The position numbers were made by a program, and so were the translations under genes. The notes beneath the pieces are model-generated. The model did not search any database, was not told the origin of the DNA, and worked only from the letters and a program-made list of their open reading frames with translations. DNA of 64,000 nucleotides, from assembly GCA_964035545.1 (NCBI GenBank), contig OZ037771.1, forward strand, positions 14,259,133 through 14,323,132, written 5' to 3'. This document shows, one piece after another, positions 1-64,000 of this stretch. Position 1 is the first letter of the stretch. Each line of letters opens with the position of its first letter. The stretch comes from Bugula neritina (Eukaryota > Animalia > Bryozoa).

Positions 1-3000
1 CATTGAGTTATATAAGTAGCTGTATTGACTTAAACTTATACTTTATAAATCATGCAACCTGCAGTGCAAGTCAACAATAAACAGTAAAGAATAACTAAGT
101 GCATGCATTGCTTGTTATTGCGTTGGTGTCAATTTAAATTGAAAAATTCGTTTACAAGTAACATTCAGTAACAACACTGAAATTCTACACGCTATAAAAA
201 ACTGAGAATTGTGTTTTATTAATTAGTGCACTGGATTTTGTACTTGTGATGAGATAATATTGTGAGTGAATGTTTGAGTCTTCATGAAGTTCGATGAAAG
301 CATTGAACAAAAGCGAATTATTTACATTCCAAAAGATGATCTACGGAAGGAAATATCAGCCATTCTTGTCAATACCTGTGTGAATAAGGTGTCAATTAAA
401 TAGCTAATGAAGGCTTTGTGCTCGTCTTGCACTAAGAATAAAAAGATGTAGAGAATACGTCTGCTACAAACCAGACGACCTTGATAATGTGAACTCGTAA
501 TCATGTAACACACATTGTCACACACTTCAATAAGCAAAATATAACGTTTATCAGTTTTCCATTGCTTAGGTCTTTGTTTGAAAATCATTGCATCAATTTA
601 ACGTAGAAATTCAGCCTAAAGAAGCTAGTGTTCATTTTGCTCATTCAGAATTTTAGCAAACTTTTTCTTCAACAGAATTGTTATCATTTTTAACTAGATT
701 GAAATGCTTATCTTCAGTCAACTGCATTTAAATAGCCAATAAATTTACTTAGCTTTATTTCCAAATATTTCATTAGCTGAATGAGTTAAAGTTGAAGCTG
801 CTGTGTATTTGCTGAGCAGCTGCTTCTCCAACTGTAAACAAGTCAGACGTCATAGAATTTGTAATTGAAACATGGCTGCAGTCAGGTGAGGTCATCAAGG
901 TTATTTGTAGGTTACATACCTCAATCACGTCAGCGTATAAATTCAAAATGACTCTTACAAACAAGTATGGTGTACAGAAGGAGATCTGTATTTTCTCTGT
1001 ATAGCATTAGTTCTAGTAAGTTTCTATACAATAGAAGGCTGGGTTAGTTTTTAGCTCCAAACTCAAGCACTATGCTTAAGAGTGAAGAACCAAAGCTATA
1101 CAAGAATCTGTATCTCACACTAAATAAGATGAACCGCAATCTAAACATATGTGCATGTAATATTTATACATGTTTTGAGTGCTTAAAATATGTGTTCAAA
1201 AATACTTGATTTGTTATTCGAAGTGAGTCATCAAGTTGAGGTTATAGTAAAAACTTGAAATAAACACCATTGCATCAATTATACTGTTATAAGAACAACA
1301 CCATATGGTATATCTATAGTTTTCCACAAATAAATACATCACTCGAAATAAATGATCCAACTAACTGTAATTGAAATAGCTTTATAAGGAAAGTTAGTTG
1401 ACTGAATAACAACTGCAGTTTTTGAAACTTTGAGTTATTGATCTACCCTCATGTTTTAGACCACCCCGTATAGCAATACCTTCCAACAGTCAATAAAAGC
1501 TCAAGGTGTGTGGTAAAATATTTTGTGTTGTTCTTTTCTTACGGATGACTGGATAATTTTATTGCCTTTTAAAATTCCCAGTCAATGACAGCTTACTATA
1601 CGTCTATTCTCTACCCTGCTTTGTGATTTAAGGTATTTTAACTTATATTATAGCAACACTGAAATGAAAGCAAATATTTTCTAGTGTAGCTATTTACATG
1701 TTACCGCTATGAGATATGTGCTCACTTATTCTAATGCTAGCTTAAGCATGAGCAGTACATTTATAAAGAGGAAGTTGCATAAAATATTAGAAATCCATGC
1801 TGTGAAATAGAGAGTAGAACAAATAAATTAACAGCATTTCTCTACAATCACTAAGAATAATAGCAGCTAACTATGAAAAGCATCTTTTACAAATATATTG
1901 ATAATTGCTTTTGTTACCCAACGTAATTTAATTTTTTAGTATAGCGTATATTTTTAAGCTAAGGTTGCTTGAAAAATGCAGGTTTATATAACCATGGGCT
2001 TCCGTCTTATACTATACTGTATTTTTAGCAATACTTCTTCTTAGCCTTAAATTTAATAAGTTTTTTATAAACTCCAGCAGCGCGATGGATGTTTACACAA
2101 TTGCCCGGTAGCTGTTTAGGTTCTTTACTACGAAACAGAAAGGTTACATTCAGTTTTCGTGCCAAAAATAATTAAAATACAAATATAAATAGTGTTTGGC
2201 ATCTTGTTTATGTTATCTTGCATAATATGTTTAATACAATTATGATATATATATAGAAGAAAATAATTAATAGTAATTTCCAACTTATTTAGTGTACAGA
2301 TGTGTGTACTGATTATATACTAAATATCAAAGAGAGTTATAATTGCTGGTCAGAGCAAACCTTTACCTGTGGCGCCCATATGCTTGCAGCTTTGAAGACA
2401 CACATTTGATTCAGAAAGTTTTTGATTAATGAGAACTACTAGTCCATAAATTAGCACTGTCTTCATCAAAATGAATTTATACTTTAAATAAAACTACTGC
2501 ACTTTGACAACGTTGAGAAGTTGACTAAAAAAAGGCAAAGATTAAGTCACATAAATGTAATATTTAAAAGAGAGACAGAATTTATTCTTCTTTGTTTTGA
2601 TTTGGTTGATTTCTTTGTAGTGTTAATTAAAACTTGTTTTGACTGAGTACTGATCACAGCTGAGTGATAAATTGTCGCACATGTTCCACTCGGAAAATGC
2701 TTTGTAGCTGAAGGTAAAAAGTAATTCCACACATAGCTGAGTGGTCAACACTGCACTGTACTCTTGCTGCTAATTGCTACCAAGTAATAGCAGAGTATGT
2801 TTTCTGAAGCCTTAGGGTTGAAATCGTTAGTAGGGTTGGTTAACCTACCAGCCTGTCTTTATGGATAGCCAACAATAACAAGTCAAAAGTGGAAAAGTCT
2901 TTGAAGATAATCTACATGTATGTCTGACACATGTTTGCTTTGTTTACCTTCTCTCCCCTCTTAGGGGGCATCAGCTATTGATGATCTAATGCTATTATTT

Positions 3001-4596
3001 GTTTTATTTAATGTTGTGGTACATTATATTCTATTAAAGTTTATTGTATTGCATTTCATTATGCTGTTACATTAATTAGTTATGCTTCAATATGCATAGT
3101 TACATATTTTAATCAATTGCATTGCATTATGTTGTATTATAATTTATATTATAGTATAATTTTTTCTATCATATTATATATATGATTGTACTACTTGATT
3201 GTACTGATTGTACTACTATATAATGATTGTACTACTTTAAATCATATTGCATTTAATCTTATTACGTAATTTAATGTGAACTATTTGCAGTAACAAGCTT
3301 TTGTTGGTATAAGATTTTGTAAAATTTCTTTCCCTATTGCTACATTACTTATAGACATAACTACGGTAATTCACTATTAGAATTGTCTGTTGTCAGTAGC
3401 AAGTAAAGTGGCATTAAATTATTTTTGCAAAAAGGAAAGCTAAGTAAAACATTGATACACTTAACAGTTTCATGGGATTGAGTGCCCAATAACTGCCAGC
3501 ATATGGCTGTATTACATAATCTTATAAAACAGCTTCGATCAGAATTCTTATTTCTTCTTCAGCAAAGATTTCAAAATAACTGCATGCCACATGGTAGTAG
3601 CTTTACATACACATCTGCCTTTTCTGTACTTTCTGTTTAAAAAACTGTGCGACAAAAAACCTTAAAAATACCCCAATATTTTCCCAATGGGTGTTTCTTC
3701 CGCTAACTTTATTATCAACATATAAACGTGTTATAAATATTATATGAATTACAGTGTTTAAGTATATTATAGATTGACATTTTTGTGTAGGTATTTATTG
3801 TGTATTGCATATTCACGGCATGTTTTCAATTTGCTGAAGTATTTTGCTATATTAGCAAAATGGCATACATTTTGTATTTAAGCAATACAATAATGCTATT
3901 CATAAGTGTTGGGTAACGTATTCTTGGATTAGTCATTCAAGTTCGATGGTGAGATAACTTCAAAACCTGACTCTATTTATCTCTCATTATTGACTTTAAT
4001 ATAGAGATGCTGCAGTATGGTAATATAATTAGAATTATTGTAAAAAATAAAGTGCTTTAAGATTTTATATTCTTTAGTTAAATTAGTTTATTCCAGTTAC
4101 TGTTCAGCAATTCTACTATAATTCAATTTGAGTGAGATAGGCATTGAATGCATTTACTAAGATTTAGTAAACAGACTATCAAACACAGAACCCCATTCCT
4201 TAAAAATAACGCCATAAGCAACAATAAAATAATCAAGTTAACAAGTTCAGTTCTACGTCTATGCAAAGCAAAAATATTCAATATCATTGGACAAAACATG
4301 ACTTAAGACAATCAATTAGCAAGATGTGGCACGACCAGGCAATGACTTACAGCAGCTTAAAGTGGTAACCGAAAGCAAAAAGAGTACAGAATAGCAGTCG
4401 CCTTGACAGGATATTCAACTAATCAACGTAATTGACTCGCTACAACAGCCCCAACAACTATTTGTTTCCCTAACAAGGTTGTAGAGTGATAAATGGGATA
4501 ATATTAATTATAGACGCACTAGCTAAGAGTTCTTATATCCAAGTATTATAGAGTAATATAAAATAAACTATTAGAATAGTCGGCAGCAGGTAACGT

Positions 4597-4751
4597 TCAC
4601 TCCTCTTCTTCTTTGTCATCATTGACCACACGACGCTCAATAATAATCTTTGGGTTAGATGTCAATGGCGACGCTTCACGAAGGTCTCCGGTGCTTTGAG
4701 AAAGAGAAGAGGTTGTTGTGAAATAAGTGGCGCCACCTGGTAGTGTGACTT
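4597..4751 (-). CDS. Prm: Paramyosin terminal exon 18 (coding after 17b; likely 3' UTR after 17a)
   Basis: TTGTAG acceptor in phase 1, matching the 17b donor. Open frame EVTLPGGATYFTTTSSLSQSTGDLREASPLTSNPKIIIERRVVNDDKEEEE* in a GC-richer island within AT-rich DNA. Confidence 0.7.
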
Positions 4752-5126
4752 CTACAATAGTACATTGTGTAGTTAGTATTATGTTATATTATATTATATA
4801 ATATTATATTATAATATAGTATTCTTATAGTACTATGTTATATTATGTTTATATTTTCTATTATATTATACTATAGCATATTATAAGATTGGATACTATG
4901 CATTATAATTATAATTATTATTATTATGTTATAATATGTTATGTTACGATACATAACAATATGCTATATTATAACATGCTATACTATTTCATATCATACT
5001 ATTATATATTATAACATGCTATACTATATTATATCATACGGAAATAGTAGAATTTTGGATTCGGCCAAATTAAATGTCTGAATGAAAATTGTGAAGGCGT
5101 AAACGCAACGCTATACTAGGAGTTAC

Positions 5127-5313
5127 CTCTCCTTGGCACCCTCACATACTCCACATACTCTTCAGAGTTTCTGGCAGCAGCGGCAGCAGCTGCTCTCTGA
5201 CGCTGCTGATAATTTTTCAGAGAATTCTCAGCAGACGTAGCTCTGGCCTCGTGGTGCTCCACCAATGAGGCCAACTTTCGGCAATGAGTTCTCATTTTGA
5301 CAACCGCATTTTC
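5127..5313 (-). CDS. Prm: Paramyosin alternative exon 17b (paralog of exon 17a)
   Basis: TTTCAG acceptor in phase 0, like 17a. ENAVVKMRTHCRKLASLVEHHEARATSAENS aligns with 17a [31 protein letters not shown]. Phase-1 donor G|GTAAC at 5126; if unspliced, stop at 5116-5118. Confidence 0.75.
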
Positions 5314-5401
5314 CTGAAATGCATTTGTAAGAGGAAAGCATACGTGAGCATTTACCTTGTGTGTGTAACGTTGTGATGCAATAAGAGGGTATGTTAGGAG
5401 G

Positions 5402-8400
5402 TTATGCTCGAATAATGCGCACAACTTCTCTTTGTACGCTGGTGCTACGAGCCCGGGACCTGCTGGCCAACTGACTACGCTCCGCCGCGTCGGCCCTGCC
5501 TTCTGCTTCTTCCAGTGTCGCCTGCAGTTTTCGGTATTTACCCAACGTGATAGTGGTGACCTCTTCCTACATCACAGAGGAAATGGGAACACTTATAGAG
5601 CTCATTGGTTGCATGGATGGTAAGACTACAAGCTAGCCCAAGGTCAAGGTGTTGCATGTACACTATACTGCGTTTCTATAGCAACTTAGAAATGATGAAT
5701 GAGGAGCTGCACACATAGTTTTCTCATGCTAAGCGAATGGAATGGGGAGGTGATGAGTCAATACAAACATAAGTAAACAATTCATGCATGGAACTAAAGC
5801 TAAGGACGAACAGCAGAGCTAAGGGCATAAAGTGATGATCTAACTTGCTAAACGCAATAATTTAAATTGCCAATCGCTTACATGTATTTAAATATTTATG
5901 CACAATATTTTAATAAATATTTTTTCAATTATAAATTTGCTTATCTCTAATAGTAATTCACACAAACTAAACTCATCGTATGGTAGGTACACTACAATGA
6001 ACTACGAATAGCAAGCTGAGGAATGGGTGCAATGCAAGTAACACTTGGTTACCACGGACACCAAATTGTGATTAAGGAAAAGGTCACCAAGTAGAATTTT
6101 GAGAAGAGACAACGATAGATATGCAGTGACCTCAAGCTCTAAAGTTCAAGGTCATTTAGCAAAAGCTCCACTGGAAGAATGAAAGGCAGCCTCTGTCAGC
6201 GAGCCAACACAATACACTCCTAGCTGCCGAACAAGCTGTACAATTTGCTGTCGAGGTGTTCAAATTGGGTGCACAAGATGTTGTTACAGTGAGAAGTATA
6301 CATTAATAGCAATAGTAAACTAAACACAATAACACTGTAGCAAAAGTATTATAACTCTATTCATTGTCAAACTCTGTTATTGCTCTAGGTTGCCTGGCAG
6401 TTTAGTGTAAAATTAGACAAAACTGTCGTGTTTACTATAGAAAAGAAAAGACAATAGAATTAGTTCAGTCAAATAATATTTTGTAATTATTTTGAATGTT
6501 TCAAAAATTTTCTGCCAAAAACTTACAAAGCTAAACGATTTTTCTTATAGATACTTCATTATACTTTTTCCAATTCAAGAGTTTAGAATGTTATAAACTA
6601 GTTTTTGACATCTATAGACGGCTTTAGACTATTTGACCAATCACCATGTTATTGTTATGGTTGCCATGGAAACAGAATATGGCTACTCACTGCTTCTTCC
6701 ACTTGTCTCTTGTATAGTTTGATCTTCTGGTTGAGAGTTGAAACCTGCTCGTTGAGCTCAATAACTAGTCTTCTGTCCTCCTCAGATGACATTATCAGCT
6801 CCTTCAATTGCCTCTCAAACTTCCTGGCAGCAGCCGATGCCTCTCTATGTCTGCGCTGTTCGGCTTCCAGCTCTGCCTCCAAGTCTCGAATCTGCAAATT
6901 GCAGGACAAGTTTACTATCAAGTGGCAAAATGCAGTTCGAATAACTAAATTTAAAGACTCATCTGTGTTTTTAGTAAAAGGTTTTTATAAACTGAACTCT
7001 ACAATAAGCCAAACTTTAACTGACACTCTGCTGAAGTCAGCTATTAATAATTAGATATCTATGTTTCCGGGTTAAAAAGGGAGCAGCCGTGGGGTTAAAG
7101 CGTTTGCTTAGTAAACACAAAGTCACGGGTTCGGACCCCGGCAAAGAACATTGGTGGTGTTTGGAAGAACATTCAGTCATAATTTCTCATGTGCCCCAAT
7201 TTGAATAAGTCTTTAGCCTAATTCAACAAAAAACTTTTTCTATCAGGGGTTTTCTCGCAGGGATGGTGACTATTAATTAAACTTGCGTGAGTTTCTGAGT
7301 TAGTAGCTTACTCTAGACTGGAGTTTAGCGATGATTCTCTTGCCCTCTCGAGCAGCGAAAGACTCAGCCTCTTCAAGACGAACACTGATCTCTCTGATCT
7401 CCACCTCCAACTGCTTCCTCAAAGTCTCGGCATTTCTGTAGTTATTGTGCTCTAGAGCCAGGTCATCAGCCATGCGCTTGTTCTCATTGGACAGACGATC
7501 AGCTCTATCATTAGCAGCAGCCTATCAAATACAAGCTTAGAATAGTTATATTTGTATTCTTAGTTCTTATTCGATAAATAAGTTTTAATTGATATCAAGC
7601 TGTAAAAATTTCTTCTTGTACAATAAATAGTTTAAAATGTATTTTATCATTCTGTTGGTTTTGTATTAGATCAAAATAGTCATTAGATTAGCCTAAATAC
7701 TTACAAGATTAGCCCTAGCTTCTTCCAGTTCAGCAATCATTGCGGTGTTGTCTCCCTCTAGACGTCTCTTCTCATTGGTCAAAGCGTTGATGTGAATATT
7801 AATCTCCGAAACTCTGCTTGTTGCCTCATCTCTTTCTCCTTCTGCGTTCTTCCTTCCTCTCTCAGCCTAACCAGGAATAACAATAACCTAAGTTATGCTA
7901 TTCAATTTAGTAATGTAAACATTGCTAGTTTCATACACTGACTGACATCTTGATGATATATGCAGTACTATTTCTTTATTTACTGACACAAAACCCATAA
8001 TCAAAATCTCGATATGCTCACACCATACTGAGAATGTATCAATTTCATATGCTGGCATTTTAATGATACATACAATAATAATTTGATATGCTGATGCGTA
8101 CTGACAATAAACTCATACCACCACATTTCTGCAAACACCACGCTGACACCATACTGACACAATATGAAACTATACTAATGATGTACTGGCACCTTACTGA
8201 CACCATACTAACACCTTGCTGACACTATACTGACACCTTGCTGACACCATACTAACACCTTGCTGACACCTTACTGACACTATACTGACACTATGTTGAC
8301 ACCTCTCTTACACGCCTATCTGAAGCCAGACTTACATTTTCCAAAGCAGATCTGACATCTTCAAGTTCTGACATGAGTGCATTTCTTCTCTTCTCGGCGT

Positions 8401-11400
8401 TGGCGAGAGATCCTCTGGTGTCATCCAGTACATGCTCAATATCGATGACTGTAGTCTCCAGCTCCTACACATTAGGAACTAAATATTACCAGAGTTGTCT
8501 TCTCAGCACACTCAGCTCATCACAAGAAAATTAAATTTAACCTTTTAACCTTTATGCAGTTTAATGTGACGAATCAGCCGAAGGTCTATATAGAGTCATT
8601 ACTTAACACACGGGGAGCGACAATAAAAAAGTCCCTTTTATCAAGACATGAGCCCAAAATACTTTGCTTTTTTCTGCTACTCAAACAGGACAGAGCAAAG
8701 ATAGGTGAGGATAACTACAGAATAATATCAACATCCGAAGCAAATTTCCTTTAAAAGATATTTATATTATTTTTCAGTATGTGCTTAAGAAAATTTTTCT
8801 TTTAAAAAGCTTAGTGGCGTTTCCTGAGTACCTTGATTCTAGCCTGAGCTCCCTTTCCAGCTCTCTGGAGGTCAGCGTTGACTCGGTTCAGGTTCTCAAT
8901 CGTGATCTCGTACTCCTTAATCTCGCTGTCGTACTTCTTCTTGAGACGACCGAGTTCTGCCTTGTATCTCGTCTCAATCTCCACGATAGTTCTCTGCAAC
9001 TCCTCGATAGTTCGCTGGTTGTTCCTCCTGCATATTTCATACTTTAGATTAGCCAATTACAGTGTAGTTTATTTCATACTTTAGATTAGCCAATCAAAGA
9101 GCAGCTTTTTTCAAGACACAAGTTCTTTATTAAACAGTCATTACTTTTTTCTGATTTTCGAGGTAGACATCATGTCAGTAAAATACAAACTTTATGATTG
9201 TCATTTATAAAGAGAAGCTCAATAATCATCAAAATTTAGAATATGACAAGGTCGTGAGCAACTCACATCTTACACAAATTTGCACTAGCCTCTAAGAATT
9301 CAGGAAATTTCCAAAGCCACGATCATTACCTGAGGGTTTCAAGCTCATCTTCCTTTTCTCGCAGACGTCTCTCGAGCTCATTCTTGATGTTTCCCAGAGC
9401 GTTGTTAGCGGCAGCGAGACGACTCTCAAGGTCAGCATTGGCATTTTCGGCATCACCCAAAGCAGCGTTAAGGCTGTCACGTTCTCCCTCCAGAGAAATT
9501 CTGATCTGAGTAAGGTCGTTGACGTTTCTATAAGATAGATCAAAGTTAGGTTAGCAGGTAGCATATCAGCCAGAATTACATTGTCAACAAGGAAGTTTTT
9601 GCTTTTTAATACTTTAACTATATTACTTTTGTAAACCTATCAACAGTGCTAAAAAACTTCTATAAATGTGCTTTTGGAGCAATAGAAAATAGCAACAGTC
9701 AATTATCAAACTTATAACTTCTCTACTAACTCAACTCAATCACCTACTAACTCAACTTACTTCTCTACGAACTCAATTCAATCACCTACTAACTCAACTC
9801 ACCTAGTAGCATCTTTGAGTTCTCCTTCTGCTTCTCTCAGTCGCTCACTCAAGTTCTTGTTCTCTCTGGCCAAGCCGTCATTCTTACCATGAAGGTCATC
9901 AACTTGGGATCTCAATCGGCCATTCTAAACCAATTGCATAGGATATGTGTAAACAACAAAGCAAGTCAATAACTACACAATAGTTTAGGTTATTGTGTTC
10001 TGAAATTAAAAAACACTCAACTACAGCTTGGTCAATAAAAAATAATTTTTATTTTGTATATAGGCATTTCGAAAATATCATTTTAATAGTGAATGAAGAT
10101 TACAGATTAAACTTTTAGTGCTCCATAGTTTAAAGCTATATCTTGAGCAGTTGTTTTAGGTAAATGTAACAGAATTGCATAGAATGTACTAGAATGCATA
10201 ACTTGCTCGAGTGTTTCAACTCAGAGACATACATTTTCAGTTAGAGTCCTGATCTCAGTGAGAGAGCTGCTGAGTTGAGATTCAGCATCTCCCAGACGAG
10301 CACCCAAGTCACCATTGGCCTTTTCTATTTCCTTCATTCTGCGTCCCATTTCACCATTAACTCCTGTAAAAACATTCAGCTTGATTACACACACCCAGAA
10401 CTTTGAGTAGTGCAAATAGTGACAGAATTATACTCCGCAAACCGTTCTTAGTGATTGATAACTCGTTTTATAATTTAGATATTTTATGAGGCCTTATTTA
10501 ATTTCCATTTGCTGAGAATTAACTATCTGGTATATTCCTTTTTATTATTATTTTTATTAAACTTTATTTTTGATTGTGTATAGTGAATTATATTTCATAA
10601 TTTTGACTATGGAAATTTTCTATTCATCTACACATTTATGTAACAATAACTGCATAGGTTACAGCTTTCTGTCATAATAAAAAATTGTTTGAACTCATCT
10701 ACTACAGGAGTTGTCTTATTATTTTTTGAAGCTATTTAAATATTGCTAGAATTACCTAATTGCATTAATTGCCTATTTAACATGTTACTAGAGTTGTGTT
10801 CCCTTTTTATCAGGCTTTACTTGCGAGTAAGGCGTCCAACATACTACCATTGCTACTTACCACTCAAGTTGTCTATCTCAATAGTCAGTTCCTTGATTTC
10901 AGTTGTCAACTTGTCCTTGGACTTCTGGAGAGTACCAACTTTACCATTGGCAGCGTCTAACATGTTAGTCAGCTCGATGATTCGCAGGTTCAATTTCTTT
11001 CTGTAAGGCACAAAAAATCCCTTTTTAAATGTTATGTATACATTTCTGAAAAATATTAGGCGTTAGTATTAGATGTTTATGATTGTACAGCAGTTTTCAT
11101 GAGAAGACAATTACAACATATGCATAAAATAATTTAGACCCTACTGGGATTTGAACCCGAGATCTCCTGTAAGCAGGCAAGCTACCATTACACCACAGGG
11201 CCACTGGGTAAACTCAACACTACACACAAGACACATCGGTAATCATGGAACAAAAGACTAAAACAACCAGTCTACATTGAACAATCTGATTTCCTTTCAC
11301 TGACCTAATTTCTTCACATTCGTCATTCTTGGCAGCAAGTTCACGATCAAATTTGCCTCTGAGTGACTGAAGGTCGCCTTCGAGTCTCGCTGCCTTAGCC

Positions 11401-14400
11401 TTGGCGTTGGCAGCGTCCTCAGCCTCTTCGTCACATCGCATAGCAAGAGCGTCGTAATCAGCTTGCAGGTTGGCAAGCATCGTTTGCAAATTAGCTCTTT
11501 GCTGCACACCACAAACATTTCAAATTCAAAATGATGAAACTTAGTTATCAGGCAAAAGTTTTGTGTTTAAAACATTACTTTAAATAATAAACATATAATA
11601 ATTATATATTGCTGTTAAATTATTAAATTAAAAAGAAGTTAAACAAATGTTCAAGGCAATGACTATTGTTAGTAAACAAAGGCATGACTGTCATAGTTGC
11701 AGACGTATAATAAACAAATTATCATTGTGATAAAATGGTTGCTTACTTTAGACTCATCATCTGCAACACGTCTCATATCTTCCAACTGTGTGGTAAGAGT
11801 AATCTTCAGCTTGCTCAAGTTACCAGAACTTGCTTCCAGGTCTTGGAGAGCCTTTTGCAGTTCAAAGTTCTCTTGGGTCAATCTAGATTTGTGGGCATTG
11901 GAGTCATTCAGTTGTCTGGTCAGATCGTCAACCTGTGCAGAATTTCAGAAATATACACGCCTGCAACTGCTTTTAAATAAAGATACGGTAATTATTTTTA
12001 ATTGAAAACACTTTTAAATATAATTTTAAGTTTACAATCTGCCTGTAAAAATTTCAAGGTAGATGCGGTAATGGAGAAATTAAGAAAAGCCAGTGTTCTA
12101 GATTGAAAATGTAGTGAAAAAAGTTATGTTCTAGCAAAATTTTACACCCGCACCCCAAATCTATAAAAAAATTAATAAAGAACGTAGGCTCGCTCAATTT
12201 CTCCACTACTCATGCAAAGCTCAAATTCAATGTACATCAATAAGTAATAAGCTTATCAATTTTGTAAGAATACAAATTTATAAAATCAAAGTACTAAGTA
12301 GGTGATGACGACCGGCATAAAATACTACTTCCTGTACCTGAGCTCTGAGTCTAGCAAGTTGAGCCTCCAGACCTTCAGCTCGAGAGTGGTCAGCCAAGGC
12401 ATTCTGTCGGACATTCTCGAGTTCAGAAGTGACCACGTCTATCTCAATAGTCAGGTTCTGTCTTTCCTTCTCTGACCTGCAGTATGGAGACACGTTGACT
12501 AATATCTGACACTTCTTTTAGCTCAACACTGACTAGTATCTGACACTTATTGTAGCTCAACACTGACTAGTATCTGACACTTATTGTAGTTTAATACTGA
12601 CTAATACCTGACACTTTTTGTAGCTCAACACTGACTAGTATCTGACACTTATTGTAGCTCAATACTGACTAATACCTGACACTTATTGTAGTTCAATACT
12701 GACTAATACCTGACACTTATTGTGGCTCAACACTGACTAATATCTGACACTTTTTGTAGTTCAACACTGACTAATATCTGACACTTATTGTAGCTCAACA
12801 CTGACTAATACCTAATATGATAACTTATTCCTATAATTAGCTGACACATACACAAAATTTTACTAGCTACTAACTCACCTACTGTCTGACACATTATGTG
12901 ACTCATTTCTATAATTAGCTGACACATACACAGCATATTACTAGCTACTCACTTGTTCTTCTGCTTGGTGAGCATATCTATCTGGTCAGACATCTCAGCC
13001 ACCGTCTGCTGGTGTCTACGCCTCATTGTCTCGCTCTCCATCTCCAATGCATTCTGGGCATTCTCTAAATCTTTTCTCATCTTTGTAATCTCGAACTCTC
13101 TCTTGCGGTTTATCTCAACCTGTCAATTGATCGCTCACTGTGAAATACTTTATGTTTTATCTTATTAATTTTTTGATATTTCACTGCAATTTTGAATCTA
13201 ATTGTTTAACATCTAAACCTGCAAAAGGTAAATGAATTAATTGTAAATTTATAAGCTTAGCATATGCTATGTTTAATTGGTTTCTCATAATTATATTAAG
13301 CAACTTTTTGCAAATGATAAAAAGGACTAGTTAGTAAAATTACAAAAAATAACCTTTATACCAAGGTGGCCCGAATGCATTGTTATTTTATTTGCAATTG
13401 TAAAGTCCGTATTTATCCCTCAGAAGTATTTTTCGTGTGCAGCAAAATAATAAACAGCTCCTAATTGCTAATAAAGCTGGGCATTCAAATCACCTCCACA
13501 GTGAATTATGATATACTTTATATTTACAGTAAAGGTTAGCCTATAAACCTACAGTCTAGTATATCTATACATACTAGATATGGAACATTCTAGAAAGTTC
13601 AAGTATGCAGGTGCAGGTCATTGTGAATAGAGTAATCAGTTTATTATCAGCCAAGAGGTATGCAATGAAGTCTTGCAACAATTGCTTATGCAATTCCTAT
13701 AGTTGATAGAAAGAGGTCTATTAGGCTAATAGCCTTAGTAACTATAACTTAATGAAAAACACAGGTACAGGCCTTAGACTACAATGAGCTGCATAATTAA
13801 ATAATAATGCTATTTTTATTTATCATTTAGCTTATCATCTGCGCTAATTGAGTAGAGCTTCTAGACTGTTCTATACTTTCCGGAAGAATAATTACATTCC
13901 AATAGTTAACTCAATCCAATAAAGCCTGAAAATTCCTTTATTCCTGGTATAGCTAAGACAATAGCTTTCACACTGTTTACTTAAATTTAATATTAAGTAA
14001 GATTACATGGCAGAATACGTATGTAATACTTTTGTTTTTATAATGGTATCATTGTTTTACTGTATTTATATTTTTTATTCCGGAAAGGAAACTTTCTTAT
14101 AGTCATTTTTAAAATTGAAGATGTACTCAAATTTTACCAGTAGGATTTTGTAGGGCTTCTAGGTTAGCATTAGTTTTCAGAATAAAATGTGCGAAGTGAG
14201 GGTCGTTCACAAAACCTCCCCATCTAAAACTGACCTGGTGTGATGATAGACCACCAGCTTCATCTAGCCTGTCATTCAAAGAGTCTACCATCAGTTGCAG
14301 TTCTGTAGATTGTCTCTCAAACTAAAGAATATTCAGCATATAGTACAAATATTATATTCTATTTCCCTAGTAAACTAAGGGCAAATATTAATTCTAAATA

Positions 14401-17400
14401 AATAAAAAAAATACACAAGTAGTGAATCAATATTTAATGTTTGATATATGTAGCCCAGCACTTGGATAGCAATGATAATGTTTTGAAGTTAGAATATTGC
14501 TAGATTAAAAGGTTTATTTGATTGACAATATGAAAATTAAAATTATTTTCAATAAAAAGCTATAGTTGTGAATGTTCTACAAATGTACAATGCTGTAAAG
14601 TAACTGTAACGTATAGTATAATACAACAGAAGAAATTAAAGTAACATTATATAATATTCCATTCTGCACAGCACAGTATATAAAAGTAAAAAATGAAAAA
14701 TATATAATTATGTTATAGTCAATGTATAAAATATAGTTATATGTTATGTTTTATAGTTAGTGTATACAATAAAGTTATAGTATATAATATTGTCATAATA
14801 TATATGATGTTGCTATAGTATGTATAATATAGCTAGAATATATGTTATAGTTATAATATATAATAAAATCATAGCATATGACACACACCTTCAATCTCAT
14901 ATCTCTCTCGGCATCCAACATATCTTCTAGCTCTCGAAGACGAGCCTAGAAAATAACAACAAAGACTCGTTTATTAAGAAATGGCATCCATTTTAATTGA
15001 TTTCATCATCCATTTATTTTACTATTTGTATTTATTTGAGTTAAGTTAGTGTGGGTTCTATCACATTTCAATAACTGTTAGAGGGTCTACTGTGGCCTTC
15101 CCAACTGTATATATAATTAGGCTATAATAAGACATAATGACCAAGGTGTGTTTCTACTTTGAGATAACTAAGTACTATAGCAAGGTAGGCATGCTGCATG
15201 TATGTAAAAAGGCGGCTTAGCGGAGTGTGGACTATTAGCAAATATAATAATAAAACAGGCCAGAGTAATTATTCCATATAAGGAAGTCAGCGGTAACATG
15301 ATACCCTTGTAATTACACTCCTGTATACGCCTTTGTATCCCATCAATTAGCCTGCTTATAGCTGCTCAAATAAAGTACACAGATTATATGAACTGACAGG
15401 TTCTCTGTATGCCCTAATAACATTAACAAATAATAATATATTAACTTTTAAAACCAGTTTTTTCATATTTATTTGCTATTTGATGCTTTTTATCTCATGT
15501 TTGTGGTATTTAAGTAAACTTTTAGTGAATCAAACATATGGCCACTTTACAAATAATAATTATTATAGGATAAAAAAGAGTATATAGTTATATATACTAT
15601 ATTATAATATGTCATACTATAGTATAACATATTATAATATAATATTATTATTATTGTATAATTGTAACATTATTATGATGTATTGCATTATATAATATAT
15701 TGCAATATTTAATTAAAATAATCATATTTCTATTAATTTATTTAAAGCTATCAACTGTCAACAATGTTCCAGATTATTCACTAATTTGACAGACAATAAA
15801 TGGACAACTAAATCCATCCAACTAACATTAAATGCATCCAACTATTTGGATGCAACAAGGAATTGTATAAGGCTCAGGGTAGGTTAGCAATTCATTCAAG
15901 CAAAAGTTGGTTAGTGTTGAAATATGAATAAAGCCAGTGTAATGGCCATTGCTTAGCCTATTACTAGATATAATGTTAGTTGTTAGTGTATTACAAATGA
16001 TAATCAGCATGCAGGAGTCTACTCAACAAGAACCTCTAAGTAGCTGACTCTGTAATCATGTGTATAACTTACTGAAGAGGTAAAGGTATTGCTCAATAGT
16101 CAGTACATTCTGTTAATATTAGCATTAAAGTTAGGCTCTGTTTTACAGGCGAGCCCATTACACAACTATTTGTTGATGTAATGCATTCCATTAACTCAAA
16201 AAGCAAGATGGCTGAGTTCTGGAAACTTGAGTATTTATGCAATTGTTTCATGTTTTCAAAAACACTTTGGTAAATTTCTTTTTGTGCCAAGACCAAAAGC
16301 GAAACATACAGATGGTAAAAAATACAAATTTACTTTCTTCAGAAATCTGAAATTTGCATAGAGTGAAACATGATCATTATTTTAGCTCTTTATTTTGTAA
16401 GGCTCAAAAAAGAAATTGATTCAGAGTTCCAGCTCTAAATTTCAGTAACATTAACAGTAAACTTCAACACTTTAATTCTAACTGGCAGGGGAATAAAGTT
16501 AGTTATTAAAAGCTAAAACAAACAGCATTTGGCAGCCACAAGCAGGTGCTTTAAGAATATGTGACATAATGACATGTGTCAACAAGTGCTCATCATATGA
16601 TTCAAGGTTAGTACATTATTCAGCAGGTCGATGCAAGTTCTCAAAAAGCTATGTGTCACCAGGTAACAATGACACTATAGCAACATAGTCATGGAAGGCA
16701 GGTTGGAAAAGAGCTCAAATGATGTCATAGCGCACATAGATAGAGAGAAATAACAAGTGACACCAATGAGTGAGTGGTTGACAGTTGCTGCAACAACTGA
16801 TGACAGGTACAAGCAGGTTGAAAGCACGCAGCACAGATAGAGAGCTGCTCGTGTACCTCCATCCTATTGCTGGTGGTGGGCGACATTCCTCGGTATACTT
16901 GGTAGTGTTTGTTAATTCTGGTGACAGTTTGAGTATCTCCACCAAAATCACTCATAGTCTGAGGTTAGAAATGTTTACAGCAAAAGTTTTTATATTTGAA
17001 TTGAAGCCAAAAGAGAAGTTAGTAATTGAAATTCTTGCTTTTGGTCAACAAAATTTTTATAGCAAAATACTTTTTAAATAATGAAATAAAATTGATATTT
17101 TAAAATCCAATGATTGTATATTAAAAGGCTTGTTTAAGAAACAATGTGAAAGTTTAGTCAGAAAAATAACATTAGCATGTGTGTTAGAAAGTCAAGCAAA
17201 TATTTAGTTATATGTCTATAAAGAAAATATTAAGCACACTTCTACAAAATTTATAGGATCTTTTTTATAGCACTTCTAAGGCACACAGTATCTAAATTTA
17301 TTCTATGCAATATCTCAAAATAACTTCGAAAAAGCAAGCATGAAAAATTATAAGCCATGAAATAATCACAATTAGGCTAAAAACTTACCTCCATTCTGTT

Positions 17401-17508
17401 GCTGGTGGTAGGGGACGTTCCACGGTACACCTGATATGTCTTGTTAACACGGGTGACGGTTGTGTTGCCATCATTTTCAGTAGATATGATTGACCTCTGG
17501 ATATCCAT
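5402..17508 (-). CDS. Prm: Paramyosin, main isoform, 17 coding exons, 868 aa
   Basis: Exons (minus): 17508-17389, 14945-14889, 14321-14235, 13119-12953, 12476-12338, 11932-11747, 11501-11305, 11000-10861, 10363-10233, 9924-9803, 9527-9330, 9027-8832, 8464-8336, 7866-7705, 7521-7312, 6891-6691, 5566-5402. All introns are GT-AG and phases are consistent. Head [31 protein letters not shown], continuous myosin-tail coiled coil ([40 protein letters not shown]), tail [19 protein letters not shown]. No motor domain; length typical of paramyosin. Confidence 0.95.
7078..7200 (+). mobile_element. Degenerate tRNA-derived SINE fragment
   Basis: A-box-like GTGGGGTTAAAGCG and B-box GGTTCGGACCCC at tRNA spacing, followed by a GGTGGTGTTTGGAAGAACATTCAGTCATAA body. 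Intronic. Confidence 0.5.
8140..8305. repeat. About 12-bp tandem repeat (ACTGACACCATA/ACTGACACCTTG)
   Basis: Direct inspection; paramyosin intron, close to the exon 13 donor. Confidence 0.8.
11137..11223 (-). repeat. tRNA-like element (pseudo-tRNA or SINE head) with conserved 5' leader
   Basis: Minus strand reads TAGTGTTGAGTTTACCCAGT-GGCCCTGTGGTGTAATGGTAGC...CTCGGGTTCAAATCCCAGTAGGGTC: A box, B box and acceptor stem present, anticodon arm shortened. Related copies at about 25304-25370 and 25505-25568. Confidence 0.6.
12496..12815. repeat. 34-bp minisatellite, about 9 copies
   Basis: Unit TGACTAATATCTGACACTTATTGTAGCTCAACAC; next to the paramyosin exon 5 acceptor. Confidence 0.9.
15274..15283. 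promoter_or_regulatory. Intronic CArG box in paramyosin intron 1
   Basis: CCATATAAGG, a perfect CC(A/T)6GG match. Confidence 0.4.
16857..16958 (-). CDS. Prm: Paramyosin alternative head exon 1b
   Basis: ATG at 16955 gives [33 protein letters not shown], a near copy of exon 1a. Phase-0 donor GAG|GTAC; AG at 16960-16959, 3 nt before the ATG. Confidence 0.75.
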
Positions 17509-17724
17509 GCTGAGTTAGAGAGAGCTGACTGTGTGAGTCTACCAAACCTTTAGAGCCAAGTGAGAGAGAGCAGTAGATGAGAAGGTAGTGTCGAAAGGGC
17601 TAACTGCAGCGCACTGTAACAGTTTTTCTCTGTCCACTCATATTGTAGCTTAGAAGCTATAAAATACCTCCTGACATCATAGTATTTACGGCAGTAGAAA
17701 GATTTCGATTGGTTGAAACGCCAG

Positions 17725-17734
17725 CCTTATAAGG
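17725..17734. promoter_or_regulatory. CArG box (SRF site) upstream of paramyosin
   Basis: Perfect CC(A/T)6GG palindrome CCTTATAAGG about 220 bp upstream of the exon 1a ATG, with a CCAAT (minus strand) near 17708-17712. Confidence 0.55.
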
Positions 17735-19857
17735 AACAGCTCATGGCAATAGCAGGAATGCAATTTATAGCAATGCTAGGGCCATGATATCACGGATAAT
17801 AAGGTTAACTAATTTGTTAAATATTTCATGAATACCTAGTAGAAGATTCTAATTGGTTACACAACCAGTGTAATGTTCATAGTAACCACATTATTTATAG
17901 AAGGTCTGAGTAAATAGATGTAATATTTTCGAAATATCATTGCTGCAATTATTGCATATAGCATCTGGAAAAATCTTGATGCATAAAATATTAGGAAATA
18001 AGCAGTAAAGCTAGCAAAAAGCTAACAAGAAAATAAGAAAATTATTTTTTTCTGTACTAAAGTAGGCTTATGATACATACAGTGTTGGTCATATTAAAGT
18101 ACCCAGAATAATTTCATGGATAGAAAACAATTATTTTCAAGATGCTTTGATGTTGAAGCCAGCTTTCTCACGCATAAGTAAACCATTGCAACCTGCTGTT
18201 GAAGGATGCTTTTTACTATCGGCAGCAACTTAATACATAAAAAGGCAGCATATGAAAGAGTTAGTCAGCAAGCTTCAGCTTCCTGTAATTAGGCAGCACT
18301 GAGGTGATGCTGTCTGGGCAGGTATTTATTACTTATTAATTAGAGTAATGAGTAGCAAAACACAAGAAACTTGGAAAGTAGATCAGCTGTAACAGCATTC
18401 TTACAGTGTGCCTGCAGTAATAAGCACATGAATACTTCTTACAGACACAATAACATTATTACAGTTAATTCATATAGTTGGGATGGAATAGCTGTAGGAA
18501 AAAAGTAATACAGCAGCAAATTTGTTTATGGACTAGAAAAAACAGACACCGTTTTAGGTTTATTGTGTCAAAATCCAAACTTAAATGAACAATTAAAGGC
18601 TTAGACTTTGAAAAAAAATGTCATATCAAATAATTGCAAAAATATATTAATAATATAAAATCACAAAATATTTGTTTTGCTATATAATGATTGTGGCATT
18701 CTAGATTACACGTTTATATGTATTATGAGAATAGGTACATTGCAAATATAAAACATGATACAAAGTTTTCTAACTTTTGATATTTTATGGCAGTTGTTGT
18801 AAAATAAGCCCAACTTACTAGGTTCAGGCCGGACTCTCAAATCCTCAGTTGTTTACATTTAGCTCACAGCTATCACAAAGCTATGTATGTACTACAAGCT
18901 ATGGTGTCATAACTCCATTCAACAGTCTTTCCGAGATTGACTAACAACTCTTTAATTCAAACATGCATGCAATTTCTTCACACTTGAAATAAAATAATAG
19001 ACTTTTCGCTAATGAATATACAATGCAATAATATAAATATTATTGCAGTGAAAATAGGAAACGAAGTACAAGCAGTTGCCCTCTCTTTGCTACTAATGAT
19101 CCCAGCTATTTAAGGTTTCTTAAAAAGTCACTAATCATTTCCTTCAAATTTAAAAAAGATAAATTGAAGCAAAGCTTTCAACATAATGACAAAGATTATT
19201 TAACTATTGTTCTATGAAAACTTCACACCTATTAAAATGTGAGAGTTTTATATTATGTATAACTACCAGCAACTATACTTTTTGTAGAGAAAGTGGAGCA
19301 CATCTTGTTTAGTACTGTAGCTATACTAAACAAATTAAAGATATTTTAAAATAAATTTATTAGTTGTAGCATTGAGGTTATATAATTTCAATACACTGGG
19401 AGAATCACAACTAATTTCAGAAAAAATACAATAAATTTATTTATTTAATAGTATTGAAAAGATCTAATTTATAAATGAATACATTTAAAATAGTAAAAAG
19501 GTAGAGGTAAATATTTCAGAAAAGTAGCTATACAAGAGAAGTTGAAATTGTTTGTAGAAATACTGCTTAAAATATTTAAGCTAATGCTGAGATCAGTCAA
19601 GTATTCTATAAACTTGATTTATATTTACACATGATTATATATTTAGCTATAATAAGTTATAAATATGTACACATAATCATATTATGTAGATATATTAAAT
19701 AAAATATATGTAAACATTGTTTATTGGTAAAAGAGGTTTTCCCAACTTAGCCCATAGTTTTTTCTGCTATCTTCCAAGTACAGGGGCTCACTCATACCAC
19801 CCCAACTTTTGCTATGTAGGAAATGACTAAAAATTGAACTTATAAAATGGTGCTTTT

Positions 19858-22029
19858 TTATTGGGCAATATTCTGTATCAAGAGGTCGTTGGATTTATTT
19901 AGCCTACTGATGTCTTCTTTAATATCTCTCCTCTGCCTCAGTAGTTCTGTTCTATCCTGTAAAATGTGTTAAAGATACCAATGACTACCAAGTATCTCAA
20001 TATTAAGCTGGCAACCATGCAAAAAGTGACAGGTGCTTGCATGTGCTTGCAGGTGATTGCGTGCTAAAAGCACCCATCAATACTTTTCAGGATAATAAAA
20101 TCATATTAAATGCATGCTGTTTATTCACAGTTAATTGTTACATTTAAATACAAAAGCTAACAAATTAATACTAACCCTCATAGCATCCTGATATTCCTTT
20201 ATAAGTTTGATTGGACCTAAATTTGATTGGTTGTCCCTAAAAATAAAGATATACAACTATACATGTGACTAACACAGTAACATGTTCTAAGTAAGTGTAT
20301 GATGATGTAACAACTATTTTGATTGGATAGGGCTGGGATACTACTAAATAGTAACACATGTCAGGCCATCTATCTTACTAATAACTTTATTTCATATTAT
20401 ATTTTATGTTGTTACAGTCTAAATAAATCTTGCAGCTTGTGCATTAGTGGTATAAAACTAGCTGGTTGTGCTAGTTATATTGAACAGGGTTCTCCCTAGA
20501 TGATAGAGAGGGGAGTTCACATATTTTTATACTTCAAATATATCAGGCAGAAAGTAAATTCAATATACAATTAAGAAATTAACTCTCTCATATATAATAA
20601 CCCTATAATAGCATTTGTTAGCATTGCAGTAAATAAGTCACACTGTTACTACTCTCCAACCCCCCCCCCAACTACTCACTCCCCCCCCCCCTTAGCAAAA
20701 CATTGGCTCTTCTTCACGCAATAAGTTCAGCTACTGAGTTCATTTTAGTCTTACGGGATTTTCCAAAACTTAGCTAAATTAAAGTCACAGGTGGCTAGTG
20801 CTTGCTAATTGTTGTTGAGCCTGGTTAGTTTTCCATCTACAGAATTGTCTTCCCAGGAAAACTTGGGAGAAAGTTGTTAAAACAGAAGATACAACATTTA
20901 CATTACATTATAGTTTATAACATACCTTTGACCACAGATAGGCTGCTTGTTTCCATCTGGTATGTTCTCACCATTCTCCTTCTTATGTTCTACAACACAA
21001 ATACTATATATTATGTAAATCCATTATATACAAAATGTGAGAAGTGCAATATGTAATAACTGAAAGTAATTTACTTTTCATATGAAGTTTGTCCTCACTG
21101 GTACATTTCAACGACTTAGCAATGTTGGTGTTAGGTTGGAGGTAGCAAAGAGACTTCCTGTTGGTGAAATCTACAATTTCATGGAACCTAAAAGAACAGA
21201 GAAAACAGTGTATCTCATACGTCTGTATTCGTGTTCTGTTTATGTCACTAAGCGTCAAGGTACGCAAATCTTTATCTATCTTATCAATGCCCTTTAATTT
21301 TCATCTGTCATAAACTAAATAAATATTAACTAGAAAAGACAACAGTGTATAAAATTTAAGCACTGTATTAGATTATGTTTTACCAACATATCATATCCAA
21401 CAGAGTATAATAATATAGTGAGTGCTCCCTCTATATCCCACAGTTCAATTTCTCACAAAATTTGGTAGGTCACAAGAACGGCTTGGACCCCATTTTGTGG
21501 TAGAGGAACAAAATGCCAGAATTTAACGGATCCATGAGTTAAATCTGGTACTCTACTATGTATATAACGCATTAAAGTTTGAGACTCTTAGCTCAGTGAG
21601 ATACGGAGAGAGCACTGCAGTTAGCTGTCAATTTCATAGTATTTAACCAAGTCTATTTTTCTTACTTAGGACGAGAGATTCTTCGTCTTCTAGGACGTCT
21701 GCTAGCGAGCTGACTGTGAATATTAGCAGGAACCAAACCTAAACCCAACATGAAGTCCATCATCTCCTGAGTCTCCTCATCAGGGGGTTGCTGCCGAGCT
21801 GTCACTTGTCTCACGGCAGCAGCATGTGACTACAACACATCAGTTAGTTCTGAATACTACGAGTACATATTGATAATACTAACATTATATACTCATAATA
21901 CTGGCAAAATTAAAGCACCAGTCATAATTTTATTCATAAAGCAAAAATACGTAATATAAAATGGTGAGAAAGAGTGCTTTAGAAATATAGGATAGAATAG
22001 TAACTCACTGAAGATATAGTAGAATACAT
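19858..22029 (-). CDS. PHF21A-like paralog C, PHD-less, predicted 173 aa
   Basis: Exons 22029-22009, 21829-21666, 21187-21075, 20989-20926, 20236-20176, 19956-19858; GT-AG, phases consistent, no stops. The exons match those of the full-length gene in order (FMLGLGLV motif, FHEIVDFTNRK, DNQSNLG, DRTELLRQRRDIKEDISRLN coil). Confidence 0.6.
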
Positions 22030-25000
22030 GTTTGTGTCTGATGATCAAAGCAACTGAGAGGTTTACTGGATGAAGGTTTAGTTACACAGGCAACTGTTTA
22101 TCTCCTGTTTTCTGAATTTGTGACACCTAAAAAAATTAATGCTATGTTGAAGCACTGGAAACTCTCCCACTTATGTACTAACAAAATTTCCCGCCACTTC
22201 CGGTGTCCGAGACTGGGAGTTCTATTGGCCGAAGTCGGAAGGATCTGTCCGAAATCGAACAGGCCCTTCTAAAGTCGCGACTCCGGGCTCCGAACTCAGT
22301 CGAATTTCAGTTCACATAACTCATCAAAGATTATTCACAAAAAAACGTGGTGGGGGAACATAACTCAACAAAAACTATTACGTATTTTAAACACAAAAAT
22401 AAAAAAGGCAATTTACAATCACTATGCTATTTAATTACTACGCTAAGAGCTTAGCTATAATTACAACATTTAACAGCATTTAGAAAGTTACGCCAAGTCA
22501 ATTATAATATAATTACTAGAGCGTTAAAATCCATTACAATAGCTTTTAGTAGCAATTTATTGGGAGTCAAGATTTTAATGAATGTGCCCTAGCTCTTTTA
22601 AAAATATACAATAACACCATTGATTTACTATATATTATCTTGCGATATGGTAGGCCTATCTTGTAAAATCTTCAAATCAACTTTTCAAAATTGAAAATTA
22701 AAAATACTCATTTTGAAACTGATAATTTTTCAAATATGCTCAAATCGATTGTTTAAAGTTTAAACAAATACATTTGGTTCATGTTACGGCTTTGATTGAG
22801 TAAAGTTATTACCGACAAAAAAATTTTTTAGATACAAATTTGAGTTTACTTTTAGTTTTAGAAGTTATTTTAGTAACTTGCAATTTGCAAATCGATGAAG
22901 CTTTAAATAATATATTGTCTTGGTTTTTGGCAAAGTAGGCACAACGTGATAAAAAAGCAATATATCTCTGAAGTAAATGCTAAATTTTGCTTCAGTCACA
23001 GTTTATAGTAATTAAACATAATTAAAATCATTATGCTTTCAGTTGAATCGTGAATAGGAAATGGATGAAACTTAGTTTTTGACTCGTCAATTAAAAGCAA
23101 TAACTAACTCTAAACCTCATGTAATGGTAGGTCATGAGTATGTTTAAAACTTGTTACCCACATTTTTACTTAGCTATACTATCTTCTCACAAATCTAAAA
23201 ACGTTTTTCAAAACTTGCTAGTTAAGGACTAATTAAAGAACTTTGCTGGCTTCATGTAAATGTTTAAAATTGAAATTTTTAGTCATTCAAAATCGTAAAA
23301 ACTAGTTATACTAAAAACTAGGCAGATTGATTATAATAATCACTGCTGTTTAATATTTCTAAAGCTATTAGCAGAACCACTAACTGATTTTAACAGCTCA
23401 ATAAATGTGATTAGCAATAACTAAAAGCTATAGGGTTTTAGTTATATTTAAATTCATGAAGCTAGTGAGACTCAAAAAGAGACTGCGATGACTGATTTTA
23501 GATGTATATAAATTATAATGTTTTCATAGCAATTGGTAGTGCTGTTTGGTGTCATTGAACAAGCTTCAACTCTATTACCATAAAAGCTGTCATTATTTCA
23601 CTCCATTATTGAGTATCCAATGAATTTGATTGAACTAAACAGACTATATTCTTTAGTTCGAATAATAGAGCTACAGGTTAATTCAAATTTATCAGTTGAC
23701 TCAACCGAGTAGCTAAAATTGATTTCAGCCATATTTGATAGTTTTTCTTCTCAGTTTGATCAACCATTGACATTACTTAGTCATAATTAGTTTAACTCTA
23801 AAAATCCCAAATTCTGTTCGACATATATTTGCATTTCTTATAATTTTTGAGTTTCGAATTATTACTCATTGATTGGAATTCATTTTACTTGCAATAAAAA
23901 ACTAAATATAATAACTTGAATCCATGAGACGAGATTGTATAACAGTTCCATTGCTTTCTTCAACAAAGATTTTGTCACAGTAATGATAGAGCCATTAAAT
24001 TCCGGAATAATTTTTGAAATAACATTACATCAAACAACTAAATTCAAGAAAATTTAAATAAATCTTGTTCAGACAATAGTATCTTGCTAACATTAAAAGA
24101 AAATCAGAACTTTTGATCCATTAGGCATGCAGCCACTATTAATTTATTCTAATTTGAAATTGCATAAACTATAATTTAGTTGACTAAAGCAAAGCTTTAA
24201 TGACAATCAAGCAATTTTAATGAGGCTAATTTTATTTGTATTAGGCCTACTGATATTTTTGGACATTTCTAGCTTGTGTGAAGATAAAATTTAGACTTAT
24301 TGTCAGTCAGTAGTACCAAATTTGTTGATTGGGTAAATGCTTTTATTTCATTCAGCTCAGAATTGTTTACTCAATTTACTCAAATTTAAGCTCTGGATAT
24401 GAGGTTAGCTCACAGATTTCCTTAAAGTTAAATTATTCTTTAATTTGTTTAATCATATTATTATTAGTTAACATAAAGTTACTAATTCAAGATGAGTGAG
24501 TCTAGAAATGTGTAAAAGTTCTACTCTACCTTAGATATATGTTAGCTGTTGAGAAGATTTTGTATCAGATCAGAGTGCCAGCCACGTCTGTATAGTTCAA
24601 TTGTTTGGTATGGTTACTGGACAAGATGGCGTCAACAGAGTATTTATACTAAGAACTGTTTATAGAAAATTTGACCAATCAAAATTATTCATCAATTTCA
24701 ATTCACCATAGAAAACAATCGTAGTAGTTAGCTGAGTGACGTAATTAGACACACTTGAATGATCATGGTTTTGCTGTGTTTGGTTGATAAACTATCTATT
24801 TAAACACTTTTAAATTAATTATTTATTGGAATTGAAATCATCATTAACTGTGGAGAGTTTCAAATCTCAAATAAATAAAGTAAAATCATTGAACATTCTA
24901 AATTACTAATATAGTAATACGATTGAAAATATTAGTAACTGGACCAATTTATATGGATGATATTATATATAGTATAGAAACAACAAAAATTTCTGATTAA

Positions 25001-26799
25001 TATTTATTCGTTGTGTCTCCCTAGTGATATTATCAATCTCCTAATTGAAAGCATTTCTTGTTCACTGAAGCTTTTACAACTTCAAATTATTATAACTGAA
25101 AATTTTCAGGTAAATGAAAAAATTCTTTCTATGTTGGAAGTTTTAAATTTTTTACGCATTTACTTAAGTTATTTTGTTATTTAGTCAGTTTATGCTAAAG
25201 ATAATATTCATATCTGTTAGTGACTCTACATTGTCTGGCTTTCCCTGAAATATTTCTTTTGTTTCTGTAAAAGATTTGCCTCCACGGGGGGGGGGGGGGG
25301 GGGTTGAATCACAGAACACCGGCTTGCAAGCACTACACCATACGGGAGCACTGGGTAAACTCAACACTACATCCTACCCAGTTCTCTGAACTCCATTAGC
25401 TTATCTACTACTCCTTTAGTCATCAGGCTCCCCTGATCTCTTAACTCCTTTAGAGTACCTAAGTACTACACTTCAATAAAGGCCAAATTGACTTGTAAAA
25501 ATTTTGCCCTCACAGAGATTTGAACCGCATACCTCCGGCAGGAGCTGCTGGGTAGACCCAGCACTACAGCTTAGTTTCATAAACAAAGTTTAATAAAAAG
25601 GTGGAACAACTATAAGGTGTCACCCAACATTAGGTAATGAATGACCCATTTATTTACCAATAGCAAAGTTAGTAGCGGCACAGGTTCAAGATATTCTGCA
25701 GCTAATTGATCAATTCACATCTCTCATTAGGGGGGGGGGGCTGCATTTTACACCAGCCCTGACTGCACTGGGGTCATGTGAAATTTTCTAACATCTATTT
25801 GTTGACTTGATATAGCTGAAAAAAGTAAGGCACATGGAGATTAGACAATTAGAAGGTGAAAAACTAACTATAGAAATATTACATAATCTATGCTTCAAAA
25901 GGTTGAGGTACACAATACACGAATAGCCACTCTAAAAACCAAGAGCATCTTCAACTTTTCTCTATACTCTATATATAGATACTTAATAATTATAGAGTTA
26001 CTTCACTTTATTGTTCTCAGCTATAAAATTATGATGTAGCAAGGCTATTATTAGATATGAAAACAGGAGGTTGCTGAGTTATCAGTAAGGTATAACAAAC
26101 AGTAAAGTATAAGTGGCCTTCTTTATAAAAAATTAGATACCACCAAGTAGTTCTTATATATAAAAATATTCTCTCTGTAAAGTAGTCTAATTATTTTACA
26201 TATTTTTTGTTTTTCTCTTTCATGATGGCCAATATTTCTTTCACTTAACCTCTATTTTGTAGTTTCAAAAACCAACATAAAAATCTTGTTATAGGATGCA
26301 CAAATCAGTAAAAAAAAGTTTGCCTTTTATTACAACAAGCTAAAAGCAGCTATAGAAAGCAGTATAGCTTGCTTAGCTTTTATGTAATAGCTTTCATTAA
26401 AAGCTTGTATCTAATATACAACACATTATACAAACAGCAAAGAGCTTTATTGCTATATAGCTGAAAGCAGTAAAATATTCTACACTAGTTCTGTATAAAA
26501 CTGTGCGAAACAGATAAGATCCCAGCAGTTACTTACAACATTTCAAGAGGTACACAAGACTATCTTGTCATCACTCAGTTATGGAACTCAAAGGGTGAGT
26601 GGTTTAGTACTTTATCATATCATTGTTAAATGTTTCACTAAGATTTACTAATTAATATATTAATTAAACTTTATTTCTTTTAATTCAAATAAAAATATAT
26701 ACTTCTTCTGCAGTTTAAATAATGTGTATTATTAAAGTATATGTTGAAAGTGTAACTTATGTAATGAGTATGATGTAGTCATTGAACCCTGAATTATTC

Positions 26800-28875
26800 T
26801 TATGCTTGTTGACAGGTACCTGTGACTGAGCTCTGTAATGGCATTAAAATATCTATACCTAAAATCAATCTCTGCAAGACAATTGCGTTCTGGAGCCGTA
26901 CTGAAGTGCTGTGCTGCGCACAGGTAAAACAAGTGCCATAATTACAAATCCTAAATCTGGAGTTAGTGCAGAGGTCTTGGTGTAGGACTCCTTCATAATC
27001 CAACTGGCATAGGCAACGTAGATGATATGCTAGTGTGCAGTAATCGCACAAGATCAGTCTACCTGCACTTGCACAGGTGGCACAGAGGTCCTGGTAGAGG
27101 ACCCCTTCGTCATCTGACAGAGACACCTCTGACTTGGTCTTTCTCTGCTCTGAAACAATGTAACAGTTGTATGAATGAAGTAGTGGAAACATGCTTTTCA
27201 CTTTTCACATCTTTTATAAAACGGATTTTATTTTAAAACTCCTTTTTTCTAGGAGGCCAACTAGTAGACTTCTTGCTAGGTTCTACCAGCTGGTCATGCA
27301 GGAGTCGCACATAATGAGCTGCTCCTGCACATATTGTACAGAAATCACAGTGTAGCATCTCTTTTGTCATTTGACAGGGTATAATCTGCCCTGGAATATA
27401 TAATAGTCATGTGAAAGTGGTAATGGTAAAAGTTTCAATTGCTGCTTTTAAACTTTTCAAAGAGCAGATTTTATCTATAAAATTGAATGGTTTTTTTTTT
27501 CTGGTAGGCCTACTAATTCAGGTTTGACCGTAAGCAATTTCTATGTAAAACAAATTCCTCTTTACCTTGGATATAGGTTAGTTGTAATTTGGTTCTGTAT
27601 CAGATCAGGGTGCTAGCCACGTCTGTATAGTTCACTTGTGTGGTATGGTTATTTCCTTTTTTTGGTAGGCCTACTTTCAGGTTTGACCGTAAGCAATTTC
27701 TATGTAAAACAAATTTGTAGACAAGAATTCACTTATATTAGTAGAAAGTCGCAAGGTTTATGAAGTTTATGGCTTTTCTGTACAATTAAAAGGTGTTTTG
27801 TCAGTTAATACATTATGCATGAAAAGTAAATATTTAAATGTTAATCTATGTAATGCTATATTATTAATAGTATAAAAAAGTTATACAATTTATCATATGC
27901 ATGTAAATAGAATACTCCTACATTTGATGCGGGTACTTAAAAAGACAATAAATATATATAGTCAGTAATTAAAGTAAAAATCAAATACATCTAATACAAC
28001 ATATTAATAAAATACTTTTTATACTTAATATGTTTTTAGATATGCATGCAATAAATATTTATGAACTATTTATATTTTAGTACAAATAGTAAATCTGATG
28101 TACATTTATATATGATAAATAATTATCAATAAATGTTTCTAAAAGATGTAACTTTTATAGATCCAACTCTTTGTGTTTTGGCGAACCTTCACTCCCTGTA
28201 TTTGATGAACTGTCGCTGTAAATAAATATATTCATGCAAGAATTACTTTTATTGCTTTTGTTATGAGGCGAATTGCCAACAGTCAGTCAAGTGTAGGTGC
28301 TGCTACTATACTACTACCACCACTACAACCACCACCACCACTACCACTAGGTGTAGTCAAGAATTTATTTATGTTAGTGAAAATTTGCAAGCTTTATAAA
28401 ATTGAAATGACTTTTCTGTACAATGAAATAGGTGTTTTGTCAATTAAGATGTTGTGCATGAAGAGTAAATATTTAAATGTTAATCTAGGTAACGTATTAA
28501 TTGTATATGGTACAATTTACGACTTAAGTAATTGAATTTTTATTGTTATATTGTGACATGCTATGCAAGAGATACAAACACACCACATGAGAAGACCATT
28601 CAACTAACCTATGGAGATATTCTGTTGCCACATATACCTTCCTGCACTCTGAGCAGGCATCACAGGCAGCTCAGAAATTGCACACTGTGAATGCTGCCAG
28701 CATTGCCAGGGATGAATCAATGTGTGCAGTTAGGCATCATGTGATGAATGAAGGACATTTGCTCTTCATAAGAGGATTGTCTTTATTTGTACCTCGTAAC
28801 GATTTAGCAGTGCTGCTGATAAGAAGATGGTAGCAAGTAGACTACCTGTTTGTAAATTATATGATTTCGTGGAAC
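26800..28875 (-). pseudogene. Decayed PHF21A-like PHD module fragments
   Basis: Exon remnant FHEII* at 28875; half-PHD (LHCDFCTICAG..QLIMCDSC) at about 27300-27390; truncated PHD LYQDLCATCASAGRLILCDYCTLAYHLRCL at 27149-27010, followed by a restarted EGVLHQDLC. Lost donor near 27240. Confidence 0.7.
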
Positions 28876-29802
28876 CTGAACAGCATGAAAAGGCAGTTTA
28901 TCTTGTGTTACTAGGTGTCAAGGGACACAACTCCCTATCTATTAGACTTTTGATTATTGTAAAGCAACAAGTTAATCCCTTTTACTTATGCATGTTTCAG
29001 AGATGGTAAATATATTAAATTTTTTAAAAGTTAATTCTTATCAAGTAATGTAGTTGTCATATTATTTTCTAGAATAGATGAAGGGTTCAGCCTTACTTTT
29101 CTCCTGCAATACGTAGACATTCTACTGTTGCAGTTTAATAAAGTTCATTACTTCTATTCATATCAAATGTATGTTGAGTCCCACAATGTGAAGACAACTC
29201 CCAGTCTGATAATTATTCTTTTGATTTACCAAGTTACTCAAAATGTAGGTGAACCATATATTAGCTTTTCACAGATACATTGAAGTAGTTTAAAATAAAT
29301 ACTGGCAGTTTATTCATACGTATGGTATTCTATATAACATACATTTATAAACCTCAATGATTGAGAAAGCTGTAAAATATCTGTGACCATTTTGTACACA
29401 TTAAAAAAAAGCTATACAATTTTTATATACATGTATAAATGAATACTCTTACATTTGATGCAGGCCTGCTTAAAAATACAATAAATATTCAGTAAATTTG
29501 ATGTGCAATTATATATGATAAATAAATAGGTATCAATAAATATATCTAAAAGATTTAGCATTTATAGATCCAATGCTTTTTGTTAGGGTAAACTTTCACT
29601 CCCTGTATTATTTGATGAGCTGTCGCTGTAAATAAATATATGAATACAAGGATTACTTTTATTTGATAGTTTCTACTTTTCTTGTAATGAGGTGAAGCCA
29701 CCAGTCAGTCAAGTGTAGGTGCTGCTACTATACTAGTACTACTACTACCACTACTACTACTAGTACTATTATAACTACTACAACTACTAACACTAATACT
29801 AG

Positions 29803-29837
<35 letters not shown>

Positions 29838-30001
29838 GTACTACTACCACTACTACCAGTACTATACTTTTACTACTACTAAGTAAACATACTATATTCT
29901 AAACTTGCTAATGATTTATACTATAGGTATATTGCTATGTACTGTGCAAGCACTATGCAAAAAGTATAAACAAGTAGTATTAGATTTTATAACTAATCAA
30001 C

Positions 30002-31279
30002 TCACCTGGAGACACATACCGGGCACCTCCACTGGCCCTCTGGCACCCTGCGCAGGCGCAGGCAACGCAGATGATATGCTAGGGTGCAGAAATCGCACAA
30101 GAGCAGTCTACCTGCGCCTGCACAGGTAGCACAGAAGTCTTGGTGGAGGTCACCTTCGTCGTCTGATAGAATTTTGTTCTTTCTCTGCTCTGAAACAATG
30201 CAATAGTCATATGAATGAAGTAGTGGGAAAATGTTTATCACTTTTTTAAATCTTTTATGAAACAGATTTTATAAAAAAGCTTACTTTTTTTGGGAGGTGC
30301 ACTTTTAGAATTTGTCTTCGTTGATTCTACAAGCTGGTCATCTCTACAACAAGTATTCATATTTACTATATTCCATGTGTCTGTAAAACTACTTTTAATA
30401 ATCTTTATAATCATTAACCAGAATGGTTTTGTATCTACTTTTCCCCATGCAACTAATAGTCTCTGCAAAATCTCTTGACATTAAGAACTGAGAAAAAATT
30501 GTTATCTGATGCATGCATGTTAAAAGTTTGTCATAAACATGTATAATATGTAATAAATAGAATTTTTTATAAAATATTAAGCCAAAACTATATGTACTTA
30601 ATAGGTCACACTCATTTTGCTCAAAGCATATACTCCCAGGATGTTGTTGGCGAGTTGGGAATTTGAATAAATTGAAGCTTTAAAAATGTATACTCACTGT
30701 GACTCATAAGTTATACGTCTTTTTGGTTGTCTTTTTGGACGTCTGCTAGCAAGTTGACTGTGAATATTAGCAGGAACCAAACCTAAACCCAACATGAAGT
30801 CCACCATCTCCTGAGTCTCCTCATCAGGGGGTTGCTGCCGAGCTGTCAGTCGTCTCACGGCAGCAGCGTGTGACTACAACAATTCTGAGAATCAGTTTGA
30901 CAACAAAAAGCAGTTTTTGTATTTAGTAAAAGTCATGGAGATTACAATAATGATCTAATAATCTACTGCTCAGGGGAAACAACTACCAAATGCATCATGT
31001 AATGGAAATGGAGATTCAACTGACAAATAAATTATCCAATGAACAAAGAGTTGTTGAATAGCAAGCTCATTACTAATAGGCTAAACTTTGAAGGAACTGG
31101 CAGTTAAAAATTTTTTTAGCAAATTGAGATGTAAAAACATAGTTGTTTTTTAAATTAATTCAACTTTAATGTTTAAAATAATTTAACTCACTGAAAATCA
31201 TTCAATATCTCTACCCAAGCTCTATTGTTTAATAAACAGAGTAAAAGAGCTAACTTACTGAAGATACACTGGAGTACAT
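30002..31279 (-). CDS. PHF21A-like paralog B, FMLGLGLV motif plus intact PHD finger, about 150 aa (3' end uncertain)
   Basis: Exons 31279-31259, 30873-30698, 30343-30285, 30189-30006 are in frame. PHD HQDFCATC..CDFC..H..C..WRCPVC keeps all 8 zinc ligands. Stop at 30002-30004 if unspliced, or FHEII* if spliced to 28875. Confidence 0.55.
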
Positions 31280-34200
31280 GTTCGTGTCTGTTAAATAGAA
31301 TATGAAGATTGTTTCACTGGGAAGGTGCGATTTACTAAATGATGGTCTAGCTACTAAGATGGAGTATATCTTCTATTCTCTACTCTGTTGTGTTCTCAGT
31401 GTTCTATATATTTGGTGACACCTGTTAACAATAGATACTTAAAAAAAGAATGTACAAAGAGAGCATAACTCCAAACATGCAACTAATTGGGTGTCATATT
31501 CCAGATAGACACTAGGTTAAATTTCCCACCTATAAGACTCTATTTATTTATTCTGGTACAATATGAGCATCTATAATGTGCAACTTATATTTTAATATCA
31601 TGGAAATGTAAATATATTTAAATATAAATTTGAATCAGTTGCTTGCATGTTATTTAGCACATAAAAAATTTCCTTTGATCTGCATTAATTTCTTAATTTT
31701 GCATTTACTATACTGCTTGTTGTTTAAAAAGATATTTCATTAATAACTATTCATTGAAGATAATGTCTGTCATTAACATATTGCTGTTTTATTTGTTCCA
31801 CACAAATCCGTGGAAATTGGAATATTATTCCAAATAATTCATATTAACTACTAATTCTTGTTTAGCACTCAATATAACAGTTATATAAATTAAAGGTATA
31901 TATACATATAAGTATATTAATATTTATATCATACCAAAATAAAAATGGCGTCTAACTGTGTTGAAGCCACAATGTATTCTACAATTCTATGAGTTAAGAA
32001 TTTATTTTGAGTTAACTTTGCTAGGCTCATTTAGGAAATGTATTAGAGGTTGGAGCCTGGTGGTATTACTTCCAATTGTACATTATCAGTTTTTTAGCCT
32101 AGCCTAGCATCTAACTGGGATGACACTCTTTATGGCAAGACATATACAAAATAAATATTAATAATTATAATTAAATAAAAAATCAATTAGACAAAATTAT
32201 GTGTTCAATTTTTATTTTTTTTCTCAAGAATCTTTACATTTTATGTTAAAAGCAGGAATTAAATAAAATAGAATGTTTTTTAAAGACTTACACTGTTTAT
32301 ATATCCCAATATTTCAAGTCTTGTGTCATACTTTACTAGTGAAAATATAGTCGTAGCACCACTATATGCTATCATAGTAGAAGTGATTGCATAATTTCTA
32401 AATCTAACCAAGGGCCAATGACCAATTACTGAAGCTTTTTCTCAGCTTTTATGGCTTTAAACTATATAATCTCTATTGGAAATAGAATAAATAGGAAAGC
32501 TTTTTTCAGCTTTCGATTTTTAAAACTATGATCTCTATTAGAAATTTCTTTGAAAGCTTTGTAAAGGTGTGAACAATAACATCCAATCTGCACAATCCAT
32601 TTATCTATACAACTTTCTGGGAAATTTAAAAGTTAGTACCTATTGTTGAAATTATATTATATTAATTTGAATTGTAATATTATACTTTACTCAAAAAACT
32701 TTTTTTATGATGATTTGAGCCGTCTCTAATTTGGCTGTCATTTTCCATCATGGAGGGTCACTTTAAAAAGGTTAGTCTACATTCTAAACCCACACTACTA
32801 ACTATAGTTGACAGTATAGAATAATTATTGCAGATTGACTGACAGTTGAAGCTCACGAAAGTCAAGAAGGTTTACAGATATCGTGACAAATATTAGTTTT
32901 AGTGTGATGAAAATATGTGGTCAAAACCATTTCATTTTTGTAGCTTTAGTAAAGTCAAGTAATCCAACTTCTAACTAGTTATATAAATAATTGTGGAAAG
33001 GAAATCACTTCCTAGTTGCAGACATTAAATAATCAGGAATTCAGAAATTTCAAATTTGAAAAGTTGGTATGAATTTTGGATACTGAGAACCCATTTGAGT
33101 TACCTATCAAAGGAGTATAATATAAATCTTCAACTTTTGACTCAAGTGAAAACAATTCCAAATCAAAATATTCAATTTACAATACCTCTTTAGTTGAAGA
33201 GGAATCTGGATAAACTTGAGTGGTCAGAGTGTCTTCGTAATCAAACTGTTTTACAGGAGCTGTGGAGGGAATAATCGGCATCTGTGGAAAATATATCTGA
33301 GCTGCTGATTCGAAGTTAATTCCGTGTTATCAATTTCTTTGACCAATCACATCCAAGAATTAAAGTCACTTTTCGCGAACTCCGACTACCAATTAGCTGT
33401 CACGTGACCATGACACAATCGAGGGGAACCTTACAATACATTTCAAATTCCTGTCAATTAGTATAAGTATAAAACTTTTAAAAAAAAATAATAAAATATA
33501 AAAATGTGCTAATTTTATTTGAATGAAAATTAAGATATTTTTATATCAACCCGCTGTTTAGATTCTAGTCTCATTAAAGTTTGCAGATGCAGGTGTCCCT
33601 TTTTAAAGAGAAGTGATTGTGAAATATTTTCAAATATACAGGTTTATTTTGAGTTTGGCTAGACAAAGTAGGATCAGGTTAACTTGTCATGTATATCCAT
33701 AGAGCATGGTCATTTATATCTCAGTTGTTTGTTGTATAATGTTACTTAGAATAGGTACCAGATATTAAATATTTATTTACCTATAACTTCTCTCTCCCAG
33801 CACCTAAAAAATATGTTCTGATGCTTCATCACCCTGCATGTTTATTTTCTACCAAATATTGTGTTTATATGATTTTCTCTTTAAATTATTTCAAAAAGGT
33901 GCTGTAAATTTGTATCAGTAAAGATTATATAAACATTGTAAGAACACCGGAATTGTAACTGCATGCATGTCAGTGAAATGGTTTCAATTATCTACATTCT
34001 CCAGGTGATTTTTCAAAGTTTGTTTCATAATTTGTATGCATATATACTGCATAATATTATCTGTGCATTGTCTTCATTTGAGGAAATCACCAGAATAATT
34101 TGTGTAAAATGCCTTCAAACCTTTCTGCTACAATTATGAGAATAATTTAAAAGTGGCAAAAAACTCTAAAATGCCATAACTTAGATAAAAGACAGTAATA

Positions 34201-34685
34201 AGTTATAGTGTTGAATATCCTATTGGCTGAGGCTGCTGTATTTCGCCTATTATTGATTTAAAAAATGGTAAAGTTGGCCTTTTGAGGTAAAAAGTTTATT
34301 TTATTTGAGAAAAAATAATGTCATCTAAATATCATGCAAATATTGAAAGAAAGCCCATCATTTTATATACAAAAGGAGAAAAGAAATTACATTTGAGCTA
34401 GATTGCAAGGAAGAGAGACTTTCCCAGTCATTCTAATCTTCATTATGAACACAAAAAGTAAAGGAAGCTGCAAATAAACATAAAAATTCATAAACTTCTG
34501 GTTTACAACCAAAAAGATTTGGTGAAAATAAATAATTTCCTACATGGCATATTGACATACAAGACTGCATGCAAAGAGAGTAGCTCAGTTAGCTGTTTGG
34601 AAGGTGTGTAGCTCGATATCTCAGTCTATTCGTATCTGAAGGAAGGGTGATGGCCATCTCCACCCCCAACACGGAGTATACAGAA

Positions 34686-37600
34686 TCATTTACTTAAACG
34701 CTTCAACTGTTTGACAATGTTTATCATATTGTTGAGGAGAGACGAGGCTTTGGCAGCGTCGCTGACTAGCACTTCCTTTTCCCGTATCATCTTAGTGGCT
34801 AAGTTGTTGATCCTGTCGAGCTCCTCTTGAATTTCGGCACTTTTATTAATCAACTCTGTATTTCTCTATAAAACACACCAAAATGTAATGTATATATATG
34901 TATATGAAAATTATAGAAATTACATTATTTTCTTTGAATTACGGAGTTGTCCCCTTTCTCAAAGAAAGATTGCATACAGTTACAAATAAAAACACTCGTA
35001 TTACCTAAAGAACACACCCTTATTAAAACAATAAAACTTGCATTAATCAACCAAGTGACATAAAGACCACCACAAGCTGAAAACAATGTCTAAATATGAA
35101 TTATATATTATACTAATTCATAACATTATATAACATTTAGGGCATTAAACTTTTTAATAACCTTTAAATTATTGCTAATTGTGGCTTTTCATGTTGCACT
35201 GTTTTACAAATAAAGATAGGAATATTATTAATTATGTTGCATTCAGTATATGAAACCTGTGTCAAGGGCAGATAACCTCTACCTAGTTGTCAGAGAACCA
35301 TTATTATAAGCAGCAGCTTGTCAGCATATTATGTAGTCAAGTAAAGCGTGTTATGAATATTTTCTTGAAGGTGTAGGAGGAATAATATTCCCTCCAGAGC
35401 TAAAGACTGCATACATTAGTGAGTGAGCTAATAGAAGACAGCAACAGTTGCCTGGTGTCACCTCACAAACCAGCATTTTCTTGCTGCCATGAAACCAACC
35501 TGTTGATATTCAACTTTCTGCCTGTGAATATTCAACCTGCTGTCAGTGTATATTTAACCTGCTGTTAGTGTATATTCAACCTGCTGTTAGTGTATATTCA
35601 ACTTTCTGCCAGTGTATATTTAACCTGCTGTTAGTGTATATTCAACCTGCTGTTAGTGTATATTTAACCTGCTGTTAGTGTATATTCAACCTGCTGTTAG
35701 TGTATATTCAACCTGCTGTTAGTGTATATTTAACCTGCTGTCAGTGTATATTTAACCTGCTGCCTGTGTATATTCAACTTTCTGCCTGAGTATATTCAAC
35801 CTGCTGCCTGTGTATATTTAACCTGCTGTTAGTGTATATTTAACCTGCTGTTAGTGTATATTTAACCTGCTGTTAGTGTATATTTAACCTGCTGTTAGTG
35901 TATATTTAACCTGCTGTTAGTGTATATTTAACCTGCTGCTGCTGTTAGAGGAAGACACAACTAACTAACCTGCAACAACTGTTGATGTTCATCCTCCTTC
36001 AGGGACTTCTGTTGAACAAACTGATGAACTGTCCCGATGACTGATTGCTTGTCACTGAATGATAGAAAGACAAACTCGAATAAAGCACCAAATTGCCTGA
36101 TAAGTATAGCTGAATATATATGAAAGGTATATATAGTAAGTATAACTGAATGTATATGAAAGGTTTATATAGTAAGTATAGCTGAATATATATGAAAGGT
36201 TTATATAGTAAGTATAGCTGAATATATATGAAAGGTTTATATAGTAAGTATAGCTGAATATATATGAAAGGTTTATATAGTAAGTATAGCTGAATATATA
36301 TGAAAGGTTTATATAGTAAGTATAGCTGAATATATATGAAAGGTTTATAGAGTAAATATAACTGAATATATATGAAAGGTTTATATAGTAAGAGTTACCT
36401 CAAGGCAGGTGCGATGTGAACAGTGGTGACTGGAGCAGCTGCACTTCCCGCTGCCGGTACGACTGAGGAAGATGCCGAGGAAGGAGGAGCTGTAGTAGAG
36501 GTCGTGCTCTTAAAAGAGGAAGTGGCGACTGCTAGACTAGTGGGCGTGGCCTTCCTCTTCCTGGACGGAGACTTGGACAGTTCGACGCACTTGGGGCAGC
36601 TCCACTTGCCGTCTGGCACGGCGCGCAGACGCAGACAGTTGAGGTGGTAGACGAGGACGCAGGTGTCGCACATCACGAGCTCACCCGCCCCTTCGCACAC
36701 AGCGCAGAGATCCTCGTGAAGGGCTCCTTCGTCATCCGAGAGAGGCACCTTGCCACCTCTAGTCTTCTCCCTTCTGCATCCTGAAACCACACAAAAGAGG
36801 GATTTAATAGAGCCGCCTTTACAGAGGGACACAAACCACCAGGTGACTGAATGGAACTCACTTTTTATAGGAGGCACCGGGGAGGAGCGAGTGGACCGTC
36901 TGGGTCTCTTACTCGGGTTGGTGAGAGACCGGAGAAAGTCGTTAGGTTTTCTGTTGTTGAAATCTATCATCTCATCAAATCTGTAAGAAAAGTGAAGGCA
37001 TGCCACAAAACCCTCCTTGTATACACACGTCGGTCGTTTCACTGTATAGGGAACACAACTCTTAACGCACTTAGAAAGCAGATAGTCTTTACAGTGTCAT
37101 ATAACATCACTAAAATACACTGTACACAACGTGTATTAACTACACAAAAGCCGTTAGTATCTGAAACACGAGTAGTGAACCACTTTATTGTGCATTAAAG
37201 TAAGCTATTTCTCTTCACTCATTTCGCCAAACATGGATTCGGGTTTACCTAGCGCGTGCGAACTTGCGTCTTTCAGCCCGTCTGCTAGCAAGTTGACTGT
37301 GAATATTAGCAGGAACCAAACCTAAACCCAACATGAAGTCCATCATCTCCTGAGTCTCCTCATCAGGGGGTTGCTGCCGAGCTGTCAGTCGTCTCACGGC
37401 AGCAGCGTGTGACTACAACAATTCTGAACATTAGTTAATTCTAAATACTACATATTGATAATACTAACACTACATACTCATAATACTAACAATACATACT
37501 AATAATACTAACACTATACACTAATAATACTAACACTATATACTAATTATACTAACACTATATACTCATAATACTAACACTATTTACTCATAATACTTGC

Positions 37601-40600
37601 ACTATATACTAATAATACTAACACTATATTCTCATAATACTAACACTATATACTCATAATACTAACACTACATACTAATAATACTAACACTATATACTCA
37701 TAACACTAACACTATACACTCATAATACTAACACTATATACTCATAATACTAACACTATACACTCATAATACTAACACTACATACTCATAATACTAACAC
37801 TATATACTCATAATACTAACACTACATACTCATAATACTAACACTATATACTCATAATACTAACACTATATACTCATAATACTAACACTACATACTCATA
37901 ATACTAACGCTATATACTCATAATACTAACACTACATACTCATAATACTAACACTACATACTCATAATACTAACACTACATATTCATAACACTCACCGAG
38001 GACACGCTGGAGTAGAGGTTGTTTTTAGTCGAGTAGAAGAGAGGGGATATGGAAACAGGTTTGTGGAAAAGGTGCGGTTTACTGGGCGAAGGTTTAGCCG
38101 CACAGACAGACGTTATATGTTCTACTTCCTGGTCCATAGGTTCAGCTGCTGTACATATGCTTTCGCCTACAAACAGGGGATATTGGGATAAACAAGCCAA
38201 AAATAGAGGACAACTCTGTATTGTCAGTTTAGAAGAATAAAAAGAAGGGCTCACAGCATCTATTAAATATTCTCAAATAGGAAGGAGTAGCAGGAAGGAG
38301 AAGTATAGCCTTGAAACTTGAAAACAAATTGCGTCCTCAGAAATACCTGAATCGGCGGAGGTTTGACGATTCACCAGAGGTGGGTCTCCTGGGGGATCCT
38401 GAGTCTCTGTGGGGGAGGCTGGTTGGCATGGAACGTTCTGGAGAGAGCACTGAGCTGAGGTGGATTCTACAGAAGTACAAGTTTAGAATGAAGTAGTATT
38501 ATTGTGGTTAAACTTCTAGTTCATGTGAATATTTTCAGAATTCATGCAAATTTATAGTCTAGCAGCAAGCTGTGCTGCCAACACAATGACGCAGCAAACC
38601 CTAGTTTGACTCACAGGGATGGAGTATACTGGGTTGTGGCAGAAGATTTGGTAACACAACATTACACAATACCAGAATGTGAACGAAAGATGCTAGTTAT
38701 ACCTGAGACAACCACAGCAGCATCAGTTGACGCTGGTAGAGTAACCAGAGGTGGTTGTTCTGCAGAAAACGTAGCTGCAATCTCTGGAACAGAAGCAGAC
38801 GTATCTGATGTCACTGGAGTAGAAGCAGACGTAGCTGATGTCACTGGAGCAGAAGCAGACGTAGCTGATGTCACTGGAACAGAAGCAGACGTAGCTGATG
38901 TCACTGGAGCAGAAGCAGGCGTAGCTGATGTCACTGGAGCAGAAGCAGACGTAGCTGATGTCACTGGAGCAGAAGCAGACGTAGCTGATGTCACTGGAAT
39001 AGAAGCAGACATAGCTGATGTGACTGGAGCAGAAGCAGACGCAGCTGGTGTCACGGGAGCAGAAGCAGACGTTGCTGATGTCACTGGAACAGAAGTAGAC
39101 GTAGCTGATGTGACTGGAGCAGAAGCAGACGTAGCTGATGTGACTGGAGCAGAAGCAGACGTAGCTGATGTCACTGGAGCAGAAGATTGTAATTCCACAC
39201 TCAATACTTTTGGTAACGTGGGGGCAGCTTTAGAGGTAACAAAGGAGACAGGTTTGGCAAATGAAACCAGATCTTTTTCTGCTGAACTGCTACTGGTGCA
39301 GCTGAGAGAAGAGAATTGAGTAGCCTTGGCAACATCAGTCTCACTGGTCACACTTGGGGCTGCAACAAGAAACCCCGAGTAACACAACTCAGTTCAAAAC
39401 TTTAAAAACCAACTACAATTGTGGAAATTTTGTTTTTCATTTTTAGTTTATTTAAAACAATCACAAGGAACATCAGAAATCACATGAACGGGCAAAACTG
39501 TAAAAGGAAATACAACTCCTGACATCATTGATGAGATGTGAACTGAATATGAAATAAAAAAGATTATAGTTTAAATATCGTAAGCAAGGAGAGGCGTAGC
39601 ATGAGTTCTATGTAATCTTGTGTACGGGTAGACTTACGGGAAGGCTGAATGCTGGCCGTGGTTACAGTAGGTAAGTTGCAGCCGGTTCTCGGTCTCTTCA
39701 TACCCTTGGGGTGGATAGGGCGAGTGGCTGAGGGGGGCAGAGACCCCAGCAGACGTGTCCTCATCACTGATATCAGCTCATCCTGCTTGGCATTCAGCCT
39801 AACAATAATCTCCTGCATATAGAGAACACAGACACGTGAGGGCAGTGCTTGGTAGGTGCATTCCTTATACGTATCCCTGAGGTGTATTCTGGGGGTGTAT
39901 TCTAGGGGTGTATTTTAGGGGTGTATTTCAGGGGTGTATTCTAGGGGTGTATTCCAGGGGTGCACACATGATCATATGAAAACAACATGACTGAAATAAT
40001 AAACCAGATCGTCTAGTGCACAGATCAATACAAATTTATAGCCTTAGCACCCATAACAGGAAACTCCCGGGTCCGAAATTCTCACCTCTAAGTTTTTGGA
40101 CTCCTTCTTAGAAACTTCCAGTTCGTCAGGTGAGCAGTGGTAGAGTCTACCAACCAGCTTTACTCTGTGGTCGTGCATGTGGTGTGCGTGCATACACATC
40201 TTCAGTTCACTCTGAACTCTGCAAACCATACGTCATCATATACATTGCATACGTCAGCATATACATTGCATACGTCAGCATATACATTGCATACGTCATC
40301 ATATACATTGCATACGTCATCATATACATTGCATACGTCAGCATATACATTGCATACGTCAGCATATACATTGCATACGTCAGCATATACATTGCATACG
40401 TCATCATATACATTGCTTACGTCAGCATATACATTGCATACGTCATCATATACATTGCATACGTCATAATATACATTGCTTACGTCAGCATATACATTGC
40501 ATACGTCAGCATATACATTGCTTACATCATATACATTGCATACCATGACTGAGCTATAACGAAACATACTTCACTAAATACCACCCTGATGAATAGCATA

Positions 40601-41469
40601 GCAACATTAAAACATGAGAAACAAATCAGCAGATGGAAGATATTTTCCTAATGAACAACGAGGCTATAACTCATAACTTCTAACTGAACAAACTGGAGAA
40701 ACTGTAAGACTGACTTGACCAGCTCCTGTCTGAGGGACTTGATATCGGCAGGAAGGGGCGTGTCGGCGAGAATGGAGCGGATGTTGCAGTTACTCTGCGT
40801 GCTGATAATGCTATTCGCTGAGGCCGTCGTCATGGTAGCGGTAGAGACAGTGGAGGCAGTGGTAGACGCAGAGTCGGGCAACTTGATGAACACATTTCTG
40901 CTTAAGGAGGCTGACAGCACAGAGGTAGTGGCGGACTGAGTGAGGGTCGTGGCTGACTGGGAGGGGGTAGAGGCTACTATCAGTGGGCTGGAGGTACCAG
41001 AGGAAGTTCGCACTGTGTAGAAACCCTTTTGGTAAGTCCTACAAGAAGACAGCCCTGCATAGGAATGGAGAACACAGCAAGTATACGAAGTAAACTGTTT
41101 CATGCTAAAACATCTCAAATCCAGCAGACTTTAGTGATAAGCACAACTGATTTATGCTAGCACAAGATTTTAAAAATCCTGCTGTATTAAAAATTATCTG
41201 TTCAATCCTTATTAAATTCAAAAATCTTTGCCAGCATGAAAACTTCCAGCGCGAATCTTTTTTCATCCTAATTCGTTTTAGAGATGACCGGCTTTACCAG
41301 TCGAATTTTCATGAAATTGCTCCGAATATGAATAGACACTGTATACAAATTAGTATAGACTGTGGCCCACCGAAGCTAGTAATGTAACTCACAGAGCTGG
41401 AGAAAGAAGAGAAGTCTGAGATGAATCTTGTGTAGTGGGACAGAACACTATAGCCTTCGGTCTGTCCAT
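34686..41469 (-). CDS. PHF21A: PHD finger protein 21A (BHC80)-like, 12 coding exons, about 871 aa
   Basis: Exons 41469-41393, 41038-40715, 40218-40086, 39812-39638, 39359-38673, 38466-38347, 38166-37997, 37412-37249, 36980-36862, 36780-36399, 36054-35970, 34865-34686; phases consistent. Family hallmarks: N-terminal coil (VQSELKMCMHAHH..EIIVRLNAKQDEL), FMLGLGLV..RRAERRK, PHD HEDLCAVC..MCDTC..YHLNC..WSCPKC, IGTVHQFVQQKSLKEDEHQQLL, C-terminal coil. Confidence 0.85.
35496..35940. repeat. 22-bp minisatellite, about 20 copies
   Basis: Unit GTGTATATTCAACCTGCTGTTA in the last PHF21A intron. Confidence 0.9.
36099..36391. repeat. 36-bp minisatellite, about 8 copies
   Basis: Unit AGTAAGTATAGCTGAATATATATGAAAGGTTTATAT; fills most of the intron. 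Confidence 0.9.
37455..37990. repeat. 22-bp minisatellite, about 24 copies
   Basis: Unit CATAATACTAACACTATATACT; fills most of the intron. Confidence 0.9.
38790..39187 (-). repeat. 30-bp coding tandem repeat (SAPVTSATSA), about 13 copies
   Basis: Unit AGAAGCAGACGTAGCTGATGTCACTGGAGC inside PHF21A exon 5. Confidence 0.9.
40228..40545. repeat. 21-bp minisatellite, about 15 copies
   Basis: Unit CATACGTCAGCATATACATTG; begins about 10 nt from the exon 3 acceptor. Confidence 0.9.
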
Positions 41470-44400
41470 ATTGGCGAAGAGAAAATACAACAGCAGCAAC
41501 CAGGAGAGAACAATTCCAGCTGTAAAATCCATACAGAAATACTCAACAACACAGGAAACTTCAACATAGAACTCAACTTAGGTAACAAAAAAAAACATTA
41601 ATTTCACAAAAAGACAAACTTTTATCTTTGCAACACGGCATCAAATTTGCAGTATACAAACAATATCAGCATCAAAAATAAAAATTTAATAGAAAATGTA
41701 GTAGTATAGAATATTAAAATTTAAAGGTTAAGATAAGAAATTGCAACATACGGAAAAAGCCACAAACGACAGTTAGGAGTAATTGTAAGGTCATAGATAT
41801 AGTGCAGTACAGCAAGCAGAAACAGCTAAATGCTATCAGACTGAGTGCAGGAATGAGCAGACCATTGTTGGGATAACTTCTCTTTATGCTTATAATAATA
41901 TACTACACACATAAATAATATGGCTTCACACAAAATCGCAAAGTAAAAAGTGCATGTAGATATTTAGTTAAACCACTGAGTAGTATGTTCTACAGAGTAT
42001 GCTAAGCTGCTAAATATCCAGTATCTTACACTGTTTTACATATTCAAAGTTTAGAAATTTACCTGATCTAATATACCTGATTTACTATAGTTAAAATAGC
42101 ATCCTTAACCCAACTCTTCAGATATGCAAAAAAATCTTTAAAACTGCATCAATTTAAGTTTACACTTTACATATAAAAACCTTAAAATTAATTAACTTTC
42201 AATTCAAACACACAAGAATAAATTCTATACATAAAAACTGCTAAAATTACAATACTAATAGCATCCTACTATCACAATATAGACAGTATTGTTTATACCC
42301 ATCATTAATTTTAGGATACATCAATGAATAGGATATAATTTAAATAGTAAATTTGACTTGGTTAATTGGTGTAGAAATGTGTTAATAAAGTATAATTTAT
42401 TAAACTATGAGCACCACAAGTATTTGATGAAAAATTAATAAAAATCAACATCACTGTACATCAAAAATCTACTGAGTGTATGTATAGTTGCTTGTTTTCT
42501 AACCATTAGTTTTTCAAATCAGCCTACAGAATGATTTAAAAGATTATAGCATGAAATAAAATATGACTGTGAAAACTGTACCAATGAGTAATACAACTGA
42601 AATCATTACTATCATTGATGATCATTTCTTGTATTTGAATAATTAGTCTGGTTGATAATAAAATGTTAACTGCATTGGATGAGATCACTGGTTATATATG
42701 TCTATTTATTTAGTGGTGCAATCACAATACTCAATAGCATTAGATTATGCCCACACTTATGTCCATTGGCATATATAATAAATGTTATTTATATTAGCTA
42801 TTTTAAACTATTAATTATTGCTGAATATAACTAAATTGTCTCACTCCTCAAAAACCGAATCAAAACTGACAGATTCATAATGATAATAGTGAGATTTTGA
42901 AAACCAATTAATTCAAAATTGTATGTAATTTTAATAACCAATTGGTTTACATAAAAATAATATTAAATACTGTGATCAAGAGACGTATAATTTTGTATGT
43001 TAACTTAGAATGAACACTGACACAGGCTCGTGGTCTTCCCCGTGATAATCATTATCATAATGATAATGATAACCACAAAGTTATGATAATCTCACTTGAA
43101 TAAATGGTTTTAATTTAAAAACTTAAAACATTGATTGTAACAATAAAGGTAGTACTGTTCATACTTCACAGTAAATATAAAAATAAATTTAAATATTCGT
43201 ATAATTATAACCATTCAATTTCGATCAAGTGTTTTTCACGGAACCAGAAAGCAACTAATAGTAATACTAATAATAATATTAATATTCATAACAATGAAAC
43301 ACGACGACCCAAAACTAACGAGTGAACATTTAAGGCCAACACCTTACAACTAATACTACAAGTACAATCCAAAAAACAATATAAATATAATAAAAATTTA
43401 ATTCAATTGCTTGTCCGTGAACACTCGCACTCACAGTGACTGAGTGAGTGTGACAGTCACACCAACACTCAATCTCATACTGTCTGAGAACTCCAACTTG
43501 AACTTCAACTTGGGGTTTTGAAATAAAATCCGAATTACTTAAAAAAACAAAAACAAATTTTTCTAATAAGCAAGCACTTCACAAATAACTGAATGACTAA
43601 GAGTGACTAAGTGAAACTGAAAGTCGGTGACAGTCGGTGCGAGTCCCGAGTCTGAGCTGTCACCAACTCAAACGGAATCGGGTATTCAAATGAAATTCCA
43701 TTATATTGAGTGAAAACAAAAATTACTTGAGTTCTAAAATTTCAAACTAAAGCAACATGCCATAATAAAGATAAACCTACAATTGCAGTATAAACGAAAA
43801 TCACTGTAAGTGAATCTGAGCGAGATACTCACTGATGCTGTTAACGTTTTATCCTGCTCGTAGGAAATTTCCAAAACCGTCTATCCAACCACCTGCGCGC
43901 GCATGCATTTTACGTTACTCTGAGCTAGTGCTCTCAACATATCAGCTATTATAAGCAATATTACGACAGATACTGCGCCTGTTGTTAGACAGTTAGAGTA
44001 AGGTTGAGGGCCTAATGTGGTATTACAAAGGCAAATGCCCGAAACAACTAAAGCTACATGTACACAGGTCGATTTTTCATGAAAATCGGCCGATAAACTG
44101 TTAGCGATTTTTTAGGATTTTTGAAAAATCGGCTGATTTTGCTTTTGGCAGATTTTTGTAGCGATTTCCAGAATTGAACATGTTCAATTTATCGGGCGAT
44201 TTTCTGTTGAACCAGCCAATCAAAAGCTGGCAGAAAATCATGACAGCGAGCGAAGTTAACACCATTGTTGAAATACAACTAGGAAGTAATTAGTACGTTG
44301 CTATCACTACGATGCATCATATATGAAATACAAATATAAAAATAACTATCAATCGAAGTAGTACTAGTAGTAATAACAACGCAATTTTTATTTATTAGAA

Positions 44401-44595
44401 CATCAGAATAAACATATTGCTTTTTTAAATAGAACACTGGTATTATTCTCAACTTTTACTCATTTATAATACAATTTATAACTTTTAGTTTTAATTTTTA
44501 TATTTAAGTAACTAATATTAGCATCTCAACTTTATAGTTTAATTTTTGTTGAAAGAACAGATTTGCACTGATCGTGAATTTTCGTTAGTAATTTA

Positions 44596-44817
44596 GTTAG
44601 CTCCAAGACGGCCGTTTTCTCAACATAAATATAATTGTGAGTTTTTGTTAATAAGTTAGCTCCAAGACGGCCGTTTTCTCAACATAAATATAATTGTGAG
44701 TTTTTGTTAATAAGTTAGCTCCAAGACGGCCGTTTTCTCAACATAAATATGATTGTGAGTTTTTGCTAATTTGCTAAGTTAGCTCCAAGACGGCCGTTTT
44801 TCAACATAAATATGATC
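44596..44817. repeat. 59-bp tandem repeat, about 3.6 copies, inside the Harbinger element
   Basis: Unit starts GTTAGCTCCAAGACGGCCGTTTTCTCAACATAAAT at 44596, 44655, 44714 and 44778. Confidence 0.9.
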
Positions 44818-45519
44818 GTGATTGGTGGCAGCAGTCAGTTCGGTGCTGCCTGCTGTAATATATATACCTCATCATGTACGATTCAGAGATTACTCAAAAA
44901 TATGTCGACAACTTGGAGAAGTTTCCTGCTCTGTGGGATAACCGTAGTAAGGTTTATTCAAACAAGGATGCCAAGAAGAGGGCTTGGGCTGACCTGGCAG
45001 CTCTTGTTGGAATATCGGCTGAAGAGCTTCAGACTCTTCACAAAACCAATAGAACTTACTTTGCAAAGGTAATTTAATATAATTTTATACTCACTGCATT
45101 TGGAATGAGAAAATTTAAATGATATTTAAATTAATATTCATACAGGTACTATGATTTTTAACAGGAGCACAAAAGGCGCTTTCATCAGCCGTCTGGAGCT
45201 GGTGGAGAGGAGCGCAACAAAAAAACATACCCATATTACGAGCAGATGCTCTTTCTTTTGCCAACTCTAAAAACTAGGAGCTCGCACTCCAACCTTATTG
45301 CTGAGGTAAGCAACAGTAGTGATTGTGGTAGTATGCAAATCGATGTAAACATACATTATTTATTAATAGGTTGTTAATTATTTCACATAATAATATGAGT
45401 TTAGGATAGAAATCAGATGATGGATGATGGAAGTAGTCAAGGTGATTCTTCACAACCATCTTCCACATCATCAAGGTCCGAATCAATACTTCTGCTGCCA
45501 GCTGCATCTAGGACACCTG

Positions 45520-46926
<1,407 letters not shown>

Positions 46927-47992
46927 TTCACGTGTGAAAAGAATGTATATTATAATAATGCCGATGTATGTTTACTCAGTTTACTATGCTAATGCACGTG
47001 AAACTAATCTTGAATTTTGCGCATGAACCTAAAAGAAAGTTGTATAGACTGAGAGCCATCCGCCAATAAAACGCAAGCAGAAAATTAACCCGGGAAATAA
47101 AAATTGCCTAGAAAATCAGTCGATTTTTCAATCAGCAATAGCGAAATCGAGAAGTACAAAATCGGCTGAAAAAATCAGCGTGTGTACATGTAGCTTTACT
47201 TACCTACAAGAAATTACGTAGTATTACGTGCTAGCTTCAGCAAATTTAACTAAGCATTAGCTATTTAACCAAATAAATTCAGATAGAAGCGCAGCTACTT
47301 TGTACCCATGTATGCAATTTTGGCAAGCTCAACAAGTTCACATTTGAATTTCTCGAAATAAACAAAAAACTACCTATCTTGCTAAACCAAAGGACATTAT
47401 AGTCTAAACTCTAATAAGGAAAAAAGGCAACATGCACAAAATTATTTCACATCTAAGATACTTAGTACCGATAGTCTTATTTTCCATGAGGCAAACTCTC
47501 CAACTGAAAAAGCAATGAGTAGTAAACCAGTACCTATTTCAAAAAATATGCTACCATCACTATAACAGCTTCTTAAAATATTACAGTGCATACGTAAGTT
47601 GTTGTACAATGCTGAGAAGAGCTTTCAGTGTTATACAAATTCCACAACTAAGCTTTGAAGTTTAATTTAAATCAGAAAGATTATTACAAAATAATGTACT
47701 TAGCAAATTGAAAACAATTGTATGAAACTATATTTTCAAAAAAAAAACAAATTAGTTTATGCATAAGTAAAAAATCTGCTTCTGTATAGAAAATGTACAC
47801 TACTCTGGCACCCAGGGTCCTTCACAAAACTAGCTCTGAAATTAGCAAACCATGAAATCCACACAAAATGTCTTATTATTTAATACATCACAAATCGGTT
47901 CTTATTGAGCTCATTAAAATACTTTACACTGGCAAACAATTGAATTCTAAAAATGGAAAAACAGCTCCTCACTACAACCTCGACATAATGTG

Positions 47993-50900
47993 CTATCGGT
48001 CATCTCTTCGTATTTTCCTATTATACTCGTCCACTATCTTCTGGCCGGCATCAAGCTGTTTCTGAGCTTTCCTAAGCCGAGAGTCTCGAAGTAGCCTGTG
48101 AGGCTCCCCAATAACGGCTTCGGCTTGAGGTAAACGTAACATGAATGATTGAAAGTACTCCAATATATGGTGAGTAGTTTCCAAGTCTAACTTATATTTA
48201 TCTGCTAATATTTTAGCTGAGTTTGCCTCAGGATCGTCTTTGTGAGAGTTTATCATTTCTAAGGCTAGACGTAACGGGATCCTGCCTTCTGGTATAGTGA
48301 CGGGCTCCAGGTACCCAAACTTCGGATCATTTACCTGAAATATTAGACATAATTATTAATTGATTTGTTGCATATCACAAACAGGAAAACACGGTGCGAA
48401 ATTTAGTGTAAATACTGGCCATAATAAGTAGACATGAAGAAAAGTGAAGAAAGAAAAATTAGAACTCTGTTGGATAATTTCAAATATAAAACATCAAATT
48501 ATTTACAAGGTTTTGTAAAGAGCTATCTCAGCCCAACGCTCCTCCATATTTGATGGCTCTATGTTTTCCAGAAAGACATTGATAAAATGGTCATGGTCTA
48601 TTATATACTTTAAAACTTTTCATTTAATGTTATTTGCAATTTTAGATGCTAAAAATAATTATTGAAAAAACATTTTCAACTGAGAAATTTTCATTTATTA
48701 CCAATTTCCCAGCACAAATATACCTATATCTAGTATATTTACTCCTGGATATAATGAAAAGTTGAATTAAGAACAAAACGAGGATCTAGTACAGCTCTTT
48801 TCTTTTTCTAAATCTTATTTTCCCCAACTTTTAAAATAATGTATGTAGAGAACAATTCATGCAAGTATTGTATAATGTTTGGTCACATGCTATAACATTA
48901 GTACAACAGTGTACACAACCCACTCAACTACAAGGTCAACCTGACTAAGGTGAAAAAGGAGATATTTTCACTTTAATTGCAGTGAATTGTGACTCTAGGC
49001 TGCCAACATAGTATGTCAGCTGATGGTAACATTACAGTTACCTCATAGTCAACTATCAGTAAACCTGCAGTCAACTCACAGTCATATTGTAGTCAACTCA
49101 CAGTGACTCTGCAGTCTACTGACTGTGACTATGCAGTCAATGGATTTAAGCTTTATTTTGGCTTATAAAACACATTTATTGTCATAAGATTAATATAATT
49201 TACTCAAAATGTTACAGCAATGACAAATATGAAGCCATTTACCAACACATCTTTGTAGAAATTGTTTGAGTAACATTCTACTAGATAACCATCAACATGT
49301 TCTTTTTATTCGGTGGTCATGAAGCGAAGAAGATATCATCCAAAAAATGTGAGTCAAGTATCACTAAGTATATCATACCATCTACTTTCATATACTTACA
49401 CTCTACTCTCTCTCTCTCTTCACATATACTTACACTCTACTCTCTCTTCTCATATACTTACACTCTATCATCTCTTCTCATATACTTACACTCTACTCTC
49501 TCTTCACATATACGTACACTCTCTCTCTCTTCTCATATACTTACACTCTACTCTCTCTTCTCATATACGTACACTCTACTCTCTCTCTCATATACTTACA
49601 CTCTACTCTCTCTCTTCTCATATACTTACACTCTACTCTCTCTTCTCATATACTTACACTCTACTCTCTCTTCTCATATACGTACACTCTACTCTCTCTT
49701 CTCATATACTTACACTCTACTCTCTCTTTTCATATACTTACACTCTACTCTCTCTTTTCATATACTTACACTCTACTCTCTCTTTTCATATACTTACACT
49801 CTACTCTCTCTTTTCATATACTTACACTCTACTCTCTCTTCTCATATACTTACACTCTACTCTCTCTCTCTCTTCACATATACTTACACTCTACTCTCTC
49901 TTCTCATATACTTACACTCTATCATCTCTTCTCATATACTTACACTCTACTCTCTCTTCACATATACGTACACTCTCTCTCTCTTCTCATATACTTACAC
50001 TCTACTCTCTCTTTTCATATACTTACACTCTACTCTCTCTCTCATATACTTACACTCTACTCTCTCTCTTCTCATATACTTACACTCTACTCTCTCTTCT
50101 CATATACTTACACTCTACTCTCTCTTCTCATATACGTACACTCTACTCTCTCTTCTCATATACTTACACTCTACTCTCTCTTTTCATATACTTACACTCT
50201 ACTCTCTCTTTTCATATACTTACACTCTACTCTCTCTTTTCATATACGTACACTCTACTCTCTCTCTCATATACTTACACTCTACTCTCTCTCTTCTCAT
50301 ATACTTACACTCTACTCTCTCTTCTCATATACGTACACTCTACTCTCTCTCTCATATACTTACACTCTACTCTCTCTCTTCTCATATACTTACACTCTAC
50401 TCTCTCTTCTCATATACTTACACTCTACTCTCTCTTCTCATATACGTACACTCTACTCTCTCTTCTCATATACTTACACTCTACTCTCTCTTTTCATATA
50501 CTTACACTCTACTCTCTCTTTTCATATACTTACACTCTACTCTCTCTTTTCATATACTTACACTCTACTCTCTCTTCTCATATACTTACACTCTACTCTC
50601 TCTTCTCATATACTTACACTCTACTCTCTCTTCTCATATACTTACACTCTACTCTCTCTTTTCATATACTTACACTCTACTCTCTCTTTTCATATACTTG
50701 CACTCTACTCTCTCTTCTAAGACACACTAATGGCCCACCTTCCTCAAATGCACAGTCACACACCACTCCCCCTGCTACTTCCACTATCACCCTCTTCTTA
50801 ACAAGTTTCATCCACACATTTTTCTTAACAACTTTTATTCATATCTTCTACGGTTTAATTCCTCCCACCATCTACTAGCCATTTTTACTCTTCTTACATG

Positions 50901-53099
50901 TTAATGTTAATAAAAAAAGTTGACTAAAAGCTCACCAAATAAATTAGCCACTGCATAATTAAAGTGCCGAATTGTTGAAATTTACTGTTACTGATGTGTT
51001 TGTTTAGACTGTGTCCAATGCATTTGACCGATGAATAAATACAGTATGTATATATGTATAGGTTAGGCCCATCAAATATAATGGTTGATTATAATTTTGT
51101 TTTAAATTAACAAATTAAAAGCGGGAGAACTGCCTCAAACTGGTCCAGTGCCTTTCGGACGAAAAATATCAAGAATTGTCCACAAAGATGGCAACAAACG
51201 GTCAAAATCATTGAAATCCGAGAACAAGTTGAAAAATAAAAATGAAAAATCCAAATCTGTAAAGCAGGAGGATGTGAGGCAGAGCCGGTCAGAGTCAGCT
51301 GTGAGGAAATCGAATAAAAGGAGGTGAACTGGAAACGCTATAAATATTTGTTAAATAGTACTACAAGACATCTTACTGCACAAATACTTCATAAAACTTG
51401 TTATTTTGATTATTGCACTTACAATATATGATTACTTTCACTAAAAAGCAGTTGTGAATACAACTCTAACTAGTTAATGTCAGTGCATGACTCACTAGTT
51501 ACTGTCAGTGTGAGTATGAGTGACTAACTAGTGTTAGCATCACTGAGTGTGGCCTACTAGTTAGTACGAGTGTATAGTTAGTGTTAGCATATGACTCACT
51601 AGTTAGTAGCAGTGTAAGTATGAGTCACTAGCTAGTTAATGTTAGTGTATGACTCACTAGTTACTGACAGTATGAGTATTAATCATTAGATGGTGTCAGT
51701 GTGAGTATGAGTCATTAGTTACTGACAGTATGAGTATTACTCATTAGATGGTGTCAGTGTGAGTATGAGTCACTAGTTACTGCTGCTCTCTATAGTCAAT
51801 AGCCATTGAAAACTATATTTTATAAATTTTCAGAGAAAATGGCAGCAGACAGCACCCAGCGTACCCTGCGAGATCTCTAGCGAGTTTGAAAACGAGGCAA
51901 CAAAGAGAAAGGGATATAATCAGGTGGAGGACTCAATGGCAGCCATGGAATGGTAACTACCAAAGTAGTACTATATGCAGTATGTCCAGTGGGTAACCAT
52001 GAACATTTTAAATGATTTCAAAGTTAATAATTTTCAACAAAAACTACATGAAAGCTTAGTATCTGATGGCATACTTAATCTATGCCATTATTGCTAATAA
52101 CCATGAGGATTGTGTATGAGAATATTTCTCTTCCCAGTTGTATGTAAAATCTGTGTAATGTGAACAGCTGATATGCTTTACTACCATGGTGCAGACTATT
52201 ACAGCTTTTATAGTTTTGGAAAGTTTCCATACTGTGGTACGACTATACCGGTGCATTAAATTATTTTAGTTTGCGATAATAAAAATTATTAAAGCACTGG
52301 AAGATTGATAAGGCACAATAAAAGCAGACCAACTACTTATTGAATTTCCAAGTAATTATTCAAACAATGTACAGCTAAAAAACCTGACATTTACAACACA
52401 TTATTTCAAAAGTTGTAAATTTTCAAGAGTTGTCTACTTTTGCAAATTGTATAAAAAATTCACAGAAGAATAGAATATTCTTTTAATGAGCTCTAAATTC
52501 ACCTTGCGTCTATCTTCTGGTAACTTTCTCTTTGTTTTAACAATGGGATTGTCTCCCTTGCTTTCTACATATACACTTTTCAGCCTTTCGTCTAAGTCTG
52601 GCAGTTTTTGGTGAATATAATTCATATCATTCTGACGAGAAGCTTTATTCCTGGCTTCAATAGCTGCCTACACAATGAAATGTTATATCGAGTGTAATAA
52701 ATCACAGACAAGACAAGACAGAAAGACCGCAGTTAATAATATTTCAATTTAAGGCGTTGTTGATAAATAGAGCAATAATTATAAAGCATTTTCTAAAAGT
52801 TGTTTAAAAAATTGATAAGAAAGACTCTTGAGATTCGTGACAAGGTTTGCTATTCTGATTTGGAAATAGAAAATCCTAACGCAATATTTTGAAAACTAGC
52901 TATTTGAGCAAAATTTTTACTGAAAACGCTAATCAATGTGGAAGAATCACACATTGAAATTTTGTCATTTATATGTCACACTAACCTCTGTAGGATATCT
53001 GGGTGGCGCTTTTGGAACCTTTTTAGATTGCTCGATGGCTTTTGAGGCCCGTGCCTCAATGTTGTACAGTTTGAAAGGCCTCTTCAAAGAAGCTCCCAT
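47993..53099 (-). CDS. NDUFAF4: NADH dehydrogenase (complex I) assembly factor 4, 206 aa
   Basis: Exons 53099-52986, 52667-52503, 48334-47993. MGASLKRPFKLYNIEARASKAI..KAPPRYP, LDERLKSVYVES, IPEGRIPLRLALEMINSH..LADKYKLDLETTHHILEYF match family motifs; Gly2 retained. Confidence 0.88.
49388..50715. repeat. About 27-bp pyrimidine-rich minisatellite, about 49 copies
   Basis: Unit TCATATACTTACACTCTACTCTCTCTT with a variable (CT)n tail, in NDUFAF4 intron 2. Confidence 0.95.
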
Positions 53100-53900
53100 A
53101 TTCTACCAATTACGCATTTAGTATCTTCACTGTTGCCAATTTGCTAAGCGCTAAAATATAAATCTTCTCAACTTTACTCTATAAAATCAGCAAGCATGAA
53201 AAAATATCCAAAATTTGTATACTTGTGAAAAGTGAAATGTGCTATCCATCAATTCATGTTATTGATTGGGCTATAACTGTAACCCCAAGTTACTGGTAAA
53301 AAAATATTTCAAAGGCACTCAACAAAACAAACCAAAGTTAAACACATCTCAAAAGTCAACCATGACTGAAATTATTCAACGTTGCAAGAAAACTTTGAGA
53401 GTCACTTGCATAAATAATTCATAGGTAAGATTCGATCAGTTCAACTACGTGATGATCTTTAGATATAACTTAAAAAAAAACTTCAACTTTTGAGTAAAAT
53501 TAGTACAAAAAATTGCTTTAGGTATGACTATTAGTATTAGTAATAGTTATACTTATAGGCTAAAACAATTGCTTTTCATTTGTTGTGAATTGAATATTTT
53601 CTACTAATTAAATAAGAATTAAACTTAATACTTAGATTTAGAACTCATAGTTAATAATTATTAACCAAACTATTGTGATTGTCAGCATAATTGTTATACT
53701 TATTATTTACCAACTTGATGAAAAAGTATTGGTATAATATTAATAATTATTACTAATTTTTAACTATTTAATTTATTCAAAATCAATCATAATCATTAAT
53801 GAATTATTATGATTATCATTAGATAATTATATTCATAATCACTTTATACTTCATAATGATAATGATATTGTTCATTATTATTTATGTTATCATGTAATAC

Positions 53901-54351
53901 TGTATTGGTATGCCACCCAGAAGTATTGGCAGGCAGCCAATCATTAAAGCTTTCAAGCTTCAAAAGCTTTCACCAAAGCTACTATTAGCTGGCAGAGCTA
54001 GTTCATTCACTGTACTGCATGAGTCAGTGTATCATGATCAAACCGCCATATTTACACTCTTTGTATGAATAAACTATCGGTTTCGGTATTGTGATGGCTA
54101 AGATTTTTATCCACGCATCAATATTGTAAGTTTATTAGAATTACAATAGTTCATGTCAATTTTTTGGTTCTGTAATATTCATAGTGTTCCTCTGAATTTT
54201 GATTTATATTGTGACTACTTATTTATACAATTTCTAATGTTTCCCATTTTATAGGGTACGATTTGACAGTTAATAAACTCGAAAACCTGTTGCCAAGTTG
54301 GCTAGTAGTTAAAGCATATCTTGCAACCAGACACAAACACAAACCGATACA
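53901..54351 (+). repeat. 5' LTR
   Basis: TGTATTGGT...ACCGATACA termini; AATAAA at 54272-54277. Confidence 0.95.
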
Positions 54352-54373
54352 GTACCAATATTGTTGAGGCGAC

Positions 54374-57300
54374 ATGGACCGACAGGACATAGTTAATCTC
54401 AAGAAGCAACGTACTACTCTGAGGTCTAAGGTAACAATGCTAACTAATCTCATAGAATCAGCAATCTCTAGTAGCAACTCTACACAAGTGGAATGCCTGC
54501 GATCTCAGCTTGAATCTACATATCAAGAGTTTCTAACTATCCATTATGACTTTTTGGAATACGTTTCATCAGATGAGTCTATGGAAGACATTGCTTATGT
54601 TAATAAGATGAGTCCAGTAGAGTACTATCAAACTGTAAAGGCTAGTTATGACAAAGCTATTTCTGACTGTAATACTTGGCATAGCAAATTCTATAAAATC
54701 AAGCACAGCCTTATTTTAGCGATTAAGAAAGCCAATGGATTAGTCACTGATTGTACTGACAATACTCTTATCACTGAACATCATAGGAAATGTGTAGCTC
54801 TTTCAGAAAGTTTGGCAGATACCATAGGTTTTTCTGATTTATTATTAGAACTAGATGAAGTTATTTTATCTTTAGATTATTGTATGTCTAAGTTTACTCT
54901 TATGTCAAAGGCTCAGTCACAGAACATGAATTTCGAACACCGTGAATCTGATCCGTCCGTAGTCCGGTCCGGTCTTGCGGAGAGTGGTGTGGGTGGGGAG
55001 TCACCTTCAGACGGCGCGAGTCATGCACCGACTATGGTCGCGTCGAGTCGGTTGTTTTCTTCTAGATCACACCCTAGCACACATGAGGCTACTCTTGCAC
55101 CAAATCCAGGTGTCACAGCAAGCGGTAGTGATAGGCAGGTACTATGGGAAGATCACACATCCGGTGAAGCTTTGGCGTCAAATCCAGGTGTCATAGCAAG
55201 TACCAATGTCAGAGATGTTCGTTCTTCTACATTCTCAGTACGTGATCTACATGGTAGTACTGATCGTGCAGCTCATTCTGAATTTTTGATTCGCGGCGCA
55301 ACTTCCTCGGTTGTCAATGCATATGATAGCTACCCTAATGGAACTAGTCAAATAAGTTATGACTCTAGACATACAGGTGGAAATAACTTCAATTCATCTA
55401 TACATAAAACTCATTCACAACCCAATCCATTTAACGGCACTAGATACCATTGGCCGGAATTTAGGTCAGTGTGGCTAAGGTATGCCACTATGTTTTACGA
55501 TGATGTCGATAGGGCTTGTGAATTAAAAAAATTTCTCACAGGCGAAGCTCTGGAGATGGTTCAGCCAATCTTTGCAACTCAGCCTCAAGCTTATGAGAGA
55601 ATGATGTGTAGATTAGAAGAGGTCTACAATGATCCTAGCATGAGTGTGCAAGCAGTCTGCAACAATCTACAAGAACTAAAGCCAGTAAGGGAAGGAAATG
55701 TACGAGAACTCGTCAAAATGGCTAATGCAGTGGAAAGTTCGTACAGCCAACTCGGTGAAGTGGGACTTTTGCAAACTGTTACGCTGCCACAGGTCGATAC
55801 TCTTGCAAACCTATTACCTACAAGCATTAGACGGGACTGGGATAGACACTTTCACTCACTTACTCACGAGGAGAGAATCAAGCCATTCCCACACCTCATG
55901 AGGTTTCTAGAGCAGGAACGGCAGATAGCCCTCAGACGCATAGAAACCGTAAACCCGCAGTCCTCCAGTATGCATAAACAGAAGGTGAAAGCGTTCCACA
56001 CTGAAAGCCGTGGCCCAAAGTCTAGTAGTAACAGGTCTACTAATAATAGCAAAATCATTGATAGTGAGAATTACTGTTTTATTCATCGCAGTGAGCGTCA
56101 TTGTCTTGTTGAGTGCAGAAATTTCTTGGCGTTGTCTGTAGATGAAAGATACAAGTTAATAAAAACTAATTCTCTATGTGTTAGGTGCTTGGGTGCCCAT
56201 GAGCCTAAGCGCTGTCCAAATTTCCGAACCCCTTGTCCAGTCTGTGATAAAACAACCCACCATGTATTATTGTGCATCAAATCAGCTGAAACTAATACAC
56301 ATACCAATTGTAATACCAACAAGAATAAAGCAAGAGCTGATCAAATTAAGCACAAGAGTAACGAGAATTCTGAAGCGTCTGCTGTTAGCACCACGGTCCG
56401 TGTGTCTCCCAATCATGGAGCGCACAATCATCCAGGAAATGCTACAGTATTTGCCATTCAGCAGGCTCAAGTAGTGGGTACATCTCATACAGCTATTATA
56501 TTCTTTGACGGCGGATCCAATGCGTCATTCATATCGGAGAGAGCTGCTAAAGCGTGGGGTGCGCGACAGATAGATAAGGTGAATTTGGAAATGAACACAC
56601 TTGGTGAACATGAAGTTAGCGAAACTTCTACTATTTATGAAGTAAAGTTACAAACTCCAAGAGGAAAGACCTTTGCGATTTTAGCTTACAGCCTTCGGAA
56701 ACTCACAGGAGCTATCAACAGGCCACTTGATGCAAACATACTCGGATCTCTGTTCCCAAAAGTAGACACTAGCAAGCTATTGAAGAAGACGGGATCTATC
56801 GACCTGCTAATTGGTAACGATCTTCTTGGATTGCATCCAAAACACCAAGTTGATCAAGCAGGACCGCACCTCTATGTATATTCTGGACCCTTTGGACTGT
56901 GTGTGCAGGGATCACACCCTGCCCTTAGCAACTTTTCTACACTTCCATCCTCATTTTTCCATGTACAGGCTACCATGGCGCATGAGAAGTTAGAGGAAGT
57001 TGAATTCACTCAAAGCATTCACAACAAAACGCTCAACAGTTGTGATTTTGAATTGTCTACAGTTTCTACGCCGACTTACAGTGTCAATAGTCCCGACGCA
57101 TCTCCCAGTCAGTTTGCAAAGTCATTTTCAAGACCTCAGACTATTATAAATTGTGGTGAATCACACACTATAGCCACTGAATGTGGTATGATTGAGTCAG
57201 CCGATGATTCCGACCCTTTACAGAGCCCGGGAGACCCAGACACTGAGTCTGCAGGACAAATCGGTTCTGGACAGTTGAACAGATCTTTAGAAGTCAATGA

Positions 57301-59398
57301 CTCTATGTCCATGTCTGTAGAGATTAAAAGAAAGTATGAATTTACTAGCAGTACCTCTATCACACAATCCACGCCTGTTCCGGCCAATGAGAGGGCAGAA
57401 TCTAAAGCGACTGCTAAAGGGGTAAACAAAGCTACAGCTAAATGTCGTATAGCACCCATAAAACAACAACTCAAGATTCCTCAACTAGAACTCAATGCGG
57501 CCGTATGGTCAAAGAGAGGCAGACAAGTTATTAAGACTGAAATGCGCTATGAGTTTGAGAAAGTTTATCAGCTTATCAATTCTAAAACGGTGCTCAAGAT
57601 GTTCCAAAAGAAGTCAACAAGGTTTCATGTTTACGAAGGTGTACGCATTGGAGAAATTCAGGGAGCAACCAATGGGGATATGAGCTGCTGGCACTGGGTA
57701 AGTGGCAAGAAAAATACAGCAGATTGGCTTACAAGAGGGAAGCCTGTCAATGACATTGGACCTGAGAGTGAATGGTGGAGAGGCCCAAATTTTCTCTATC
57801 TGCCTGAGGATCAATGGGATATAAAATCGCCATCTGACTCGAATGAGCTTGTCTTTGGAGAGAAGAAAATAGTTTACACCGTCACTGCATCAACAGAAGT
57901 CCAATCATTTATTAAATATGAAAATTTCAGCAGCCTCAAGAGTCTAACATGGACAATAGCTCGAGTTCGCAACATCTTCAAATACAAAAGTTTTAAGGGA
58001 ATCCAATCTGATCTCATCACCGTGGAAGATCTACGGCAGACCAAACTCTACTTACCGAAGCAGGTACAACGCACTATAGATTCTGAGTTGAGCAAGATTA
58101 AAGGGAAATACACAAGGCTTCACCCCATTAAGACAGAGAGTGAAGTATGGATAGTAGGCAGTAGACTCCTAAGGCATAACCCCATGACAGCGATTAAGAC
58201 GCACATGCAATCAATCCTTCCCACCACTCACTACTTTACCTACTTGGCAATGCGGCAGGCACATACAGACAGCTATTACCGTGGCCGAGATGCAACACTC
58301 GCAAGATTCCGAGAAGAGTTTTGGACTATGCAGGGATCTAAGGTTGCTAGGGGCATAGTAACATCATGCCAAATGTGTCGACTCAAACAACCTCGCTTTA
58401 CTGATCAACTGATGGGAAGTCTACCTACAGAACGACTAACAACCGGACCGCCGTTCCACAATGTAATGATAGATCTTTTTAGTCCGTATATTGTGAGAGG
58501 AGAAAAACAGACTAGAACTTCGAGCAAAGTTTATGGAGTAATATTCACGGACATCAGTTCACGAGCAGCACACATCGAAGCAGTTTTCGGATATGACAGT
58601 GATTCTTTCCTGTTGGCATTAACTCGATTTGTCAACATTCGTGGCTGGCCATCCAAGATTTATTCTGATCCTGGAACACAGTTAGCTGAAGCAGAAAAAG
58701 AACTCAAAGATATGTGGGGACGCATGGGCAAAGGTTCTATCAAGAAAACCAGTGCAAAAAATGGGTTGCAATGGGAATTTGGACCTGGTGACAGCCCCTG
58801 GTATCAGGGCGCTGCTGAATCACTCATAAAGGCTGTCAAGAGATGTTTCACATTTTTAATGAGCAACCGCCGGCTTTCACCTACAGAATTTCTCACAATC
58901 TGCACTGAAGCTGCAAACACACTAAATGAAAGGCCATTGGGATTACTGCCAGATTCAGACTCCGAGGTCAACATATTAACACCTAACTGTCAACTTATTA
59001 GACGACCCTTCATCAAGAATCCTGGCAACTGGAATACAGACCACTCCTTAAGGGGGCGACTGGCTTTGGTAAATACAGTCTCAGATGACTTCTGGCGGAA
59101 GTGGACCGAATTGTATGCACCCACACTGATTTATCACCAAAAGTGGCATACCCCAAGACGAAACTTTCAGGTGGGAGATGTTGTAGTTGTTATGGATCCA
59201 AATCAGCTGCGTAATCAGTATAAACTAGCTCGAGTACATCAAGTATATCCGAGCAAGGATGGCATAGTAAGGAAAGTAGCCCTTTCCTACAAAAACTATA
59301 AGGTAGCAGGGAAACTGAGGGACTATGTAGGCTGTAAAGACACTATCATAACCCGCAGCGTGCATAGGTTGGCTTTATTAACTGAAGTAAACCCATAA
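54374..59398 (+). CDS. BEL/Pao gag-protease-(partial RNase H)-integrase polyprotein, 1674 aa, no RT
   Basis: Gag PFNGTRYHWPEFRSVW, BEL-type Cys/His knuckles (CFIH..H..C, CVRC..H..C, CPVC..HH..LC), protease FFDGGSNASFI (about 56507), Pao RNase H tail AKCRIAP..IPQLEL..NTADWLTRG, integrase IDLF/YSDPG/GAAE with 50-aa D-E spacing, C-terminal QVGDVV..DGIVRKV. No YxDD motif. Confidence 0.9.
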   Translation: MDRQDIVNLKKQRTTLRSKVTMLTNLIESAISSSNSTQVECLRSQLESTYQEFLTIHYDFLEYVSSDESMEDIAYVNKMSPVEYYQTVKASYDKAISDCNTWHSKFYKIKHSLILAIKKANGLVTDCTDNTLITEHHRKCVALSESLADTIGFSDLLLELDEVILSLDYCMSKFTLMSKAQSQNMNFEHRESDPSVVRSGLAESGVGGESPSDGASHAPTMVASSRLFSSRSHPSTHEATLAPNPGVTASGSDRQVLWEDHTSGEALASNPGVIASTNVRDVRSSTFSVRDLHGSTDRAAHSEFLIRGATSSVVNAYDSYPNGTSQISYDSRHTGGNNFNSSIHKTHSQPNPFNGTRYHWPEFRSVWLRYATMFYDDVDRACELKKFLTGEALEMVQPIFATQPQAYERMMCRLEEVYNDPSMSVQAVCNNLQELKPVREGNVRELVKMANAVESSYSQLGEVGLLQTVTLPQVDTLANLLPTSIRRDWDRHFHSLTHEERIKPFPHLMRFLEQERQIALRRIETVNPQSSSMHKQKVKAFHTESRGPKSSSNRSTNNSKIIDSENYCFIHRSERHCLVECRNFLALSVDERYKLIKTNSLCVRCLGAHEPKRCPNFRTPCPVCDKTTHHVLLCIKSAETNTHTNCNTNKNKARADQIKHKSNENSEASAVSTTVRVSPNHGAHNHPGNATVFAIQQAQVVGTSHTAIIFFDGGSNASFISERAAKAWGARQIDKVNLEMNTLGEHEVSETSTIYEVKLQTPRGKTFAILAYSLRKLTGAINRPLDANILGSLFPKVDTSKLLKKTGSIDLLIGNDLLGLHPKHQVDQAGPHLYVYSGPFGLCVQGSHPALSNFSTLPSSFFHVQATMAHEKLEEVEFTQSIHNKTLNSCDFELSTVSTPTYSVNSPDASPSQFAKSFSRPQTIINCGESHTIATECGMIESADDSDPLQSPGDPDTESAGQIGSGQLNRSLEVNDSMSMSVEIKRKYEFTSSTSITQSTPVPANERAESKATAKGVNKATAKCRIAPIKQQLKIPQLELNAAVWSKRGRQVIKTEMRYEFEKVYQLINSKTVLKMFQKKSTRFHVYEGVRIGEIQGATNGDMSCWHWVSGKKNTADWLTRGKPVNDIGPESEWWRGPNFLYLPEDQWDIKSPSDSNELVFGEKKIVYTVTASTEVQSFIKYENFSSLKSLTWTIARVRNIFKYKSFKGIQSDLITVEDLRQTKLYLPKQVQRTIDSELSKIKGKYTRLHPIKTESEVWIVGSRLLRHNPMTAIKTHMQSILPTTHYFTYLAMRQAHTDSYYRGRDATLARFREEFWTMQGSKVARGIVTSCQMCRLKQPRFTDQLMGSLPTERLTTGPPFHNVMIDLFSPYIVRGEKQTRTSSKVYGVIFTDISSRAAHIEAVFGYDSDSFLLALTRFVNIRGWPSKIYSDPGTQLAEAEKELKDMWGRMGKGSIKKTSAKNGLQWEFGPGDSPWYQGAAESLIKAVKRCFTFLMSNRRLSPTEFLTICTEAANTLNERPLGLLPDSDSEVNILTPNCQLIRRPFIKNPGNWNTDHSLRGRLALVNTVSDDFWRKWTELYAPTLIYHQKWHTPRRNFQVGDVVVVMDPNQLRNQYKLARVHQVYPSKDGIVRKVALSYKNYKVAGKLRDYVGCKDTIITRSVHRLALLTEVNP

Positions 59399-59627
59399 AT
59401 GACTGATCTACCTTCTTGGCCGCGTGTACGCTCGTGTCGCTGGAGGGGTCTGCATTCAACCGTTTTTCGGGGGACGGGCTGGTGCGCGGAGGGGTCAGCG
59501 GATTGGTGCAAGAATTTCATGGTCTGTGACTGATCCTATTTTGTTTTGTTTGTTTTGTTTGTTTTGATTTACATAATTTATCAATATTTGTCAGAATAGT
59601 ATCTGCCAAACAATTCGACCCCACCGA

Positions 59628-60078
59628 TGTATTGGTATGCCACCCAGAAGTATTGGCAGGCAGCCAATCATTAAAGCTTTCAAGCTTCAAAAGCTTTCAC
59701 CAAAGCTACTATTAGCTGGCAGAGCTAGTTCATTCACTGTACTGCATGAGTCAGTGTATCATGATCAAACCGCCATATTTACACTCTTTGTATGAATAAA
59801 CTATCGGTTTCGGTATTGTGATGGCTAAGATTTTTATCCACGCATCAATATTGTAAGTTTATTAGAATTACAATAGTTCATGTCAATTTTTTGGTTCTGT
59901 AATATTCATAGTGTTCCTCTGAATTTTGATTTATATTGTGACTACTTATTTATACAATTTCTAATGTTTCCCATTTTATAGGGTACGATTTGACAGTTAA
60001 TAAACTCGAAAACCTGTTGCCAAGTTGGCTAGTAGTTAAAGCATATCTTGCAACCAGACACAAACACAAACCGATACA
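59628..60078 (+). repeat. 3' LTR
   Basis: Same sequence as the 5' LTR; followed by TSD AATAC. Confidence 0.95.
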
Positions 60079-61959
60079 AATACTAATAGTAATAGTAATA
60101 CTAATACTGCTATAGGCCTAAGTATAACTATAAGTTATATTTAAAATCATCTTAATTAAATTAATTCATTAATTAAATCATCACATATCAGCATTAGTAT
60201 AGTATTAGTATTATTACAATACTAGTATTTTAACTTGCTATAGTTTTGTTATCTATATTGACATTCACACCAGTCTCTGAATAAGAAATAAATCAGTGTA
60301 TTTTTGAAGCATGGGTACTACACTCTACTACTACTACTACTATTTGAGCCTGTGCAAGAGTACAAGATTGAACAAAGTTTTTTATTTGCCGAAAAAATAG
60401 CTTGCGTGTCGATCTATTAACTTGACAGTTATTGCTCGACCGTCGTTGATAGCCCAAACTTTAAGCTCGGTATAAAAACCTGGTTCAACACTATGTCGAT
60501 TTTGTATTTTGATACCAAAGAGTTTATAGCCCAAAGAAATTACTTTTTTAATCCACTAGAGATTGAGTTGAGATCAAAAACACACAGAAGACTCGTTGCG
60601 AGATACCAGACTAGTTACCAGTGAGCTCCCCATTGCGTTTTCTTATAAACATACTTAGAACTTTCCAATGCATATTCTGTCATGACTGACTACTGGTCTA
60701 GTATTACTATTTGTAACTCAAACTGAAACTGACAAATCTAATGACTTTCACATTGACTAGCTAAGTAACTTCAAGTTGATATTATATTACTTTTACAAGC
60801 TAATCCAATACGCCCTTGAACATTAATTAGGAAGAGATAAATTGATAAACTTGTTTTTATAACAACTAGTAGACTGAATTTAAAGTGCCATAGTTTATTG
60901 ACAGTAAGAGTAATACTAATACTAACAGTAACAGTAATACTAATAGTAATAGTTGTCTAAGTTAGTATCATAGTGATAGTACTACTACTAGTACTACTAG
61001 TACTAGTACTACTTCTACTAGTACTAGTAGCAGTAGAACTAAACGTATTACTTAGTAATCACTAGTCAGTACGTAAGTTAATAACTATATCAATATGAAT
61101 ATGTATAAGACTAAGTATAACGCAAGCTATAGCTATAACACTAACAGTTACTGTTAGTGTAAGTGTTAGTGTCAGACTATAACTATAAGTATAAGATTAA
61201 GTATAACACATTTACTGTTTAGATTTAGTCATTGTCATGCTCATAGTCATAGTCATACTGATACTATTCTAATTATGACTATAGACTATAGATTTAGACT
61301 AAAATTAAGTTGAAGTATAAGATTGAGATAAATTCAAATTGAAATAATTATTATATTTCATTATTTGTAAATGTAATTATTAATGTTATGATAATTATAT
61401 TTAATTTCATTATAATAATTTTAATTATAATGATATTAAATTTAAAATCAATATAAATAACTTTAAAGTTAAAGTGAAAAAAGTTGAAAAACATTCTTAT
61501 AAGTTATACTTATACTATAAGTATGACTATCACTATAAGTTATAGTGATAGTCATACTCATACTCATAGTCATACTCTTACAGTTACTGATAATACAACT
61601 CAAATCAAATGTGGTATTGATAGTGATACTCATACTGATACTGATAGTATAACATGTAACAGTAATATTGATGCAGATATATGTATAATTATATCATAAT
61701 GATAATCATAATGATAATAATAATCAATATTATAATATTAGTTTTTATTTGATAAAATCAAGTATACTATTAACAATAATATTTAATTTAATTATAAGAT
61801 CAAGTATAAAATCAAAACTAAGATTAACTCATTGAGTTTAACTTTAAATTTATATAATTATCTCAATTTAAGTGGTATATAATACTAGCAATTAGCTTAG
61901 CATTAATATTTATAACAATTTTAATTTTTGTTTTAATCATTGTGATTGAAACATACAAA

Positions 61960-62500
61960 TAATTAGCTCAAAGTGCCTGTGTAAAGTACGTAGAAATATA
62001 TTTGGTACCAGAATTAAGGTGGGACTATCACATTAACTTATCGTGATTAACACAGTAGTGACTAAAGCGATTGTTGTCTGTAGTAAGTTTAATTGAATGT
62101 GTATTTCATGATGCACCAGTTAAAGTTAAGCTCACAGCAGCATACACCACTCTGTGTGAACCACTTTTAGAGTACATCTGCGGGAATTGGAACCTTGCAC
62201 ATCAAACATTATGTAACAGTCTTAAACAAGTGCAAAATAAGGCAGATCGTTTGTACAATGCCTGAAAGGCTGGGATGCCTCAGTAACTCATACAAAGGCT
62301 GAGTTGACACTATCGACTTGAAAAAAACTAGAAAACGTTGTAGAATAATTTTATTGTTTAAAGTGTTGCAACATGAATTGTTATTCCTTAACCTGAAACT
62401 CTTAATTCTAAAAAATCTATTCGTATTGTCAATTCAAGAAAACAAGACTCTTTCAATTTGTTGACCTGTAATACGAATAAGTCCCTACATAACTTCCTCA
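61960..62500 (+). mobile_element. Decayed non-LTR retrotransposon (CR1/L2-like) RT C-terminal fragment
   Basis: Frameshifted VKYV..LRWDYHIN and AYTTLCEPLLEYICGNW..LKQVQNKADR, typical of the post-RT region. Confidence 0.65.
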
Positions 62501-63190
62501 TTACAACAGCTCTTCAACTACACCCTAGAAAATTTATAGTAGATTAATAAAAAAAATACATGTAACTCTGATAGCTTTCCATTATCTGTGGTCTTGGTCA
62601 TAATAATTATATAATTATTGAATAATAATTCAATATTGAATTATGATAATGATGATCATTATAATATGGTATAATATTATTTATGGTTTGTTTGGATAGA
62701 TTTGGGCGAGACTGGCTGTGACTGCAATCATAAGTATAACAGTGTGACATCAGACAGTTTGCTATTTGTTGTAGATAGAATAATGAATTTTTTCAGAAAA
62801 GAGCTACAGGAATACATAAATTATTCATAAATCGTTCATATTATATAATCTTTTCAACATTCTGACTCCTTTTTATTTAAAATAACTTCTTACATTTGTT
62901 TTGCAAGAATACGATATTTGTAGTCAGATTTTTCGCTCATGCTATACCAATAGGTATAATTCAGTGTAGTATTGCACCATGCTTTAAATAGTTTGCTAAA
63001 AAAATACTTTATGGCATTTACGAAACTATTTCTACAGCAATTTTTGAAAAGTTGCTATGTTTTTGTTGTTCATTAAGAAGAGAAATTCTGATTTTTTTTT
63101 TTGGTTAAAACTCAAGAAGTTATTTTAAGTCACCTGAAAATTTCTAATTTTATTATGTCTTATTATGTTTCAGCCTCTCTTTCTGAATCC

Positions 63191-63863
63191 ATGGAAGGAG
63201 GGATTCGCTCGGCACGAGCAAAGTATGCCTTCAAAGCTACAAACAACGACGAACTTTCCTTCCAGAAAGGTGACACAATTACCCTCACACAGCCGATAGA
63301 TGGGGGCTGGTGGGAAGGCACCCTCAATGGTAAAACCGGATGGTTCCCTAGCAACTATGTAATTGAACTGCAAACAGGTAAGCTCGCCTGTGAATTAATC
63401 TGAATAATTCTATCTAAGACAGCCTTTTAGTATATATTGTGGTTGATTTTTGTTAATTTTATTTATTTTGAAGATGTGTAATATTTGTATCATGGTAAGT
63501 ACACCTTGAAAAACCTTCAAATTTGTTGACTGGAATTAGTTGTGTTGTTAGTTCTCTTGAGCTATCTATTTGCATCTTTGTTAGTTTATCTTCTTTTTTA
63601 TCAATTCTGTTCTGTAAACATTGCAAATTAATTAGAGCCATCAAATGTTAATTTGTGTTATGACTATGTCTGCTGGTGTAGAGTTTGGGGTCTTGGAAAA
63701 CCCCGTATATAATGGGACAACTCTCTATTATCTCATAAATTTTAAAACTTCCCATCTTTTTAGTTCTTGTATTCTTATTTTAGATGAATCTGCTTTATCA
63801 CCATCATCCAATCAGATCAATTCTCTCACAGACATTCCTGTTAAAGAACAGCATCACTTATTG
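63191..63863 (+). CDS. ARHGEF7: Rho guanine nucleotide exchange factor 7 (beta-PIX), first two coding exons; continues beyond window
   Basis: Exon 63191-63377 encodes SH3 ARAKYAFKATNNDELSFQKGD..GGWWEGTLNGKTGWFPSNYV. Exon 63784-63863 is in phase and ends KEQHHLL at the expected DH-domain entry. Acceptor at 63173. Confidence 0.8.
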
Positions 63864-64000
63864 GTTAGTTTTGTGTGCTTGATGTCTTTTCCAGGACATG
63901 TTATAGTACATAGGATATATTTAATATCGTAGTGTAGCAAAATCTCCCAATGTCCTCTGTATCACCCAGCTAATGATAGGTTTAAATTTTAGACATTGAG

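Follow-up and report, generated by a model that had tools for sequence, protein, structure and literature searches.

A short copy of PHF21A without its PHD finger, here called copy C, lies on the minus strand at 19858–22029 of the 64,000-nucleotide stretch of Bugula neritina DNA that we analysed (the window; contig OZ037771.1 of assembly GCA_964035545.1). Comparison with a second assembly, GCA_010799875.2, indicates that copy C is very probably a protein-coding gene under constraint, and it probably makes a real protein. On the evidence of its homologous and collinear exons it is a PHF21 paralog by descent, yet it does not qualify as an H3K4me0 reader, since the C4-H-C3 PHD finger of such readers is absent. 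Copy C has thus lost the effector domain, and the motif and coil that it keeps may represent an interaction region.

Gene structure of copy C and loss of the PHD finger

Copy C consists of six exons of 21, 164, 113, 64, 61 and 99 nt, which add up to 522 nt and encode 173 codons followed by a stop. All introns are of the GT-AG type, an internal stop is absent from each exon, and the exon end phases (0, 2, 1, 2, 0; junction codons K, K and R) match the final six exons of the parent gene (copy A), which measure 164, 119, 382, 85 and 180 nt after the first. The sequence-only reading had joined the same six small exons in phase into 173 aa, and this structure holds, as does the presence in copy C of the FMLGLGLV motif and of the C-terminal coil peptides that it quoted. 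The N-terminal 510 residues of the parent are missing. Joint skipping of exons 3 and 4 would remove 177 nt and leave the frame open. Compared exon by exon with the parent, exons 2, 3 and 6 are significantly alike and exon 5 marginally so, and exon 4 corresponds by position and phase only.

The untranslated part of the first coding exon (5' leader, 22030–22126, minus strand like all the copy C features below) derives from the parent coding exon at 38166–37997 and aligns both to it and to a second short paralog, copy B. It opens at an acceptor-like AG, with AG|GTG present in both lineages and in copy B, which implies a further upstream exon or start site. The coding part of exon 1 (22009–22029) has seven codons and yields the same peptide in the second assembly; its ATG, common to copy B, stands where the parent has a CTC (Leu) codon. 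Exon 2 (21666–21829, 164 nt) encodes the helical FMLGLGLV motif and an Arg-rich tail that is likely a nuclear signal by prediction. Its first 137 nt were gene-converted from the parent and its last 27 nt are specific to copy C. In a single-sequence fold, the short helix carrying FMLGLGLV is predicted at pLDDT 74–80 and is amphipathic; the mean pLDDT of such folds was 51 and 56, which is low confidence.

Exon 3 (21075–21187, 113 nt) is the homologue of the 119-nt parent exon (shuffle p = 2e-4), exon 5 (20176–20236, 61 nt) is a shortened start of the C-terminal helix, and exon 6 (19858–19956, 99 nt; shuffle p ~ 1e-3 against the parent exon) encodes the coil and the stop. By heptad count, copy C retains the C-terminal zipper or coiled coil of a PHF21A-type reader, with four zipper-like heptads in exon 6 versus about eight in the parent exon. 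Six of nine a/d positions are hydrophobic in both lineages and the core a/d residues are unchanged between them. In the predicted fold of the parent itself, the region matching this coil is a long helix with pLDDT about 90. A candidate poly(A) signal, AATAAA, lies at approximately 19720–19730, ~136 nt after the stop, and a second one ~415 nt downstream of the stop; both are kept in the second assembly. The AATAAA overlapping the stop, highlighted in the sequence-only reading, does exist in the window, but it is lost in the second assembly, where the stop is TAG.

Exon 4 (20926–20989, 64 nt) sits where the PHD exon would be, in the same phase, and has no zinc-finger pattern (one Cys, one His). 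None of the copy C exons tested gave a Pfam hit, whereas the parent and copy B match PF00628 (PHD), and no PHD remnant was found in the copy C introns. The PHD exon measures 382 nt in the parent, 184 nt in copy B and 64 nt in copy C, with differences (198 and 120) that are both multiples of three. A PHD exon cut down to 64 nt had been read earlier from this sequence together with a surviving trace, IPDGNKQPIC; the reduced exon stands and the trace does not, as its similarity to the parent PHD exon is not significant (shuffle p = 0.17; p = 0.02 against copy B). The second-lineage allele reads VSGGNKQPIC (p = 0.54) and aligns best with the pre-PHD linker GGKVPL. Because exon 4 aligns equally well to this linker, a new donor ahead of the finger explains the loss as well as an internal deletion does. 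For a stop-containing segment at 20836–20785, whose inclusion would have spoken against the spliced frame, the acceptor AG is gone in the second assembly, and the segment is therefore unlikely to be a regular exon.

Constraint, gene conversion and expression

We compared copy C in the window with its ortholog in GCA_010799875.2 (locus L017). The introns differ by 16.6% substitutions over 1490 aligned sites and by 19 indels. The six exons have identical lengths and keep all 10 splice sites, the ATG and the frame, with no indel in 522 nt. The coding sequences differ by 22 synonymous and 25 nonsynonymous changes (dS 0.235, dN 0.066, dN/dS 0.28, Fisher p = 5e-5); with transition bias, dN/dS becomes 0.35–0.39, and the confidence interval for the whole gene lies below 1. 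For exons 3–6 alone, dN/dS is 0.35 (p = 0.004), with an interval that reaches 1 under transition bias. In neutral simulations at the intron rate, with an indel rate taken from the alignments that may be somewhat high, 0 of 20,000 runs kept frame, start and splice sites, and exons 3–6 stayed intact in a fraction of 2.5e-4. The earlier suggestion that selection keeps the PHD-less frame is borne out by this comparison between lineages.

Constraint varies along the gene. It is very strong on exon 2 and clear on exon 3, but on exons 4–6 by themselves it is weak. Exon 2 carries six synonymous changes and a single, conservative nonsynonymous one in 123 sites (p = 2e-8 against introns), and the protein sequence of its C-specific Arg-rich tail is invariant between lineages. 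Exon 3 has dN 0.065 and dS 0.23. Exon 5 is changing fast, with seven nonsynonymous and no synonymous differences. Against introns, exons 4–5 give p = 0.12 and exon 6 p = 0.34. Neighbouring sequences do decay on this time scale, because copy B has been disrupted in the second assembly and a dead exon resembling copy C exon 3 (28763–28875, minus strand), used as neutral control and carrying a premature stop common to both lineages, shows pN 0.135 and pS 0.129. Copy C has none of the marks of a pseudogene, having no disabling mutation in either lineage and a dN/dS that is not near 1. A genomic DNA run with two haplotypes, compared over 4,801 nt, had, among the differences listed, 18 substitutions and two indels inside copy C, all intronic; a further 129 substitutions and 17 indels fall outside that listing, and exonic differences may be among them. 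The two B. neritina assemblies differ by ~17% in introns and by a dS of 0.15–0.23 (window against loci L017 and L021), a divergence that fits two cryptic species rather than two alleles.

Part of the likeness between copy C and the parent is due to gene conversion. Over the initial 137 nt of exon 2 the two have a dS of 0.14, against values near 1.0 or at saturation in exons 3 and 6 (p = 7e-5), which means that the motif exon is nearly identical to the parent because it was copied over. The conversion tract also covers the upstream intron, where copy C retains a remnant (21830–21902) of the 22-bp minisatellite found in the parent intron; in B as well as in C the tract stops at codon 45. Such exon-limited conversion is seen among all three paralogs (21666–21902, 30729–30897 and 37267–37487), with the same 3' boundary at codon 45 and the minisatellite adjoining. 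Retention of the motif relative to the parent, noted in the sequence-only reading, is weakened as an argument for long-term selection by this overwriting. The conversion probably dates from about the time when the two lineages split, and both C alleles carry two amino-acid changes absent from the parent. We found no exon variants common to A and C within one lineage only; the low dN of exon 2 is therefore not a product of conversion after the split, and the counts given above for this exon indicate that selection on it since the split remains despite the conversion.

These patterns bear on the possibility that copy C is a real gene that has taken up a new job apart from competition with its parent, for example as a small basic nuclear protein of the germ line or larva, and that its motif is present because conversion copies it. 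The weak likeness of exons 3–6 to the parent at saturated synonymous sites points in this direction, as do the faster evolution of copy C relative to A (dN/dS 0.28 versus 0.12, p = 0.05), the exclusively nonsynonymous changes of exon 5 and the invariant Arg-rich tail. However, no part of copy C has been under stronger constraint since the split than the converted motif, and the coil keeps the parent's heptad core. We consider a new job rather unlikely.

Protein searches that started from exon 2 or from the NCBI model turned up no RNA-derived copy C protein; these searches returned matches from B. neritina only, and their blanks say little, as they also missed the known PHF21A of other animals. 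Two metagenome scans with exon 2 gave no match. A parent RNA contig (SRR4125604) runs unbroken through 65 nt identical to copy C. With 31-base words, a well-expressed copy C would tend to break this contig, so that its transcripts were probably low or absent there, a weak hint of low expression in that one sample. The locus was called hidden in the sequence-only reading, which is partly true, as NCBI has a partial model in the other assembly, the wrongly ended 'hypothetical protein' KAF6031029.1 (EB796_010658), which combines exons 1, 2 and 5 with an unrelated last exon and omits exons 3, 4 and 6.

Copy C could also be a dying duplicate or an unexpressed relic, having lost its function recently and keeping a conserved-looking motif exon through conversion. 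That no RNA evidence supports it, that its sister copies are dead or broken and that exons 4–6 are weakly constrained would agree with such a fate. Yet the gene is intact in two lineages 17% apart in introns, its dN/dS is well below 1, and the lack of lineage-specific sharing of exon 2 variants between A and C means that the low dN does not stem from post-split conversion. A relic thus appears quite unlikely.

Just upstream of copy C, at 22150–22330, lies a dispersed ~180-nt repeat with 29 hits at 71–87% identity. Two promoter-like elements near 22200, CCGGAAGT and GCGGGAAA, were rejected as candidates: they fall inside this repeat, are mutated in the other lineage and are also set apart there by a 1.37-kb insertion, which is located at 3505–4877 of L017, immediately before the acceptor of the first exon. 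Similar-looking GC-rich elements occur upstream of the parent (about 43600–43660) and of copy B (about 33380).

The tandem PHF21 cluster

PHF21-like copies in this genome are confined to one cluster, which contains the full parent, the short copy B that keeps a PHD, dead fragments and copy C. The last six exons of the parent (34686–38166, minus strand) include an intact C4-H-C3 PHD at about 36580–36715 and have a dN/dS of 0.12; the gene reaches upstream beyond 41100. Its product is annotated by NCBI as 'PHF21A' (KAF6031031.1, 830 aa), PHF21A/B-like clusters of the ESM Atlas score 0.88–0.93, and its splice junctions are backed by the spliced RNA contig from SRR4125604. The 81-nt intron 3 of the parent (36781–36861) is in frame and stop-free in both lineages, as seen in protein P0002 and a 215-aa ORF; if retained, it would lengthen the product by 27 residues ahead of the PHD. 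A parent exon at 38660–39360 contains a 30-nt Ser/Thr/Ala tandem repeat with unequal copy number between assemblies. Directly downstream of copy C, a paramyosin-like gene (Myosin_tail_1, about 5100–17700) holds the same place in both assemblies. An LTR element of BEL/Pao-like appearance occupies 53901–59927; its two 300-nt repeats are identical, and it carries a single 1674-aa ORF.

Copy B (30006–31279, minus strand; 19686–20423 of L021) has the converted exon 2, a 59-nt exon 3 and an intact 184-nt PHD exon with dN/dS about 0.3, and lacks the coil exons; reading through its last donor leads to a stop within 1–4 codons. In the second assembly, a 30-nt duplication and a ~530-nt deletion have destroyed its exons 2 and 3. 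Since B and C share the ATG at the parent Leu codon and a leader derived from the remainder of the exon with that codon, they stem from one partial duplicate of the PHF21A 3' half; bases at the end of exon 2 are likewise shared. The dead exon at 28763–28875 may be the last exon of copy B. A degenerate B-like fragment lies at 27003–27300 (minus strand) and comprises exon 3 and half a PHD exon.

The complementary content of B and C allows two further readings, both of which we consider improbable. One is that they are alternative front ends of a single unit, the PHD exon of B being spliced to the coil exons of C to give a mini-PHF21A with PHD, and C's own promoter giving the PHD-less form. Copy B has no coil of its own, its PHD exon, with dN/dS about 0.3, ends in a conserved phase-2 donor (the phase at which C exons 3 and 5 begin), and fusion transcripts are common among truncated duplicates (PMC6169893). 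However, between the two copies there are a closer phase-2 acceptor (28875) and also AATAAA signals, B exons 2–3 are destroyed in the second assembly where C is intact, and C exons 1–4 are constrained in their own right. The other is a division of labour in which B kept the reader and C the coil, the two jointly replacing one function of the parent in some tissue. Their complementary losses from a common ancestor, marked by the shared ATG and exon 2 end, would suit this idea, but the parent is intact and strongly constrained, and one lineage has a broken B alongside an intact C.

Proposed function and relation to known systems

The reading that we put forward, to which we give slightly less than an even chance, is that the product of copy C enters a PHF21A-type complex as a reader-less damper of the parent; granted that copy C is coding and constrained, the damper mechanism comes close to an even call. 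Copy C goes back to a partial tandem duplicate covering the 3' half of PHF21A: a new ATG arose inside a parent exon, the PHD was lost in frame, the coil became shorter, and the motif exon was later refreshed from the parent by conversion. The 173-aa product would enter the nucleus through its Arg-rich patch, and its parent-like helix and four-heptad zipper would bind the partners of the parent (LSD1-CoREST-HDAC-HMG20) or the parent itself. A linker would stand in place of the PHD, leaving these complexes with no product-reading anchor; lacking the H3K4me0 reader, they would be less well retained on demethylated chromatin, and copy C would act as a stage- or tissue-restricted damper. The exon most like the parent is also the most constrained, which would fit continued binding of the parent's partners.

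In mammals, PHF21A reads the LSD1 product H3K4me0 and favours recruitment of LSD1 (PMC11864812), and a PHF21A isoform with weakened chromatin binding still assembles, yielding a hypomorphic complex (PMC11864812; bioRxiv 2023.10.20.563357). PHF21A-like proteins co-purify with Lsd1 in Nematostella (PMC9400249), so that the complex is old enough to apply to B. neritina. In this genome, quick searches did not identify LSD1 or CoREST; SWIRM matches were of the SMARCC and ADA2 types plus one unassigned, and an ELM2 search gave no match. We found neither literature mapping LSD1/CoREST binding to the FMLGLGLV motif or the coil nor a structure for this region of PHF21A. According to work of Iwase from 2004, the complex-binding region reportedly includes the PHD, which copy C does not have.

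A more specific version, possible in our view and still doubtful, is that copy C encodes a reader-less decoy subunit of LSD1-CoREST whose docking exon stays close to that of the parent through repeated conversion ending at a fixed boundary, the rest being left to diverge. If so, the FMxxLGLV helix and the zipper would be the minimal complex-docking module of PHF21A, a human neurodevelopmental disease gene. Should copy C join the complex, it would be a natural deletion experiment naming a small part of PHF21A sufficient for docking, and duplication would have given an invertebrate a damper of H3K4 demethylase retention, for which mammals use a neuronal microexon. If it does not join, it would still be a well-supported, mis-annotated lineage-specific gene accompanied by clear exon-limited conversion in a birth-and-death cluster.

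We found no description of a PHD-less PHF21A paralog in the literature, nor any treatment of PHF21 together with bryozoa, and the entry for the same locus in the other assembly (KAF6031029.1) assigns a function neither by model nor by name. An ESM Atlas cluster of 72 members, mostly arthropod and sharing no Pfam family, matches the parent with a score of 0.91 (rank 4); it may consist of PHD-less PHF21 relatives and represent a parallel case.

Among known systems, the closest by descent are PHF21A/BHC80 and PHF21B, the H3K4me0 readers of LSD1-CoREST; copy C goes back to the last six exons of the local PHF21A gene and has kept their phases, the helical motif exon and a C-terminal zipper. It differs from PHF21A/BHC80 by the missing PHD and N-terminal half, a coil of half the length, a size of 173 versus about 830 aa and a new start codon. 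The GRP AT-hook core of mammalian PHF21A is absent both from the copy C exon translations and from parent exons 2–4. Copy C may work like truncated antagonist paralogs and PHD-less isoforms, a class whose membership calls for expression and inhibition. The functional model is PHF21A-n, the hypomorphic neuronal microexon isoform, which joins the complex despite weakened chromatin engagement (PMC11864812); PHF21A-n arises by splicing and retains the PHD, whereas copy C is a separate gene from which the PHD was deleted. A PHD-less variant of a histone reader is known in ING3 delta-ex11, the effects of which mimic knockdown (PMC8392754), but this belongs to another family, derives from an H3K4me3 reader and is a splice variant in cancer cells, not a fixed paralog. 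SRGAP2C and CHRFAM7A (PMC6169893) are young, nearly identical to their parents and demonstrated antagonists, whereas copy C is old, with saturated dS, has lost an internal domain, is patched by conversion and would be an antagonist by inference. Like copy C on our reading, these partial duplicates keep the interaction part and inhibit their ancestor, and CHRFAM7A is also 5'-truncated, as copy C is.
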